Shown piece after piece: positions 1 through 64,000 of a DNA stretch of 64,000 nucleotides. The translations under genes were made by a program, and so were the position numbers. The DNA comes from Myxococcota bacterium. Lineage in GTDB: Bacteria > Myxococcota_A > Bradymonadia > UBA7976 > UBA1532. The notes beneath the pieces were generated by a model. The model did not search any database. It saw only the letters and a list, made by a program, of their open reading frames with translations, and was not told the DNA's origin. Where the stretch lies: the NCBI GenBank assembly GCA_036337435.1, contig JAYZEG010000069.1, positions 14,893-78,892 on the forward strand, read 5' to 3'. Positions within the stretch are counted from its first letter, which is position 1, and every line of letters starts with the position of its first letter.

Positions 1-806
1 GCTGAATCGAAGTCGAGATGGCACCCCTCGTAAATGGCCTGTACAGCTGCTTCTGGCGCTCGGAAGGCACCCTTTGTTTTCTTGACCAACATGGCTGCAC
101 CGCCTGCGAATAGCTGGCGACCCATTGCCGAGTCTGGTTGGACCCCACCCGGAAACAGAAATGTTGATTCATCCCAGGGCTGCTTTGTTTTTGGACGGTT
201 CTGAATCCAAGCCGTTGCCATTTCAAAGACGTCAGCCTGTGTGTTTGCGAGCTCGTCGATCAACCCTTTCGATAATGCTTTCTTTGCGCGAAGCACCTGG
301 CCCTGAGCAATCACTTCAAGGGCGGGTTGCAGGCCAATGAGTCGGGGCAACCTTTGGGTTCCTCCGCCGCCTGGGATAAGACCAAGGTTCACTTCCGGCA
401 GTCCAATTTGCACCGACGGTGTATCCACCGCAATTCGATGGTGACATGCGAGTGCAAGTTCGTAACCTCCGCCGAGCGCCGACCCGGTCAATGCCGCGAC
501 CACCGGTTTTCCGCAGGTCTCGATCCGTCTTAAGTTGGCATGAAAAACGGCGATTGTCGTAGCCAATTGTTTCGGATCCCTCGCCTCATAGACATAGTCG
601 ATATCAGCACCGACACAGAAATCTTTGTGGGCACTGGCGATGATAATTCCTTTTAGGTCTTCGTATTTAAGTGCCGTTTCAAACGCGGGCTGAAACCCCT
701 CGCCGAAGGCCGGATTAATCTTATTGGCGCGGCCATCCATTTGCATCCAGATGGTCGCGATGCCCAGTTTCGAATCGAATTCGACTTTAAATTGCTCTTG
801 CATCAT
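1..806 (-). CDS. Fatty-acid oxidation complex alpha subunit (enoyl-CoA hydratase/3-hydroxyacyl-CoA dehydrogenase type), N-terminal part; the gene runs off the left edge
   Basis: Hand translation of the minus strand from ATG at 806 gives MMQEQFKVEFDSKLGIATIWMQMDGRANKINP...GKPVVAALTGSALGGGYELALACHHRIA...LPEVNLGLIPGGGGTQRLPRL, which are crotonase-fold motifs. The frame stays open to nt 1 (...APEAAVQAIYEGCHLDFDS). The start lies 8 nt after the thiolase stop. Confidence 0.85.
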   Translation of the reverse strand, partial: MMQEQFKVEFDSKLGIATIWMQMDGRANKINPAFGEGFQPAFETALKYEDLKGIIIASAHKDFCVGADIDYVYEARDPKQLATTIAVFHANLRRIETCGKPVVAALTGSALGGGYELALACHHRIAVDTPSVQIGLPEVNLGLIPGGGGTQRLPRLIGLQPALEVIAQGQVLRAKKALSKGLIDELANTQADVFEMATAWIQNRPKTKQPWDESTFLFPGGVQPDSAMGRQLFAGGAAMLVKKTKGAFRAPEAAVQAIYEGCHLDFDS

Positions 807-814
807 GGCCCCCT

Positions 815-2020
815 CTAAACACGCTCAATAATTGTCGCGATTCCCATTCCACCCCCAATACACAAAGTCACTAGGCCGGTCGTCAAGTCTCTCTCTTCGA
901 GTTCATCAAGGACCGTTCCCAACAACACCGCACCTGTTGCGCCCAAGGGATGTCCGAGCGCGATCGCACCACCATTGACATTAATTTTTGCTAAATCGAC
1001 CCCGAGCTCTTTGGCAAAGAAAAGCGGTACAGCCGCAAACGCCTCATTGACTTCGAATAGGTCGATGTCACCAATCTGCATGCCTGCCTTCCTCAAGACG
1101 CGCTGTGTCGCAGGAACAGGGCCCGATAGCATCAGAACCGGTTCATCACCGACCGACGCAAGGGCGCGAATTTTTGCTCTCGGGCGAAGACCATAATTGG
1201 CTTTTGCGGACTCATTACCGATCAGTACAGCGGCTGCGCCATCGACGATGCCACTGGAGTTCCCAGCCGTGTGGATGTGATTGATACGTTCCACGTGGGG
1301 ATACCGCTTCTGGGTCAGCGCATCGAGACCAAACTGGGTTCCCATCATTTCAAAAGCGGGTCGGAGTTGAGATAAGCTCTCTTCTGTTGTCTCCGGCCTG
1401 AGGTGTTCATCCTCATCGAGTAGAAGCAATCCATTTTGGTCATAGACCGGTTCGACACTTTGGGTGAAGGCACCACGGGCCTGGGCTTGGGCAGCTTTGC
1501 GTTGACTTCCAGCTGCGAACTTGTCCGCATCCTGGCGGCTAATGGCATTGAGTGTTGCCAATAGGTCCGCGCTGATCCCCTGTGGAACCGTCCCGTATTC
1601 GAATGCCATCGTCGGATCCCAAATTGCGCCACCATCGCTGCCCATTTGAACCCGAGACATACTCTCGACACCACCGGCGATAACCAGGTCACAAAAACCA
1701 GACGCAACTTTGGCGGCGGCACCGTTGACAGCTTCCAGACCGGACCCGCAAAATCGATTGAGAGTGACAGCGGGAACCGACTCATCGTAGCCCGCTTCGA
1801 GGACTGCGGTGCGTCCGATGCATGCCCCTTGTTCGCCGACCTGAGTGACGCATCCGATGGTGACATCGTCCAAAATAGACGTATTCAGCTCGGTTCGTCG
1901 TTGGAGTCCCCTGAGTGCCGTACCCAATAGGTCTACAGCTTTCACCGTGTGAAGACGGCCGTCTTTTTTGCCTCGCCCCCTCGGTGTCCTGACAGCATCA
2001 AAGATATACGCCCCAGACAT
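815..2020 (-). CDS. Acetyl-CoA acetyltransferase / 3-ketoacyl-CoA thiolase
   Basis: 401-aa ORF with thiolase signatures: active-site Cys context NRFCGSGLEA, and C-terminal NVNGGAIALGHPLGATG and CIGGGMG. Confidence 0.93.
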   Translation of the reverse strand: MSGAYIFDAVRTPRGRGKKDGRLHTVKAVDLLGTALRGLQRRTELNTSILDDVTIGCVTQVGEQGACIGRTAVLEAGYDESVPAVTLNRFCGSGLEAVNGAAAKVASGFCDLVIAGGVESMSRVQMGSDGGAIWDPTMAFEYGTVPQGISADLLATLNAISRQDADKFAAGSQRKAAQAQARGAFTQSVEPVYDQNGLLLLDEDEHLRPETTEESLSQLRPAFEMMGTQFGLDALTQKRYPHVERINHIHTAGNSSGIVDGAAAVLIGNESAKANYGLRPRAKIRALASVGDEPVLMLSGPVPATQRVLRKAGMQIGDIDLFEVNEAFAAVPLFFAKELGVDLAKINVNGGAIALGHPLGATGAVLLGTVLDELEERDLTTGLVTLCIGGGMGIATIIERV

Positions 2021-2222
2021 ACAATGCTCCTCTCTCGCTCATAGGGATTGAACTGCGTTGAAGATCCGTCAGCAGCTCAGATATCCCTTAAAATTCAGTA
2101 CTCGATTCTGAGTACGGCACACTACGATACGATCATCGGATGGTGACAAGTAAAGGGAATAATGAATCCTGGTTCAGTTTTGCTCCAGACCCTACGCTGG
2201 GTGAGACCAATCGGCCGTTAGA

Positions 2223-4496
2223 TCAGGGTGGGCCGCTTGAGGGGAGCCCCCCATCCATTTGCGAGTTCCTTCGTACGTATTGGCAGGAAAAATGGCGTGT
2301 GTCGAGAGGCTGAATGTTGTCCCCACAGAAGAAAGCGAGGCGCTCCTTGATTGCATCAAGCGCATCATTATGCCCGCTTCTAATAAATGCTTCAGCGGCC
2401 CTCAAAACATTAATGCGGGCCATCTGAGCTGCTGAAAAAGATGGGATTGCCAGTTGAGCAGAATAACACTTTGATGCCGATGCCCAATCATCAATACTGC
2501 TGTAGGCCAGTGCCTGCAAGGGGAGGTAATACCTGATGAGAGCTTGGCCTCCATACCCCCTAATAAAACTTTGAACGGCGAAATCCCCCTTTTCAATCCG
2601 GGGGGCTGTCATGAGCATGAATTCAAAAACGAGCGGCCTTAAATAGCGGGCTTGATTCGCAAGATGGGTTGTCGATTCCAGAAACGTAAAACACTGGTCT
2701 AACACGCTTTCATACTGACCCCTTTTCCAACTACGCAAGATTTTCACGTACTGGGCTGTGTGACGGACCCATTCAATTTTCGAGTTCATAGCCAGAGCCA
2801 AGTGTGCGTCGAGTAAGTGAGTCTCATCGCGCTCTAATTCACTCATCAGTAGGTGGATTCGAGCGAGGTCAGTGACGACGCCAGTTCCTTGATCGAGCAG
2901 CCGATTGAGATGTACCTGACTCTCATTGATTTGCCCAATGGACGCTAGGGCGACACTCAGGTAATAGGTCGCAGTCCATACATCATGCCGAGCAGTGTCT
3001 TGGCTTTTAACCTGCTGGAATCGACCATCTATGATCTGTTCCAGGACCGGTATTGCAGGCCGGTAATCCGGTTTTTTTGGATGACCTAGAATGGCTTGCT
3101 GCCATCTAAACGCGGCTCGCTGATGCAGGTGGGCGTACGTCAATGGTGTGTCAAGGCTTCGGCCCTTTTCGAGTTGATAGAGGCCTTTCTTGAGTTCGGG
3201 GAGGCTGTCACTCATCGGTCGAGATGCCAGACCAAAATCCGCATTGTAAGCCGAGAGGTGTGTCTTTGACCAGAGGACTCGATTATCAGTCCAACTGTGG
3301 GGGTTAAGTTGTCCCCGTGCCAGTTCGAGATGCCGTTTCGTAATCTCTACAAATTCATTGACCGCGATGGTTTGTTCCGGGCGGTGGCGATCCAATTGTC
3401 GCGTATGTGTTTGTCCAGCCGGTTTGTTGGCCAAGTCTTGTATGCGAGTCAACCCAATCACCGAAAGTGAAATTAGTCCGAGTCCAATGATATAGCTCCA
3501 ACGGGGGATCCATTGTGACTGATGTCCTTGAAAACGATTGTTCGACGGTGCGCGAGAGCCCATTGGGTCGGTTTTTCGATCCCGTACTGGAGCACCTTTG
3601 AATGTCATAGGGTCTCCAGATTCAACTTGTTGAATCATCGGTTTAGCGGTCTTAAGAGTGCGGATTTGGCTCAATCGACTGGCGAGTTGCCGTGCCGTGG
3701 TGAGCTGTCCATCTCCATTAACCTGCAGGAGGTCCAACAAAACGTCACTCAGGTGGTGACATTTTTCGCTCTCTGCGCCAAACCGCTTCCTCAATTTTGC
3801 ATTGAACGAGTCTACTTGGCCCAAGCCTGTTGCCGACTCACCGGTTAGGCACTGGTAAATCACAGTCCCTAGCCCGTAGAGGTCTACGCGTGCATCCTTA
3901 ATTGAATCCGATTGTGCTTGCCTATTCCTCGTATGCCCTAGGTTGGCTGATCCTTTTCTGGCGTATTGAAAGCCAAAGCCTTTGAGCGTTGCGCATAAAC
4001 CGTCTTCAGACTGTGTAATGATGATGTTTGCCGGGTTTATGTTTTGGTGAAGAATACCCAGTCGATGGCTTTCCTCCAGTGCGGAGCAAATATCCAGTGC
4101 GAGTTCGACACATGTGTCAAGGTCGATTTGATGGCTATCGAGATAGTCGGAGAGTGTAGGGCCATCCAGGGCTTCGCAGACAATGTATCTCAACCCATCG
4201 GCTAATCGGCCGTGGTCGAGTAGGGAAACCACGCGTTCATGGCGTAGCCGCGTCAATGCGGTCGCTTCAGATTCAAACCGCTGTACAAATTCGGATGTTG
4301 ATTCGTCTTGATGGCCAAAGACATGAACCACAACCAAGCGATCCAGTGCAACCTGTCGAGCTACGAAACTGCCATTGTTGACTGTATTGTCCAATGGACG
4401 TTCAACTCGATAGCGTTGTCCAATGAGTGTACCCGTCTCGATTTTGACGGCAGGCTGTGAGTCTCGGCCGGTGGTCATATTGCTTTGGGTCACCAA
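2223..4496 (-). CDS. Ser/Thr-kinase-like protein with degenerate catalytic motifs (predicted pseudokinase), one TM segment and a C-terminal helical/TPR-like domain
   Basis: 757-aa ORF (TTG at 4496; first ATG at 4478). The kinase fold is recognisable (IGQRYRVERPL..., FESEATALTRLRH, DLYGLGTVIYQCLTGE). However, the VAIK Lys is replaced (VVVHVF), HRDxKxxN reads HQNINPAN, and DFG reads GFG. TM segment: WSYIIGLGLISLSVIGL. Confidence 0.8.
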   Translation of the reverse strand: MVTQSNMTTGRDSQPAVKIETGTLIGQRYRVERPLDNTVNNGSFVARQVALDRLVVVHVFGHQDESTSEFVQRFESEATALTRLRHERVVSLLDHGRLADGLRYIVCEALDGPTLSDYLDSHQIDLDTCVELALDICSALEESHRLGILHQNINPANIIITQSEDGLCATLKGFGFQYARKGSANLGHTRNRQAQSDSIKDARVDLYGLGTVIYQCLTGESATGLGQVDSFNAKLRKRFGAESEKCHHLSDVLLDLLQVNGDGQLTTARQLASRLSQIRTLKTAKPMIQQVESGDPMTFKGAPVRDRKTDPMGSRAPSNNRFQGHQSQWIPRWSYIIGLGLISLSVIGLTRIQDLANKPAGQTHTRQLDRHRPEQTIAVNEFVEITKRHLELARGQLNPHSWTDNRVLWSKTHLSAYNADFGLASRPMSDSLPELKKGLYQLEKGRSLDTPLTYAHLHQRAAFRWQQAILGHPKKPDYRPAIPVLEQIIDGRFQQVKSQDTARHDVWTATYYLSVALASIGQINESQVHLNRLLDQGTGVVTDLARIHLLMSELERDETHLLDAHLALAMNSKIEWVRHTAQYVKILRSWKRGQYESVLDQCFTFLESTTHLANQARYLRPLVFEFMLMTAPRIEKGDFAVQSFIRGYGGQALIRYYLPLQALAYSSIDDWASASKCYSAQLAIPSFSAAQMARINVLRAAEAFIRSGHNDALDAIKERLAFFCGDNIQPLDTRHFSCQYVRRNSQMDGGLPSSGPP

Positions 4497-4533
4497 AAGG
4501 GTCGGGTCTTACGAAAACGTCTTTCGACGCAAG

Positions 4534-4797
4534 TTAAGCAGTCTTACGTCGACGCGCGATGACAAATAAAACGCCACCAACGATAAAACACGTCGCAGAC
4601 GCGCCACCATAAATATCTAGGCCGGGTTCAAACACGTCCACCCATTTGTCGGGAAGTGGGTCACCAAAGTCATCGGTCCCATCTTGTTTAACCAATTTCT
4701 GCGTTAACGTGGCCAGGTGTCGTGGCTCAGACAAAGCATACCAATAGGATAAGATGGCAAAACCGAGACCAAAAAGCACCAATGATGCTTTGTTCAT
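4534..4797 (-). CDS. Small two-TM membrane protein, family not recognised
   Basis: 87-aa ORF that starts with no gap after the YceI stop. It has two hydrophobic helices (LVLFGLGFAILSYWYAL; ATCFIVGGVLFVIA) and a basic tail RRRKTA. Confidence 0.5.
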   Translation of the reverse strand: MNKASLVLFGLGFAILSYWYALSEPRHLATLTQKLVKQDGTDDFGDPLPDKWVDVFEPGLDIYGGASATCFIVGGVLFVIARRRKTA

Positions 4798-5379
4798 TTA
4801 GTTCCCCTTACCCCTCAGCGATACCGTAATATCAATGGTCTTTCCCACTTTACTTCCAACGATGCCTGTTGCGCCTTCAACTTTGTAGTCAGCGAGCTTC
4901 ACTTGGAATTTTGACATGATTTTGTATTTGTCACCCTTCCACTTCACATCAGCCTTTGTCGAAATCGACTTTGTCACGCCATGGAGGCTCAGATCACCAT
5001 TTAAGGTCACCGTGCCGGTCGAGACGTCTTTGTCTTTTTTCAGTTCACCGTTTGCACTCGCAGATTTGATGACGAACGTGATCTCAGGGAATTGTTTTTC
5101 ATCGAGCCAAGTATCTGAACGTAGATGTTCATCCCGCTGGTCATTTCCTGTTTTCATTCCCGCTACAGAGACAGATGCTTTTCCGGTTATGGATCCCAGA
5201 CTTTGCTTATCGATATTGAACTCGCCTGTCGCGGGCGCGGTGCCTTCAATCCGTTCCATAGGCGCATCGCTGATAAATTGAATATTGCCCTTGAATTTGA
5301 TGGTCGTTGGTTGGGCCAGCACCGGTGAGAGCCCCATGAGAATTGATGCAGCTGAAAAGATTAAAACATTGAACTTCAT
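4798..5379 (-). CDS. YceI-like periplasmic (polyisoprenoid/quinone-binding family) protein
   Basis: 193-aa ORF with a signal peptide (MKFNVLIFSAASILMGLSPVLA) and a YceI-type core: MKTGNDQRDEHLRSDTWLDEKQFPEITF ... GDLSLHGVTKSI. Confidence 0.8.
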   Translation of the reverse strand: MKFNVLIFSAASILMGLSPVLAQPTTIKFKGNIQFISDAPMERIEGTAPATGEFNIDKQSLGSITGKASVSVAGMKTGNDQRDEHLRSDTWLDEKQFPEITFVIKSASANGELKKDKDVSTGTVTLNGDLSLHGVTKSISTKADVKWKGDKYKIMSKFQVKLADYKVEGATGIVGSKVGKTIDITVSLRGKGN

Positions 5380-5388
5380 AACGTTCCC

Positions 5389-6612
5389 CTAATGAAAGAT
5401 ATGCAATTGAACCGTTGTTTGACCGAAGATATAGCGGTCTGTTTTCGTTACGCGATATTCTGGACGAATCTCGACGCCCGGCATCAAAAAGAATTCAATA
5501 CCGCCAATGAATTGCCACGTGTTTGATTTTTGAATTGCGTCGGTGACACCTCGCTCGATCCGCAGTGCCGGCACCAACCAATCTTTGATGGCATAGGTTG
5601 TCGACAGGCTTATGCTGGAGTTCGAATAGCTCTCATTGCGTTCACTATGGGAGGCTTCCAATCGCGACTCCAGGCCATTTTGTAAGCCTGCTCCGACGAA
5701 CGCGTTCGCTATGTAGAACTCGTTGCTGCCGTAGATCGATGCACCCAACCATGTATTAATGCCGATTGGGGGTGATGGAGGAGGCGCGTCAAAGTCATCA
5801 AAATCATCATCGCTATCCTGCGCACCGCCCAAGGTAATTCGAGGCAGAAATGTGATGCGAACTGCGTAGGCGGCTGGCCACAGATCGGACGACTTGGTGC
5901 CTTGGTTGAGTGACTGGTCCAAGTTGTCAGTGTGAAATGCGCCTACTTCAGTTCTGAACCAGGACTTTGGCTGGTAGCCTATTTCACCGCCCCATTCGGC
6001 ATAATTGGGGGGGATGACAGGCTGACGTGGATAAGCTGCATCACCCCTGAGTAAGGTTGTATGGTCATCGGGTCGAATCCCGATATGGGGTTGCATCATT
6101 CCGGCTCGAGCGGACCAGCCGGTGTCGCTTTGTGCCTGAACAGAGAGTTCGAAACACGACATACCCGGAAAGACTGGATCGCACAATTTGCCATCATATG
6201 AGTTGGGCCCCGCATTGTAGCTCCCGGAGATGGTTACTCCATCGATGAGCGTAGCACCCGCGTTGATTTGAACTTGCATTGGAATGGCTTTTGGTTCTGG
6301 GATGGAGATGGATTCCTCACCCGATTGATTTCGCTCCCGGACCGGAATGCCAAAATGGGCATACTGAATTCTGATATTGTAGCCCATGGCCAATCGGTCT
6401 TCGACAACCTGATTGGAGTCAAATAGTCTAAAATCAAATGCCCCGGTTCGTCCCATTGAACCATATCCGACCTCGTTTCGAGCACCGCCGCCGGTCGGGC
6501 TAAAATGACAGGTAGCGCAGGGCGAACCAGCAGGCAATGCCATGCGTGGTGTCGCGTTGGCAACGGACACCAAACCGGTCAATAACCAGACGCAAATCCA
6601 AAGGATCTTCAT
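5389..6612 (-). CDS. Exported monoheme c-type cytochrome fused to a predicted outer-membrane beta-barrel (Cyc2-like cytochrome-porin architecture)
   Basis: 407-aa ORF with a signal peptide ending VSVANA. A single CXXCH (CATCH, residues 32-36, nt 6505-6519) follows. The rest is Gly/aromatic-rich alternating sequence ending ...TTVQLHIFH. ATGA overlap with the upstream Rieske gene. Confidence 0.65.
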   Translation of the reverse strand: MKILWICVWLLTGLVSVANATPRMALPAGSPCATCHFSPTGGGARNEVGYGSMGRTGAFDFRLFDSNQVVEDRLAMGYNIRIQYAHFGIPVRERNQSGEESISIPEPKAIPMQVQINAGATLIDGVTISGSYNAGPNSYDGKLCDPVFPGMSCFELSVQAQSDTGWSARAGMMQPHIGIRPDDHTTLLRGDAAYPRQPVIPPNYAEWGGEIGYQPKSWFRTEVGAFHTDNLDQSLNQGTKSSDLWPAAYAVRITFLPRITLGGAQDSDDDFDDFDAPPPSPPIGINTWLGASIYGSNEFYIANAFVGAGLQNGLESRLEASHSERNESYSNSSISLSTTYAIKDWLVPALRIERGVTDAIQKSNTWQFIGGIEFFLMPGVEIRPEYRVTKTDRYIFGQTTVQLHIFH

Positions 6613-7133
6613 GATGGCGCACTGTTGTCTGGGCTCTCTTCACCGACGAAGACGATTGCTCGATTGGCATTCGCATCAAATTCCACACGATACGAATCGA
6701 TCGCCTGGCCTGATAGAGACCCGGGCAGCGGCTGCCCTGATGCATCGAAGCGGGAACCGTGATGAGGACAGATAAGAGAATCATCAAACCAGACAGCTCC
6801 GATATTCGGCGACATTTCTAGCTGCTCATGTGGACAAATTCGATTGAGTGCGATGATTTCTGTTTGCGACGATCGAACCGCTACGAGTTGCCAAGCACCG
6901 TCTGTAACTTCCGCGATACCGCCGACAGCTTGAAGTGCATTATATTGGCTCGAGTTGAGGTCCAACTCAATTTCCCGATAGCCCAGATCACCGTAGACGT
7001 CGGCGAAAGTGCAGCCCGCTGACGACAGCAGAGCAAGACTGCATCCGCCTGCAATCGTGGTTCGAATGGCGTCTCGCCGTGTCGGTTGGAGAATCTCTAA
7101 CCCATCCTCATTTTTGCCCGATTTTTTGGCCAT
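6609..7133 (-). CDS. Tat-exported Rieske [2Fe-2S] protein
   Basis: 174-aa ORF with a twin-arginine leader (QPTRRDAIRTTIAGGCSLALLSSAGC). Rieske ligands are C100-P-H102 ... C122-P-H-H125 followed by GSRFD (nt 6759-6836). Confidence 0.85.
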   Translation of the reverse strand: MAKKSGKNEDGLEILQPTRRDAIRTTIAGGCSLALLSSAGCTFADVYGDLGYREIELDLNSSQYNALQAVGGIAEVTDGAWQLVAVRSSQTEIIALNRICPHEQLEMSPNIGAVWFDDSLICPHHGSRFDASGQPLPGSLSGQAIDSYRVEFDANANRAIVFVGEESPDNSAPS

Positions 7134-7191
7134 AATTACTCCCCGATCAGGCCTTGCTCTCTATTCATAGCAAAGATTTTCAGACTTGGAC

Positions 7192-8052
7192 TCAAGAAAC
7201 TGAATTGGTTCCCGTCGTTTTTCTCCAAGGTGGAGTCTGGCCGATGAGTTTTTCCAACTCTCGGTCGAATGGTTGATAAAATTCGCGGAGTCTTAACTCG
7301 ATTTCATCGGGCAGTGGTTCTGGTTTGAAGGGCAGTTGTCGCCCAAAACGCAGCAATCGCTTGATGAAGCTCGGCAGCAGGCGAGACAACCTCGGCCGGT
7401 GGAAAACAAATTTATAAAAGGGATTTTTGAACACCGACCGTGAATTGCGCGGTTTCAGATGAGCTGACACATCAACCGTATCGTCGATGCCAAGAAAGCG
7501 AAAGCATTGCTTGTAGACGCCGTGTGGGTCGTCTTTGAGGTCCGAAAACCAGAGAATGAGTAGGTTGTCTCGTTTGAAATGGGTCAAGAATCGCTTCAGG
7601 TAAATGCTGTAGCATCCTCGACTGAAATAGTTGGTGCGGCCTGCTTTGAAGACTTGGTGGATAGGCTTGCGCAGATGCTCTGCGAAAGAATGGCCTTCAG
7701 CCAACCATCGGCGATTGTCCCAATATTGTGAGTATGCTCGTTGGACAGGGTCTCTCAGAATCACGATCAGCTTCGCCTGTGGCAGGGCCCTCGCCAAACG
7801 TTCAGGTGAGCGCGGATGGCATAAATAGCCAGGGCTGGCCTCGCCGCATTTCTGACCCGGGTTGGCTTCCCTGAAATAGGACGAATAGTGATTAAGTCCT
7901 TTCTTAAACTCTCCATCTAGAAAAAAGAAATTGAGTTCCTTCTTCTCGGGTAAATAGAGGTCTGGATGTTGTCTCAGGACGTGCCAGAGACTTGACGTAC
8001 CGGCTTTCTGTGAGCCGATGATACAGAAATCTGGTAGGCGCGCATCACTCAT
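7192..8052 (-). CDS. PAPS-dependent sulfotransferase family protein
   Basis: 286-aa ORF with a 5'-PSB loop (IIGSQKAGTSSL) and a 3'-PB motif (ILRDPVQRAYSQYW). No signal peptide. Confidence 0.8.
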   Translation of the reverse strand: MSDARLPDFCIIGSQKAGTSSLWHVLRQHPDLYLPEKKELNFFFLDGEFKKGLNHYSSYFREANPGQKCGEASPGYLCHPRSPERLARALPQAKLIVILRDPVQRAYSQYWDNRRWLAEGHSFAEHLRKPIHQVFKAGRTNYFSRGCYSIYLKRFLTHFKRDNLLILWFSDLKDDPHGVYKQCFRFLGIDDTVDVSAHLKPRNSRSVFKNPFYKFVFHRPRLSRLLPSFIKRLLRFGRQLPFKPEPLPDEIELRLREFYQPFDRELEKLIGQTPPWRKTTGTNSVS

Positions 8053-8195
8053 AAGACCGGCTCTGTTCGTCCCTCAGGAATCAATGGTCTGATTTGGCTG
8101 AAAAGGTCGGTCCGGATTGACCATGGCTGAGTTGGCTCTAATGGTTTCATGTCAACGTCCGAAGTCTGGAGAAGTACATGGACCGGCTCTATCAC

Positions 8196-8801
8196 TCACT
8201 GCGGTGCCTTGACCGTCGGCATGCCACGAAACAGGCGTAGACTCTCGCCATCATCGATGCTGTCGAGTTTGAGTGATTTTGAGTTAACCGTGACTTTCCA
8301 ACGATGTGTCTTACTCCCGATGGGACCGACGGTAGACGCCTCCACAAACAGTAGATTGGGTCGTTCGGGGTCCGGTGTTTCCGCCACTTTGAGCGCATAT
8401 GTCCCGCGTTGAGCACTGTCACCACCGAGATAAATGTTCATTCTGCCATCATCCGCAAACTCGTATGCGACATGGGCCATGGCCTGTTTCTTCGCCTTCA
8501 TGGCCGCAAATTGGTCGACTTTTGACAGTTTTCGGATGGCATCATCGGGCTTGATTGAATTCACATCGATTTTCCAAATGCCGACCAGCAAACTTTCTGC
8601 ATCGTCTTGATTATCGATGGGTGAATCGGGCGTATCATCAACTTTTTCGTCCGACGGCTCTTCTGCTTTGACGACAGCCTTTGACATCTTTGGTTTTTTC
8701 GGTGCGTCGGGATTCGCCTCCCCAACTTCGTCATCTCCTTGAGCTGTCTCACATCCAAGGAGTGCAGAGCCCAAGACCAGAATCAAAAATAACAATCTCA
8801 T
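8196..8801 (-). CDS. Lipoprotein, unknown function
   Basis: 201-aa ORF with a signal peptide and lipobox (LGSALLGC), an acidic/lysine-rich linker, then a globular domain. Confidence 0.6.
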   Translation of the reverse strand: MRLLFLILVLGSALLGCETAQGDDEVGEANPDAPKKPKMSKAVVKAEEPSDEKVDDTPDSPIDNQDDAESLLVGIWKIDVNSIKPDDAIRKLSKVDQFAAMKAKKQAMAHVAYEFADDGRMNIYLGGDSAQRGTYALKVAETPDPERPNLLFVEASTVGPIGSKTHRWKVTVNSKSLKLDSIDDGESLRLFRGMPTVKAPQ

Positions 8802-8905
8802 TCATTCGCTCCCACATGCTACACCGGCCAGTGGCGTGCGCCCCAGAGTGCTCACGCCGTGTTCTCCTGTCAATGAATCATCGACCCTGGGGCAGGATTC
8901 AAGGG

Positions 8906-10879
8906 TCAATCTACTTTCTTCGCTGGCCATTCGGCGACAATATACTTTTCTTCGAGTGTAGGCTCACCGCCTACTTTGGGGTCCGGAGACCGGTCCCCAA
9001 CCCACCACACTGTCACAGATTTGATGCGCTCCCCGGCTTTGAGTTTCAGGCGATCTATTTTTGAGTTTTTCAACCAGCTGATTAACTCGCCGCGATACCG
9101 TTTGTGGCGGCCCGATGCAATGCGCATCGAATAGCTGCCCCAGAATTGGTCCCATTGCATCTTTCTTGCGTCGGCCGGACCGAAATCCGGAATCCGATTT
9201 GTCTGCGGATCGACGTGGCTGCCATCCATTCGAACGGCATCGATAACGAGCCATCCGTCCTTTACGGGGGCGTTGGGTGCGAACATGCTCCACCCTTGAA
9301 AAATCCGAGCATAGCTCACGATTTTTTTGAGTCCCGTTGGCTGCTTGTAGTTAATGCCGAAGGTCTTCTTCAAAACCTGGACTTTCATGAATCGATTTTC
9401 ATGCAGCATTTGTGATGTCGTCGCGGCAAATAAAAGCACGATGAGACTGGTTGCCACGATGGTCCGAATTGTACTGATGGAGCTGATTACACGCGCTTGG
9501 GGTCCAGGTGAGTCCAACATGATTGGCAGACCACATTCCCCATAACCGAGTGCCGCACTGACCCGATGCCGCCTGGATGCGAAGGCCGCATACATCAGCC
9601 CCATGAGCTGCGTGAGACCAGGGAGAAAGAGTGGCCAGCTGATCAACCGGCCCAGTGGCAGTGCATTGATGATTCGACCAATGGCGCGGTGACCTATTTC
9701 ATGGCCTCGTCCATCCACTGACTCAGTGATCAGTGCATCCTCTCGAAGGGCATCGAATCTGTCAGACGACATGCTATGAGGTCTAACTGCGCTGCCTCGA
9801 CTGCCATGCCATTCGATCAAGCCGAGCCGGTCAAGACGTGACCCTAAACGGGCTAATCTAAAGCAAATTCCGCAATGATCATCGTACCAAACACGGATTT
9901 TCTGGCCCGACAGTTTACGAAGTATGTCTTTAGCCAGCTCTATATCCTCACGTCTTAGCAGTAAAAAGAAGCTGACCATCATGGTGGGTGAAAACAAACC
10001 GACATCGGTCAGTAACCAAATCCCTGTGTGGAGACCGACCAATAGAATGATGGCGATACGCCTGGCCCAGAGCACCTTAAATGGCGTCAGAAGAAGTAGC
10101 GGCGCAATCCCCTCGATAACCAGAGTGCCCCAGGTCAGAATTTGTGAAATCCAAAGTGGCCAAGTGGCTTTAGCCCATAGACCAAGGCGTGTGACGATGC
10201 GATCTTGCTCGAGGCAATACGCGATGCTTGTACCGTCAGCCCAGGTACTGCCCCCCTTGTGGACTGTATTGAAGAAGTAAATGATGGCGAGCTGCCATAA
10301 CACCATGAACATGACCAAGGAGCGAATTGGTTTTGTCTCGGAGGCTATGGGTCCGAACAGCTGACCTGGGTTTAAATCGGTTGAATTCCTGAGGCTACTG
10401 CGAATCGAATCAATGCTGAGGCGTTGACCGAGCGGAAGCCATATCGTCCAAATCCACCAGATGTTCATGACCACATCACCACCATTGGCGAGCATGGTGT
10501 TTCGACTGTGAATGCTCAGAACACACAGCCAGGATATGATTTGAAATAGCTTGGTTCGATACCCGATTGTGAAAAAGAACAGAGAGATCAGTGTAAAGAC
10601 AAAGAAACCAGTCACTTCCGCAGGCGTGGAAAAGCCCGACAATAGGCTGATGTTGTCCCTAAATAGCGGACTGAAAAGATTGTAATGATTACTGAGTGTG
10701 CCGGTGTTGCTGTAGAAGGTTTCTATCCACTGAAACCGTCGAGCTACATCGTAAATGCACAGCAGCCCGAAGACGATTCTAAATAGGCCCATCGCGCTCG
10801 GATCAATCTGGAGCCATGCCTGTCCAAAGCGCTGTCTCACAGTCGATGGGAGTCCCTTTGCGGTCGGTCGACGCGTCAT
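8906..10879 (-). CDS. HTTM (vitamin-K-dependent gamma-carboxylase-like) domain protein fused to a DCC/DUF393 thiol-disulfide oxidoreductase domain and a C-terminal LMF1-like domain
   Basis: The ORF is open from 10912, but the ATG at 10879 avoids overlap with the upstream gene. N-terminal multi-TM HTTM-like region: GLFRIVFGLLCIYDVARRF.... The WYDDHCGICFRLARL motif (CGIC at nt 9863-9874) is typical of DUF393/DCC. A C-terminal FQGWSMFAPNAP segment follows. Confidence 0.75.
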   Translation of the reverse strand: MTRRPTAKGLPSTVRQRFGQAWLQIDPSAMGLFRIVFGLLCIYDVARRFQWIETFYSNTGTLSNHYNLFSPLFRDNISLLSGFSTPAEVTGFFVFTLISLFFFTIGYRTKLFQIISWLCVLSIHSRNTMLANGGDVVMNIWWIWTIWLPLGQRLSIDSIRSSLRNSTDLNPGQLFGPIASETKPIRSLVMFMVLWQLAIIYFFNTVHKGGSTWADGTSIAYCLEQDRIVTRLGLWAKATWPLWISQILTWGTLVIEGIAPLLLLTPFKVLWARRIAIILLVGLHTGIWLLTDVGLFSPTMMVSFFLLLRREDIELAKDILRKLSGQKIRVWYDDHCGICFRLARLGSRLDRLGLIEWHGSRGSAVRPHSMSSDRFDALREDALITESVDGRGHEIGHRAIGRIINALPLGRLISWPLFLPGLTQLMGLMYAAFASRRHRVSAALGYGECGLPIMLDSPGPQARVISSISTIRTIVATSLIVLLFAATTSQMLHENRFMKVQVLKKTFGINYKQPTGLKKIVSYARIFQGWSMFAPNAPVKDGWLVIDAVRMDGSHVDPQTNRIPDFGPADARKMQWDQFWGSYSMRIASGRHKRYRGELISWLKNSKIDRLKLKAGERIKSVTVWWVGDRSPDPKVGGEPTLEEKYIVAEWPAKKVD

Positions 10880-10887
10880 ACTTTTGC

Positions 10888-12582
10888 CTAGCTTCCCTTT
10901 ATGGCATTCCATGCAATGCCGGGCACTTTGGCCAGAGACGGTTTCTTTTCCATGGATGCCATTCTACGCGCCACAGCCAATGACCGTTTGTGGGTGACAA
11001 ACCAAGGTGGCTTAGGGAAAACCTTAAAAGGCCCTCGCAGAACGGTTTTTACTGGCTTATCAAACAAATTGGTGTTGTGCACGAAGCCAATGCCGCTTTG
11101 GATGTCGTCTAAGGTATGACCTGGATAAGCACCCCATGCCGTGGCACCCATGCCGTAGCACAGACCCGGCCAGTGGTTGATGGCAACGCTTCCGTATCTC
11201 AGTTCTTTGATGGCCCTGTTGATTTCTGACTCGATCCGTTTCTCCGTGGTTGGATGCACGATGATGCAGGCGTTCAACGTGCCCCAGAGTCGTTCATTGC
11301 AAAAGTCGACAGCGGTTTTCAAGAAATCGGCGGCATCATGTCCCGGGAGCGTCGTTTGAGCGGTGATTCCGCAAAAACTTTCTTCCACAAAGCAGATTTC
11401 GTTGGTGTCCTCGCTGGAGCAATTGGGGATTAAAGTCCAAGGTAGGGTGTCTGCTGTGCGCTTCCCGATAGAGACAGCCTGGTCATGTCCATCGACAAAT
11501 TTGTCGTAGCGCTCGTGTGCACCAGGGTAATACGCTGGTCGACTCGGCAGCTTGGCCAAGACAGATTTCAACATGTCCATGAATTCGGTACGTTGGTTCC
11601 AATCCTCGTGAAATATAAGCACTTTCGCCGCATTGCAATTAAAGCCACCGTTATTGGTCATTTGCGTTGCGATATTTTCTGCATGAAAGCGAAGCTCTGA
11701 CTGATTCCATGAGCCTGGCACGACGATCACCGGACTTACGTTGCCAAGTTCACTGGTGATTCGCTTGTGGTTTTTGGGTTGGTTTGCGGCTTTCCGGCGC
11801 TGACCTTCTTCACCGGTGCCGAAGACGATCGCATCGTGGGTGAAATTACTCCCTGTGATGTGGATCTCGTCGACGCAGTCGTGTTCGCACAGATATGCGC
11901 CGACATCGCCTCCACCGTAGGCCAAGCGCATGAAGCCTCCATCGATGAGGTCTTTGAATGCACGTTCGATGAATGGCCCTAAGTACTCGTTGACAGGATT
12001 CATTTTCAGAAGGCAAACCTGACCCTCTACGAAGAGTTTGTGGATCACGTCTAATGGGCCGATGCTGGCTACATTTCCGGCACCTAAAACCAATGCGACG
12101 CGACCCGATTGACCGCTGTGGTCCTGGCGATAAAACTCCGCCATGTGATCGGAGAGGTTTTGTCGGCTAATCCCTTGCGCTTGCCAGATCTCAGCTTCAA
12201 ATCCAGTGAGTAGCAATGTGTCTGTGAATTCATGGGGAATCACCTGCACCGCGATTTGGTCAGGTCCGACATCGCGGATTTGCTTTGGTTTGATTTCCAC
12301 TCGTCCACGGTCTCTGAGCTGTCGTAGGCTGTCTAAGAGGAGTCGAATCGTTCGCCCTTGTACAACCGGGCCTGCAAGATAGTCTTCGGCGGCCATCGCA
12401 CTTCCTGGCACGACGCCTTTGGCTTCGACAGCTGCATCGACTTGGTCGTCAGCGACTGCAAACGTGCCTTCAAATACGGCTTCGAGATATTTGATACGAC
12501 TGGCCAGATCCATGTGCAGCCAGGTGTCGGCGTGAGACCTCAATACGTCGAGGTCCTTATCTAACTTGCCTTGATCAACCAA
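10888..12582 (-). CDS. Aldehyde dehydrogenase superfamily protein (long form)
   Basis: 564-aa ORF with a TTG start preceded by AAGGGGA. ALDH-type motifs: ELGNVSPVIVVPG and the catalytic-Cys context GGFNCNAAKV. Confidence 0.8.
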   Translation of the reverse strand: MVDQGKLDKDLDVLRSHADTWLHMDLASRIKYLEAVFEGTFAVADDQVDAAVEAKGVVPGSAMAAEDYLAGPVVQGRTIRLLLDSLRQLRDRGRVEIKPKQIRDVGPDQIAVQVIPHEFTDTLLLTGFEAEIWQAQGISRQNLSDHMAEFYRQDHSGQSGRVALVLGAGNVASIGPLDVIHKLFVEGQVCLLKMNPVNEYLGPFIERAFKDLIDGGFMRLAYGGGDVGAYLCEHDCVDEIHITGSNFTHDAIVFGTGEEGQRRKAANQPKNHKRITSELGNVSPVIVVPGSWNQSELRFHAENIATQMTNNGGFNCNAAKVLIFHEDWNQRTEFMDMLKSVLAKLPSRPAYYPGAHERYDKFVDGHDQAVSIGKRTADTLPWTLIPNCSSEDTNEICFVEESFCGITAQTTLPGHDAADFLKTAVDFCNERLWGTLNACIIVHPTTEKRIESEINRAIKELRYGSVAINHWPGLCYGMGATAWGAYPGHTLDDIQSGIGFVHNTNLFDKPVKTVLRGPFKVFPKPPWFVTHKRSLAVARRMASMEKKPSLAKVPGIAWNAIKGS

Positions 12583-12622
12583 TTCGTCCCCTTAAACATC
12601 CCCTAAAACAGCCCTTCAGGGT

Positions 12623-13207
12623 CTACTCTGAGTCCGGATTCAGTAATTTACGCACCTTTTCGATGGCTCTATCTAGAGCCGGATCAAAACCTAAATCACC
12701 CGTGTCCGACAATGAAACCCAGTCTAATGCGTCACTTTCCTCACTGAGTTCGATCCGGTCAGGCTCACTTGTCCGAAGAAGATATCGGAAATCTAAATGA
12801 TAGTGAGCTGCTTCAGATCGCCTCGCCGGGATCAGATGCACGTCGATGTCAATCGGTTTTAAACCCAGTTTAGGCTCAAAGACCAAGTCTCTGAGTCCGC
12901 TTTCCTCGCTTGCTTCCCGATATGCTGTGATAGCAGGGTCTTGCTCGTCGACTTCGCTGTGTCCGCCAAGCTGTAACCAACGCTGCAATTTTGTGTGATA
13001 GGTCAGTAAAATTCGGTGTCTTTCGTCGACTACAAGTGCAGAGCCGGTAATATGACCAGCCGGGTTTATTTTTCCGAATATTGTGTCCTGTTCTCGAACA
13101 AAGCTGGTGATAAAAGCGACATCGTCTCGTTCCTTTGAATCTGCGCTAACGTGTTCGCTGAGCAGCTTTAAGATCGTCTCTTTATCGTGGCGTTGACTTG
13201 CTTTCAT
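12623..13207 (-). CDS. NUDIX hydrolase
   Basis: 194-aa ORF with the Nudix box GGHSEVDEQDPAITAYREASEESGL. Confidence 0.85.
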   Translation of the reverse strand: MKASQRHDKETILKLLSEHVSADSKERDDVAFITSFVREQDTIFGKINPAGHITGSALVVDERHRILLTYHTKLQRWLQLGGHSEVDEQDPAITAYREASEESGLRDLVFEPKLGLKPIDIDVHLIPARRSEAAHYHLDFRYLLRTSEPDRIELSEESDALDWVSLSDTGDLGFDPALDRAIEKVRKLLNPDSE

Positions 13208-13551
13208 GCAGATTGGAATACGCGCAGCGACACACTATGACAAGGGGAAACTTAAGATGGGCAGGCCAGAGGCAGTGCGGCTTGGTCGTAGGCCTCGAAC
13301 AAGAGCAGCTGTCGAGATTTCTTATGCTTGCGACCGATCGCCCTTGGTTTTTTAGCCGTGTCTCTGAACCCAAGTTCCATCGGTAGAAAGAGCTGCCGTG
13401 TCTGATTCATACGACCAGTATTACACACACCTACACGTTTACCAAAAACTCGTAATGGGCTTGTAAAGGGGGTAATCCGGATTGAAATCGCTCATTCGTT
13501 GACACTCCTTGTCGGTCGAGATAAGACGGCTGTCTGCCGGTGGAGCCCTGA

Positions 13552-16008
13552 GTGAACGAGACCAAAGACCAAAACGACCAAATGGCGGATTCTGATCGGA
13601 AAGACCTTTCGAACCCTGCGCCTTCGGACGTCGACAGACGTCGTTTAGGTGACCGAGCTCTCGGTCAATTTCTCACCATGCGACCTGGCTCGATTCGATG
13701 TGATTGGCCAACCGTCCTCGTTCTCATGGGTCTCTTGTTCGCTGCGTACTTACCTGGCTTGGGTTCCTATGGACTCTACGATCCATGGGAAACCCACTAC
13801 GGTGAAGTCGCTCGAAACATGGTTGAACATGACAACTATATCGACCCGTTTTGGGGCTCACCCTGGGACACGGGCGGGGTCAAACGTGAACGAGCAGGTT
13901 TCTATTCTAAACCGCCCTTAATCATGTGGATGATGTCCGGTGGGATGAATCTCTTTGGCTACAATGAGCTGGGTGTACGATTTCTGTTTCCATTGCTGAT
14001 GATCATGGCCCTTCTGGCCATCTACTTGGCTGTCTCAAGATTTTTTAATCGACGGGCGGGTCTCTTGTCAGTTTTGGTTACAGCAACAGCCCCTTTCGTG
14101 GGTTTCATGAGTCGTCAGGCTGTCACCGATGGACCCTTGGTGTCCATTATCACCATTGGGATGATGTGTCTTTGTCTCGGATTGTTTGCATGCGATGAAG
14201 ACGATGATCAGGTCAGTCCCGTCCTATACTGGTTTACACTCGGCGTATTCCTTCTGGTCGCGGGCGGTCAACTTTGGATTTTACTGCCCCTGGACCGGAG
14301 TCCTGACATCGTTCAGGATTATCCCGGCAGTCGCAATGTCTGGTATGCCTTTCAATGGTGGCTCAAAGAAGTTGTCACCGTCGGTGCCGGAAAGGGATGG
14401 GTTCTTGCGACCATTCTGTTCCCTGTCCTGATCTGGGCTGCGCTTCGAATCAGTCGGCAGAAGCGTCGATCCATGTTCTACATATACCTCTTCTACATTT
14501 GCTGTGGTTTGGTGGTGCCCGCAAAAGGCTGGTTGGGATGGGCACCCATGGGTGGGGCAATTCTTGGGTACATGGCGGTGTCCGGCGACTGGCGGTTATT
14601 TTTGCGAGTCGACGTTCCGACGGGATTACTCATCGTTTTGATGACCGGTCATCCTTGGATCTTCGCGATGCTGACAGGGCATCATCCAGGTTGGTGGGAT
14701 CGTTTCATCATCCACGACCATTACAAGCGATTGTTCTCCGGTGTCCACAGCATCGATGACGGTGCCTTTGAGTATTTCTTCCAATGGATTGGCTATGGTC
14801 TTTTCCCATGGGTTGGGCTCTTGCCGGCGGGTGTTTTATTGGCCGTTTCGAGAATCAGAGGCCGAGTCAAGGCCCTCGGAAGAGCCGAGCGGTTTCAGCT
14901 CATTATCGTGCTTTGGGCGGTCTTTGGTTTCTTCCTGTTTTCCAAGTCTAGCACTAAGTTCCATCATTATATTTTTCCCATCATCCCGCCATTGGCGATC
15001 ATGTGCGCGCTCTTTTTAGAGGCCGTATTTGCTCGCACAACACGGCACACAAAACTATTTCTAGTTTGCGCAGCTGCGCTCACACTTTGGGTCGGCCAAG
15101 ACCTGTATCGGATGCCTGCGAAATATGGGCAGGGAAGCCAGCATTTGGTCAATTTGTTTACCTATAAGTATGACCGTGAATGGCCAAAATACACAGCACC
15201 AGAAAAGCTAGAGACGTTGAGTGCTGATGCACAGGCAAGCGCGCGCCTCGATAATGAACGGCTCACAACATTTTCCGAGCCGCTTAAAACGGTCACCTGG
15301 GTCGCTTTGCTGGGTTTCATCCTGTTGGCGTCGCGCCAATCATGGATGCGGGAGTCTGGCCTACTGTTCATGCTTTATTCGAGCGGTTTATGCCTGTTCT
15401 TTTGTCTGCACACGTACCTGCCTGATGTGGCCAAAGACTGGAGTCAGAAAACGATGTGGGACACCTATTACGGCGATTGCGAGCGCTATCAACCAGGTGA
15501 ACGAGCAGACTTCGAGAGGCATTTAATTCAGACCGCCAGTCGAATCCCAGCTAAGTTAGAGCAGTTTCCCGTCGCATGGTGCAAGGAGCCTGTTGTTGCG
15601 TTTAGAACCAACTGGCGAGGTGAGACATTCTATTCTGCCAATACTGTACTTCCAGCGATGGAAACTAAACATTTTAAACCGTTCCTCGATTTATGGGGAA
15701 ACAAGAAACCCTTCTACCTGTTTACGGAACGGAGCCGAATCAAGTCGGAATTAGAACCCAACTTACCTGCCCATCTAAAAGGCCAGTACAAGGAAGTGTT
15801 TGGGGCCAATCGTAAGTTCGTTTTGCTGAGGATAGAGGAGGGGTTGGGCCCTAAAAAAACTCCATCAAAGGCAAAAGAGAAAGACCAATCGACGTCGAAA
15901 GCTACAAGTGGGTCGTCGTCGAGTCCAAAAATTCAACGGATTCCGAACACGCAAAAATCGGCTGCTCCCACGCCCGCTGAGCGACAGGCTAAACCAGAAC
16001 AACGCTGA
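13552..16008 (+). CDS. GT-C fold glycosyltransferase, family 39 (ArnT/PMT-like), with a low-complexity C-terminal tail
   Basis: 818-aa multi-TM ORF with a GTG start after GGAGCC. N-terminal loop: GLYDPWETHYGEVARNMVEHDNYIDPFW...FYSKPPLIMWMM, as in ArnT/PMT-type enzymes. Confidence 0.8.
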   Translation: MNETKDQNDQMADSDRKDLSNPAPSDVDRRRLGDRALGQFLTMRPGSIRCDWPTVLVLMGLLFAAYLPGLGSYGLYDPWETHYGEVARNMVEHDNYIDPFWGSPWDTGGVKRERAGFYSKPPLIMWMMSGGMNLFGYNELGVRFLFPLLMIMALLAIYLAVSRFFNRRAGLLSVLVTATAPFVGFMSRQAVTDGPLVSIITIGMMCLCLGLFACDEDDDQVSPVLYWFTLGVFLLVAGGQLWILLPLDRSPDIVQDYPGSRNVWYAFQWWLKEVVTVGAGKGWVLATILFPVLIWAALRISRQKRRSMFYIYLFYICCGLVVPAKGWLGWAPMGGAILGYMAVSGDWRLFLRVDVPTGLLIVLMTGHPWIFAMLTGHHPGWWDRFIIHDHYKRLFSGVHSIDDGAFEYFFQWIGYGLFPWVGLLPAGVLLAVSRIRGRVKALGRAERFQLIIVLWAVFGFFLFSKSSTKFHHYIFPIIPPLAIMCALFLEAVFARTTRHTKLFLVCAAALTLWVGQDLYRMPAKYGQGSQHLVNLFTYKYDREWPKYTAPEKLETLSADAQASARLDNERLTTFSEPLKTVTWVALLGFILLASRQSWMRESGLLFMLYSSGLCLFFCLHTYLPDVAKDWSQKTMWDTYYGDCERYQPGERADFERHLIQTASRIPAKLEQFPVAWCKEPVVAFRTNWRGETFYSANTVLPAMETKHFKPFLDLWGNKKPFYLFTERSRIKSELEPNLPAHLKGQYKEVFGANRKFVLLRIEEGLGPKKTPSKAKEKDQSTSKATSGSSSSPKIQRIPNTQKSAAPTPAERQAKPEQR

Positions 16009-16116
16009 GGAGGGACTGGATTGGGTGTGGGAATACAACCATCTCGTTCTAAACTGGATCTAACTTGCTCTTTTGTGGGAGCATCGAGTTCGTAAAATCG
16101 CTTAAGGACACCTCAA

Positions 16117-17172
16117 ATGACCGCTCGAATGAACGCTTTTTTGTGTCTTTTATGCGCTGTTTTTATCAGCGCATGTTCGTTCACTAACGTGCCTGACCCC
16201 GGCAGTTTCGAGGGCATGCAGTCGGGATCTACAGAGGTGCCTGGAGACCAAGCTGCGACGCCAAGCCTGGAACCAAACTTGGAGGCAGGGTTTGATGCTG
16301 GAGGGTCCGAACCGGTACGCGGCGGAGAGACAGCCGATGCTGGCGCACCTTTGGTGGATGACGTCGATGCTGGTGATGTCGCCAGCGGGGACGATTCGGG
16401 AATCCGGATGCCACCGGCTCAGTGTCAGTCCACCGGATTCTGTGCGGCAAATGGAAGCTGGTGTGAACCCTTAGATGACGACCAATGTCATGAAACGCCG
16501 GGTCAACCGGTTTGTTTTACGCCCGAGCATCCACGGTCTCAGGCCGTCTGTGGGGCGATTCGATGTGGTGAGGCTGGTCGGTGCCAAGACGATGGTGCCT
16601 ACTGCGAACCTGACGATGTGCCAGCCTGCCAAGCCACGCCGGGTCAGCCAATTTGCTATGCCATCGATGACCCCATGAGTCTCCGGTTTTGCCGCCCAGA
16701 CGGCGCGCAATGCAACCAGATTGGAGAATGCTCACCAGACGGCTGGTACTGTGAGCCACTGGGCTCAGATGCATGTCAGGCCGTCCCCGGGTCGCCCGTG
16801 TGTCACGCACCGAATGAGGCCATCTCTGTGATGTACTGCGGCGCGGCAGAGCCCCGTCCAGAACCAGACTGTGCAGCACTCGGTACGTGTATCGATGGTA
16901 GCTACTGTGAGCCTGATGATGTTGAGGCTTGTCACACCACGCCGGGCATGCCGGTATGCTATGAACCAGACGAGCCAATCTCTGTGATGTACTGCGGCGC
17001 GCCAGAGCCCCGTCCGGAACCAGACTGTGCAGCACTCGGCACATGTATCGATGGTGGCTACTGTGAGCCTGATGATGTTGAGGCTTGCCACACCACGCCG
17101 GGCATGCCGGTCTGTTACGAACCAGACGACCCAATCTCTACACTGTACTGCGGTCGTCGCGGCGATCCATAG
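16117..17172 (+). CDS. Lipoprotein with five tandem 6-cysteine repeats (unrecognised repeat family)
   Basis: 351-aa ORF with lipobox VFISAC and an acidic Gly/Asp-rich linker. Five ~47-52-aa units follow, each with the pattern C-x4-C-x6-C-EP-x5-C-x2-(T/V)PG-x-P-(V/I)-C-x11-C. Confidence 0.75.
   Translation: MTARMNAFLCLLCAVFISACSFTNVPDPGSFEGMQSGSTEVPGDQAATPSLEPNLEAGFDAGGSEPVRGGETADAGAPLVDDVDAGDVASGDDSGIRMPPAQCQSTGFCAANGSWCEPLDDDQCHETPGQPVCFTPEHPRSQAVCGAIRCGEAGRCQDDGAYCEPDDVPACQATPGQPICYAIDDPMSLRFCRPDGAQCNQIGECSPDGWYCEPLGSDACQAVPGSPVCHAPNEAISVMYCGAAEPRPEPDCAALGTCIDGSYCEPDDVEACHTTPGMPVCYEPDEPISVMYCGAPEPRPEPDCAALGTCIDGGYCEPDDVEACHTTPGMPVCYEPDDPISTLYCGRRGDP
16849..17160 (+). repeat. Tandem 156-bp (52-codon) coding repeat, two near-identical copies
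   Basis: The unit gagccccgtcc(a/g)gaaccagactgtgcagcactcgg... starts at 16849 and again at 17005. The tail atctctgtgatgtactgcggcgcg also occurs at 16821-16846. Confidence 0.9.
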
Positions 17173-17195
17173 GGACAACTCGTCCGTCTGATGGA

Positions 17196-18386
17196 TTAGT
17201 CGGTGCTTGCGGCTAACTTTCGCAAATGGGCACCGATGACGACTTTCTGAATTTCGCTGGTGCCTTCGTAAATTCTCAGGGCACGAATTTCTCGATAGAG
17301 GCGTTCGACCGCAACGCCCCGGGTCACGCCAAGACCACCAAAAATTTGGACAGCGCGGTCAATAATTCTTTGGGCCGCTTCCGTGGCAAATAACTTACCC
17401 ATGGCGACCTCAGAGCTCACGCGATCAGTAGACAGGTCGCGACGATAGGCCGCTCTGAAAACCAAAAGCCGCGCCGCCGTGAGTTCCGTTGCGCTGTCTG
17501 CCAGATACGCCATGATTTGCTGTTGTTCAAAAATCGGTTTGCCAAACTGTGTCCGTTCAAGAGCTCGATGAAGGCCTTCATCGAGAGCCCGTTGAGCCAT
17601 ACCGATGGCAGCACCAGCAACCGTCGTCCTAAAAACATCCAGTGTGCCCATCGCAATCTTGAATCCATCGCCTTCCTGTCCAAGTAGGCGATTTTTAGGA
17701 ATGCGACAATTGTCGAAAATCAACGTACCGATGGGATGTGGTGCGATCACCTCAAAGCGCTCCACAGACAGACCCGGGTCATCGGGTTCGATAATGAATG
17801 CGCTCATACCGCGTCGCCCCTTTTCAGGATGCGTCTTGGCGAAGAGGACGTACTGTCCTGCGATACCCGCGTTGCTGATATACGTCTTTTGGCCGTTGAC
17901 GATGTAGCTGTCGCCCGAGGCTTCAGCCAAACAGCTCATAGAGGCGACATCACTGCCCGCATTGGGTTCGGTCAAAGCGAAAGCGCCCAAAGACTGACCG
18001 GCCAGTACCGCAGGCAAATAGGTTTGCTTTTGTTGGGTCGTGCCTGCCAAAGTGATTGGGTAACTGCCCAAGCCCTGCATCGCGAACGCTGTATCAAGTA
18101 AGGCATCTGACCAGCCAAGGCTCTCTCGGATTAATGTCAATGCCCGGGTGTCGAGGCCGTCTGGTCGACCGATGGCTGCGCCACCAAATCGTTCGGGTAC
18201 GCAATACTGGGTGAGCCCAGCTTGAGTCAGTTGGGAAACGGCCTTGAGGGTCGCTTCATCTTCGTCCCGTTGGTCGTCCAGCGTCCATTCCGATGCAAAA
18301 CGAGCCGCTTTTTCTGCGATGGCATGATGGTCTTCATCGAAGAAGAAATCTAAGTCAGCCGTTGATGGTTCCGGCGCGTGTTTCAT
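17196..18386 (-). CDS. Acyl-CoA dehydrogenase
   Basis: 396-aa ORF with ACAD motifs: GAFALTEPNAGSD, YISNAG, and C-terminal RIYEGTSEIQ. Confidence 0.92.
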   Translation of the reverse strand: MKHAPEPSTADLDFFFDEDHHAIAEKAARFASEWTLDDQRDEDEATLKAVSQLTQAGLTQYCVPERFGGAAIGRPDGLDTRALTLIRESLGWSDALLDTAFAMQGLGSYPITLAGTTQQKQTYLPAVLAGQSLGAFALTEPNAGSDVASMSCLAEASGDSYIVNGQKTYISNAGIAGQYVLFAKTHPEKGRRGMSAFIIEPDDPGLSVERFEVIAPHPIGTLIFDNCRIPKNRLLGQEGDGFKIAMGTLDVFRTTVAGAAIGMAQRALDEGLHRALERTQFGKPIFEQQQIMAYLADSATELTAARLLVFRAAYRRDLSTDRVSSEVAMGKLFATEAAQRIIDRAVQIFGGLGVTRGVAVERLYREIRALRIYEGTSEIQKVVIGAHLRKLAASTD

Positions 18387-19186
18387 TGTGAAAAGTCCTT
18401 AAAATTGGGAAACCGCTTTTCCACCCGGGCGTCATGTGCCTCGCGGAAATCGGGATGCGCCATACAGATGGCCTGTGCTTGAGCCTCTGCCTCAATGGCT
18501 TCTTCCAGGGATAAATGTGCTTCATCCTCCACCATTTTCTTGGTCATCGCATTGGCGAATGCCGGTCCATTTGCCATTGTTTTCGCCAACTCAAGTGCCC
18601 GGTCAAACACAGAATCGCCTTCAACCAAGTGGTTGGCTAAGCCGATTTCCCTCATCCGTTCAGCATGGATGATTTCACCGGTTAGCAGTAATTCCGATGC
18701 GTGTCCTAAGCCAACAATTCTTGGCAGGAGATAAGCGGAACCCATGTCAGCACCGCAAAGACCGACTTGCGGGAAAACGCAGCCAAATTTTGCTTTTGGC
18801 CCGACCACCCGGACGTCGCAGGCAAGTGCCATCACAGCACCAGCACCGACTGCAGCACCCTGGATTGCGGCGATTACGGGCTTATTGACCCTTCGGATGT
18901 TTTGAATCAATGCTCCGGTTACCCGGGTAAACGCCAAGAGCCCAGGCATATCTCGAGAAAACAGTTGACCGATGATGTCATCGACATCACCACCTGCACA
19001 AAAGGCGCGCCCTGCACCTCGAAGAACGAGAGCACCAATATCAGACCGGCCGTTCAAATAGCTGAAGAAGTCCCTGAGTTCCTCATAGCTTTCGAACGTC
19101 AACGCATTGAGTCGGTTCGGTCGATTTAATGTAATGATGCCGACTCGATGCTGAATCTCAAAATCAAAATGTTTCGGGGTCATCAC
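18383..19186 (-). CDS. Enoyl-CoA hydratase/isomerase (crotonase family)
   Basis: 267-aa ORF with FCAGGDV and KPVIAAIQGAAVGAGAVMALACD. 4-nt overlaps with both neighbours. Confidence 0.9.
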   Translation of the reverse strand: MMTPKHFDFEIQHRVGIITLNRPNRLNALTFESYEELRDFFSYLNGRSDIGALVLRGAGRAFCAGGDVDDIIGQLFSRDMPGLLAFTRVTGALIQNIRRVNKPVIAAIQGAAVGAGAVMALACDVRVVGPKAKFGCVFPQVGLCGADMGSAYLLPRIVGLGHASELLLTGEIIHAERMREIGLANHLVEGDSVFDRALELAKTMANGPAFANAMTKKMVEDEAHLSLEEAIEAEAQAQAICMAHPDFREAHDARVEKRFPNFKDFSQ

Positions 19187-19593
19187 ACTTTCTCCAATGG
19201 CAAAGCCGCCGTCGTTTCAATTTCTAATAGTGCGTCTGGTTCGACCAATTCCGTCACGGCAACCAGGGCCATTGCCGGGTACCAACGGCCCATGTGTTTG
19301 CGCCAAATTGGACCTAAATCCCTGAGGCATGTCCGATAGGCGTCCATATTGGTCACGTAGATGGTCATGCGCGTGATGTGAGAGGCGTCTCCACCCGCAG
19401 CTCTCAGGACAGCCAAGGTGTTTTCAAGTGCTTGGTCAAATTGGCCTAAAAATGTCTTATCTTCGAATACATTTGCCGCTGTCCAACCTATCTGACCACC
19501 AATAAAGAGCATCCGACCTTCACCGATAATGCCGTTGCTATACCCCCTCGGTGCGGGCCATCCATCTGGATTTATGATTTCTGTCGTACTCAT
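19183..19593 (-). CDS. RidA/YjgF/L-PSP family protein
   Basis: 136-aa ORF with the typical length and pattern (PRGYSNGI...GQIG...ARTCL...VEIE-like C-terminus). Confidence 0.8.
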   Translation of the reverse strand: MSTTEIINPDGWPAPRGYSNGIIGEGRMLFIGGQIGWTAANVFEDKTFLGQFDQALENTLAVLRAAGGDASHITRMTIYVTNMDAYRTCLRDLGPIWRKHMGRWYPAMALVAVTELVEPDALLEIETTAALPLEKV

Positions 19594-20354
19594 TTCATCA
19601 CCTGTCCGCCGTCCAGCACGACGGTTTGTCCATTGATGCCACGCGCTTCATAAGGGAGTAAGCTCATGACCGCATGGCTGACTTCATCGACGCCAATGAG
19701 TCTGCCTTGGGGATTCATTCGTTCCAAGGCAACACGGGCGTTATTCTCGTCCCGACCCGTCGCATCACTAATTTTTTCGATGGCTGCTGTGGTCATGTCA
19801 GTGTCGACAAATCCAGGGCAGATGGCGTTGATGGTCACACCGGTTTTTGCGTACTCGGCGGCCAATGAACGCATCAGGCCAACCACGCCATGTTTCGATG
19901 CACAGTAGGCAGATGTGTAGGCATATCCTGTCAGCCCAGCGTTACTTGCCACAAACACAATCCGACCCTCACCGTGTTGAACCATTTTCGGCAGGCAACG
20001 CTTTGTCAGTACAAAATTAGCTGTGAGATTGACCTGAATGGTCTGTGTCCAAATATCAAGGGTTGTTTGTGTCAGGGGCGCGCTCGTTGCAATGCCCGCG
20101 TTGTTGATCAGAACGCCGATGGGGCCGACATGGGCGTCGACCCAATCAACACCGTTGTTAATAGAGTCTATTTCTGACAAATCCATGGTCAGTGGCACAC
20201 CATTAATTTCTCGAGCTAAGTCATCAACGGCCGATGTCGTGCGTGCAGCGCAAACGACTCGATAGCCTGCTTTCGACAAGTCCTTTGCGATCCGCCGACC
20301 GATGCCGCGCGACGCACCCGTGACCAAGGCGATGGTATTCTGTTTTGTATTCAT
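19590..20354 (-). CDS. Short-chain dehydrogenase/reductase (SDR)
   Basis: The ORF is open from 20399, but the ATG at 20354 (after AAGG) gives MNTKQNTIALVTGASRGIG, the TGxxxGxG motif. Also NNAG and YCASKHG (YxxxK). Confidence 0.9.
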   Translation of the reverse strand: MNTKQNTIALVTGASRGIGRRIAKDLSKAGYRVVCAARTTSAVDDLAREINGVPLTMDLSEIDSINNGVDWVDAHVGPIGVLINNAGIATSAPLTQTTLDIWTQTIQVNLTANFVLTKRCLPKMVQHGEGRIVFVASNAGLTGYAYTSAYCASKHGVVGLMRSLAAEYAKTGVTINAICPGFVDTDMTTAAIEKISDATGRDENNARVALERMNPQGRLIGVDEVSHAVMSLLPYEARGINGQTVVLDGGQVMK

Positions 20355-20426
20355 CCTTGTAGCCTGCACTAGCCCGATGAATGGATCAACTGGCAACACG
20401 TATCAACTCCGTCTAATCTGTTTATT

Positions 20427-21812
20427 ATGAAGCGTTATCGAGCAGACTTTGTGATCGCAGACTCTGGCATCGTCGAAAGTGGTGTCCTGACCATCAAGGG
20501 CGGCCGGATTGTCGAGGTCGGCACTGGACCCTACGACATTGATTTGGGGTCTGTTGCCGTTATGCCGGGGCTCGTCAATGCCCACAGCCATGCTTTTCAG
20601 CGGATTCTACGCGGTCGAACAGAATATTTAGATTCGGCTCGACCAGACGAAGACTTTTGGAGTTGGCGTACATTGATGTACCGAGCAACTGAAGACTTCA
20701 AACCCGATGAGCTCAGCGTGGTTTCCAAGATGGCATTTCTTGAAATGGCAACCACGGGGATCACCACGGTGGGTGAATTTCATTATATCCACCATCAGCC
20801 TGATGGACGTGAATATGCTGATCCCAACGAATTGGCCAATCGGGTGATTCAAGCAGCACTCGATGTGGGCCTACGGATTACTCTGCTCAATGTTGCATAT
20901 CATCGTGGCGGCTTTAATCGGCCGCTCGTCGACCGTCAACTCAGATTCGTTGACCGAACTCTAGACCGGTATTTGCTCAGGACAGAGGCTATGCATGCCC
21001 ATTGGCGTGCTCATCCTCAAGTCGACGTTGGCTTTGCACCCCACAGCATTCGTGCTGTTCCGGCGGATTGGTTGCGAGAGATTGCTGATCGGGCATCTCA
21101 GACAGAGCAAGTCATCCATATTCACGCCTGTGAACAGCGTCAAGAACTCGCACAGTCCAGAGACGAATATCAAAAAGGCCCTATTTCAGTTTTAGATGAT
21201 GTGGGCCTGCTCGGTCGGCGGACCACACTTGTTCATGCCACCCATATCGACGCGGCTGATGCTGAGCGTCTGGCTCGTTCCAAGACCGGAGTTTGCCTGT
21301 GTCCTACGACGGAGCAGAACCTCGGCGATGGATTTGTCCCGGCGCACCTGCTCAATGCCCACGGTGTGCCCATTTGTGTTGGGTCTGACAGTCAGATCGA
21401 AATCGACTTGTGGCAAGATGTGAGACTGATCGAGTATCAGCAACGCCTACGGGATGAACGCCGCAATGTCCTCGCGCGCTATGTATCCCAATCTGACGAA
21501 AAGTCTGTGTCCAAACTTCAAACAGCAAGCACCCTCTGGCCCTCGCTACACAGCCATGGCGCACGCGCCCTTGGCGTCAACGCAGGCCGATTGGCGGCGG
21601 GACACCTTGCCGATTTTATTACAGTTGATTTGAACCATCCGTCCATGGCGGGCGTCGTCACCGGCGACCTCATTTCGCAGCTGATGTTTGGCGTGAAGAC
21701 CCAGGCTGTCAGAGATGTTTTCGTCGGTGGAAAAGCCATCGTCGAGGCGGGGCGACACCCAGGACAAGCCCAAATCGTCGCTGACTACCAGCAGTACGTA
21801 CAGAGTCGATAG
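20427..21812 (+). CDS. Amidohydrolase-superfamily deaminase, formimidoylglutamate deiminase (HutF)-like
   Basis: 461-aa ORF with PGLVNAHSHAFQRILRG (metal-binding HxH plus the AFQR context typical of HutF-like enzymes) and later HATH and GSDS motifs. No other hut genes are nearby. Confidence 0.65.
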   Translation: MKRYRADFVIADSGIVESGVLTIKGGRIVEVGTGPYDIDLGSVAVMPGLVNAHSHAFQRILRGRTEYLDSARPDEDFWSWRTLMYRATEDFKPDELSVVSKMAFLEMATTGITTVGEFHYIHHQPDGREYADPNELANRVIQAALDVGLRITLLNVAYHRGGFNRPLVDRQLRFVDRTLDRYLLRTEAMHAHWRAHPQVDVGFAPHSIRAVPADWLREIADRASQTEQVIHIHACEQRQELAQSRDEYQKGPISVLDDVGLLGRRTTLVHATHIDAADAERLARSKTGVCLCPTTEQNLGDGFVPAHLLNAHGVPICVGSDSQIEIDLWQDVRLIEYQQRLRDERRNVLARYVSQSDEKSVSKLQTASTLWPSLHSHGARALGVNAGRLAAGHLADFITVDLNHPSMAGVVTGDLISQLMFGVKTQAVRDVFVGGKAIVEAGRHPGQAQIVADYQQYVQSR

Positions 21813-21848
21813 CGGGGTCATCGACCCAAGCTGGATGTGTGAGCCGCC

Positions 21849-24263
21849 TCAGCCGACGACAAAATTGATCATTCGACCTGGGACAAAAATTTCTTTTCGA
21901 ATGGTCTTGCCTTCGATATGCCGTTGAATATTGTCCAGGGTGCGCGCCTGGGCCAATGCCGCGTCCTTGGCAATCTCGCGAGGCAATTCGATTTGTGCAC
22001 GCATTTTCCCGTTGATGGCGACGGCGTATGTTTGCAGCTGATCGATGAGCAAGGCTGGGTCGAATTGCGGCCACTTAACATAAGCAATGCTTTCCGGATG
22101 GCCCAGTCGCGCCCAAACTTCTTCACTGAAATGTGGGGCAAATGGAGCCATTAATTGAACTAAAATCTCTAAAGTCTCTCGCCCATGGTGGTTGGACTTC
22201 GTCAGTAAATTCGTGAGCTCCATCATCGATGCGATGGCTGTATTGAAACGCATGCCTTCAATGTCCTCAGTGACCTTCTTGATGGTGCGGTGGAGCGCCT
22301 TTTGAATGTCGTTTGGAGCAGGCTTGTTGTCAGCTCGAAGCTCGCCCGTATCGGGATCGATCGCGAGTCTCCAGATTCGGTCGAGGAGTCGTCTGACACC
22401 ATCGACGCCTGCCGTCTTCCATGGCTTGGTCGCTTCCAGGGGACCCATGAACATCTCGAAAAGTCTCATGGCATCGGCGCCATACTCGGTGACCACGTCA
22501 TCCGGGTTAATGACATTGCCCCGTGACTTAGACATTTTTTGATTGTCTTCCCCGAGAATAATGCCCTGGTGGATGAGTTTCATAAAGGGTTCTGGCGTGC
22601 TGACATGGCCTAAATCATAGAGCACTTTGTGCCAGAAACGCGCGTAGAGCAGATGCAGCACAGCGTGTTCTGCACCGCCGACATAGAGGTCGACTGGCAT
22701 CCAGTACTTTTCTTTCTCGGGGTCCCAAGGCTGTTCTTCATTATGAGGATCGATGTAGCGTAAGTAGTACCAACATGAGCCCGCCCATTGCGGCATTGTG
22801 TTGGTTTCACGCCGGCCATTGCGCCCATCTTCCAGAGTGACATTGACCCAATCGGGTACATTAGAAAGTGGGCTCTCGCCGCTTCCAGACGGCTTATAAT
22901 TCTCCGTCTCCGGTAATCTGATCGGGAGTTCAGATTGTTCGGCGAGAATGATTTCACCGTCTTCAGCATGGATGATGGGGAAGGGTTCGCCCCAGTAACG
23001 CTGCCTAGAAAACAACCAGTCGCGCAACTTATAATTAATCGTCCCTTTGCCGGCTTGATTGGATTCCAGCCACTCGATGATGGTCTTCTTCGCGTCCGCG
23101 ACAGACAGGCCATTTAAGAGCTCGCTGTTGATCAGTTCGCCCTGCCCAACATAGGCAGCTTCATCAATGTTGCCCCCAGAAATGACTTCAACGATAGGCA
23201 AATCAAAGGTCTTGGCAAAGTCCCAGTCTCGTTGGTCGTGGCCCGGAACTGCCATGATTGCACCGGTCCCGTATGAGGCTAAGACATAGTCGCTAATCCA
23301 GATTGGAACGCTGTCCCCATTCACTGGATTCGTTGCGTACGCACCTGTGAATACGCCGGTTTTAGTCGAGACGTCCTGTACACGGTCTCGTTCAGACCGG
23401 CGGGCGGCTTTCTCTACATAAGCCCCCACCTCCGCAGACGCCTCGTCCGTCGTGATTTTTTCGACGAGATGATGCTCAGGGGCCAGAACCATGTAGGTGG
23501 CACCAAACAGAGTGTCTGGACGGGTCGTAAAGACCGTGACCTGAGCATCATGGTCGTTGACCTTGAAGTCGACTTCAGCACCGAAACTTTGCCCGATCCA
23601 TTCTTCTTGCATCACTCGAGTGCCAGTTGGCCAATCAACCAATTTGAGATCATCGAGTAGACGGTCAGCATATTCGGTAATCTTCAGCATCCACTGCCGC
23701 ATCGGGCGACGAATGACCGGATGACCGCCCCGCTCGCTCTTCCCATCGATCACCTCTTCATTGGCGAGTACTGTCCCGAGTTCAGGGCACCAATTGACGG
23801 GGACTTCTGCAATGTATGCCAGACCCTTTTTGTATAATTCACAAAAGATCCACTGGGTCCACTTGTAGTAATCTGGATCAGTCGTGTTGACTTCGCGATC
23901 CCAGTCGTAACTAAAGCCGAGCATTTTGAGTTGACGTCTAAACGTGTCGATGTTCTTGGCTGTTGTTGCCGCAGGATGCGTCCCGGTCTGGAGCGCGTAT
24001 TGTTCGGCGGGTAAACCGAATGCGTCCCACCCCATGGGATGGAGAACGTTGTAGCCACACTTCCGTTTGTAGCGACACATGATGTCCGTGGCCGTGTAGC
24101 CCTCGGGATGCCCAACATGAAGCCCCGACCCGGATGGATATGGAAACATATCCAGGCAGTAATACTTCGGTTTTGAGGTATCATCATTGACACGGAAGGT
24201 CTTATTTTTGTCCCAATACGCCTGCCATTTGGGTTCGATGATCGAAGGGTCATACTTGGCCAT
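21849..24263 (-). CDS. leuS: Leucyl-tRNA synthetase
   Basis: 804-aa ORF with the class-I HIGH motif ([16 protein letters not shown]), KMSKS (QKMSKSRGN) and a bacterial LeuS N-terminus ([15 protein letters not shown]). Confidence 0.97.
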
Positions 24264-24372
24264 TTTGCTCAGTGTCCTTTAGATTCTAGTCGAGAAGGTG
24301 CGGAGCATACCGTTCGTGAATGCAGGGTGCAACGGCATCGATTATGCTAGAACAGACCACTGCCGAAAACCC

Positions 24373-25197
24373 ATGCCAAAATTAACCGTTGGAGGATTTG
24401 TGTCGAAGTTGTTTTGGACCAGCTTAATCATCATCGCGCTGACGGTCTTGGTGATTCTTGCGTTCCAGCGGCGGATCCTATTTCCGACGCATCTCTTACC
24501 TGACGTGAGCAAAGACGACCGTCCCCCTCGAGGCATTGAGCAACTTTGGCTGGGACAGCCGAATGACGGTGTCGAAGCGTGGCTCATGAAACCCAAAGAG
24601 CCCCATCGGACGTCAATGCAGTCAATTGTCCTATTTTTCCATGGGAATGCCGAACTTATCGACGACCTGACCGACCATATCCGCCCCTATCTCGCCGCAG
24701 GATTGAGTGTGGCATTGATGGAATACCGCGGATATGGACGAAGTGCTGGCTCACCTAGCCAATCGGGACTCATCGATGATGCTGTCGAGTTGAGAGCGTT
24801 GCTGATAAATCGATATGGATTTACAGCCGATCGATTCTATTATCATGGACGGTCCCTTGGCGGGGGGGTTGCGACAGGCCTGGCGAATCGTCATCCACCG
24901 AGAGGCCTGATCTTAGAGAGTACATTTGCCAGCATTCGGAGTATTGCTGCACGGATGCTGATCCCCGGTTTTCTTGTCCTCGATCCTTTCGATTCAGAGC
25001 GGGTACTCAAAACGTTAGACTGCCCCATTTTGATCATGCACGGCCGGTCCGATTCGATTGTTCCCGTGGCCCACGGTCAGAGACTTGCTGATGCATCGAA
25101 GGATGGCATTCTGCAATTGTTTGATGCCGGGCATAATGACCTGTCCATGCACGCCGAGAGGTATTGGGCATCGATATTGGACTTCATTAAACGCTAA
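24373..25197 (+). CDS. Membrane-anchored alpha/beta hydrolase
   Basis: The ORF is open from GTG at 24298, only 34 nt from the divergent leuS start, so the ATG at 24373 is more plausible. It has an N-terminal TM segment, the nucleophile elbow HGRSLGGG, and late D and H residues (MHGRSD...AGHND). Confidence 0.75.
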   Translation: MPKLTVGGFVSKLFWTSLIIIALTVLVILAFQRRILFPTHLLPDVSKDDRPPRGIEQLWLGQPNDGVEAWLMKPKEPHRTSMQSIVLFFHGNAELIDDLTDHIRPYLAAGLSVALMEYRGYGRSAGSPSQSGLIDDAVELRALLINRYGFTADRFYYHGRSLGGGVATGLANRHPPRGLILESTFASIRSIAARMLIPGFLVLDPFDSERVLKTLDCPILIMHGRSDSIVPVAHGQRLADASKDGILQLFDAGHNDLSMHAERYWASILDFIKR

Positions 25198-25307
25198 ATT
25201 TGCGAAAATTGAGTGACAAATTGAACTCAGATGCACGAACGGACTTGTACACAGGCTTCGATTGCCTTATGTGGGCCTCGCACATTCGTTTTGAGTTGCT
25301 TGGTTTG

Positions 25308-26276
25308 ATGTATTTCTGTGGAGGCGTCGTGCGCATCTTAGTCGGAGATATCGGCGGGACAAATTCTCGTTTTGCCGTTTATGACGGGTCGTCGATCAGT
25401 CGCCTTGAGCTGTACTTGAACAAGGATGTTGACCAAATCGATGACCTTGTTGAAGACCTCGTCCGTCGTAATCCTGACGTCGCGGGCGTCAGCATCGGAA
25501 TTGCCGGACCCGTCCAGGACCAAACAGTCAGAATGCTGAATTTTGACTGGACCCTGTGTGGGGATGCTTTGTCTCATCGTCTCGATAAACCAGTGCTCTT
25601 ACTCAATGATTTCCACGCTCAAGCCTATGCCGTCCCTCATCTCAGTCCCCAATCCTGGATCCCGCTGGACGAAATACCGCAACCAGAAAGGCGGAACATC
25701 GCGGTCATTGGGGCTGGAACAGGGCTAGGTGAGGCCATGTGTATCTGGACTGGCAATGAGTGGTTTCCTGTCGCGGGTGAGGGAAGTCATGTGCGGTTTG
25801 GACCGAAAGACGAACGCCAGATCCAAGTGTTGATCAAGTTGCTGGAGCGTTGGCCTGACCATGTCAGCGTTGAGCGCATTGTCAGCGGCCCGGGAATCGT
25901 CAATGTCTACGATGTTCTCAGGGGTGAGGCGGCCATCCATCCATCTGTTGAAGAGAGCGATAATCGGGCTGCTGCAATCAGTAAATTAGCCCTTGAAAAA
26001 GGCTGTCCGATCGCCATCGAAACCATCGACATGTTTGTCGATGTATTGGCCGATGAAGCCGCGAGCCTCGCCCTGAAATGTGCTGCAGGTTCAGTTTATA
26101 TCTCAGGTGGAATCCCGCCCAAGATCTTACCGATTGTCAAAGCGCGTTTCCGCGATGCTTTTCATCGAAAAGGCCGCTATCGGAATTACATGCAGGGCGT
26201 ACCGATTCGGATCGTCACAGAGCCCTACTTGGGACTGATAGGTGCGGGCATCGCGGCACGCCGACAGCGGACTTGA
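25308..26276 (+). CDS. glk: Glucokinase
   Basis: ILVGDIGGTNSRFAVY ATP-binding motif and a GAGTGLG segment. The ORF is open from 25200, and an internal start (ATG 25308 or GTG 25329 after GGAGG) is likely. Confidence 0.85.
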   Translation: MYFCGGVVRILVGDIGGTNSRFAVYDGSSISRLELYLNKDVDQIDDLVEDLVRRNPDVAGVSIGIAGPVQDQTVRMLNFDWTLCGDALSHRLDKPVLLLNDFHAQAYAVPHLSPQSWIPLDEIPQPERRNIAVIGAGTGLGEAMCIWTGNEWFPVAGEGSHVRFGPKDERQIQVLIKLLERWPDHVSVERIVSGPGIVNVYDVLRGEAAIHPSVEESDNRAAAISKLALEKGCPIAIETIDMFVDVLADEAASLALKCAAGSVYISGGIPPKILPIVKARFRDAFHRKGRYRNYMQGVPIRIVTEPYLGLIGAGIAARRQRT

Positions 26277-26316
26277 GTGCTGGAGACGCATCTATAATCG
26301 CGCCGGGTTGCCTAAG

Positions 26317-27849
26317 TTAAACCACGATACAGTGACCACCACGCCTCGAGTCAGCCCCCCCGGTTAGGTCGCCGTTGGCCATTCGGGCTGCACAATTCAC
26401 GCCCCCGAAAAACATGTGCGGCTTATTGAAGGGAACGAAGGCTTTTGTGTCGATACCGTCAAACCGTGCTCTTTGAGATTCGTCAAATATTTCGGCATTT
26501 AAAACGCCTGACTCATAGTGTAAACGCGGTGCTTTGACAGCATCGGCAGGCGCCATGTCTTCGTCGAGAATTCGTCCGAGAACTTGGAGGATAGCCGTCC
26601 GAATTCGGTTGGATCCGCCCGTTCCCATGACAAACATAGATCCATCGTCTGCTGAGACGATCGTTGGCGACATCATCGTCGCCAATCGTTGACCAGGCGT
26701 TGCCGTGCCAAGTCCCTTAGGCAAGAGATCTTCTTCGCCCAGAAAATTGTTCATCATGATGCCGGTGTTCCCAATTGGCCGTCCGTTACTCTCCCCATGA
26801 CTGAAGGTGACGCCCACAGCATTTCCCGCAGCATCCACGACACTGATGTGTGTGGTACACGATGGTCCTCCAGATTGGCTCGGTCCTTGAACAGAGCCCG
26901 TGACTCGTTCCAGATAGTCTCGCCTGCACCATTCACGATCTGTATCATCGTTCTTAAGTCGTCCGTGTAATCTTGCGCAGTCCGCAGTCGCCATGGCGGC
27001 ACAGAGGCGTCGTTCTCGGGTGGCCGCTGCGGATGCGTCAAGCTTGAAGAGCTGACGCATTAATCCAATCATAGGCCCACCCGCAGCAGGGAGTGGAATC
27101 GTGTGGAGTTGACCGCCTCCTGCATCGAGCACCAGCGGGAGACGTTCGATGACAGCGTAATCGTTCAAGTCTTCGGCAGTGAGTAAACCGCCATTATCGG
27201 GCCCAAATTGGTCTAGAATGAGATTGCGAAAGTGGCCCCCGTAGAATGTTTTCCAGCCTTGGTCAGCCATGTCTTCGAGCGTGTCGGCCAACACGGGAAG
27301 TCTGAATCGAGTGCCAATATCTAAATAGTCGCCCTCGGGTGCAAAAATCGCTCGGCTCGCGGCTGTCTCCGTCAAGATCGGCTTTAAAAATTGGGCGAGA
27401 GCGGCTTGCCCTGCACCGATGACAGCTCCATTTCTGAGGAGTGCGCAGGCGGGTTTAATGACCTCCGAGAGTGGTTGTGTTCCCCACCGCTCAAGCGCGA
27501 GACATAATCCAGGTATAACCCCCGGCACCCCTGCCGCGCCTTGGCCTACATAGAATTTTTGAGTTGTAGGCCCATAGTCCAGTTTGATGGGGTAGAAATC
27601 AAGATGAGGAACCTCTCCTTGGGCCAGCCTAGGCGCGTTCCCAAAAAAATCATGGACAATGGTCTGACCCGTCCGAGCAGAATGAACCATCATCATTCCG
27701 CCACCAGCAAGACTGGTCAGAGTGGGTTCTCCAGCCGCTACGGCAAAGCAGGCGCCCACGGCGGCATCGATTGCATTGCCGCCATTGGCTAAGATTTTTG
27801 CACCCGTCTCTGCTGTTGGGGTCGAACCTGCGGAAATCACGCCGTACAC
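26317..27849 (-). CDS. ggt: Gamma-glutamyltranspeptidase family protein
   Basis: 510-aa ORF with the autoprocessing/catalytic Thr context TTHISVVDAAGNAVGVTFS and GTGGSNRI. No obvious signal peptide. Confidence 0.88.
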   Translation of the reverse strand: MYGVISAGSTPTAETGAKILANGGNAIDAAVGACFAVAAGEPTLTSLAGGGMMMVHSARTGQTIVHDFFGNAPRLAQGEVPHLDFYPIKLDYGPTTQKFYVGQGAAGVPGVIPGLCLALERWGTQPLSEVIKPACALLRNGAVIGAGQAALAQFLKPILTETAASRAIFAPEGDYLDIGTRFRLPVLADTLEDMADQGWKTFYGGHFRNLILDQFGPDNGGLLTAEDLNDYAVIERLPLVLDAGGGQLHTIPLPAAGGPMIGLMRQLFKLDASAAATRERRLCAAMATADCARLHGRLKNDDTDREWCRRDYLERVTGSVQGPSQSGGPSCTTHISVVDAAGNAVGVTFSHGESNGRPIGNTGIMMNNFLGEEDLLPKGLGTATPGQRLATMMSPTIVSADDGSMFVMGTGGSNRIRTAILQVLGRILDEDMAPADAVKAPRLHYESGVLNAEIFDESQRARFDGIDTKAFVPFNKPHMFFGGVNCAARMANGDLTGGADSRRGGHCIVV

Positions 27850-28031
27850 AGTAGTCTATCTCCTACGAAGTCCCTGGCTATAAACTTGATGAACCATCGG
27901 CACCGATGTCCCGTCAAGGACTATCGGCGAGTCGGTCTATATTCTCACTTTAACCGAGGTACAAATCAGTCGTGCCTCGGCGCGGAGCCGGATGGTCGTT
28001 GGTCCATTGAGAATTTGTGCTGTGTGTCGGG

Positions 28032-28823
28032 CTAGTTGTCAGTATCGTCGTTGGTTCGGGCTCTTTGAGCGAGGCTTTTCATTAAGCGCTCCCAGTAGTG
28101 TTCAGTTGATTCATTGAACTCGGTGTCGTCGGGCCCGTTGGGCGCTTCGGTCTCTGGAGGCCGCGCACGGCTCACGCTCGCACCCTTCAAATTGGCACCA
28201 TCGAGGCGAGCACCGCGAAGATCAGCACCCCTGAGGTCGGCGTCTCTCAAATCTGCTGCGCGCAGGTCTGCGCCAGCGAGATTGATTCGCTTCGCGCGCA
28301 GACCGTTTAGATCAACCCCCGATAGGTCGGCTTGCTTGAGCTTACCTAGACTGGCTCCGGTTAACCCGCGCGCCGCCACCGCTTCCAGTTTTTTATTGGC
28401 AGCGCGCAGTCTTCGCACCAAGATCGATGAAAGATTCTTATAGAACTTTTGAAGAATGGGGTGATCGACGTTCTTGACGAGATCTGCCTCCACAATCAAG
28501 ACCACTCCATCGCCACGTGCCACGACGCGAGCCGACCGAGGGGCCCCATCCACCATCGCCATTTCTCCGACTGTAGACCCAGGCTCTAAAAGGGCCAAGA
28601 CCTCGGGTCCATCATGATGGTCACGAACGACTTCAGCTCGACCGCTGATGATAATGAAAATACTGGTCGTTTTGTCATTTTCATGAACAAGGATATCCCC
28701 ATTTGTGAATCCTTTTTTCTTCGCGAATTGCAAAAGGTCTAAGATTTCCTCATCTCGGAAATCATCGAAGAGCAGCACGCGTTCACGCAATATGCGAAGT
28801 CGATCAGCACTTAATTTCATCAA
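28032..28823 (-). CDS. Cyclic-nucleotide-binding domain protein with C-terminal pentapeptide repeats
   Basis: 263-aa ORF with a cNMP-binding core (GSTVGEMAMVDGAPRSARVVA), followed by ADLSGVDLNGLRAKRINLAGADLRAADLRDADLRGADLRGARLDGANLKGASV. Confidence 0.8.
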   Translation of the reverse strand: MMKLSADRLRILRERVLLFDDFRDEEILDLLQFAKKKGFTNGDILVHENDKTTSIFIIISGRAEVVRDHHDGPEVLALLEPGSTVGEMAMVDGAPRSARVVARGDGVVLIVEADLVKNVDHPILQKFYKNLSSILVRRLRAANKKLEAVAARGLTGASLGKLKQADLSGVDLNGLRAKRINLAGADLRAADLRDADLRGADLRGARLDGANLKGASVSRARPPETEAPNGPDDTEFNESTEHYWERLMKSLAQRARTNDDTDN

Positions 28824-29043
28824 CTAATCCGCAGTCATTCTGAGGGTTCGATTTTTCTAACGATTTTCTTACAGCACGCGGACGCTTGCTGTCAATATCG
28901 TGTTTAAACTCCCATCCGAAGCGATTCCAGGTCGGTTTGGCATATGGCGTGCACAGCCGAATTCGCCCACCATCGCCATGAATCTTAAAGCCAACGCCTC
29001 GGCTCAAAGTGACCTCCCATAGACGGGTGTCAGCATTATTCAT
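28804..29043 (-). CDS. Hypothetical small basic protein (doubtful)
   Basis: 79-aa ORF from the ATG at 29043. It overlaps the putA stop by 8 nt and the downstream gene start by 20 nt. No motif was recognised, so this could instead be intergenic. Confidence 0.25.
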   Translation of the reverse strand: MNNADTRLWEVTLSRGVGFKIHGDGGRIRLCTPYAKPTWNRFGWEFKHDIDSKRPRAVRKSLEKSNPQNDCGLVDEIKC

Positions 29044-32020
29044 CGGTATCGGGCGCAAAACCCCGTCGGAGGGTGTTTTCGGTGATGGTAAACGGATCTA
29101 GGAAATGAAGTAAGTAATCTGGCCCGCCTGCTTTCGTGCCCCCACCGCTCATTTGACCGCCGCCGAACGGCTGACGGCCGACAACGGCCCCCGTGATGGT
29201 CCGGTTTATGTACAAATTACCAACTCTAAGCTCGCGCCTTGCCGTCTCAATTCGGCTTGGTGACCGACTAAACAAGCCCCCAGTCAGTGCATAATCGGTG
29301 TCATTGAGTACGGCAACGGCGTCTTCAAAACTGTCCACCTTGATCAACACAATGAGGGGACCAAAAAATTCATCTTGTGCAAGTGGATCTTTTGGATCGA
29401 CGGGCCCGATGATTGTCGGCCCAACAAAAAAGCCCTCCGTCGGTTTGCTCTCTTGCTGGAAAATGATCGGAACCCCACGCTGAGCTGCGTCATCGATGGC
29501 AGCGTCTAGCCGGTTTTGAGATTCTCGATCGATAAGTGGACCTAACGCGCTGCCCGCGTCAGTCGGTTGGCCGACCTGAAGGCTGCGTGTCGCTTCGACA
29601 AGCCTGGGTACAAACGCATCGTAGTTCTCACTCAGGATAATCACTCGGCTACATGCACTGCATTTCTGTCCTCCGAAGCTAAATGCGGAATGAATGACGC
29701 CGAGTACGGCCTCGTCTAAGTCTGCATCGCTATCAACGATGATTGCGTTCTTACCGCCCATCTCGCAGACGACCCTTTTTAATGCAGCTTGCCCTCGATG
29801 GGTTTGGCCTGCAGCTTCCCAAATAGACAGTCCGACTGAACGACTGCCCGTAAAGACCACATTTGCGACATCGGCATGTCTGACCAGATAATCACCGACG
29901 ACTTCACCGCGACCAGGTAGGAAATGAAGTACATCTGGGGGAATTCCTACATCCAAGGCAATCTTCATGAATTCAGCGGCGATTGCCATGGATTGTTCGG
30001 CTGGTTTACCAATCACTGTGTTGCCTGTGACCAGTGCAGCACTCACCATTCCACAGTAGATGGCCAGTGGAAAGTTCCAGGGTGCGATGACGACAGTCAC
30101 ACCTCGACCACGATAGGCTAGATGGTTCAACTCACCGGGTAAATTCTGCATCAATCGGGGCTTGCTGAGTCTCAGCATTTCACGGCCATAATATTCGCAA
30201 AAGTCGATTGCCTCCGCGGTATCTGCATCTGCTTCACGCCACGTTTTGCCCACTTCTAGTACCATCAGGGCCGAGAGCTGATCTCGTTTTTGACGCATCG
30301 CATCAGCGAGTTTGAACAGGAGCAGGGCACGCGTGCGGGCCGCTGTTTTCTGCCATTCTGGAAATGCGGTTTTTGCTCGTTCTAAAGCCTGATTTGCTTC
30401 GTCGATTCCGGCGAGGTGTACAGTTGCAATGGATGATGACGGATTCGCCGGATCAACACTGTCGAGTGTACTGCCAGTCTCGACGGTCTCCCCTGAAATC
30501 ACAGGGCCAAGGACACCACCAATGCTGTCCTGGACTTGGTTTAACGCGTCGCGGAATTCGCGTCTGGCACTCGCTTTTGTAAAATCTCGAAGCGGTTCAT
30601 TCAAAAGTGGCCCTGGTTCAGCGACATCAGTACATCCATCCGGCACTTTCCTGAGCATTGGGTCATGATCAGTTGCTGTTGGTTTGGCGAGCAGTTGGTC
30701 AACGGATAGGTTGTCGTTGAACCCCTGACGCAGCCAGCTCTCATTACTGGTATTTTCCAAGAGCCGTCTGACCAAATAAGCCATCCCTGGAATGAGTTCA
30801 CCGACGGGCGAATACACACGTACTCGGTGACCTCTCTCGATACACGCAGCTTTGATCGGTTCGGCCATGCCGTACAGACACTGTATTTCATAGGCATTGG
30901 GTGCCAAGCCGAGTGCTTCCGCAGTCGCGATGGAATGCGCGAGGCTCCTGACATTGTGACTGCCGATTGCACTGCGAATGTATTGATGATTTTTAAGCAT
31001 GAGTGCCGCGCATTTTTCAAAGCAAACGTCCGAGTCCCCTTTATTGAGCCAGACCGGGCTTGCCCAACCTTCTTGGGCTGCTTTTACGGTCTCATAATCC
31101 CAATAGGCCCCTTTGACGAGTCGCACGGTGATGCGTTTGTTGGTGAGCCTCGCCCAGCCGATCAGTGACTCCAGATCCGACACCGCCTGACGATGGTAGG
31201 CTTGGATGACAACGCCGGCGTCGTCAAAGCCATCTAGGCTAGGATCCTCCAAAACACGTTGGAATAAGGCGAGGGTGATGTCCTTACAGTTGTGCTGCTC
31301 CATATCTAAATTCAGGAACACGCCTTTGGCTTTTGCTTTCTGAAATAAAGGTAGAAGACGTTGAGCCGCAGCCTCCACGCTTCGATCGAAGTCCAGCGGG
31401 TCGAACTGGCTGTACATGGCACTGACTTTGATGGAGATGTTAACTCGCGGGATGATCCCTTTGTCGTCATAATCGAGGCATTCTGATTCTTTCCAGTTTG
31501 CACATTCAGCGGCGAGGCCATCGATTAAGGCAGCGTAGCGAGCCGCGTATTCGGCCGCTTCAACCTCGCTTACCGTGGCTTCGCCAAGAAGGTCTACGGT
31601 AAACGCCTGCGTTTGTTTTCGAAGCTCACGGAGGGTCGGCAGTGCGCTGGCCGCGTCGGTCCCCACGATAAAGTTCTTGGCCATACCTTCAAGGTTTTTT
31701 GTGATTTGGGCTGTTGCCATGCGCATGGCCATCTTGCCAAGATTTGCGCTCTTTAGTGCCAGTTTGATGACCGTCGGTACTTTAATCCCAGGCTTGAGTA
31801 GATACTCTCGAATGTGCCTGTTGACTTCTTCGGGCGATGTCAAGACGGGAAATACATCGACAAATCTGAACATTTCAGTTTTGAAATCTGGATCCTTCAT
31901 CGCCCATTCGAGGATTTGTCCACTCCACCAGGCCTTGTTGAAAACACCGGGCGTATTTCCACGCATCCGGCGGAACAAATCTTCTCCAATTTCCCGAATT
32001 CGGGCTTCAGTTGCAGCCAT
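29036..32020 (-). CDS. putA: Bifunctional proline dehydrogenase / 1-pyrroline-5-carboxylate dehydrogenase
   Basis: The ORF is open to 32107; the likely start is MAATEARIREIG at 32020. It has an N-terminal PRODH barrel region, then ALDH motifs VCEMGGKNAIIV and FSFGGQKCSACSRV. There is no N-terminal RHH DNA-binding domain. Confidence 0.93.
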   Translation of the reverse strand: MAATEARIREIGEDLFRRMRGNTPGVFNKAWWSGQILEWAMKDPDFKTEMFRFVDVFPVLTSPEEVNRHIREYLLKPGIKVPTVIKLALKSANLGKMAMRMATAQITKNLEGMAKNFIVGTDAASALPTLRELRKQTQAFTVDLLGEATVSEVEAAEYAARYAALIDGLAAECANWKESECLDYDDKGIIPRVNISIKVSAMYSQFDPLDFDRSVEAAAQRLLPLFQKAKAKGVFLNLDMEQHNCKDITLALFQRVLEDPSLDGFDDAGVVIQAYHRQAVSDLESLIGWARLTNKRITVRLVKGAYWDYETVKAAQEGWASPVWLNKGDSDVCFEKCAALMLKNHQYIRSAIGSHNVRSLAHSIATAEALGLAPNAYEIQCLYGMAEPIKAACIERGHRVRVYSPVGELIPGMAYLVRRLLENTSNESWLRQGFNDNLSVDQLLAKPTATDHDPMLRKVPDGCTDVAEPGPLLNEPLRDFTKASARREFRDALNQVQDSIGGVLGPVISGETVETGSTLDSVDPANPSSSIATVHLAGIDEANQALERAKTAFPEWQKTAARTRALLLFKLADAMRQKRDQLSALMVLEVGKTWREADADTAEAIDFCEYYGREMLRLSKPRLMQNLPGELNHLAYRGRGVTVVIAPWNFPLAIYCGMVSAALVTGNTVIGKPAEQSMAIAAEFMKIALDVGIPPDVLHFLPGRGEVVGDYLVRHADVANVVFTGSRSVGLSIWEAAGQTHRGQAALKRVVCEMGGKNAIIVDSDADLDEAVLGVIHSAFSFGGQKCSACSRVIILSENYDAFVPRLVEATRSLQVGQPTDAGSALGPLIDRESQNRLDAAIDDAAQRGVPIIFQQESKPTEGFFVGPTIIGPVDPKDPLAQDEFFGPLIVLIKVDSFEDAVAVLNDTDYALTGGLFSRSPSRIETARRELRVGNLYINRTITGAVVGRQPFGGGQMSGGGTKAGGPDYLLHFLDPFTITENTLRRGFAPDTDE

Positions 32021-32239
32021 GCCCTCTCCGAACTCGCTAGATGCTTCTCTAGCGGATAAAAATTTCTCAGTCTCTCCAATCTTAGTCCCAGGTTGATGCC
32101 CACGCAATCTAACTTCTGGTCTAAAAAGTGACTCAAAATGTAGTTACTAAGGCGGATGGGGACGCGATCATCCAACTTTTGGCGTCGGCCTTTTAATTGA
32201 TTTTTCGGCGTTTTAAGATGTGCTGTACCATCGCGCTTG

Positions 32240-32255
32240 TGGCACCTGAGTTGCA
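32240..32255 (+). promoter_or_regulatory. Sigma-54 (-24/-12) promoter element facing the ECF sigma gene
   Basis: TGGCAC-ctgag-TTGCA at 32240-32255 matches the TGGCAC-N5-TTGCA consensus exactly (GG at 32241-42, GC at 32253-54). It lies in the 360-bp intergenic region about 215 nt upstream of the ATG at 32470. Confidence 0.55.
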
Positions 32256-32469
32256 CCACCACGGGACCGAATTTGAACACGAGGTGATTTTTTGAGGCAG
32301 TTCATTCCATTCGAGTTTCAAACCCACCAAACCAAGCCTCAAAAGAACCTGTGATGCGACGAAAGATGATGCTTTTTCAATGCTTCAACGGCTGCGGCCG
32401 ATGGAGATCGAATGTTGGGACGAGGCGATTTGTGACACTTTGGTTCTGCCTCGACTCTAGATTGGTGTC

Positions 32470-33057
32470 ATGAATTCGGAAAACTCAGCGAGCGACGATC
32501 TGGCCTTCGCCCGAGCATTATCCGATGCCGAAGCAACAGCCGTATTGGAATTTGATTCCAAGTATCGGCCTGTGATTCTGCATGCATTTAATCGGGCCTT
32601 CGCACGTTGGAGGCCTTCGCAGCCGGTGGAGGCGGATGATTATGTCCAAGATTTTATTGGATTTTTGTTCGATGACCAGGGGCGGCGTCTCCGAACTTAT
32701 TCAGGGCGCGCACGCTTTACCACTTGGCTCTCTACGGTCGCGCTTCGATATTTTCAGCGGCAGTTCTCAAAACGAAGCCGAGATCGTCGTGGTCATGTCA
32801 CACTTGCGTTGGTACCAGACCTGGATACCGTCACTCCAGAAGACCATGCCGCTCAGGTTCAGTCCGTCTCCATGCTCAAGCAAGCCATCGCTGGCCTGCC
32901 GGAACATGAGCAGCTTTGTCTCAAACTCTTTTATGTCGATGGTCTCAACGCCACGGACGTGGCCCTGGCAACGGGCCAAAGTAAATCAGCCATCAGGATG
33001 CGCAAAATGAGGATTTTGGACAAACTGCGTGTTTTGCTCGAGGACGGGGGGGGTTGA
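32470..33057 (+). CDS. ECF-type RNA polymerase sigma-70 family factor
   Basis: 195-aa ORF with region 2 (DDYVQDFIGFLF...FTTWLSTVALRYF) and a region 4 HTH (LNATDVALATGQSKSAIRMRKMRILDKL). Confidence 0.85.
   Translation: MNSENSASDDLAFARALSDAEATAVLEFDSKYRPVILHAFNRAFARWRPSQPVEADDYVQDFIGFLFDDQGRRLRTYSGRARFTTWLSTVALRYFQRQFSKRSRDRRGHVTLALVPDLDTVTPEDHAAQVQSVSMLKQAIAGLPEHEQLCLKLFYVDGLNATDVALATGQSKSAIRMRKMRILDKLRVLLEDGGG
33046..33053 (+). repeat. G8 homopolymer at the sigma/anti-sigma junction
   Basis: gac-ggg-ggg-ggt-TGA-TG: eight consecutive G residues immediately precede the overlapping stop/start TGATG (33055-33059). Confidence 0.95.
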
Positions 33058-34169
33058 TGGGAATGAACCAACTAGAGCATGATTTGGCGGCTGCACTGAA
33101 AGACCATGACGTTGTTGGCGAGCCCCTCAGTGATGAGCGATTCGCTGAAATTGTCGAAGGCGCGGAGATGACCGCAGCTGAAGCGAAATACCTTTTAGGC
33201 TGCCAGGAATCTCGTGAGCTCCTGGTCTTATTGGGGCAGACATTGGCCGAACTGGAGCCCATTGAAAGACAGCCAAGACCGCCCTCATTTACGTCCCCCA
33301 CGCCACCGAAGAGACCGTCCGTCGCCGACGATGGTTTAGGTCGGGGAAGAAAACGCGCATCGGTGGTGTCAGCGAGTGTCTTCTTGTGCGCAGCCCTTGC
33401 TTTTGCCGGTGTAGGCTATGTTGGCTATCAGGTGTTGGTCAAACGCGATGTCGAGCCTACCCTGAAGACAAAGGTTCGACCCGAAACAGGTCAGGCTGTC
33501 CCGACGTCTGGCAACTCTTCGCGTCAAACGTCACCGTCGAAGTCCAATCTAATCAAGGAAGACGAGAGCCGGGTCGCTGAGGGCCAGTCCATACGACCGA
33601 GGACTGCACAGGCTGGTTTAAGGGTCGAGAGCCGTACGCACCGGTCGGATGAAAACCGCAAGCCGACAGACCGCCAACACACCTCAGGCCCTAAATCGAA
33701 GGGTCTTAAAAGACCATCGAAGATGACAAGAACAATGGGCTCAGCGCGCACACGCTCATCAGTTCAAAGTGAAAATAAAAAGCCTCATTCGCAGCCAAAC
33801 AGGGCGTCGAAACCCAAGGTGAAAAACACAAAGAGCGTTTTTGAGGCGCGTTTGGGCACGCAACGCTTGGAACAGAGACGCGGCCCGATCGAGGTGACAC
33901 GGCAGGCTGTTTCAGGACCGAGTCGAGGATTTGGGCAACTCCGGTTAAACAGTAAACCCGCAGCGGAAGTATTCATTGACGGACTTAGGCGCGGCTGGAC
34001 GCCGATTATCGATCTCAGACTCCAAGCTGGGCCGCACGACGTCAAGCTGGTCTACAGAAGTCCGCTCGCCGATAAGACTGAAGAGCGATTCAGGGTGATC
34101 ATTAAAGCGGACCAAACCTGGGGCACAGTCCGTGACAATCGAAAAAAAGTAGATGAGTCGGTTAAATAG
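33057..34169 (+). CDS. Putative membrane anti-sigma factor with a C-terminal PEGA-like domain
   Basis: The start overlaps the sigma stop (TGATG). It has a short cytoplasmic N-terminus, one TM segment (VVSASVFLCAALAFAGVGYVGY), a long basic low-complexity linker, and a C-terminal segment GQLRLNSKPAAEVFIDGLRRGWTPIIDLRLQAGPHDVKLVY. Confidence 0.6.
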   Translation: MGMNQLEHDLAAALKDHDVVGEPLSDERFAEIVEGAEMTAAEAKYLLGCQESRELLVLLGQTLAELEPIERQPRPPSFTSPTPPKRPSVADDGLGRGRKRASVVSASVFLCAALAFAGVGYVGYQVLVKRDVEPTLKTKVRPETGQAVPTSGNSSRQTSPSKSNLIKEDESRVAEGQSIRPRTAQAGLRVESRTHRSDENRKPTDRQHTSGPKSKGLKRPSKMTRTMGSARTRSSVQSENKKPHSQPNRASKPKVKNTKSVFEARLGTQRLEQRRGPIEVTRQAVSGPSRGFGQLRLNSKPAAEVFIDGLRRGWTPIIDLRLQAGPHDVKLVYRSPLADKTEERFRVIIKADQTWGTVRDNRKKVDESVK

Positions 34170-36267
34170 CGCGGCGTCGACGGTGACTTAATACAGCCAT
34201 CAAGAACCAGAAGAGTGGATTGAGCCCCGTGCCAGCGTGTCCACTGACGACACAGCCTGAGGATTTTGGCCTTCCATTGATGACGATAAACCCACCGCCA
34301 TTGGCTACACCCCCATCAGGCGTCGTCTCCGCAAAGCCACAGCCCTCGTCGACGAGCCCATCGCAATCATCGTCTTGTTGGTCCTCGCATCGCTCACTTG
34401 TCCCAGGGTTGATGTCAGGCCTATCATCGCGGCAATCATCTCGTGCGCAGAAACCATCTTGGTCACTATCAACACACGCATCGCATCCCTCGTCGATGAC
34501 ACCATCACAGTCATCGTCGAGTTGATTGTTACAGGCTTCCGCAGCACCCGGTCGTCGCTGTGAATCTTGGGGCGCGCAATCATCATCGTCGCAGACAGAG
34601 TCATTGTCGGAGTCGGCACACTCTCGCTCACCGACGCACCGACCAAATTCGACCGCTGAGTCTGGATAAAGGTCACACCTTTGGCCGTTGCTGCAATCGG
34701 CATCCTGATAGCAATTCTCGACACAGGTTGTTCCTCCGTTTGCAAATCGGCAAACCGCGCCATCGACGCAAGTTGTTCGTCCCGCAAAACAGCTTGCACC
34801 AATCGGCTGACTTTCGGTTTCTCTGCAGTACGTGGAACCCCATTGTTCGGCTACACATGCGAATTGTGCGGGACAATCCCCTCCTGTCATCCGGCAATTG
34901 TCTGGCGGCAGGCACGCCAGATATTGTGGACGACACGTCTCAAAAATACACGCTTGGCGAGCCAAGTTGTCATTCATCAGGTTGCTGCAGGCATTACTTT
35001 GACACTCACTCAGTGCCAAAAATAGGTCTTGGCTATCATAACGCCCGGTTTGAAAGCATGTTTGTGCACATGTCGCATCACTACACCTTTGAACACAGGC
35101 GTACAGCTCAGCGCAGCTGGCCGTACCCTCTTCGCCAAACCCATCGGGTAGACAGAGCTCGGCACTGGCAGCGCATCTATCTCGGATGCAGCGGGTAGAT
35201 GGCTCAGGGCAGCGGTCATTCAAACATTGCGAGAATTGATAATAGTGTGATTGAGCCGCTTCGGATCCACTATTCAAACAGTTAAATTGGCAGCCGCCGG
35301 CACTGTCGCAATTCTGAAGGCAATCTGTGATATCACGGCATGTGCCGGTCGCACAGCGCGTATGGTCGCACACACCATTGTTCATACAAGCTTGGCCGCA
35401 CAAGCAGACGTCGCCCTGGCTGCAATCTGGCGCAAGCCCCATACGCGCATCGATCCACGTTTGAAAAGCATCCACGCGTGCTTGAAATGACTGAGTTAGA
35501 CATGGCGGATTGGTTCCAGCGACGGAGCTGTTGATGCCTACGACACGCCATTGACCGCCGATATTGGCGAGCCCTGGTCCCCCTGAATCTCCAAAGCAGA
35601 CGCCTTGCCGGTTGTGGTTTGTGAGATAGGCCGAATACGAGACGCCGCCCATTTCAAGGACGGCACTCTTTTTTTGTCCGGAGTCGCTTTCGCCATCTGG
35701 ATTCGACACGCCGTAACCGACATAGGTAATCCCTTGCCCCACAAGATTGTCGATGGGGTCTCGATTGATGGGAAACGGTTCAGCCTCTGCTGCCTCCGTA
35801 AGTCGGACGATGGCAATGTCGTTCAGACTGATCGAAACGGTCTGCCCTTCGTTCCGATCGTATCCTTCATGCATCCAGAACTCGTCAATTTGATACAGCG
35901 TTCCGCTTCTCATCGGGGCTCCCAGAATGTTGGGTCTTGCATCTGGGCCAGTCATGAAGAACATGTCGTTTGGTCGGAGTCTGAAGCCAAGTTCTCGTGC
36001 TTGCTCTTGGGCCCCAGTGATGCAATGAGCTGCTGTTAGAACCCATCGGGGTGCAATTAAGACAGCACTACAGAAGTGACCGATGAACACCCCGTTCCGC
36101 GCTCTCATGGTCATTGCGCCAACGCCCTCGAAGCCCCGTTCAATCGCACCGTTTACAATGGGCCTTTCTAGGCGAGTTGTCTTGGTTTCCAGGTTGGAGA
36201 CAGGTTCACAACCGACCAGACAGCCAATGTAGATTGCGAAGTATGCTAGCCATGTTGTTAACTTCAT
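34162..36267 (-). CDS. Secreted trypsin-like (S1) serine protease with a large Cys-rich C-terminal region and a MYXO-CTERM-type tail
   Basis: 701-aa ORF with WVLTAAHC (His), NDIAIVRL (Asp) and GDSGGPG (Ser). The Cys-dense region includes two DCxxxxxxxxPGxxExC..xxDDDCDGxxDEGC motifs. The tail is SSGCVVSGHAGTGLNPLFWFLMAVLSHRRRRAI. Confidence 0.85.
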   Translation of the reverse strand: MKLTTWLAYFAIYIGCLVGCEPVSNLETKTTRLERPIVNGAIERGFEGVGAMTMRARNGVFIGHFCSAVLIAPRWVLTAAHCITGAQEQARELGFRLRPNDMFFMTGPDARPNILGAPMRSGTLYQIDEFWMHEGYDRNEGQTVSISLNDIAIVRLTEAAEAEPFPINRDPIDNLVGQGITYVGYGVSNPDGESDSGQKKSAVLEMGGVSYSAYLTNHNRQGVCFGDSGGPGLANIGGQWRVVGINSSVAGTNPPCLTQSFQARVDAFQTWIDARMGLAPDCSQGDVCLCGQACMNNGVCDHTRCATGTCRDITDCLQNCDSAGGCQFNCLNSGSEAAQSHYYQFSQCLNDRCPEPSTRCIRDRCAASAELCLPDGFGEEGTASCAELYACVQRCSDATCAQTCFQTGRYDSQDLFLALSECQSNACSNLMNDNLARQACIFETCRPQYLACLPPDNCRMTGGDCPAQFACVAEQWGSTYCRETESQPIGASCFAGRTTCVDGAVCRFANGGTTCVENCYQDADCSNGQRCDLYPDSAVEFGRCVGERECADSDNDSVCDDDDCAPQDSQRRPGAAEACNNQLDDDCDGVIDEGCDACVDSDQDGFCARDDCRDDRPDINPGTSERCEDQQDDDCDGLVDEGCGFAETTPDGGVANGGGFIVINGRPKSSGCVVSGHAGTGLNPLFWFLMAVLSHRRRRAI

Positions 36268-36736
36268 CGATGACTCCTAAACACAGTTCGCTTGGGCGTT
36301 CTGGTTTAACCTAGTTTGACCGTCCGAGTCCAGGCTTCTAAACGTTGCGAGTCGACACTGGTGTCGATTCATCTTTTGGCAAAAAGGTCCGGATCGTTCC
36401 CCATCTGAAGGTCTAAATTAACGATTCGAAATGACATCGTCCCCTAGACGAACAGATTCCCAAAACCGACCACGAGCAGGTCACGGGCTCGAGGTGGTCT
36501 CTGAATACCCCAGCTGTCGAGGTCTCACAGGTGGGTCTTGATGACCTCATGCCCAGGCCTCGTTTTGTCTGAAAAAAGAGGTCCAAGTCAACAATCTCGA
36601 TTTGCCGCAGACCGCTTGGTCTGGCATTATTCTTGTATTGCATAGCCCACAAGAAATCTGGGTGAACACATTTGGTGAAATAGAGACGCCGGTGACCAGC
36701 CTGTAAGAGCGAGGTCGGTGGTGATGGGAGTTGGTT

Positions 36737-39265
36737 GTGAAGCGATTGCAAGTCCACGTAGCGATGCTGGTGATGCTGTGTGTACCACTAGAAGCGAGCG
36801 CATTGCTCACGCCCTTTGGCATCGAAGTCAACACGGCAATCGAACGGGGTCTAGATAACCTCCGCAACTCTCAGGGAGGCAATGGTGGCTGGGGCGAGCC
36901 AACTGGACTCGCGATCTTGTGCTTCTTGGAGCGTCGGGCTGGACCGGATTGGAATGCGCCGGCCGTCGGCTATGCGGGCATGAATAACGAAGATAAAGAC
37001 CGCGTGCAGCGCGGAATCCGTTACTGCATGAACTCGATCCCGGGATTCAATAACGATACGCCCAATTCGTATCAGACGGGCTCCTGCCTGATGGGCATGA
37101 GCCTCTACCTGGTGACGGGAGGCCCTGACAACGTCAACGGCAACATGCCGGTGAGTGAGGCCATCCGAAATGGCGTCAATGCTCTTCAGCGGACTCAGGG
37201 GCGACAGGGGTCAAATCAAGGTGGTTGGAACTACACAACGCCAGACAACAGCGGAGATTTGTCGACAGCTCAATTTTCCATGGCTGGCCTATCTGCAGCA
37301 GCAGCATTAATTCCAAATGCTGACTCAACACTACCGAACGCAGCTCAGTTCATACGAAATACGCAAAACGGGGACGGTGGGCATAAATACCGAAGTGGTG
37401 GAAACTATCGGTCCACGTCGACCATGAGCGCCTCAGGTCTTTGGACCTACCGGCTTGCCGGCCGTGTCACTGGCGATGGAGACGTTCAGCGCAGTTTGAG
37501 CTGGATGCGCAACAACTATCGATACGACAGCATTATTCAGATCAACGGCTGGCCCGGCCAATATTATTATCTCTGGGCCGCGGCCAAAGGGTTTGAGGTG
37601 ACCGGCGATGATGGCAGCGGAAATTTCCTGTTCTCGGAAGAGATCGGTGGGGTTCGTGATCCGGCTGCAGATGGCTATCCGGAAGAATCGCCACGTTGGT
37701 ATTATGATTTCGCATGGTGGCTCGTCAATAACCAAAACGGAAATGGGGGCTGGTCAAATCCACGGGCCTGGAACAATACATCAGCAACGGCGTTTTCAAT
37801 TCTCGTTCTCCAGCGGTCGCTTGGGGGTGTTTGTATCATCGACCAAGACGACGATGGGCTGTGTAATGTCGAGGACAACTGTCCCGATATCGCCAACCCA
37901 GATCAGGCAGACCAAGACGGTGATGGCGTTGGTGACCCTTGTGATAATTGTCCGGATGTCGAAAATCCTGACCAGCTCGATGAAGACGGCGATACGATTG
38001 GTGATGCCTGCGACCCATATGTCTGTACGCCAGATGGAATGGAAGACCTGTGTGATGGACTCGACAACGATTGTGACGAACGCATTGATGAAGGGCCCAA
38101 CGGGGCTGGTGCCGTCGCGCCTGGACCGTGCGCAACGGGGCAGACAGGCCTCTGTGCTGAAGGCACGCGTGCATGCATCGATGGGATGATCGTATGTAAC
38201 CCAAATTTCAGTCCCGCAGAAGAAGTCTGCGACGGCCTGGACAACGATTGTGACCAACTGATCGATGAAAATCTGATCGGTGCGTGTGGACGGTGTACGG
38301 ACCTCGATGAAGAACTGTGCAATGGTATCGACGATGATTGTGATGGCGAAACCGATGAGGACGACCCATGTCCCGACAATGAAGTCTGCTTCGAGGGTGA
38401 ATGTCGTGACCCATGCGCGGGCAACGAATGTTTGGGTGAAGGCCTAATTTGTAATCGCGCCGAAAACTTATGTACGCGGCCCTGTGATGGCGTGGTGTGC
38501 CCACTCGGCCAGGTTTGTGACCCGATGACTGCCCAATGCACTGATCCATGTGCTGGCGCGCCCGCCTGTCCCGAAGGCCAGAGGTGCTGGCTTGGTGAAT
38601 GTCAACCCGACGATTGTGTCACGACCGGCTGCGCTGATGGATCCATTTGCAACGGTGTAGAGTGTGTTCCTGATCCATGTGCATCTGCGGACTGCGACTT
38701 GGGTGAGTTTTGTCGAGATGGGCAGTGCATCCCCAGTTGTGCCGAGGTGGCTTGCCCACTCTTTGAATCCTGCGTTGATGGAGCGTGTGAACCGGATCCG
38801 TGTGGTGGCGTTCGTTGTCCCGAGGGTCAAGCTTGTGTCCTAGGCGATTGTATCGGAGACCCTTGCGCCGGTGTTGACTGTCGAGATGGTGAGACCTGTG
38901 TGGACGGAGAATGCATATTTAACGGATGCCGAGACCAAGATTGTCCTCCAGGGCAGGTCTGCATTGTCGTCAATGGCAGTCGACAGTGTGTCTATGAGCA
39001 TCGGTCAGACCCACCACTTACGCCCGGGCCTGAGCGCGATGCTGGAATGCCACTTGACTCGGCCTTCGATTCCACCGTTGGAAATAACCCAGGTGCTTTC
39101 GATTCAGGTCTACAGAATCCAACGCCAAACACCCCTGCCGCGGCCGAACCGGAAGCTGTATCCGGGTGCAATTGTGACCTTCAATCCTCCAGCGGAAGTG
39201 GGTTGAGTTGGTGGGCTCTGCTCATGATTTTGGGACTTCGTGCCCTATGGCGTCGAGAGGCCTAG
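36737..39265 (+). CDS. Secreted multidomain protein: prenyltransferase/squalene-cyclase-like alpha/alpha-toroid repeats + thrombospondin type-3 Ca-binding repeats + Cys-rich modules + MYXO-CTERM-type tail
   Basis: Start at GTG 36737 (after GGGAG) or TTG 36731. QW-like repeats: NSQGGNGGWGE, NQGGWNYT, NTQNGDGGHKY, NQNGNGGWSN. TSP3 repeats: DQDDDGLCNVEDNCPDIANPDQADQDGDGVGDPCDNCPDVENPDQLDEDGDTIGDACD. CDGLDNDCDxxIDE motifs, many CxxGxxC modules, and the tail AVSGCNCDLQSSSGSGLSWWALLMILGLRALWRREA. Confidence 0.8.
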   Translation: MKRLQVHVAMLVMLCVPLEASALLTPFGIEVNTAIERGLDNLRNSQGGNGGWGEPTGLAILCFLERRAGPDWNAPAVGYAGMNNEDKDRVQRGIRYCMNSIPGFNNDTPNSYQTGSCLMGMSLYLVTGGPDNVNGNMPVSEAIRNGVNALQRTQGRQGSNQGGWNYTTPDNSGDLSTAQFSMAGLSAAAALIPNADSTLPNAAQFIRNTQNGDGGHKYRSGGNYRSTSTMSASGLWTYRLAGRVTGDGDVQRSLSWMRNNYRYDSIIQINGWPGQYYYLWAAAKGFEVTGDDGSGNFLFSEEIGGVRDPAADGYPEESPRWYYDFAWWLVNNQNGNGGWSNPRAWNNTSATAFSILVLQRSLGGVCIIDQDDDGLCNVEDNCPDIANPDQADQDGDGVGDPCDNCPDVENPDQLDEDGDTIGDACDPYVCTPDGMEDLCDGLDNDCDERIDEGPNGAGAVAPGPCATGQTGLCAEGTRACIDGMIVCNPNFSPAEEVCDGLDNDCDQLIDENLIGACGRCTDLDEELCNGIDDDCDGETDEDDPCPDNEVCFEGECRDPCAGNECLGEGLICNRAENLCTRPCDGVVCPLGQVCDPMTAQCTDPCAGAPACPEGQRCWLGECQPDDCVTTGCADGSICNGVECVPDPCASADCDLGEFCRDGQCIPSCAEVACPLFESCVDGACEPDPCGGVRCPEGQACVLGDCIGDPCAGVDCRDGETCVDGECIFNGCRDQDCPPGQVCIVVNGSRQCVYEHRSDPPLTPGPERDAGMPLDSAFDSTVGNNPGAFDSGLQNPTPNTPAAAEPEAVSGCNCDLQSSSGSGLSWWALLMILGLRALWRREA

Positions 39266-39283
39266 CCACCTGTATAAAGGCAT

Positions 39284-40054
39284 CTAGTTGCCGGTGCCGA
39301 TCTGGGCGACATGCTCACTTCTAATCCATGCGCCCTGTCCGTTAGGTAGTGTGACTTGCTGCCACTTACCGTCCTCGCCGCCGAGCCTGACTTTGACGCT
39401 ATTGGAGACTTGTGCCTGGGTATCATATTGCTGCCCAGGCCCGCGGTACGCCGTTGTATCGTCGAGAAGAACCCCATATCTAGCATCGTCAATAATGTAA
39501 CTTCGAGAGATCAGTAGCCCACCGGCGCAGGTAGCGACGAGGCCCGTGATAATCAGCACGAGGCTCAGGCTTGCTCTTCGACGCGCCGTGCTCATGAGTA
39601 AATACCAACACGAAAATAAGAGGCACCACGAGACAGCAAATGCGATTCGAATCGGCGTCAGCGGGATTGAAGAAAGCAGACCTGTACCCAAATCGTCGGA
39701 ACCAGGTAGAACCAATGTACCGGCTTGTGAACGGGCCAGTGCTTTATCTAGAACCCATGCTTTGACAGCATCGAGATTGAAGCGCGCATCTTTGTGGTCA
39801 GGTTGCAGCCAAAGAGCTGTTTCTAGTGCATGGGTTGCTTGTCCCATACGGCCCGCTTGTGCTTCAGCAGTCCCTAAATTGAACCATAAATCGGCTTGCC
39901 TCGGATGCGTCTCGATGAGGCTGCGATAGGTTGCCGCAGCCGTGCCAAATTTACCCGACCAAAACGATTTTTGAGCGCGTTCGAGTCCCGGAGATGCGCT
40001 TGCCAAACCGACCCAATAGACGATTGCCAGGCAAAAGCCCAAAACGTACTTCAT
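39284..40054 (-). CDS. batE: BatE-like TPR + SH3 domain protein
   Basis: 256-aa ORF with a signal peptide, TPR repeats, a TM segment and a C-terminal SH3-like end (GKWQQVTLPNGQGAWIRSEHV). It is the last gene of the Bat operon, with a 4-nt overlap. Confidence 0.7.
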   Translation of the reverse strand: MKYVLGFCLAIVYWVGLASASPGLERAQKSFWSGKFGTAAATYRSLIETHPRQADLWFNLGTAEAQAGRMGQATHALETALWLQPDHKDARFNLDAVKAWVLDKALARSQAGTLVLPGSDDLGTGLLSSIPLTPIRIAFAVSWCLLFSCWYLLMSTARRRASLSLVLIITGLVATCAGGLLISRSYIIDDARYGVLLDDTTAYRGPGQQYDTQAQVSNSVKVRLGGEDGKWQQVTLPNGQGAWIRSEHVAQIGTGN

Positions 40055-41850
40055 TGACCTTCGGCCTCCATCTGGCTAATCAATTCATTGACTCGCTGCA
40101 CAGTTTGTTGAAGGTCACCGGCGTCACCGGCTCGTGCGAAACGAGCAAACTCAATGGCTTCCATCTGTTCTGTCAATCCGCGGGCTGTCGCTTTCGATAC
40201 GCCAGTTTTCATTAAGAGCGTCGTGATTTGGTCAAATGTCTTACCTTTAATGTTCACTTGAAAGCGCTGGCTAACGAAATCCACAACGATCGAATGCGTT
40301 TTTCTGTACCCATCAGCCAAATCTTTAGATTTGCTGATCTGAGCCAGGCGCTGCTTGGCTGCACTGCCCGCATTCTTTGCAGCCCGCTCATCGGCCGTTG
40401 CAAATCGATGTTTGCGAACCATGCCGAGGAGCAACATCAGCATAAAAACAGCAGGCGTGCCAGCGACCACACTCATAAACCAGGTGGGTGTCCGACTCCC
40501 CGATGCAGCCACATCCAGATCGATCGAGTCTCGTATTGAGTGAAGCTTGATCTCTTTTCGGCTCGATCCATCTGTTGACCCGTCTCCCATTTTTGGCTGA
40601 CTTTGTCCGGTCACTTGGACAGTATACTGTTGCGTTCGAGCGGTTTTATAACGACCCGTTCCAGGGTCGAAATAGGCCAATTTGAGCGATGGTATGACCA
40701 TTTTACCCGCTTGGTTTGGCCGAACAAGCCAGACCTGTTTTCGGATATTTATTTTCCGTTGGCCCCGTTGAATCGATTGGGTTTTGGTTGGCGATGGAAA
40801 TACTCGATAAGTTGGGCTATCAGGTAACTTGAATTCCGGCACGTTGGCAATCAAGCCCTCCATTCTGAGTTCGACGCTTAACTCAACACCCTCCGTAGCC
40901 TTAATCCGCCTTCGATCAATGCGCCCTCGCAATCGGGTTTTACCCACTACGATGCCCCGATAGTTTTTTGGGCGTCCAGCTTTGGGTAGGGGACGGACTT
41001 CAATATCGAGTTTTGGCGCCGCCCGGTTAATGGTCTGCGCTCGACCTCGGCGAAAGAATCCTCCGGATGACAATTCTATCTGGGCTTCAATGGGAGGCAG
41101 ACTTAACTGTCCAGAACGCATCGGATAAAGGGTATACTGCGCGATGGAGTCTTTAATGAAAGCATACTCACCGATTTGAACTCGTTGGGCCCGACCTGAT
41201 TCCCCCTTGGACTCTTCATTCCAGAATCCCGAGAGGTCAATTTTTCCTGGGTCAAGGCGACTGACCCGAAGTCCCTGGCGATAGTGAATATAGAGTTGAG
41301 CTTGGATAGGTTCGCCCAGCCATACTGCACTGCGGTCGATTTCCCATGTAAGGAAAGCATACTCATCAGGTGCACCGCCTGTTGGTGCCGAATCATCCGA
41401 CGGATTTGTTGTCGATGATTGGCCGCCGGAGGGTGGTGAACCGGTTTGCCCACCTGCTTGGGTTACTGTGACGATGACCGATTCTGACTTATACCGCTTC
41501 TGCCCAACCTTCAGCGAAAAGGGAGAAATTTTAAGTTGACCGGTTTTGCTCGGTTGCAACTGTAGGTCGAGAATCGTGATCTTCTGCTGTCTGCTGGAGT
41601 CGTAGGTTGTCCGCTTGAATTGACCAACGACCGTCCAGTCGAGAAGAGATGGGGCTTCAAGGGAACCTTGATTATTGGATTGGCCCTGAATTGCAACTTG
41701 AACATTCACGGTGACCGTTTGACCGATTTCGATCCGCTTGGGAGAGACGCTTACGTTGAGTGATGTCTCGGCCTGTCCGACCAGTGGAGCGAACAAGACT
41801 GCCCACATAACAAGAAAGCGTCTGCGAATGTTCGAAAGTGCCACCGACAT
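40051..41850 (-). CDS. batD: BatD-like oxygen-tolerance family protein
   Basis: 599-aa ORF with a signal peptide, repeated beta-sandwich-like regions, a late TM segment (WFMSVVAGTPAVFMLMLLLGMV) and a cytoplasmic tail. Its operon position is the same as in Bacteroides batD. Confidence 0.7.
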   Translation of the reverse strand: MSVALSNIRRRFLVMWAVLFAPLVGQAETSLNVSVSPKRIEIGQTVTVNVQVAIQGQSNNQGSLEAPSLLDWTVVGQFKRTTYDSSRQQKITILDLQLQPSKTGQLKISPFSLKVGQKRYKSESVIVTVTQAGGQTGSPPSGGQSSTTNPSDDSAPTGGAPDEYAFLTWEIDRSAVWLGEPIQAQLYIHYRQGLRVSRLDPGKIDLSGFWNEESKGESGRAQRVQIGEYAFIKDSIAQYTLYPMRSGQLSLPPIEAQIELSSGGFFRRGRAQTINRAAPKLDIEVRPLPKAGRPKNYRGIVVGKTRLRGRIDRRRIKATEGVELSVELRMEGLIANVPEFKLPDSPTYRVFPSPTKTQSIQRGQRKINIRKQVWLVRPNQAGKMVIPSLKLAYFDPGTGRYKTARTQQYTVQVTGQSQPKMGDGSTDGSSRKEIKLHSIRDSIDLDVAASGSRTPTWFMSVVAGTPAVFMLMLLLGMVRKHRFATADERAAKNAGSAAKQRLAQISKSKDLADGYRKTHSIVVDFVSQRFQVNIKGKTFDQITTLLMKTGVSKATARGLTEQMEAIEFARFARAGDAGDLQQTVQRVNELISQMEAEGQ

Positions 41851-41859
41851 CTGTTTTGC

Positions 41860-43425
41860 CTAGTAATCTTCCATTTGAGGCACGACCCTCAAGTTGCGAA
41901 GCGCTTTCTCCAATTGCGGGTTTTTTTTGTGTTGGTCAAGGGCATCGATCAACTTCTGTAGGTCCATTTGTTTCGAGTTGGCCTGCTCTTGCTCTTGTTT
42001 TTTCTGTTGGTCTTTTTGGTCTTTTTGGTCTTTTTGGTCTTGCTGGTCTTTCTGGTCTTGGTCCTGATTCTCGTTGTCGCCTTCACTGTCGTCGGGCGGA
42101 TTGATCTTCACCTGATAGGTATTTTCTCGTTGTGTTGATGGGGCGATGCGCACCAAGACGTTCTGTACCTTGTCTGCTTTCGCCACCGAGATTTGACGCC
42201 CGCCATGACCTAAACGGCCGTCCTCGAGTTTGTTTACACCCGCTTGGTCATAGAGACTCACATCCAACGGAGCCCGGTCGGGGTCGAAGGCAACCTGAAT
42301 TTGTCGCGCCTCGTCTTTTGGAATCGTGACCTTGAACCAGTCTGCGTCTCCAGGACAGGCTTTGAGGCCTGGAGAGTCTCCATCTTTGAGTTCCTTGGCC
42401 GTTGAAGGACTGTCATTGTCTTCCTGCTGATCGTCTACGGGACACGGAGGGACGGCTTCGACACGCACGTTGTATTTGTACTCGGCCTTTCCGGGTCCGC
42501 TGAGCCCAAACCGATATGTTCCAGTTGTACGCAACCCCGTGTAGCCAACAATTGCTTTGCCATCCTTCACGCGAGCCGTGCGCATGGGTCTGTCATTGTC
42601 AGGGCCGTACAGTTCCAGAGTAATCACGCGGTTTTCTGCATCGCTCGTATCGATCTCCCCGTCCGTCGTAATGAACAAAATCGCGTCTTTTTCAGCCTCC
42701 ACGGTGTACCAGTCAGCGTTACCGGGACAAAGTACGCGGTCTTTTGCTTTTTCCGGATCATACGCTTTGGCGTTCTCTCGGTTGTCGTCTGGTTCATGAT
42801 CGTCATCTCGCTTGTGGCAGGCAGGGTTTGCTTGATGCCATGCATATTCAAGATTCCAGCGTGCATCTTCATCTTTTGGATCGAAACTCAGGACGCGCAG
42901 AAACTCTACTTGAGCATCATCCCAATTGCCTTGTTCCATGGCGACCAAACCTCGGTTGAAGGCAATGCGATTTCGCAGGGTGTCAATCCGCTTTGTTTGT
43001 TCAGGATGAGCACTTTCCTTGCTCTGCTGCTTTTTGTCGAGAAGTGCATCGAGTTCGGCAACGGCCCGATATGCCTGGTCTAATGCGGCTTTCGAATCAT
43101 CGAATTTAGTCGCTGGAGCCTCGGCTTTTTCATCTGCGAGACCTGCATCGCCACGAACGACCGCCTCCGGCTGGACCTTTTGCGGGCTCTTGCTCTCCGG
43201 TTTTGTCAAATGAGCAACGCCGCGGACAAGGTGGACTTCAGGAGCATCGTCTCCAAAGCCCTGCAAACGCATCAAAGCACCCTGAGAATCTGCCCTACGG
43301 ATCTGCTCTCTCGCCCCCTCGATGGTGGTATCATTACACGTGAAGGGTCCAAACCCGACGAGGAAGAGGGTCATCATGAGGAGCCGTCCGCGTATGCCGC
43401 GTCGAAAAAGTCGGTCTACGCTCAT
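41860..43425 (-). CDS. batC: BatC-like TPR protein extended by two pre-peptidase-C-terminal (PPC)-like domains and a (D/Q/K) low-complexity tract
   Basis: 521-aa ORF with TPR (NRGLVAMEQGNWDDAQVEFLRVLSFDPKDEDARWNL). Two segments follow the pattern E(P/E)DDN...A...CPG(N/D)ADW(Y/F).V, then QDQDQKDQQDQKDQKDQKDQQKKQEQEQ. Confidence 0.65.
   Translation of the reverse strand: MSVDRLFRRGIRGRLLMMTLFLVGFGPFTCNDTTIEGAREQIRRADSQGALMRLQGFGDDAPEVHLVRGVAHLTKPESKSPQKVQPEAVVRGDAGLADEKAEAPATKFDDSKAALDQAYRAVAELDALLDKKQQSKESAHPEQTKRIDTLRNRIAFNRGLVAMEQGNWDDAQVEFLRVLSFDPKDEDARWNLEYAWHQANPACHKRDDDHEPDDNRENAKAYDPEKAKDRVLCPGNADWYTVEAEKDAILFITTDGEIDTSDAENRVITLELYGPDNDRPMRTARVKDGKAIVGYTGLRTTGTYRFGLSGPGKAEYKYNVRVEAVPPCPVDDQQEDNDSPSTAKELKDGDSPGLKACPGDADWFKVTIPKDEARQIQVAFDPDRAPLDVSLYDQAGVNKLEDGRLGHGGRQISVAKADKVQNVLVRIAPSTQRENTYQVKINPPDDSEGDNENQDQDQKDQQDQKDQKDQKDQQKKQEQEQANSKQMDLQKLIDALDQHKKNPQLEKALRNLRVVPQMEDY
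42007..42062 (-). repeat. 9-bp in-frame tandem repeat (tggtctttt-like, about 6 units) encoding the (KDQ)n tract of BatC
   Basis: Direct reading: tggtctttt tggtctttt tggtctttt tggtcttgc tggtctttc tggtcttgg. Confidence 0.9.
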
Positions 43426-44483
43426 GTCCTGACTCCGCGATTTCGTCGCTCGCTCAGTCGGCTCTCCAATAGGAGCAGTAGAAGTGCCGGGAAGAGGAAA
43501 TATTGATACTTTTCATTGTAGGTATGGCGCATCGATGCCTGCAGTGCTGACTTCTGGAGACTGTCTAGTTCCTCCACAACAGTGCTTAGCGTATCCTGTT
43601 GTCCGTCGAATTCGAAAACACGTCGCGCCTTTTTACTCTCTGGGTCCGACAGACTGGTCAGGGTGGTCAAGAGATCGATATTGAGCCGACTATAGACCGG
43701 CTTACCCGAACTATCTTTTTGATAACCGGCATGTGAGCCGTCATCGTTGACAACAGGGATTGGCTCGCCGACCCGCGTACCGACGGCAATGGAAAAGACT
43801 GTGATGCCTTCCTTTGCTGCTTTGCTGGCTGCTTTTTTTGCAGCTTCGCCTTGGTCGGTTGCCACATCTTCGCCGTCTGTAATCAGTAATAAGACCCGGC
43901 TTCGACTGCTTTTGTCACCGCGGTCTTGTTTGCCTGTAAGAAGCTTAATGCCTTCCTCTAAAGCCATAGCGAGGTTAGTCCCACCAACAGGCATTTGTGC
44001 CGGATCGAGGCTGTCCAAATAGAGTCGAACGGCACCTTGATCGGCTGTTAAAGGAGACTGTGTAAACGCGATCCCAGCGAAGGGGACCAGTGCAATTCGA
44101 TCGCCCTTCAGCTCATCCATGAGTTGGCTCAGCAGCGTCCGCGCCGCATCGAGTCGCGATGGGTGAACATCTCTGGCCAGCATCGATTTACTGATGTCGA
44201 AGGCGATCGCAATGTCTACGCCGGTCTGACGTAGGGTCTGGGGACGCCGGCCGTACTGTGGTCTGAGGGCAGCCAACACGATCAGTGTCAGTGCTAAGAC
44301 AAATAAGAGTTGCTTGACCAAGCGACGTTCAACGGACAAGGACGCGATGAGTTTTTGAATCAGTGGAACCGACCCGGCACGGCGCACGAGATTCCGCCTG
44401 ACCGAATGACCATAGGCAAACAGGGCGATGCTCAGAACGGGTATCACCATGAGCCACCATAATTCTCCTGAGCCCCAACGCAT
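43422..44483 (-). CDS. batB: BatB-like von Willebrand factor A domain membrane protein
   Basis: 353-aa ORF with N-terminal TM segments, the VWA MIDAS motif FDISKSM, LITDGED, and a C-terminal TM segment. Confidence 0.8.
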   Translation of the reverse strand: MRWGSGELWWLMVIPVLSIALFAYGHSVRRNLVRRAGSVPLIQKLIASLSVERRLVKQLLFVLALTLIVLAALRPQYGRRPQTLRQTGVDIAIAFDISKSMLARDVHPSRLDAARTLLSQLMDELKGDRIALVPFAGIAFTQSPLTADQGAVRLYLDSLDPAQMPVGGTNLAMALEEGIKLLTGKQDRGDKSSRSRVLLLITDGEDVATDQGEAAKKAASKAAKEGITVFSIAVGTRVGEPIPVVNDDGSHAGYQKDSSGKPVYSRLNIDLLTTLTSLSDPESKKARRVFEFDGQQDTLSTVVEELDSLQKSALQASMRHTYNEKYQYFLFPALLLLLLESRLSERRNRGVRT

Positions 44484-45541
44484 TATGGAAACCTCCTGAG
44501 GAGAGTCTGGGAGAGCAAAAGTTCAATGAACAGGAGACCAAGCGCAGGCCACAGGAAAAAATGAAATAGCTCCGTTTTCTCGGCAGCCGCATAATCGACC
44601 AGTCGTGATTTTTCGAATTCGTCTAGGATGTCGACAAAGTCCTTAGCCAGAGAATCGGTATCCGCCGCCCGATAGAAACGGCCCGAGGTCGTCTTTGCAA
44701 TCTCTTCCAAAAGGCTTGGGTTGACTTGAGATGCGACTTTTTCGTAACGCCGTTGACGTGTGAATAGATCGACCACTTCTGTGGGTCGCCAGGTTTGATC
44801 TTCGCTGCCCACAAGGATGGGAAAAACCTTTATTTTTCGTTCTGCTGCCAATTTAGCCATTTCATTTGGTGCGATCTTACTCCCATTGTCTTCGCCATCC
44901 GTAATCAGGATGATTAATTGAGTCGTCGCCGAGCTGTCTTTGAATCGTGCGACGCTCATGGCGAGTGCATTGCCGATCGCTGTGCCAGTTCCATCAATGT
45001 CGCCCAGCTTCATTTTGGATAAAATATTGAGCATAACCCCGTAATCGAGAGTGAGCGGGAACTGCAGGAAGGCGTCTTTGCCAAAAACAACGAGAGAGAC
45101 TCGGTCATATTGTCGGGTCTTGACAAAGTTTCGCAAGACATCAACGGCACCGATGAAGCGATTGGCAGGCTCTTCGCCGGCGTTTTGAAGTGTGACCAAT
45201 TTTTCCTCGCTGATGTCCACCTGTTCCATCGAGCCAGACATATCAAAAGCAACGACGATATCGATCCCCTCCACTTCGGCTGTTTCTGCTTCGGTCAGTT
45301 GAGGCCTCGCCAATGCAAGGAGTAGCCCGATGACAGCCGTGATTCGGAGGATGTAGGGTAGGTGGATCAGGTTTGCCCGAAGACCAGGTTTCAAGCCCTT
45401 GACCCTCAAATTTGCAGGGAAGGTCATGGACGCTTTGTTTCGCCAGCGCCTCAGCCAGCCGAAAATGGCGCCGAGGGCACTGATCAGGACCAGAGTCCAC
45501 CAAAGGATTTGCGCGAACAGCGGTGCGTCGGCAAAGGTCAT
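44483..45541 (-). CDS. batA: BatA-like von Willebrand factor A domain membrane protein
   Basis: 352-aa ORF with N-terminal TM segments, MIDAS FDMSGSM, LITDGEDNGS, and a C-terminal TM segment. Confidence 0.8.
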   Translation of the reverse strand: MTFADAPLFAQILWWTLVLISALGAIFGWLRRWRNKASMTFPANLRVKGLKPGLRANLIHLPYILRITAVIGLLLALARPQLTEAETAEVEGIDIVVAFDMSGSMEQVDISEEKLVTLQNAGEEPANRFIGAVDVLRNFVKTRQYDRVSLVVFGKDAFLQFPLTLDYGVMLNILSKMKLGDIDGTGTAIGNALAMSVARFKDSSATTQLIILITDGEDNGSKIAPNEMAKLAAERKIKVFPILVGSEDQTWRPTEVVDLFTRQRRYEKVASQVNPSLLEEIAKTTSGRFYRAADTDSLAKDFVDILDEFEKSRLVDYAAAEKTELFHFFLWPALGLLFIELLLSQTLLRRFP

Positions 45542-46656
45542 TGGATGGTGCCTCCGTCCCGTAGACCCATCTCTTCCATGGGCTCGGTCACGCCCTCACC
45601 CGGTTCAGCATCCCGTCGACGGGTTAATTCGATGAGTCCATGTGCCTGCTTTGTAATGATTTCAATCTCAACCATGTTGGGTTTCACATTGGCGAATTTC
45701 ACGATATCTGTTTCGTACAAGAAATCGGTAAGTGCACGCTCCCGCTCGGGGCCCAAACGCTCTCGCGCAGCCCAAGTTCTGATCTCTTCACTCGTCATTT
45801 CGAGTCCGTTAATGCCGTAGCGTTTTTTCAGATAGGCCCGGATGATCTCGGAAATGCGCACATAATAATCTTCGAATCGGTCCTGTTCCGGCAATCGGTC
45901 TGCCTGAAGTATATCAAGTGATTCGTAGGCAATGATATGTGCGGGTCTGGGGTCAACCCATGGTGCAGGCTCGGCCTGTCGCGCCTTCAGCCAGCGATTG
46001 AGCCAAATACCCAGTAGGGTAAAAGCCCCCCCCCCGAAGAGCACCATTAGTGTAATCAAGAGTGGCCAGTTAGTGACCCGATAAGGCGTTGGTCCATGTG
46101 CATCGAAGAAACGCTCTTTTGCTTTGGTCGCATCTGCAGTATCGACATCTTGGCCTGGCCTATCATAGGTTCTCGGTTTTGGGTCCGTCACCCCGGTCAT
46201 TAAGGACTGAACTGGGATTCTCAGACCAGGGACGGGGTGCTCGCCAACTCCACCATCGGCCTCTGTCCAGACGACGACCAGTTGTTGAATGTGAACCTTT
46301 TTCATGGACTTGGGAATGACCTGAAAACGTCGAACGGATTTCAGCTGCCCATCACCATGGGCTTGCGCTGGTGAGGCCGCGAGTGGAGTAACGTCCGCAG
46401 GGCTCGTCACCGTGAGCGTGACATCATCTCGATGGATGATGGTCATTTCGCAAACCACCGGTTGCCCGATGAGAACAGGATTTGGAAGGCACACCATCTT
46501 GACGGCCGGAGGGGGCCCCTTCGCCACCTTTTTTACCTCCGCCGGCACCTGAGCATCGCTTTGGTCTTGACCGACGCCCGGTAGGCCGCCGTCGGCTGCA
46601 AACCCCATTGAGCTCTGAGCCAACATGACGAGGGTAAGAAACACAGCCTGCCTCAT
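45538..46656 (-). CDS. Bat-operon membrane protein with a DUF4381-like C-terminal half
   Basis: 372-aa ORF with a signal peptide, a periplasmic beta-rich domain and a TM segment (WPLLITLMVLFGGGAFTLLGIWL). The cytoplasmic part reads AHIIAYESLDILQ...FEDYYVRISEIIRAYL...LYETDIVKFA. ATGA-type overlaps on both sides. Confidence 0.65.
   Translation of the reverse strand: MRQAVFLTLVMLAQSSMGFAADGGLPGVGQDQSDAQVPAEVKKVAKGPPPAVKMVCLPNPVLIGQPVVCEMTIIHRDDVTLTVTSPADVTPLAASPAQAHGDGQLKSVRRFQVIPKSMKKVHIQQLVVVWTEADGGVGEHPVPGLRIPVQSLMTGVTDPKPRTYDRPGQDVDTADATKAKERFFDAHGPTPYRVTNWPLLITLMVLFGGGAFTLLGIWLNRWLKARQAEPAPWVDPRPAHIIAYESLDILQADRLPEQDRFEDYYVRISEIIRAYLKKRYGINGLEMTSEEIRTWAARERLGPERERALTDFLYETDIVKFANVKPNMVEIEIITKQAHGLIELTRRRDAEPGEGVTEPMEEMGLRDGGTIQ
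46026..46035 (-). repeat. C10 (coding-strand G10) homopolymer inside the DUF4381-like gene
   Basis: aaaag-cccccccccc-gaag on the plus strand. It encodes F-GGG-A (ttc ggg ggg ggg gct) within the TM helix. Confidence 0.95.
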
Positions 46657-47537
46657 GCTCTCCTCGCTCTGATTCTGAAGTAGTTCACGAGCGGTGCCGC
46701 GTAGTCTTTGGCATCGGTTCTGACTTCGATTGGACTTAGTCCATAGCGATGGAATGTCTGATCCCGCTCAGCATTCGCCTTCGATTGTTTGCTTGCGAAG
46801 GCCTCTCTGACGCTGGAGCTGGCTGTATCAATGACGTGTCTTGTACCCGTTTCAGGATCCTCAAAAATGACCAATCCAAGCTGACTTATCACATCTTCCG
46901 CAGGGTCAACGATACTCAGCGGAATGAGGTCGTGGCGCCGTGCAGTAATATGAAGCGCACGGTCGTATCCCTCGTCAAGAAAGTCAGAGATCAGAAAAAT
47001 GACGGCTTTTCTCTTGTTCACCCGCCCGACGAATTCCAAGGCGTGATTGAGGTCGGTTCCGGCTCCCGACGGATCAAAACGAAGGATCTCATCGATGATC
47101 CGAAGGACATGTTTTCGGCCTTTTTTTGGGGGCACATAACATTCGACCTCATCCGTGAATGCGATCAGCCCCACTCGGTCGCCATTGCTGATGGCAGAAA
47201 AAGCCATCATTGCCGCCAACCGCGCGGCGACGACTCGTTTTTCGTCCCGTACGGTGCCAAATGCCATAGAACCACTCATGTCCACCATGATCATGACGGT
47301 CAACTCTCGTTCTTCCACGTACGTTTTCACGTACGGGTCACCTGTACGGGCTGTGACGTTCCAATCGATGGTACGTGGATCGTCTCCGGGCTGGTATTCG
47401 CGCACTTCGTCGAATGACATACCTCTCCCCTTGAAGACGGAGTGGTAATGACCCGCCATTTGCTGGTTGACCAAGCGCCGAGTGATAATCTCGATGCGCC
47501 TAATCTCAGCAAGCAGTTCTCGTGATAATTGGCCCAT
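46653..47537 (-). CDS. DUF58 family protein (MoxR-associated)
   Basis: 294-aa ORF with the motif REYQPGDDPRTIDWNVTARTGDPYVKTYVEERE and a VWA-like fold remnant (MIMVDMSGSM). Confidence 0.85.
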   Translation of the reverse strand: MGQLSRELLAEIRRIEIITRRLVNQQMAGHYHSVFKGRGMSFDEVREYQPGDDPRTIDWNVTARTGDPYVKTYVEERELTVMIMVDMSGSMAFGTVRDEKRVVAARLAAMMAFSAISNGDRVGLIAFTDEVECYVPPKKGRKHVLRIIDEILRFDPSGAGTDLNHALEFVGRVNKRKAVIFLISDFLDEGYDRALHITARRHDLIPLSIVDPAEDVISQLGLVIFEDPETGTRHVIDTASSSVREAFASKQSKANAERDQTFHRYGLSPIEVRTDAKDYAAPLVNYFRIRARRA

Positions 47538-47541
47538 CAGA

Positions 47542-48537
47542 TTAAGGAATTTCGACTACGTCCAAGACCTTTTCGATCAGGTCATCACTCGACAACTCTT
47601 CTGCTTCAGCCTCGTAAGTCGGGATCAGCCGATGCCTGAGAATATCCGGGGCGATCGCTTTGATATCTTCTGGTAAAACCGCTCCGCGGCCCCTAATGAA
47701 GGCATGCGCTTTTGCGGCTCTTGACAGCCAAATGCTTGCCCGAGGGCTGGCACCGACTTCGATAAACCGTGAAAAATCCGCGCCCAGCTCGGGTACGTTG
47801 GCTGGCTCTCGCGTCGCGAAAACAATGTCTAGAATATATTCTTTGGTGCGGTCATCGATGTAAATATCTCCGATGATCTTGCGCGCATTGGCAATCGTTT
47901 CTGGCGTGATGATGGGGCGGATATCCAATGGGGCTGGGTCGAGCTGCCGATTGATAATCTCTCGTTCTTCGTCCTTGGTTGGATAGTCCACCTTGACGAG
48001 CATCATGAAGCGATCTACCTGCGCCTCTGGCAGTGGATACGTGCCTTCTTGGTCGATGGGATTCTGCGTCGCCATGACGATGAAGGGCTGTTGGAGCGGA
48101 TACGTGGTATCACCGATGGTAACTTGGCGCTCTTGCATGGCTTCCAGCAGTGCACTCTGAACCTTCGCAGGTGCTCTATTAATTTCATCGGCCAGGATAA
48201 TATTGGCGAAGATAGGCCCCTTCTTTGGGGTGAATTCACCACTCTGGGGGTTATAAATGAGCGTCCCGATCAGATCAGCGGGCAGTAGGTCAGGCGTAAA
48301 CTGAATCCGCTGAAAACTGGCATCAAGTGTGCGCGCGAGCGTGTTGACGGTCAACGTTTTGGCCAGTCCTGGAACACCCTCTAACAACACATGGCCGCCC
48401 GTCAAAAGACCGAGCAAGACGCGCTCGACCATTTGTCGCTGACCAACAATGACTTTCTCCACTTCGTGCAGCACATCGCGCACAAAGGCACTCTCAGTAC
48501 GAACTAACTCTTGTACACCTCGGAAATCCGTTGCCAC
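47542..48537 (-). CDS. MoxR-family AAA+ ATPase
   Basis: 331-aa ORF with Walker A (LLEGVPGLAKT), Walker B (ILADEINRA) and ATQNPIDQEGTYPLPEAQVDRF. Confidence 0.93.
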   Translation of the reverse strand: MATDFRGVQELVRTESAFVRDVLHEVEKVIVGQRQMVERVLLGLLTGGHVLLEGVPGLAKTLTVNTLARTLDASFQRIQFTPDLLPADLIGTLIYNPQSGEFTPKKGPIFANIILADEINRAPAKVQSALLEAMQERQVTIGDTTYPLQQPFIVMATQNPIDQEGTYPLPEAQVDRFMMLVKVDYPTKDEEREIINRQLDPAPLDIRPIITPETIANARKIIGDIYIDDRTKEYILDIVFATREPANVPELGADFSRFIEVGASPRASIWLSRAAKAHAFIRGRGAVLPEDIKAIAPDILRHRLIPTYEAEAEELSSDDLIEKVLDVVEIP

Positions 48538-48729
48538 GAACCGCCTCCTTCATGATCATTTCAACGAAGCAAAATATGCAGAATAAAACGGATGTCAACG
48601 ATCCCGTTGCTCTATCTATTCCCCGACCTTAAATTTTCTTCCATTTTAGTCACCCGATGAATGGGGTTTGACAAATGAGACCATATAGACCAGGATGCCG
48701 CGGCTCACAGTTCATTGAAGGACGCTTTC

Positions 48730-48930
48730 ATGAAAATTACAGATGACTTGCTCATGGACACCCGACTGGTCAAGCGTAACATTGAAAATGGTTTGGTGAC
48801 TCAGGATGCTTATGAAAAGCATCTCGCTGACTTGAAGGATCTCAAAGATGTCGCTGAAGTCATCGACGTTGAAATGTCAGACGTTGGTGTCGCCCACGCT
48901 GAAGCGAAGGACACTGGCGAGAACGATTGA
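48730..48930 (+). CDS. Small acidic hypothetical protein
   Basis: 66-aa ORF from the ATG at 48730, preceded by GAAGGA at 7-nt spacing. No family was recognised. Confidence 0.4.
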   Translation: MKITDDLLMDTRLVKRNIENGLVTQDAYEKHLADLKDLKDVAEVIDVEMSDVGVAHAEAKDTGEND

Positions 48931-49031
48931 TCTTCAGCATCACGCGACGTTGAAACGATAGATCTTTGTTTCTCAGCGCGCTCAGGGGTATGATCGCCCC
49001 CAAGCAAATTACGTTGTGTGAGACGGTGAAG

Positions 49032-49373
49032 ATGGCAGACGACAGAGATTCTCAGCGGGTGTTTTCGACCGATCCGGACGGTCAAACGCGTATAACCGAC
49101 CGACCCAGTGTAGACCAAGAGGTGTCTCGCCCACTCCAAGACATGGACTTCTCGACGCATATCCTATCGTTGAATGCGATGGCTCTTCTTCATCTCGGTG
49201 ACGTGGACGGCATCGCTCAAGAAGAGCGAGATATCGAAGCCGCTGCCCACATCATCGACACGCTCGCGATGTTGAAGGCAAAGACGATCAACAATTTGAA
49301 TGCGAGTGAAGAGAAACTCCTCGACACGCTTCTCTACGAATTGAAGGTCAAGTACCTCCAAGTACGCGGGTAA
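49032..49373 (+). CDS. DUF1844-like protein
   Basis: The start at ATG 49032 is preferred over 48966. The pattern DFSTHILSLNAMALLHLG...IEAAAHIIDTLAMLKAKTINNLNASEEKLLDTLLYELKVKYLQ matches my memory of DUF1844. Confidence 0.6.
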   Translation: MADDRDSQRVFSTDPDGQTRITDRPSVDQEVSRPLQDMDFSTHILSLNAMALLHLGDVDGIAQEERDIEAAAHIIDTLAMLKAKTINNLNASEEKLLDTLLYELKVKYLQVRG

Positions 49374-49379
49374 GCTGCT

Positions 49380-50420
49380 TTGTTGCACCAATGCATGACC
49401 GTAGCCGCCTTGGCTTGCCTCGTAAGTGCATGTTCGCCTCCCCCAAAATCGCCGGAGGCCAACCAGCCGAAAACTCGCTCTCAGGTCAAGCTGGCATCAA
49501 ATAACGGCGCGACATCATGCCATCCCGACTTTGTTTCTGTATTCGCTCAAATCAGTCCATCAACCGTAGGAATCGCTGCAGGTCGACGGGACGAGGGCCG
49601 CTTTCAAGCAAAACGCCGTGGCACAGCTTTCGTTTGGGATATCAATGGACACCTCGTGACCAATGCACATCTTGTGGCCGAATCCGAAATGGTCCGGGTT
49701 CGTCGACGAGATGGGAAAGTGTTCGTTGCTCGGATTATCGGTTTGGATGTCCCCACGGATTTAGCCGTTTTGAAAGTGGATGACCTTCAGCTCCATCCAG
49801 TCCCACGGATCGTCGCGCCCGACATCAAGCCCGGTGAGTGGGTTGCTGCTATCGGCCACCCGTTTGGAATGGAATATTCCATTGCGGTCGGTGTGATCAG
49901 TGCCGTTGGTCGGTTTGATGTGCCCGGTCTGACTCAGCATCGGGCCGAGTTTATACAATCTGATGTCGCCATCTTCCAGGGAAATTCAGGAGGGCCCTTG
50001 GTGAATACGCGGGGCGAGGTCATCGGACTGAATACAGCGAAGAAGGGTGAGGGTTTATCTTTTTCTACTCACATTTCCGCCGTTGAACTTGTGGTCAGTC
50101 GAATTATTAAACACGGTCATTTTGAGAGGGGCTTTGCCGGTTTATATCCTCAGGCCGTGTCCTATCAGGCTGCAGAAAATGCAGATTTAAGTGAGCCTCA
50201 TGGTGCGCGGATCAGAGCATTGGTTGGTGATGGTCCTGCGGACAAGGCCGGTCTGCAACCTGGAGATATCATCCTGGCGATCAATGGTCGTCGAATCGTT
50301 CATCATAAAGCAGTCGCGTGGCAGATTGCAGCCACGCCGCCTGGGCGGGTCGTCAAGCTGTTAGTGGCCCGGGAAGATGAACGACTCAATATTGCAATGA
50401 CCTTGGGCCGATTACCTTGA
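49380..50420 (+). CDS. HtrA/DegP-family serine protease with one PDZ domain (lipoprotein signal)
   Basis: 346-aa ORF with lipobox LVSAC, a catalytic triad context (VTNAHLV, DLAVLKV, GNSGGPLVN) and a PDZ domain (GPADKAGLQPGDIILAINGRRI). Confidence 0.9.
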   Translation: MLHQCMTVAALACLVSACSPPPKSPEANQPKTRSQVKLASNNGATSCHPDFVSVFAQISPSTVGIAAGRRDEGRFQAKRRGTAFVWDINGHLVTNAHLVAESEMVRVRRRDGKVFVARIIGLDVPTDLAVLKVDDLQLHPVPRIVAPDIKPGEWVAAIGHPFGMEYSIAVGVISAVGRFDVPGLTQHRAEFIQSDVAIFQGNSGGPLVNTRGEVIGLNTAKKGEGLSFSTHISAVELVVSRIIKHGHFERGFAGLYPQAVSYQAAENADLSEPHGARIRALVGDGPADKAGLQPGDIILAINGRRIVHHKAVAWQIAATPPGRVVKLLVAREDERLNIAMTLGRLP

Positions 50421-50464
50421 GCATCCATGTCTTCGAGCACCTTAAGCATCCATGTCCTCGAGCA
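50415..50464. repeat. 25-bp tandem direct repeat (2 copies, 23/25 identical) spanning two convergent stop codons
   Basis: The copies are ccttGagcatccatgtcTtcgagca (50415-50439) and ccttAagcatccatgtcCtcgagca (50440-50464). Copy 1 holds the HtrA TGA; copy 2 holds the minus-strand TAA. Confidence 0.9.
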
Positions 50465-50981
50465 AGAGTTGGGCTAATTTTTCCCGCAGCACGGGTGAAT
50501 CAGGTCGCTGGTTGAGTAAACGCCTGCAGCGCTCGATGGCTGCCTGGTTTCGCCTGAGTGCCGTATCGACATTGATCAAGCTGAGCTCGATGCTGAAACG
50601 ATCTTTGTACGATGCGCCCTGAAGTGCGCGCTCAAAATGAAGATAGGCCGCCTCGTGGTTCATTTGGCTCATTGCGACGAGTCCAAGCGCATTGTCGAGT
50701 ACGTGTTTGCGTCCCCAGAGCCGCAGTGCCCTTTGTTCGGAAATAAGAGCCCGAGCAGACTCATCTTGATGGCGTTCGAGCAGGTCAACAATCTCTCCTT
50801 GCAGTCGCTGCGTCTTCCCATCCAGATACTTGTTCATGACCTTGAGATAGAGCAGGACGGAGAGGGTGAATGCGCCTAGGAATAAGCTCAGCCCAAACGC
50901 GTTGTTCCGAAGCAGATACGTTCCTAAAAATGAACCGAAGAGAAGAACCCATCTCAGGTCCACCTCGATTTGGGTATTCAT
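50442..50981 (-). CDS. Two-TM membrane protein with a TPR-like cytoplasmic domain
   Basis: The ATG at 50981 forms an ATGA overlap with the upstream FGE-family stop. Two hydrophobic helices are followed by helical-repeat sequence (NHEAAYLHFERALQGASYKD...). Confidence 0.5.
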   Translation of the reverse strand: MNTQIEVDLRWVLLFGSFLGTYLLRNNAFGLSLFLGAFTLSVLLYLKVMNKYLDGKTQRLQGEIVDLLERHQDESARALISEQRALRLWGRKHVLDNALGLVAMSQMNHEAAYLHFERALQGASYKDRFSIELSLINVDTALRRNQAAIERCRRLLNQRPDSPVLREKLAQLLLEDMDA

Positions 50982-51784
50982 TGGGCGTTTCGGCAACACC
51001 GAAATCCGACATACTCTTTGATGAAACTACGGGCGGATACGCCCGGGATTCGCGATTCAACATCACAGGCTTGATCTCTATCACGGTGCCGCTCTGCGAT
51101 TGTTTTCCAGCCGGCACCGTAATAGAACCGTGCGGAGCCATCGGCTTCATCTCGATCGCTAGACCATTCCCATAGATTACCGGTCAGGTCATTCGCACCG
51201 TCACTCGACACGCAGTCTGAAAAGTGGCCCGTCGGTGCGACCGTACTCGAATTCTGCCCTGGATCACGATAGGCGTCTCTGACATTGCATGCGCCTCCTT
51301 CGAATTGGCTTCCGTACGTATAGAGCCGGTCATTAGGCCCTTGGCATGCGCGCATCAGCTCTTCTCGACGACACAAGCGCCAACCGATGGCCTCACAGGC
51401 CGCATTGGCATCTGCCCAACGCACACTGTGCCATGGGATGACATTCGCTTTAGAACAGGCTTCTGTGGGTTGATCGGGTGCCTCGTATTTATCGCCGACC
51501 ACTGTTGCGCAGGGAAAAGCCCACAGGCTTGAAGCCAATGGATGGCTGGCTTCATATTTGAAGATTTCAAATCGTCGACCATTGTCGTCGATGGTCACGG
51601 TTTCCGGTACGTCCCGACAGGTCAATTCACCGTCAACCTCCGCCCGTCTCGTGGTCTCATTACAGTTGTAAGAAGTGGCGGCATCTGCCTCGATTACGAC
51701 ACCTTGGTCAACGGCCAAGTTTGCATCCTCAGCCTCGCCACAGGCGAAAATGGTTAGGGCACAAATTGTTAGAGCAAACCTCAT
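50978..51784 (-). CDS. Formylglycine-generating-enzyme (SUMF1/FGE-sulfatase) family lipoprotein
   Basis: The ORF is open to 51988, but the ATG at 51784 (after GAGG) gives the lipoprotein signal MRFALTICALTIFAC. FGE-fold motifs: IPWHSVRW, GNLWEWSSD, and C-terminal VGFRCCR. Confidence 0.82.
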   Translation of the reverse strand: MRFALTICALTIFACGEAEDANLAVDQGVVIEADAATSYNCNETTRRAEVDGELTCRDVPETVTIDDNGRRFEIFKYEASHPLASSLWAFPCATVVGDKYEAPDQPTEACSKANVIPWHSVRWADANAACEAIGWRLCRREELMRACQGPNDRLYTYGSQFEGGACNVRDAYRDPGQNSSTVAPTGHFSDCVSSDGANDLTGNLWEWSSDRDEADGSARFYYGAGWKTIAERHRDRDQACDVESRIPGVSARSFIKEYVGFRCCRNAQ

Positions 51785-51903
51785 GTATCCTCGCTCGAGT
51801 TGAAACGGACCACAACTGTGGTCAGCATTGGCTTTTGTTGGTATCATAGGAGCCTCACGTCTGTCTTGTCCCTTACCTGATATTTTCATTTTAAGGATCA
51901 TCG

Positions 51904-52689
51904 ATGGTTCGCCGAACCATAGAGAAAACGATTGAAGCGACAGGCCGGTCCCTGCACTCCGGTCGCCCGTGTTCAGTTCGCTTAGCACCTGCAGACTCTG
52001 GAACCGGTCGTCGCTTCAATGGTGCCTCAATCGGACCCGGCATGTTGGCTGACAGTGCATTTGCGACCACATTGCTCACGCCGCGCGGTTCTGTGTCCAC
52101 CGTCGAGCATTTATTTGCCGCACTCCACGGGCTGAGAATAGACGATATTGATATTTCAACGGAGGATGGAGAGCTTCCTATTTTCGATGGCAGTGCGCGA
52201 TGCTGGGTGAACTTATTATCACCGGCCGAACACCCGGGGGCTTCGGCCGAGCCACTCATCGTGGGCGAAAAGCTCAGAGTCGGCGATGATCAATCTTGGA
52301 TCGTTGTTGAACCTGATTGCCACTTATCAATTAATGTGGCCGTTGACTTTCCCGCACTCGGAGGGTTTCGTTTTCATGCGACTGCAGAACAGTGGGGCCA
52401 CGCTATCGATGCGCGAACATTTGGCTTCTTAGCAGATGCAGAGCATTTAAATGCCATGGGATTGGCCCTGGGGGCAACTCTTGATAACACGCTGGTCTTC
52501 GACGAAGACCGAGTCCTCAACACCAATGGTCTTCGTTTTGATGACGAAGTTGCTCGTCACAAGTGGCTTGATTTTTTTGGCGACCTATACACTTTGGGTC
52601 GGCCTGTAATCGGCCGATTTACTGCCTATCGGTCTGGTCACCGATTGCATCATGAACTCGTCAAAGCCTTATCAAAACTTGCTACTTGA
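51904..52689 (+). CDS. lpxC: UDP-3-O-acyl-N-acetylglucosamine deacetylase
   Basis: 261-aa ORF with N-terminal TIEKTIEATGRSLHSGRP, STVEHL (Zn His), ELPIFDGSA, RHKWLDFFGDL (Zn His/Asp) and AYRSGH. It is short, but the catalytic motifs are intact. Confidence 0.85.
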   Translation: MVRRTIEKTIEATGRSLHSGRPCSVRLAPADSGTGRRFNGASIGPGMLADSAFATTLLTPRGSVSTVEHLFAALHGLRIDDIDISTEDGELPIFDGSARCWVNLLSPAEHPGASAEPLIVGEKLRVGDDQSWIVVEPDCHLSINVAVDFPALGGFRFHATAEQWGHAIDARTFGFLADAEHLNAMGLALGATLDNTLVFDEDRVLNTNGLRFDDEVARHKWLDFFGDLYTLGRPVIGRFTAYRSGHRLHHELVKALSKLAT

Positions 52690-52735
52690 GGGTTTTTTAG
52701 CACATGCTTAGCGGGATGGATTTAGGAGTATAGAA

Positions 52736-53155
52736 TTGAGACTTAATGGGTTTTTACCAGTCCTTGGACTGGTGTGCGCGTTGGGCGGGTGTGGTCCGGC
52801 AAAACCAGTGATCAAGCCCGGTCCAGCGATTCCTGGAATCAACTTGTCTGGTCGATGGTTTAGTAAAGACTTTGGTGAAATGACCATTGTTCATTCGGGC
52901 CAAGACATTAAGGGTGATTACACCGATCCGAGGGGCCCGGAACACAATGGTGGCTTCCGAGGTACCTTGATCGGTGATCTAATCAAGTTACAGTGGATCA
53001 AGCCTGGCAAACGCGAAGCCGCTGTGATGTTAAAGCGGGGACGCGCCTATTTGCGGGTCTTGGACCGTGGCCAAAAACTTGTTGGTCGCTGGGGCTATGA
53101 AGACAGCGAAGACGATGGAGGTCCATGGCGGGCAGAAAAGTCGACTTCGGATTGA
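52736..53155 (+). CDS. Small lipoprotein, unknown function
   Basis: 139-aa ORF with a TTG start 7 nt after AGGAG and the lipobox CALGGC. Confidence 0.5.
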   Translation: MRLNGFLPVLGLVCALGGCGPAKPVIKPGPAIPGINLSGRWFSKDFGEMTIVHSGQDIKGDYTDPRGPEHNGGFRGTLIGDLIKLQWIKPGKREAAVMLKRGRAYLRVLDRGQKLVGRWGYEDSEDDGGPWRAEKSTSD

Positions 53156-53234
53156 TTAAGCGCGGTCGCTTTTAGAGAACTAAGAACGATGATGACGGTC
53201 AGTTACTTGGCTGTATTTAAAACCTGGAGTCGGA

Positions 53235-54938
53235 ATGAAAGTCCGTTCTATCATCCTTTGCATCCTTTGGCTCTGTTCTCCTCAGTGGAGTTTTGCCGAC
53301 CCCGGTCAAACGTTGATCTCGGCTATGGCTGCGGAGCTTAATCGGAATCAGACGCGCCGCAAAAAAGACGATTTTGTGGCGCCCAACTTTATCGGATACC
53401 GGCTCGGCGATGAAAAAAATATACAGGTGTGTGCATCTTTTTGTGCCCTCGTTCATGATTCAGAGTCCAAGCGTCGGCGTGCCTTCGTCGATGTAAGGGT
53501 GGGCGATTATAAATTCGACAGCAGTCCAGACCCCGAACTCGGTCTCGACCTTGATTATGAACAATTTCGCCCAAGTGCGCAGATTCCCCTCGATAACGAT
53601 CAAGCCGCCATTCAGGGAACTCTCTGGCTGTTGACGGACTCAGCCTACAAAAAGGCTTTGAGCATGTATTTGCAGAAGAAAGCCAAGGCGGTCAATTCGG
53701 TCAAAAAGACCCATGTGGATAGTTTTTCCAAGGAAGCGGTCACAACGGTTGTCAATGAAGCGATTACGCCGCGCATCGACCGCGCCGCATGGCGCAAGAT
53801 GGTCAAGCGAATGTCTCTCCGCTTTAGGAAAACCGAGTTGCTGATGTCTGGTACAGTGAGCTTTGGGTTTGTTCATTTAAAGACCTACATTGTGAACTCA
53901 GAAGGAACACGTGTGGCTAAGGAATATGGTCTCTACCAATTGGTTCTTGATGCCGTTACACGAGCACCTGATGGTATGCTTCTCGAACAGGGTAAGACCC
54001 TGTATTTTCGCTCCTTAGATGAGATGCCATCTGCCACCAAACTAGACCGTCTGGTCGATGCAGTCTCAGCCGATTTGATGGCTTTACGCATTGCGCCGAT
54101 GGCTGACCCATATACGGGACCAGCCATCCTTGAAAGCGAGGCTTCAGGCGTATTCTTTCACGAGACCATCGGACATCGATTGGAAGGTGAGAGACAAAAT
54201 GACGACAGTGAAGGCCAGACATTTAAGGGGCAACTGGGAAAGCAGATACTGCCTAAGTTCATCAACATCGTCGACGATCCCACGTTGCGGGTGCTCAACA
54301 AACAAACATTAAACGGGCATTATACCCATGATGATGAGGGTGTTCCGTCACAGCGGACTGTTCTCATTGAGAACGGTATTTTGAAAACATTTTTGACCAG
54401 TCGTACACCCGTTGAAGGCGTCAGTCATAGTAACGGCCATGGTCGTGCGCAAGGAACGGCTCGTCCGGTTGCGAGAATGGGTAACCTGATGGTGTCCAGT
54501 TCAAAACGAGTCTCGCGAAAGCGACTCAAAGAAATGCTGATAGAAGAGGCCAAAAAGCAAGGTAAACCATATGGCTTGATCATCACGGACATTATTGGTG
54601 GGTCGACAAATACCAGCAATTATGGATATCAAGCATTCAAAGGAACGCCTAGAATGGTCTATCGTGTCGATGCGAAGACTGGCGATGAAACACTGGTTCG
54701 TGGTGTTGAAATGGTTGGAACGCCCTTGTCCGCCATCAACAAGATCATTGCTACCGGTCGCGACTATGGTGCGTTTAATGGGTATTGCGGAGCCGAGAGT
54801 GGTTATGTGCCAGTCTCAGCGAGCGCACCGGCTGTTTTGTTTCGGGAAGTAGAATTACAGCGGACAAAGCCCGCAAAGCGCAGGAATCCGGTTTTACCTG
54901 CTCCTTGGAACGGTTCATCGAATTCCCTCGGTAAATAG
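53235..54938 (+). CDS. Secreted TldD/PmbA-family metallopeptidase
   Basis: 567-aa ORF with a signal peptide, the HExxxH-type site FFHETIGHRLEGERQ, and TldD-like GHGRAQG and GYCG segments. Confidence 0.8.
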   Translation: MKVRSIILCILWLCSPQWSFADPGQTLISAMAAELNRNQTRRKKDDFVAPNFIGYRLGDEKNIQVCASFCALVHDSESKRRRAFVDVRVGDYKFDSSPDPELGLDLDYEQFRPSAQIPLDNDQAAIQGTLWLLTDSAYKKALSMYLQKKAKAVNSVKKTHVDSFSKEAVTTVVNEAITPRIDRAAWRKMVKRMSLRFRKTELLMSGTVSFGFVHLKTYIVNSEGTRVAKEYGLYQLVLDAVTRAPDGMLLEQGKTLYFRSLDEMPSATKLDRLVDAVSADLMALRIAPMADPYTGPAILESEASGVFFHETIGHRLEGERQNDDSEGQTFKGQLGKQILPKFINIVDDPTLRVLNKQTLNGHYTHDDEGVPSQRTVLIENGILKTFLTSRTPVEGVSHSNGHGRAQGTARPVARMGNLMVSSSKRVSRKRLKEMLIEEAKKQGKPYGLIITDIIGGSTNTSNYGYQAFKGTPRMVYRVDAKTGDETLVRGVEMVGTPLSAINKIIATGRDYGAFNGYCGAESGYVPVSASAPAVLFREVELQRTKPAKRRNPVLPAPWNGSSNSLGK

Positions 54939-55082
54939 GGCTAGAAAAGACCTCAGACAGCTTATCGCTCTTGGTTGTTCCTGAGTTTTGGCTGATGTCA
55001 GCATTCGCCCTGTTGCCATGGGGGTGCGTTTGGATCTAGTCTGATGTGGGTCACAGATTAATTCAGTGAGGTTTCGGACACG

Positions 55083-56237
55083 ATGAAGTCGATTATCATT
55101 CAATGCGCACTTCTTTTTTCAGCCACATCAGTTTTCGCCAATGGACCAACCATCGCGATCGCTCCAGTCCAAACGGACAAGTCGATTCCAACTGCAATCG
55201 CAGAAGAATACGATGCCAAAGTAAGACAGATCGCCGCAAAATCAACTCAGGTTGTCTCGAAGAAGAAAACCGGTTCAGCATTGAGCAAGAGTGGGGTGAG
55301 TGCTGACTGTATGACCGATAAGTGCGGTGCGGGGTTGGCAAAGGCCGCCGATGCGCGCTTCGCGCTCTTTACGAAGGTTGTGAATGATGACGATATCTAC
55401 AAGGTCTCCATGACTCTGTATGATGCGGCTTTGAAAAAGCGTGCGGGTCAATCAGAAGAGGAATGCGAGCTCTGTGCAGCCAGAGAAGTTAATGGAACGC
55501 TCGCGGCCACGTTTAAGTCGTTTTCCAAGGCGATTGCGGTTCCTGCACCCAAAGTGAAAGAACCAAAGAAGACCACGGGTTCGGGCATACAGGTTCGTGT
55601 CACCTCCGAGCCCAAAGGCGCGGCTGTACAGGTCGGAGGCGTAAAGAAGGGCAAAACACCGGTGACGTTCACTGTGAAGCCTGGCACATATACATTGACC
55701 ATATCAAAACCGGGCTTTTTGTCAGTCAATCGGAAAATCTCGGCACTCAGCAAGAAGGTGAATTTGAAGGTCAAGCTTAAGGCCGACCCCAATTCGCCTC
55801 TGCTGGCGATGACACCGGCCGCGGTCAAACCATCGACGTCCAAGCTGGATAAGAACCCAAAAGTTGAGGACATCTCACCAAAAGCAAAGCCTGAGACGAC
55901 AGCGGTGAACGCCCCATCGGTCGGCAGCGCATACAATGGTTTGGCCCTGGGCATGGTTCTTGGCGGCGTTGCGTTGAGCGGTGTGGGGACGTGGCTGGTC
56001 TTGTTAGACGGTGAAGTGACGTGTTCCGATGGTCGTGGTCGTCGTGAATGTCCTTATGTTTACAACACAAACGGCCTGGGTTTGCTGGCTTTCGGCTTGG
56101 GTACGGCGGCCATCGGAGCCGGGACAGCCCTCTTCATTGAAGACTATGTCCGGATGAACCGGGTTGGCAATCAGATCAACGTGGGTGCCGCGCCAACAGA
56201 CGGCGGTGCATTCTTCCAACTGTCCGGTCAATTCTAG
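55083..56237 (+). CDS. PEGA domain membrane protein
   Basis: 384-aa ORF with a signal peptide, a PEGA core (VRVTSEPKGAAVQVGGVKKGKTPVTFTVKPGTYTLTISKPGF) and C-terminal TM segments. Confidence 0.75.
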   Translation: MKSIIIQCALLFSATSVFANGPTIAIAPVQTDKSIPTAIAEEYDAKVRQIAAKSTQVVSKKKTGSALSKSGVSADCMTDKCGAGLAKAADARFALFTKVVNDDDIYKVSMTLYDAALKKRAGQSEEECELCAAREVNGTLAATFKSFSKAIAVPAPKVKEPKKTTGSGIQVRVTSEPKGAAVQVGGVKKGKTPVTFTVKPGTYTLTISKPGFLSVNRKISALSKKVNLKVKLKADPNSPLLAMTPAAVKPSTSKLDKNPKVEDISPKAKPETTAVNAPSVGSAYNGLALGMVLGGVALSGVGTWLVLLDGEVTCSDGRGRRECPYVYNTNGLGLLAFGLGTAAIGAGTALFIEDYVRMNRVGNQINVGAAPTDGGAFFQLSGQF

Positions 56238-56476
56238 CTGGACAACCCGGCACTCGGCCTGCGGGCTGTAGATGACTCCACATTGGCGGGGCACTCAGCA
56301 GGCTGCCCGTCACCAACCGGCCACTTGGCTGCAGAGACAAGGTCGTTTTTTGGGCCGACTCAAAATTCAAAGGCCCCCCGCTGACAAACAAACGATGTTT
56401 TTTGTTCATGAGTGGGTCGACTCTACGTCTTAGCCAACAGGACACATGCAGCCGACCAATCGACTGTCATCACGCG

Positions 56477-59266
56477 TTACTTTGCTGCCTTTTTTTCGAG
56501 AAGCTTAAGATAGCGCGTGGCTTTTTTGTTCCCGGGGCTCAGTGACAGGGCCTTATTCCAGTGTTTTTTCGCTCGGTCATATCGTCCGAGTTTAAAATAG
56601 GCGAGTCCAAGATTAATTCGGTAATTCACACTACCAGGACTCAGGCGCACCGCCTTCGCATAGTGTTTGGCTGCCACCTTGTTCTGACCTTGTTGAAACG
56701 CGACTCGTCCGAGTCCAGCATAAGCACCTGACCGATTCGGATTGGATTGAATCGATTTGTTGAAGGCCACTTTTGCTTGAGCCCATCGGCCACTTCGGAG
56801 GTGATTCTGAGCGTCTCGATAGGGATCGGATGTTGCTCCCGCTGCTTTCTTTTCCGCGTCGCGTTTTTTCTTCTCAGCAGCGAGCCGTTTTTTCTCGGCA
56901 GCAAGGCGTTTTTGATCCGCGTCTCGCTCTTTTTTCTTCTCTGCAGCGAGGCGCCTTTTCTCTGCGTCTCGCTCTTTTTTCTTCTCCGCTGCGAGGCGCG
57001 TTTTCTCCGCGTCTCGCTGTTTTTTCTTCTCCGCTGCGAGGCGCTTTTGCTCCGCGTCCTGCTTTTTCTTCTCTGCAGCGAGGCGCTTTTTCTCTTCGTC
57101 TTGCTGTTTTTTCTTTTCGGCAGCAATTCGTTTTTTCTCTGACGCCTCTTTTCGTTTTTGTTCTTCGGCCTTCGCTTTCTCCTCAGCAAGTCGCTTTTTG
57201 TCTTCGGCCGCCTTTTTCTTTTCGGCAGCGGCTTCCAACGTTTCAACCCGCTTGAGCATTGTGTGAGCAATCTGCAGTCCGGGCATGAGCGTTTTGGCCA
57301 AACGAGCATTTCTCTTGGCAGCCGCAAAATCTGACGCCGCAGTCAGCTCGGTCACACTCAATAGAACAGCGTCTTTGACCGTCTCGGATAGGGGGCCGTC
57401 AAAACCGTCTTCAGGATCTATTTTTTTCAATGCCAAAATGGTCTCAAGCAACGCGTCCTCACTGCCCTGCCAATTCTTTTTTTGAATTGCCGCTAACGCT
57501 TGCTTCTGCAGCCGCTCCACGGCGTCATTTCGCTTTTTCTGTTCGGCGGTCAAGGGGCTTTTTGCAGCATCGGTTTGCGGTGCTGTCGCATCGGCAATCG
57601 GCTGGCCCGCGTCCGGGACCAATGCCTCAGTTGCTGCATCGGCCTTCGCCACCGCCGTTGCTTTTGCAGCAATTTCTGCACGGCGTTTCTGGTCTTCATT
57701 ATCCGAGTCCGCAGTGTTGGCAGCCACAGCTTCTGGAGCGTCTTCGGCCACGTCAGCGTCATAGGTTGACCAGACTAAACCACCAACGATGAGCCCTAAC
57801 ACGAGTACGATGATCGGGAAGATATTGCGGTCTTTTGGAATCGTGTATTCGTCAAACTGCGCAGCAAGATTAGGATTTGTAGCCTGGAGTTCGTCTACAC
57901 TTTCCACAAACCAACGACCGGTTTCTTTAAACTTTGTAGCCTCTGTGTCCAGTTCACCCAAACCAGGCTCGTCAGTGTGTGGATCCGACGACTCAGGTGC
58001 TTTGCTGACCGCGATTTTCGAACTGATTGAGACCAATGGCTCAGTTGTTGGTCGCGCACGGGTTTCTTCTGACTTGTTTTCAGTGGACGGCTCAGCCGCT
58101 GCTCCCTTGATCTCTGATTGTTCTGATTGCGCCTTCTCGTTTGCAGAATCCGCTCCGGACGTCTGTTCAGCCTCTCTGGACGTCTGCTCAACATTTTCAG
58201 TGGCTGGCGCCGAGTCCTCAGCTGCATCAGCCGATTCGGTGACACTCGCAACAATTGGCTCCGGTTTCCGGCTTGCGACCGGCTTGAAATTAAGTGAGGT
58301 CCGGTTACGGCTGCTGTCGTCTTCATTGGCAACAGCGTCTAACGCCTCTGTGACTTCGTCTATGGATCCAAAGCGACGTGTTGGCGTCTTTTCCAACAGT
58401 TTCATGACCACGGCGTCCAGCGAACGCGGAATTTGTGCTTGCCGTCGAACAATCCGTGGACTCAAGGGTCGGGTGATTGCATGTTGTCGAGCCGTCTTTC
58501 GAAAGTCGCCACCGCCGAAAGCTGTTCGGCCGGTCAACATTTCGTAGAGAACGAGCCCTAGCGCATAGAGGTCGGTTTGCTGTGTTAAGTCTTTCCCCGC
58601 GACCGCCTCAGGACTCAGATATTCAGGTTGTGCTCTGCATGCGGAATTCTCTCGCTGCGATGCCGTGTCCATCGCCAGGGTATGATGCTGACCCAAGCCA
58701 CCCAGAACAGCACGTTCCACCCCGACATCGTCTTGTACGAGGAAGATCGTGTCGGGTCGTATTCCTTGGTGAATTAAGCCTGTTTCGTGGACAGCTTTTA
58801 GTGCTTGAAGCAGTTCTTGGGTGATCCGTCCCGCAATTCGGGGCATGATTGGCCCATCGGCAGCGAGTTTTTCCGCCAATGAGAGACCGTCTTGTTTTTC
58901 GCTCACGATGTACGTTCGGCCATCGTCGGTTTGATCCATATGTCTCAGCGGTAGAACATTGCCGTGATCGATTTCAAACGATTTCGCAATTGTTTCTTCT
59001 AGCGCCGATAATGCTGGGTCATCGCTCGTAAACGCATGTGCTGCAACGAAGATCCATACCGGCGCGTCACCTGCGGTATCTGAACCCGAGTAAGTCTGGC
59101 CCGCGGCAGTGTCTGTCCGTAATTCATCAAGTCTGAATCGACCGCCGAGATCCTGACCGCTCAGATCGGTTACGAGGCTCTGCTCGCCACCCCCATCGTT
59201 GTCTCCTGCTTCAGCGAAGCACGGGTGATTGCCGTTCAAAATTAAATGCCGCTCCATGAAACGCAA
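56477..59266 (-). CDS. Ser/Thr-kinase-like protein with degenerate catalytic motifs (predicted pseudokinase), a TM segment, a long Lys/Glu/Ala-rich repeat region and C-terminal TPR repeats
   Basis: 929-aa ORF. HRDxKxxN reads HQGIRPDT and DFG reads GGLG. There is no VAIK Lys (VWIFVAAHAF), although the C-lobe is conserved (PEYLSPEAVAGKDLTQQTDLYALGLVLYEMLTGRTAF). TM segment: IFPIIVLVLGLIVGGLVW. TPR repeats at the C-terminus. Confidence 0.8.
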   Translation of the reverse strand: MRFMERHLILNGNHPCFAEAGDNDGGGEQSLVTDLSGQDLGGRFRLDELRTDTAAGQTYSGSDTAGDAPVWIFVAAHAFTSDDPALSALEETIAKSFEIDHGNVLPLRHMDQTDDGRTYIVSEKQDGLSLAEKLAADGPIMPRIAGRITQELLQALKAVHETGLIHQGIRPDTIFLVQDDVGVERAVLGGLGQHHTLAMDTASQRENSACRAQPEYLSPEAVAGKDLTQQTDLYALGLVLYEMLTGRTAFGGGDFRKTARQHAITRPLSPRIVRRQAQIPRSLDAVVMKLLEKTPTRRFGSIDEVTEALDAVANEDDSSRNRTSLNFKPVASRKPEPIVASVTESADAAEDSAPATENVEQTSREAEQTSGADSANEKAQSEQSEIKGAAAEPSTENKSEETRARPTTEPLVSISSKIAVSKAPESSDPHTDEPGLGELDTEATKFKETGRWFVESVDELQATNPNLAAQFDEYTIPKDRNIFPIIVLVLGLIVGGLVWSTYDADVAEDAPEAVAANTADSDNEDQKRRAEIAAKATAVAKADAATEALVPDAGQPIADATAPQTDAAKSPLTAEQKKRNDAVERLQKQALAAIQKKNWQGSEDALLETILALKKIDPEDGFDGPLSETVKDAVLLSVTELTAASDFAAAKRNARLAKTLMPGLQIAHTMLKRVETLEAAAEKKKAAEDKKRLAEEKAKAEEQKRKEASEKKRIAAEKKKQQDEEKKRLAAEKKKQDAEQKRLAAEKKKQRDAEKTRLAAEKKKERDAEKRRLAAEKKKERDADQKRLAAEKKRLAAEKKKRDAEKKAAGATSDPYRDAQNHLRSGRWAQAKVAFNKSIQSNPNRSGAYAGLGRVAFQQGQNKVAAKHYAKAVRLSPGSVNYRINLGLAYFKLGRYDRAKKHWNKALSLSPGNKKATRYLKLLEKKAAK
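56850..57230 (-). repeat. Coding tandem repeats (about 45 bp / 15 aa, RLAAEKKK-x-RDAEK-x) in the kinase-like gene
   Basis: The protein reads KRLAAEKKKQDAEQ KRLAAEKKKQRDAEKT RLAAEKKKERDAEKR RLAAEKKKERDADQK RLAAEKKRLAAEKKKRDAEKK. The DNA shows repeated cgcgtctcgctc-ttttttcttctc-(c/t)gc(t)gcgaggcg units. Confidence 0.85.
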
Positions 59267-59389
59267 GGGCAGTCAGCGATAGGCTATCTAAGACTGACTC
59301 CGACACCTTGCTTGAATAACCGGACACAATCTAGCACGGACAAAGCACTGGGGCAATTTGCAGTCTGCCCACGAGATTACGAAAAATGT

Positions 59390-60355
59390 TCAGTCCTGAT
59401 ATTCGAGGAAAGCACGGGCCGTTTCTTGGGCGGGATGATGGTCTGGTGTCAACTCAATGAAGGCCAACCAATGTCGTCTTGCCATCTCCCTGAAACCTTG
59501 CTTTTCGAAGAGCAGACCCGCATTGAAATGTGCGTCAGCGTACCCTGGGTTGAGTCGAAGGCACTCGGAATATGCAGCGACGGCTTCGTCGTACTTCTCG
59601 AGTTCATCCAAGGCATTCGCGAGATTATACCAGGCTTGCGACAAGCTAGGATCCGCGCGGGTCGCAGCTCGGTAGAGTTCGCCCGCAGTCCGAAATCGTC
59701 CGGTGGCAAAAATGAGGTTTCCGAGGTTACACATGGCGCGCGCATGGGTTGGATCCAGACTGATGGCGCGCCGGTAACCCATCTCTGCCGCCTCTAAATC
59801 TCCCGATTTTTCAGCTTTTTGTGCCTCATTGAAAGCGAGATTTGCATGATCCGATGTTGCGTTAACTCTTCGATTTGGAGTCTCCAAGATTTGTGCCGGT
59901 CTCGCTGGACCTGGGGCATCAAGATTAAACACCAGTTGGCCTGAACCTGTCTCCATGGTCACACCATCAAGGACGATCAAAACCCGGTCCCCCGAGACGT
60001 CGACTCGGACCGTGGCTAGGGGTTGTTCAATGTCTGGCCGCCAGTCTCTGATGGAGCGAACAAGCCGCCGTACTTGTCTGGTTTTGACGCCCCGATCTAA
60101 TAGCGCTTTCGCAGCTCTGACAGCGACGACATCGCTGAAGGTGTAAGAGAGGCGACCGGACTTCGTTTTGATGGCGGGTAGGAGGCCATTGCGGTGCCAA
60201 CGACGAAGTTGGGTCGCGGACACACGTGTGAGGCGAACCACATCCTTGGTTCCGTATTGTCCTAAGGCCGGTGATGGTAAATTGTTTTCTGCCAATCGAG
60301 TCAGCCGGCCGTAGCCGCCCTCCCATCGATGGCACTCTCGAAATCGACGGTCCAA
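59390..60355 (-). CDS. MerR-type HTH protein with C-terminal TPR repeats
   Basis: MerR-like HTH (YGTKDVVRLTRVSATQLRRWHRNGLL...YTFSDVVAVRAAKALLDRG) followed by 4 or more TPR units. The start is uncertain: the ATG at 60355 overlaps the upstream ORF by 55 nt, with an alternative TTG at 60295. Confidence 0.7.
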   Translation of the reverse strand: MDRRFRECHRWEGGYGRLTRLAENNLPSPALGQYGTKDVVRLTRVSATQLRRWHRNGLLPAIKTKSGRLSYTFSDVVAVRAAKALLDRGVKTRQVRRLVRSIRDWRPDIEQPLATVRVDVSGDRVLIVLDGVTMETGSGQLVFNLDAPGPARPAQILETPNRRVNATSDHANLAFNEAQKAEKSGDLEAAEMGYRRAISLDPTHARAMCNLGNLIFATGRFRTAGELYRAATRADPSLSQAWYNLANALDELEKYDEAVAAYSECLRLNPGYADAHFNAGLLFEKQGFREMARRHWLAFIELTPDHHPAQETARAFLEYQD

Positions 60356-60792
60356 GTGAGTGTATTACCAACGAAAGCGATCTTTGTCTGGGCTTCAAAA
60401 TCCACCGATGTTTGTTCGCCCAAAAGCTTAGCCAGCTCACGGAAAATCCGATCATCAATCAGGCGCCTAACCCTTTGATCACCCTCGAGAGCTGAGACGA
60501 TATCACCCGGAGTGATTTCAGCATCCAGCTCGGCTAAGTCATCCATTCGAATACGACAACTTATCAACGTTGATCCAAAGAGCCGATCGGATCCATTTAA
60601 GGAGTCGATTCGCCCCTCGGTGATGGTCTCCGCTCTCTCTAAAATTTGATCAAGAGTCTCGATGTTGACTGCGCGCCCGGAGAATAGCGGATTCTGTTGA
60701 ACCCGGTTGTTAGGTGTTTTTGACCAAGCAATATTGGATCGTGCGTGCGCCATCGGTTGACGCTGAATACGTTGGGGATCCGGCCTCGGCAT
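60301..60792 (-). CDS. Hypothetical protein, no recognisable family
   Basis: 163-aa ORF directly upstream of, and co-oriented with, the MerR-TPR gene. No motifs were recognised. Confidence 0.4.
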   Translation of the reverse strand: MPRPDPQRIQRQPMAHARSNIAWSKTPNNRVQQNPLFSGRAVNIETLDQILERAETITEGRIDSLNGSDRLFGSTLISCRIRMDDLAELDAEITPGDIVSALEGDQRVRRLIDDRIFRELAKLLGEQTSVDFEAQTKIAFVGNTLTWTVDFESAIDGRAATAG

Positions 60793-61026
60793 GTCATCAC
60801 TCCTGTTGGAAATCGCCGCATCATATCGTCAAAAGAAAAAGGACGCGAATTTAGACCCGGGATCCAGCGATTAGACTTGAAAATAGCTGGCGGGCGAGTG
60901 TCCTGTGAGCGTCAGTTGGTGTGTCACCAGCGTTATTTACGGACGCTAAAGGTGTGCATTTGACTCAGGAACCCGCTATACTACGTCGTCTGCGATGGGC
61001 AAACTGAGAACAAGTGAGGTGTTGAC

Positions 61027-61797
61027 ATGGGTCGCAATGCTCCTGAAATAGACCAAGAACGCATCCCGTATCCGGAGTACGTTTTACGGGTTTTGTATGC
61101 GTCGTTCTATCCGGCCGTCAAAATGGCTGTCGATCATAACTACCCACTCGATACCGTAAAGGACATGATGACGCTTGCCCTGTGGCAGGAAGCGAAACGC
61201 AAGCATTCAACCATCAACTTGATCTCTCTGATTTTCGGGAAGTCAACCCGTACGGTGAAGGCATTGTCGGCCCGCTTCAACAAAGGGGGCTTCTTCAATC
61301 AAACCGAAACGAACTTGATGCGCCGGGTTGAGGATTTGTTGCGTCAACAGCCAATGACCTTGGACGAATTGGCGGAACGGCTGCCACATTCCAATGAGTT
61401 TGACAGCTCTCGCTTGGCGGTTGATGCGCTTTTACGCGAAGGGCGGATCAACGAGCTGCCGTCTCGTCCAGGTCGGCACTCAAAATACACGATCGTGGCC
61501 CGTCACCATGACCTATTCAGCGAGGATGGATGGGAAAAGCGAGTTGATGCCCTCTATGAACACCTTGAAGCTGTGACGGAGACGATTCGGAGGCGCTTTC
61601 TCTCGGACCAGCCCGAAGAAGCAGCCGCCCGAACATTTTCCTTCAGAGCGACGCCAGAAGACATGGCTCAGTTTCGCAGTGAGTTGTTTGAATTCATTCG
61701 GTCCAGGACCAACGAAATGGAAAGAAAGGCCGATGATTCCGACCTCTCAGAGGTCTTTGCTGTTTACGCAGGTAGCACAGCGACGGAGGCGGAGTAG
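61027..61797 (+). CDS. Hypothetical protein with two putative (winged) helix-turn-helix segments
   Basis: 256-aa ORF with HTH-like segments STINLISLIFGKSTRTVKALSARF and MTLDELAERLPHSNEFDSSRLAVDALLREGRINE. Confidence 0.5.
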   Translation: MGRNAPEIDQERIPYPEYVLRVLYASFYPAVKMAVDHNYPLDTVKDMMTLALWQEAKRKHSTINLISLIFGKSTRTVKALSARFNKGGFFNQTETNLMRRVEDLLRQQPMTLDELAERLPHSNEFDSSRLAVDALLREGRINELPSRPGRHSKYTIVARHHDLFSEDGWEKRVDALYEHLEAVTETIRRRFLSDQPEEAAARTFSFRATPEDMAQFRSELFEFIRSRTNEMERKADDSDLSEVFAVYAGSTATEAE

Positions 61798-61800
61798 CAC

Positions 61801-62439
61801 ATGAAGAGATTGAAAGACTTGGGACACATCATTCTCGCGGTCGCGCTTGCGACCTCGTCCGTTCTCTTCGGCGTAGGATGCGGTGCAGAAGACGAGTTTT
61901 CGTCCATCGACGATGTCTTGGTTGTCACAAGCGAACTCGAACCTGCACATAATCTCGAGAATGATGACAATCACAATCCGGCTAAGAATGCGACCCTTAC
62001 TGACCCGCTTGATAAATCGGGTGACTTTACACTTCTGTCCGGACGCCGGCTTGCCACGTTGTCCAAGCATGTCGACGATCCAAGACAAGTTCGGGAAACG
62101 GGTTTTATGCCGCTCGACGAGGATGATGATGATCCGAGATTCGTGCGGGAGACTGGCTTTGTGCCTTCGCCAAGAATTCGCCTTGCGGGTATGCGAGGCC
62201 AAATTGCGACTGTTGAATGGGCGGCCGTTGATGATGCTGACCATTATCTGGTCAATGGCATTCGGTTCAGCGATCACGGCGGTCCTGCAGAAAGCTTCGA
62301 GTACCGAGTGGACGCAACGTTTACTCGAGTAAACACAGAAGGGCGGGTCACTCAGGTCATGGTGGTTGCCGTTGCCGCGCCCGAAAATCGTCGTTCACGC
62401 CCCTCAAACAAATTGACGATTATCCCTCACGAAGATTGA
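61801..62439 (+). CDS. Lipoprotein with an acidic linker and a C-terminal beta-sandwich (FN3-like) domain
   Basis: 212-aa ORF starting 3 nt after the previous stop. Lipobox LFGVGC and a duplicated DDPR-x-VRETGF(M/V)P motif. Confidence 0.5.
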   Translation: MKRLKDLGHIILAVALATSSVLFGVGCGAEDEFSSIDDVLVVTSELEPAHNLENDDNHNPAKNATLTDPLDKSGDFTLLSGRRLATLSKHVDDPRQVRETGFMPLDEDDDDPRFVRETGFVPSPRIRLAGMRGQIATVEWAAVDDADHYLVNGIRFSDHGGPAESFEYRVDATFTRVNTEGRVTQVMVVAVAAPENRRSRPSNKLTIIPHED

Positions 62440-62525
62440 TTGAAGCACCCACTTATTTTCGACAAGTGGTGTAGTCAGCCATTTCAGGTTAGCCTCTCGG
62501 TAGTCTAAATCCGGAGGCGCGCGGC

Positions 62526-63734
62526 GTGTCATCGCAAGAACAGATACTCGAGACCAACCTTGCGAATAGTCAAAAGCAAGTTGAGCAACTATCGCAGGAA
62601 GTCCTGGAACTCTACAGACAGGTCAATCTTTTATACCGGCTCGGTGACGTCTTTAGTGCGGGCCTGCAGACCGAGGACGTTTGTGGCGTACTCATGATCG
62701 AGAGTACAAAAGTCGTTCGAGCGCGCTCTGCTTTTGTTCGTTTATCAGATGGTCGCACCTTTGGCCGGCTGTCCACAAACCCTGCATCCAAGTTGAGTGT
62801 TGGCATCGAGACGCCGATGGGGCGTATGGGAGAGATTACACTTTTTGATAAAAAACGGGGGTTCTTTACTGCGGCCGATGAGAAACTGATTAGAGCCGTC
62901 GCTCGACAGGCGGGCGTTGCTCTAGAGAACAGCCGGCGTATTGAAGGACTGATCGAGCAAAACGAAGCTCTTGAGACCTTGAACGACGAGCTTCGTGCAC
63001 TCGACCAGATGAAAAGCGACTTCGTGGGTAATGTGAGTCATGAATTGCGGACGCCGCTCGCCAGCATTAAGGGATTCGCAGCGACCATGCTCGCCGACCA
63101 GGACATGCCCCGTGAAGTTGCCAATGAATTTGTCGGAATTATCAATGACGAGTCAGACAAATTGATCGCGATCATAAACGACTTACTCGATGTTTCCAAA
63201 ATGATGTCTGGGCATATGGATTACCGACTTGCAAAGCAATCACTCACGGAGATCCTGCAGCAAGTTACGGCACTGTTGAAGATTCAGGCCAGAGGCAAAA
63301 ATGTGGACCTCGACTTAGATATCCAGTCGGACATGGATGTGCGAATCGATCCAACTCGGATGCATCAGGTGTTCATTAACCTCGTTGGGAATGCCATCAA
63401 GTTTACGGATGCAGGGTCGGTCAAGATTACGCAATGGACAGATGACGACGGCCTGCATGTGTCCATTGCCGATACGGGCATTGGAATTCCGGCCGACTTA
63501 CTCCCCAACATCTTCGATAAATTTTATCGGGTCGAAAACATAGTCCATACCAAAGAAGGCACCGGACTTGGCCTGGCCTTGGTCCGTGGTATCGTTGATT
63601 ATCATGGGGGGACTGTTGACGTCGAAAGTATCCATGGGGAAGGAACAACTTTTACTGTGCACTTGCCACCGCCCAGGGCGATAGACCATGATTCAAGTAT
63701 CGATGTTGATTCCAAGACTGCGAGACCAGAATGA
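62526..63734 (+). CDS. Cytoplasmic GAF-domain sensor histidine kinase
   Basis: 402-aa ORF (GTG start) with H-box SHELRTPLASIKGF, N box NLVGNAIKFT, and G boxes DTGIGI and GTGLGLALV. Confidence 0.9.
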   Translation: MSSQEQILETNLANSQKQVEQLSQEVLELYRQVNLLYRLGDVFSAGLQTEDVCGVLMIESTKVVRARSAFVRLSDGRTFGRLSTNPASKLSVGIETPMGRMGEITLFDKKRGFFTAADEKLIRAVARQAGVALENSRRIEGLIEQNEALETLNDELRALDQMKSDFVGNVSHELRTPLASIKGFAATMLADQDMPREVANEFVGIINDESDKLIAIINDLLDVSKMMSGHMDYRLAKQSLTEILQQVTALLKIQARGKNVDLDLDIQSDMDVRIDPTRMHQVFINLVGNAIKFTDAGSVKITQWTDDDGLHVSIADTGIGIPADLLPNIFDKFYRVENIVHTKEGTGLGLALVRGIVDYHGGTVDVESIHGEGTTFTVHLPPPRAIDHDSSIDVDSKTARPE

Positions 63735-64000
63735 GCAAGAATGTCCTGATTGTCGATGACGAAAACTACATCCGGCTTTTGTTGAGGCGAACTCTCGAAG
63801 ATTTTGAGTTTGCCGGCGTTGAAATACGTATGGCGTCGGACGGACAAGCTGGTCTAGATGCTGCACGAGAACGCCGCCCTGACCTGATGTTTCTTGACCT
63901 CATGATGCCGACGATGGATGGACATCAAGTCTGTCTCGAATTGAAGGGAGATCCGCAGTATCGAGATATACCCATCGTGATTTTGACAGCAAAAGGCCAG
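63731..64000 (+). CDS. Response regulator receiver domain (partial; runs off the right edge)
   Basis: ATGA overlap with the kinase stop. MSKNVLIVDDENYIRLLL...PDLMFLDLMMPTMDG...IPIVILTAKGQ contains the receiver-domain acidic pocket, phospho-Asp and conserved Thr/Lys contexts. Confidence 0.9.
   Translation, partial: MSKNVLIVDDENYIRLLLRRTLEDFEFAGVEIRMASDGQAGLDAARERRPDLMFLDLMMPTMDGHQVCLELKGDPQYRDIPIVILTAKGQ

Follow-up and report, generated by a model that had tools for sequence, protein, structure and literature searches.

The 64-kb stretch of DNA analysed here (the window) raises the question of whether four tightly packed genes on its minus strand, encoding a Rieske protein, a fused cytochrome-porin (haem-porin), a YceI-family protein, and a small membrane protein, make up one system and whether this system carries electrons across the outer membrane, as an earlier note on this DNA had supposed. 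The ORF coordinates and a reading of the sequence agree with the arrangement described there, four minus-strand ORFs joined by three close junctions: the Rieske and haem-porin genes overlap in an ATGA (6609-6612), the haem-porin and YceI genes are separated by TAG, 9 nt, and ATG, and the TAA of the YceI gene is directly followed by the ATG of the small-protein gene (0-nt gap). These junctions suggest translational coupling. Scans for sigma-70 promoters and terminators and a Fur-box search were uninformative, and the sole conserved element in an alignment of upstream regions was CTGATCGGGGA, near the ribosome-binding site. The haem-porin is the only CXXCH-containing ORF within the 64-kb window, in which we detected no genes for cytochrome c, cupredoxins, oxidases, or multihaem proteins, and the four-gene module of the window type encodes no recognisable inner-membrane redox enzyme.

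According to its AlphaFold2 model, Foldseek matches, and hhalign comparisons, the haem-porin (407 aa; 5389..6612, minus strand) fuses a monohaem cytochrome c to a predicted 16-strand outer-membrane porin. As previously claimed, it begins with a signal peptide, which ends in ANA before T (MKILWICVWLLTGLVSVANA followed by TP), and then carries the single haem c attachment site C32ATCH36 (residues 32-36; 6505..6519, minus strand), supported by family conservation and by a register match with Cyc2-like proteins. Conservation of the CXXCH among homologues, on which that claim depended, is complete: C32, C35, and H36 are kept in 151/151 full-length family members, in which P22 (99%), G29 (94%), R45 (99%), and M112 (98%) are also highly conserved. 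The family motif reads A-x-P-[RQE]-[MFY]-x-L-x-x-G-x-x-C-x-x-C-H-x-x-x-x-G-G-G-x-R. By these sequence criteria the haem-porins are a large family (59 clusters in one search, 936 representative clusters in another) with a signature of its own and without a Pfam or NCBIfam model; Pfam yielded only a weak, sub-threshold OMP_b-brl match, and searches of NCBIfam and of PDB sequences gave no match. The family's main carriers are uncultured Myxococcota, Bradymonadia, and Kapaibacteria of oceans, lakes, sediments, and sludge. Most members come from Myxococcota, so that the occurrence of such a protein in a Myxococcota-type heterotroph, which had been regarded as unexpected, is not an oddity. The hosts are for the most part MAGs of planktonic or sediment heterotrophs not known for extracellular electron transfer. 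One apparent fusion (P0186), the second half of which is a glycoside hydrolase 65, was discarded as a probable assembly or gene-calling artefact.

The AlphaFold2 model (pLDDT 86.2, pTM 0.81) contains ~16 long beta strands between residues 74 and 406, a confident prediction of the barrel expected for this protein, and its best Foldseek matches are 16-stranded porins, with OprP (2o4v) and OprO (4rjw/4rjx) among the top ones (TM ~0.5). From the strand positions, a constriction loop L3 is predicted between strands 5 and 6 (residues 174-205; 5998..6093, minus strand). This loop carries D182-D183-H184, the most conserved stretch of the haem-porin after the haem motif: D183 is conserved in 99% of the family, and at position 184 His (93%) alternates only with Met (7%), the Met co-varying with the replacement of D182 by Cys. 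H184 is a candidate distal haem ligand. An acidic insertion modelled with low confidence between strands 8 and 9 (residues 262-282, containing DSDDDFDDFDAPPP; 5767..5829, minus strand; pLDDT 66-71), present in many family members and missing from others in the family alignment, is predicted from strand parity to lie on the periplasmic side.

A porin with a CXXCH could still be an ordinary diffusion porin in which this motif is incidental, surrounded by unrelated neighbours, the four genes not forming one system. The weak OMP_b-brl match as the only Pfam signal would fit such a protein, as would two loci where the porin has no partners (L009, L012). We consider this very improbable, given the invariant CXXCH in its conserved surrounding motif, the junctions that suggest translational coupling in the window, and the gene neighbourhoods of 42 informative loci from Myxococcota, Bradymonadia, and Kapaibacteria, surveyed using same-strand ORFs and HMM scans. 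The Rieske gene adjoins the haem-porin gene in 39/42 of these loci, YceI is adjacent in 35/42, and the small protein accompanies YceI in 35/35. All four genes occur together in 34/42 loci across phyla, answering positively the question of whether they co-occur in other genomes, and the set stays intact even when gene order is permuted (L011, L017-L019, L025). Besides the two solitary porins, one locus (L037) has no Rieske gene. Divergent genes upstream in L009 and L012 that we had considered as YceI and small-protein genes actually encode ParA-like ATPases and an unrelated small protein. An extra cytochrome c gene lies between the haem-porin and YceI genes in L036 and a weak HiPIP-like gene is found nearby in five loci; such genes near some loci are equally compatible with inward electron flow.

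Distant lineages lack YceI and the small protein, and their haem-porin/Rieske pair is found beside multihaem and other cytochromes. In L050/L055 the neighbours are a 5-6-haem lipoprotein resembling MtrC/MtrF, a cytochrome c with one haem, a c7-like multihaem protein, and a fusion of cytochrome b561 and NapC-NirT; two MtrC-like/porin/Rieske triplets occur in L047 and a porin-Rieske-cytochrome c arrangement in L063. The b561/NapC fusion occurs only in distant clusters without YceI. The overall pattern suggests a non-orthologous exchange of the inner-membrane link. These MtrC-like, cytochrome c, and b561/NapC neighbours lend support to the idea of an outer-membrane redox conduit.

Fused cytochrome-porins are the main genetic marker for inferring microbial iron oxidation in genomes and metagenomes. 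Cyc2, as defined by Keffer et al. 2021 (PMC8406198), has a signal peptide, a single N-terminal CXXCH, at least 365 aa, and an OprP/OprO-like 16-strand porin, together with AXPXFAR[Q/K][T/Y] upstream of the CXXCH and PXL a few residues after it. The haem-porin has the signal peptide, the single N-terminal CXXCH, sufficient length (407 aa), and, in its AlphaFold2 model, ~16 strands, so that the Cyc2 layout noted earlier holds as architecture. It does not hold as membership: the window protein reads A-T-P-R-M-A-L-P-A at the upstream motif and H-F-S-P-T-G-G-G (family consensus H-x-x-P-x-G-G-G-x-R) where PXL would be expected, and because PXFAR[QK][TY] and PXL are absent the haem-porin is not a Cyc2 by the published definition. 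PxFAR[QK][TY] was found in 0/145 further family members, and only the A, the P, and an aromatic/hydrophobic position of the upstream motif are common to the family and Cyc2. The Cyc2-like proteins read A-V-P-A-F-A-R-Q-T-G-x-x-C-x-x-C-H and then H-V-S-F-P-E-L, and the haem segments of both groups share the same register, with P at -10 and G at -3 from the first Cys. Comparison of haem-porin and Cyc2-like proteins by hhalign gave probabilities of 93-96% (E 3e-7 to 9e-9) over the N-terminal haem segment only, the profile of 118 Cyc2-like proteins aligning over 48 columns (probability 95.7%, E 8.8e-9), and a home-made HMM of 118 Cyc2-like proteins scored haem-porin family members at 17-21 bits, likewise at the N terminus only. 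The reference set, collected by tblastn with a motif peptide on plasmid and megaplasmid records and then expanded, consists of Burkholderiales and Xanthomonadales-type homologues with the defining motif, distinct from the biochemically tested proteins; even genuine Cyc2-like proteins have no model in Pfam or NCBIfam. A global hhalign comparison of the barrels produced only a low-confidence alignment, and the likeness of the barrels is limited to fold, with no sequence homology claimed. Judged by its haem segment, the haem-porin family is a remote relative of Cyc2, which it resembles in layout.

This relationship brings up the possibility that the haem-porin acts as an Fe(II) oxidase of the Cyc2 type: dissolved Fe(II) or some other reduced solute would enter the pore and be oxidised by the haem, and electrons would flow inwards through the Rieske lipoprotein to soluble carriers encoded elsewhere (cytochrome c, HiPIP) and a terminal oxidase. 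We find this quite unlikely, and none of the results supports Fe(II) oxidation as such. The Cyc2-like architecture (signal peptide, single N-terminal haem, predicted 16-strand OprP-like barrel) and the remote homology of the haem segment argue for it, as does the extra cytochrome c (L036, L063) or HiPIP-like gene near some loci, these being typical oxidase donors. Nevertheless, the Cyc2-defining PXFAR[QK][TY] and PXL are missing, the window has no cytochrome c, cupredoxin, or oxidase genes, the MAGs that carry the family belong to heterotrophic Myxococcota, Bradymonadia, and Kapaibacteria of oxic waters, sludge, and sediments, and no role is left for YceI and the small protein. Moreover, the Cyc2 homologues of many non-iron-oxidisers are without demonstrated function (PMC12442345).

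The most constant partner of the haem-porin, the Rieske [2Fe-2S] protein (174 aa; 6609..7133, minus strand), was identified by Pfam (PF00355, E 1.7e-8, 34.7 bits versus a cut-off of 20.3), in agreement with its earlier assignment. The twin-arginine leader attributed to it is also present as a motif (T-R19-R20-D-A-I; R19-R20 at 7074-7079, minus strand), with the RR pair invariant in 27 homologues. All four cluster ligands, C100-P-H102...C122-P-H-H125 (within 6759-6836, minus strand), are invariant in the same 27 homologues. A lipobox cysteine, Cys41 (7011-7013, minus strand), at least 90% conserved in them, had been overlooked in the earlier note. The best PDB matches of the Rieske profile are b6f PetC (2e-14), AioB (3e-11), and bc1 (3e-9), and from these motifs and matches we classify the protein as a b6f/bc1/AioB-type lipoprotein exported by the Tat route. 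The disulfide cysteine pair of high-potential Rieske proteins (CxHxxC...CxCH) is retained in about half of the homologues but not in the window protein (CPHEQL...CPHH), whose redox potential is therefore uncertain.

The third gene encodes a periplasmic YceI-family lipocalin (193 aa; 4798..5379, minus strand) with a signal peptide (MKFNVLIFSAASILMGLSPVLA followed by QP). The Pfam match (PF04264, E 2.4e-25, 90.1 bits versus a cut-off of 23.7) upholds the identity proposed for it, and its best PDB match is E. coli YceI (1Y0G, 5.7e-9). YceI family members bind ubiquinone-8 or octaprenyl ligands (PMC9113575, PMC8981238); their usual partner is cytochrome b561 (PMC9113575), and in Cbp2D a YceI-like UQ-8 domain occurs together with c-type cytochrome domains (PMC8981238). 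By analogy with the family, we assume that the window YceI binds a quinone. No cytochrome b561 gene was found in the cassette or its flanks. The fourth gene (87 aa; 4534..4797, minus strand) encodes a probably inner-membrane protein with the two transmembrane segments reported before (hydrophobic residues 4-23 and 62-82), a conserved loop motif D-x-F-G-D ... F-x-x-G-L-D that we place in the periplasm, and a basic C-terminal tail. F44 and G59 (100%), G45 (94%), and L60 (97%) are conserved in 36 homologues. It has no Pfam family and no cofactor motif, and in NCBIfam only a sub-threshold match to NF058582.1 (LAVTG sortase-signal motif; E 0.032, 14.4 bits versus a cut-off of 27), which covers residues 66-84, that is, the second hydrophobic segment.

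The presence of YceI opens another possibility, an envelope antioxidant system like that of LcoA (cytochrome b561) and BcnA (YceI), in which a YceI-bound quinol would quench lipid peroxyl or other radicals of the outer membrane while quinone recycling or the disposal of electrons or radicals would fall to the Rieske/haem-porin pair. YceI lipocalins and a redox partner do protect Burkholderia against lipid peroxidation, in a widely conserved pairing (PMC9113575), YceI is tightly linked to redox proteins in the cassette, and such a function would suit aerobic heterotrophs. However, the most conserved pair is that of porin and Rieske protein instead of YceI and a redox protein, and it also exists without YceI beside MtrC-like multihaem cytochromes, a context that speaks for electron export or import and not for the quenching of radicals; in addition, the cassette contains neither a stress regulator nor an aldehyde reductase. 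We regard an antioxidant system as decidedly unlikely.

Sequence features, fold prediction, and gene linkage, which are directly visible, make it likely that the cassette is an envelope electron-transfer module with a haem-porin/Rieske core; its cofactor contacts, quinone link, direction, and substrate are what we infer below. The haem, which the AlphaFold2 model does not include, would be covalently attached near the mature N terminus of the porin and probably lie inside the barrel against loop L3, with H184 or M112 as possible sixth ligand. The Rieske lipoprotein, probably tethered under the outer membrane, would exchange single electrons with the porin haem. YceI and the small protein would most likely join this core pair to the isoprenoid-quinone pool: YceI may dock on the small protein at the inner membrane, pick up quinol there, and hand it over to the Rieske centre, where it would be oxidised by Qo-site-like chemistry. 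A self-contained envelope module of this kind, core pair plus YceI/small-protein quinone link, is the explanation that we prefer overall, with slightly better than even confidence, and the specific claim that the quinone link runs via YceI, drawn by analogy, is tentative. On thermodynamic grounds we favour outward electron flow, though as a rather doubtful assignment, along a route from quinol through the Rieske centre and the haem to a soluble oxidant that enters the pore, for which Fe(III), Cu(II), or Mn(III) complexes and radical species would be candidates. The most complete version, a minimal 'outer-membrane bc-like' quinol oxidase with YceI as soluble quinone shuttle and a haem-porin that reduces extracellular solutes, seems to us unlikely. 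If true, it would represent the first protein-borne quinone relay between the two membranes and, widespread among planktonic heterotrophs, an alternative to multihaem conduits that is poor in cytochromes.

The family motif and the D-D-H of loop L3 can be used at once for annotation and prevent confusion with true Cyc2. The host range suggests that envelope-spanning redox chemistry is commoner in ordinary heterotrophs than assumed; metals might be reduced or oxidised in this way, radicals quenched, or electrons exchanged with prey or minerals. That YceI and the small protein are strictly paired provides a testable handle on the long-unclear function of YceI and on quinone ferrying across the periplasm. 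In the literature that we searched, no paper links Cyc2-type proteins with Rieske and YceI proteins, and, as far as this literature shows, an outer-membrane conduit with a periplasmic Rieske lipoprotein as partner looks to be undescribed.

Several known systems resemble parts of the cassette. Like the bc1 and b6f complexes, where the Rieske protein passes electrons to cytochrome c1 or f, and like AioB, it has a Tat-exported Rieske protein of the same subclass beside a c-type haem, and about half of its Rieske homologues keep CxHxxC...CxCH; by contrast, the cassette has neither cytochrome b nor a Qo site, its Rieske protein is a lipoprotein instead of being helix-anchored, its haem partner is in the outer membrane, and the window copy has lost the disulfide cysteines. 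As in the YceI-cytochrome b561 pairs (E. coli YceI-YceJ, Burkholderia BcnA-LcoA), the gene of a YceI lipocalin is linked to those of redox proteins and a membrane partner, but cytochrome b561 is replaced by a cofactor-less two-helix protein plus the Rieske protein and the haem-porin. Cbp2D/Cbp2E of Cellvibrio/Saccharophagus also combine a YceI-type quinone module, the ubiquinone-8 domain X158, with monohaem c-type cytochrome modules outside the cytoplasm, although these multidomain proteins are secreted, carry carbohydrate-binding modules, are thought to feed LPMOs, and have no porin or Rieske protein. MtrCAB, MtoAB, and PioAB likewise transfer electrons across the outer membrane via a beta-barrel, and distant haem-porin family members are encoded beside MtrC/MtrF-like multihaem lipoproteins; whereas in these systems a separate decahaem protein runs through a 26-strand barrel, the cassette has a predicted 16-strand barrel with its own haem and an iron-sulfur protein as periplasmic partner. 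Finally, the haem-porin shares with Cyc2, the Fe(II) oxidase (Acidithiobacillus ferrooxidans, Mariprofundus ferrooxydans PV-1, Gallionellaceae) a signal peptide, a size of ~400 aa, a predicted 16-strand OprP/OprO-like barrel, and one CXXCH within ~12 residues of the mature N terminus. It differs from Cyc2 in the stretch P-R-M-x-L...C-x-x-C-H-x-x-P-x-G-G-G-x-R, in a barrel without detectable sequence similarity, in its heterotrophic hosts, and in its partners, which, instead of Cyc1/c4-type cytochromes, rusticyanin, and oxidases, are a Rieske lipoprotein, YceI, and a small membrane protein.

Four genes on the minus strand of the window encode a 174-aa Rieske protein (6609-7133), a 407-aa haem-porin (5389-6612), a 193-aa YceI protein (4798-5379) and an 87-aa small protein (4534-4797), and the ORF list places them exactly where the earlier note had. 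The tight packing described there can be read off the sequence: the Rieske and porin genes share an ATGA start/stop overlap (6609-6612), the TAG of the porin gene and the ATG of YceI are separated by GGGAACGTT, and the TAA of YceI abuts the ATG of the small protein with zero gap. Pfam upheld the Rieske (E 1.7e-8) and YceI (E 2.4e-25) identities, yielded only a sub-threshold OMP_b-brl match for the porin and gave no match for the small protein, in which the two expected hydrophobic segments (residues 4-23 and 62-82) were confirmed. The only NCBIfam match of the small protein, to NF058582.1 (LAVTG sortase-signal motif), was sub-threshold (E 0.032, 14.4 bits vs a cut-off of 27) and falls on its second hydrophobic segment. 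The porin is the sole ORF of at least 100 aa with a CXXCH motif in the 64-kb window.

A database search retrieved 59 clusters of full-length porin homologues; none of them has a name, and most come from Myxococcota and Bradymonadia metagenome-assembled genomes (MAGs). A porin profile run against 1.84 billion representative proteins recovered 936 at E <= 1e-3 and 130 at E <= 1e-30; none of the family members tested against Pfam and NCBIfam had a match. The beta-barrel expected in the earlier note is present in an AlphaFold2 model based on the family alignment (mean pLDDT 86.2, pTM 0.81), in which some sixteen long strands span residues 74 to 406. The pLDDT of the haem-binding segment (32-67) is 73-83, so it is not a floppy tail. 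Foldseek matched the model to 16-stranded porins in the PDB (MOMP, Omp38, PorB, OprP 2o4v and OprO 4rjw; E about 1e-9 to 1e-10), OprP and OprO being the templates reported for Cyc2 (PMC8406198). Assuming standard porin topology, and going by strand order rather than coordinates, residues 174-205 between strands 5 and 6 would correspond to loop L3, and an acidic, poorly modelled insert missing in some members (262-282) would lie on a periplasmic turn. The L3 of classical porins folds into the lumen; the 174-205 stretch is the best conserved of the barrel and bears D182-D183-H184.

Conservation was assessed on an alignment of 151 full-length members. The three CXXCH residues (C32, C35 and H36), on whose conservation the single-haem reading depended, are present in 100% of them, as is R81; P22, R45, G49 and D183 are conserved in ~99% and M112 in 98%. 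Position 184 is His in 93% and Met in all remaining members, and the change of H184 to Met co-varies with that of D182 to C. As His/Met alternation is the pattern expected of a haem axial ligand, we propose H184, or else M112, as the sixth haem ligand. In one subclade (family members P0122, P0141, P0144, P0149-P0151, P0155-P0157 and P0159) both residues change jointly, turning D-D-D-H of the putative L3 into D-C-D-M, which may represent a switch of haem ligation and potential; the N-terminal motif of this subclade is A-T-P-E-F-[AS]-L-W-T. The window porin ends in ...VQLHIFH (last codon at 5389-5391). For BAM-dependent insertion this terminal His is an unusual beta-signal, and among the 151 members the last residue is Tyr in 106, Phe in 34 and His in only 3, including P0001 and P0003, the nearest relatives.

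The twin-arginine leader attributed to the Rieske protein in the earlier note proved to be a family trait, with RR invariant in an alignment of 27 sequences and the motif found in 42/42 Rieske homologues adjoining family porins. In most of these homologues a hydrophobic stretch also leads up to a lipobox Cys (...L-x-G-C-[TE]), a feature absent from that note; in the 27-sequence alignment, every sequence keeps the four cluster ligands, and C41 is found in at least 90%. Given the conserved RR and lipobox Cys, the protein is predicted to be a Tat-exported lipoprotein. At +2 from the lipobox Cys the homologues have T, E or N and in no case D, so that by the E. coli +2 rule the protein would be sorted to the outer membrane, although sorting rules differ among phyla. 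The best solved relatives of the Rieske profile are cytochrome b6f PetC (2e-14), arsenite oxidase AioB (3e-11) and bc1 Rieske subunits (3e-9). The disulfide pair of the high-potential type (CxHxxC...CxCH) is kept in about half of the homologues, the window protein (CPHEQL...CPHH) being among those without it, and in some homologues the Rieske domain is present twice in tandem. The window YceI is a standard signal-peptide YceI lipocalin. The small protein, probably located in the inner membrane, belongs to a family with a basic C-terminal tail and a conserved, presumably periplasmic loop (D42-x-F44-G45-D46, F56 and G59-L60-D61).

Conservation of this neighbourhood was surveyed in one genome per species (55 loci, designated L), scanned with HMMs derived from the homologues gathered here. 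Linkage was counted in the 42 loci, window included, in which 1.5 kb or more flanks the porin on either side, related MAGs being counted separately (L050, L052 and L055, for example, represent one lineage). A Rieske gene lies on the same strand within 3.5 kb of the porin in 39/42 loci, YceI and the small protein each occur in 35/42 and never apart, and the complete four-gene set is present in 34/42, so the cassette is indeed a conserved neighbourhood. The usual order is Rieske-porin-YceI-small, but L011, L017-L019 and L025 show YceI-small-Rieske-porin; as the order is permuted yet the genes stay adjacent, the set has been kept together through rearrangement, and the lineage-dependent variation of the flanking genes argues that the cassette is autonomous. 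All hosts are MAGs, a few of them in clearly mislabelled bins, and by label they are mostly Myxococcota, Bradymonadia and 'Deltaproteobacteria', plus seven Kapaibacteria or Chlorobiota. They come from Tara Oceans, Lake Baikal, Lake Tanganyika, Scandinavian lakes, Caspian sediments, activated sludge and Lac Pavin. Three loci labelled 'Enterobacteriaceae' or 'Klebsiella pneumoniae' (L028, L031 and L038) carry a Myxococcota-type cassette with adjacent YceI and small genes, and this labelling probably reflects mistakes in binning or taxonomy. Two porins 37-39% identical to that of the window (L009:6926-9290 and L012:6946-9344) lack Rieske, YceI and small genes in their vicinity. They come right after genes for a ParA/MinD-like ATPase and a small charged protein, and are flanked by TRAP transporter and urocanase genes.

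The window genes for a sulfotransferase (7192-8052), a 201-aa lipoprotein (8196-8801) and a 668-aa protein (8906-10912, minus strand) occur upstream of the cassette only in its closest relatives (L001-L003). The last of these joins an HTTM domain, vitamin K-dependent gamma-carboxylase-like and also matching LMF1, to a DCC1-like thiol-disulfide oxidoreductase domain. Its restriction to those loci places it outside the module, but it too is an envelope protein related to quinones or thiols. Large Ser/Thr protein kinases are encoded at 2223-4496 and 56477-59266 (both minus strand), the former directly downstream of the cassette after a 37-nt gap; a kinase also follows it in L001, L002 and L007, and any regulatory link is putative only. 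A minus-strand run at 40051-48537, with a MoxR-type AAA ATPase (47542-48537), a DUF58/VWA protein (46653-47537) and a VWA protein (44483-45541), is a Bat/MoxR-like operon. The minus-strand gene at 34162-36267 encodes a 701-aa secreted trypsin-like protease with MopE-type putative metal-binding motifs, and a MopE-motif protein is also found near the cassette of L056.

The strongest evidence that the porin and the Rieske protein form a trans-outer-membrane electron-transfer unit comes from the gene contexts of distant porin relatives (~25% identity to the window porin) in low-GC lineages. Their loci contain neither YceI nor the small protein, and the porin-Rieske pair persists among cytochrome genes, which argues for such a unit. 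In L050 and L055, an MtrC/MtrF-like 5-6-haem lipoprotein is followed by the haem-porin, Rieske, a monohaem cytochrome c, a c7-like multihaem protein and a 733-aa fusion of cytochrome b561 (Ni_hydr_CYTB), NapC/NirT and c3-like domains; the lipoprotein has a collagen-like GPxG/KDG repeat behind its lipobox. A Kapaibacterium MAG (L047:4452-13430) has two complete MtrC-like/haem-porin/Rieske triplets in tandem, and, in the same region, three paralogous MtrC/MtrF-like 5-6-haem lipoproteins to which that of L050 and L055 is related. A metagenomic family member shows the order porin-Rieske-cytochrome c, and L036 has an additional cytochrome c between porin and YceI. In five Myxococcota loci (L022, L024, L026, L027 and L031), a gene 1-2.6 kb downstream of the porin encodes a small lipoprotein that has a Tat signal and a Cys pattern at its C terminus, a weak HiPIP match below the Pfam cut-off (E 0.006). 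An 'Ectothiorhodospiraceae' MAG without YceI and small protein (L054) has a DUF2231 membrane protein (9211-9696) downstream of a two-Rieske/porin cluster. Compared across loci, these arrangements suggest that YceI and the small protein stand in functionally for the inner-membrane quinol dehydrogenase and periplasmic cytochromes of other loci.

The cassette is probably an electron-transfer module with a porin/Rieske core. In bc-type systems, the Rieske centre oxidises quinol and in turn reduces a c-type haem. Motifs, fold and linkage are observations, and on them we build a relay whose every contact, quinone, direction and substrate is a proposal: YceI, loaded from the quinone pool at the small inner-membrane protein, would deliver to the Rieske lipoprotein, which would pass electrons to the porin haem and on to a solute in the pore. 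YceI lipocalins have been found with ubiquinone-8 or octaprenyl ligands, and their genes usually accompany one for a cytochrome b561, for which recycling of the bound quinone has been proposed (PMC9113575); Cbp2D combines a YceI-like UQ-8 domain with c-type cytochrome domains (PMC8981238). By analogy, a quinone link through YceI is conceivable here, though tentative. An antioxidant role of the cassette, resembling that of BcnA/LcoA, seems quite improbable. Outward electron flow through the module, the thermodynamically easy direction if quinol is the partner, is favoured, though only tentatively.

The earlier note had recognised the layout of Cyc2 in the porin. Cyc2 is defined by a signal peptide, one CXXCH, at least 365 aa and a 16-strand porin, together with AXPXFAR[Q/K][T/Y] before the haem site and PXL after it (Keffer et al., PMC8406198). 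A motif-peptide search of replicons of Ralstonia, Caballeronia, Methylocystis, Ideonella and Polymorphobacter recovered genes encoding AVPAFARQTGxxCxxCHxxFPEL and followed by c-type cytochrome genes; in Caballeronia, an annotated HiPIP gene lies upstream of the true Cyc2-like gene. Against five of these motif-bearing homologues, which come from heterotrophs and are not characterised enzymes, the porin family gave a profile-profile match of 93% probability (E 3e-7), rising to 95.7% (E 8.8e-9) with 118 sequences after addition of 113 further homologues; both matches are limited to the signal peptide and haem segment, and reciprocal HMM scores reach only 17-26 bits. The two groups share a register, A-x-P occupying positions -12 to -10 and G position -3 relative to the first Cys, and distant porin family members (A-L-P-R-F-A-L-L-T-G-x-x-C) come near the Cyc2-like motif. 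However, the porin family has L-x-x in place of R-[QK]-[TY], and P-x-G-G-G-x-R in place of PXL. The haem modules of both probably descend from a common ancestor, but with two defining features failing the porin should not be filed as Cyc2: the layout holds, the upstream motif and PXL do not. Inward flow would have the porin oxidise Fe(II) or another reductant in a Cyc2-like manner and feed soluble carriers and then an oxidase; Fe(II) oxidation in particular we regard as unlikely.

The statement in the earlier note that no described pathway wires a Cyc2-type protein to Rieske and YceI partners agrees with the full-text literature searched, in which Cyc2, Rieske and YceI combined retrieved nothing, cytochrome-porin and Rieske nothing relevant, and YceI, Rieske, porin and cytochrome c only unrelated proteomics work; papers on Cyc2 phylogeny make no mention of such a porin family. 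The cytochrome-porin conduit is thus already known as a kind of system, whereas what is new is the signature of this porin family, its partnership with a Rieske lipoprotein and the pairing of YceI with the small protein.
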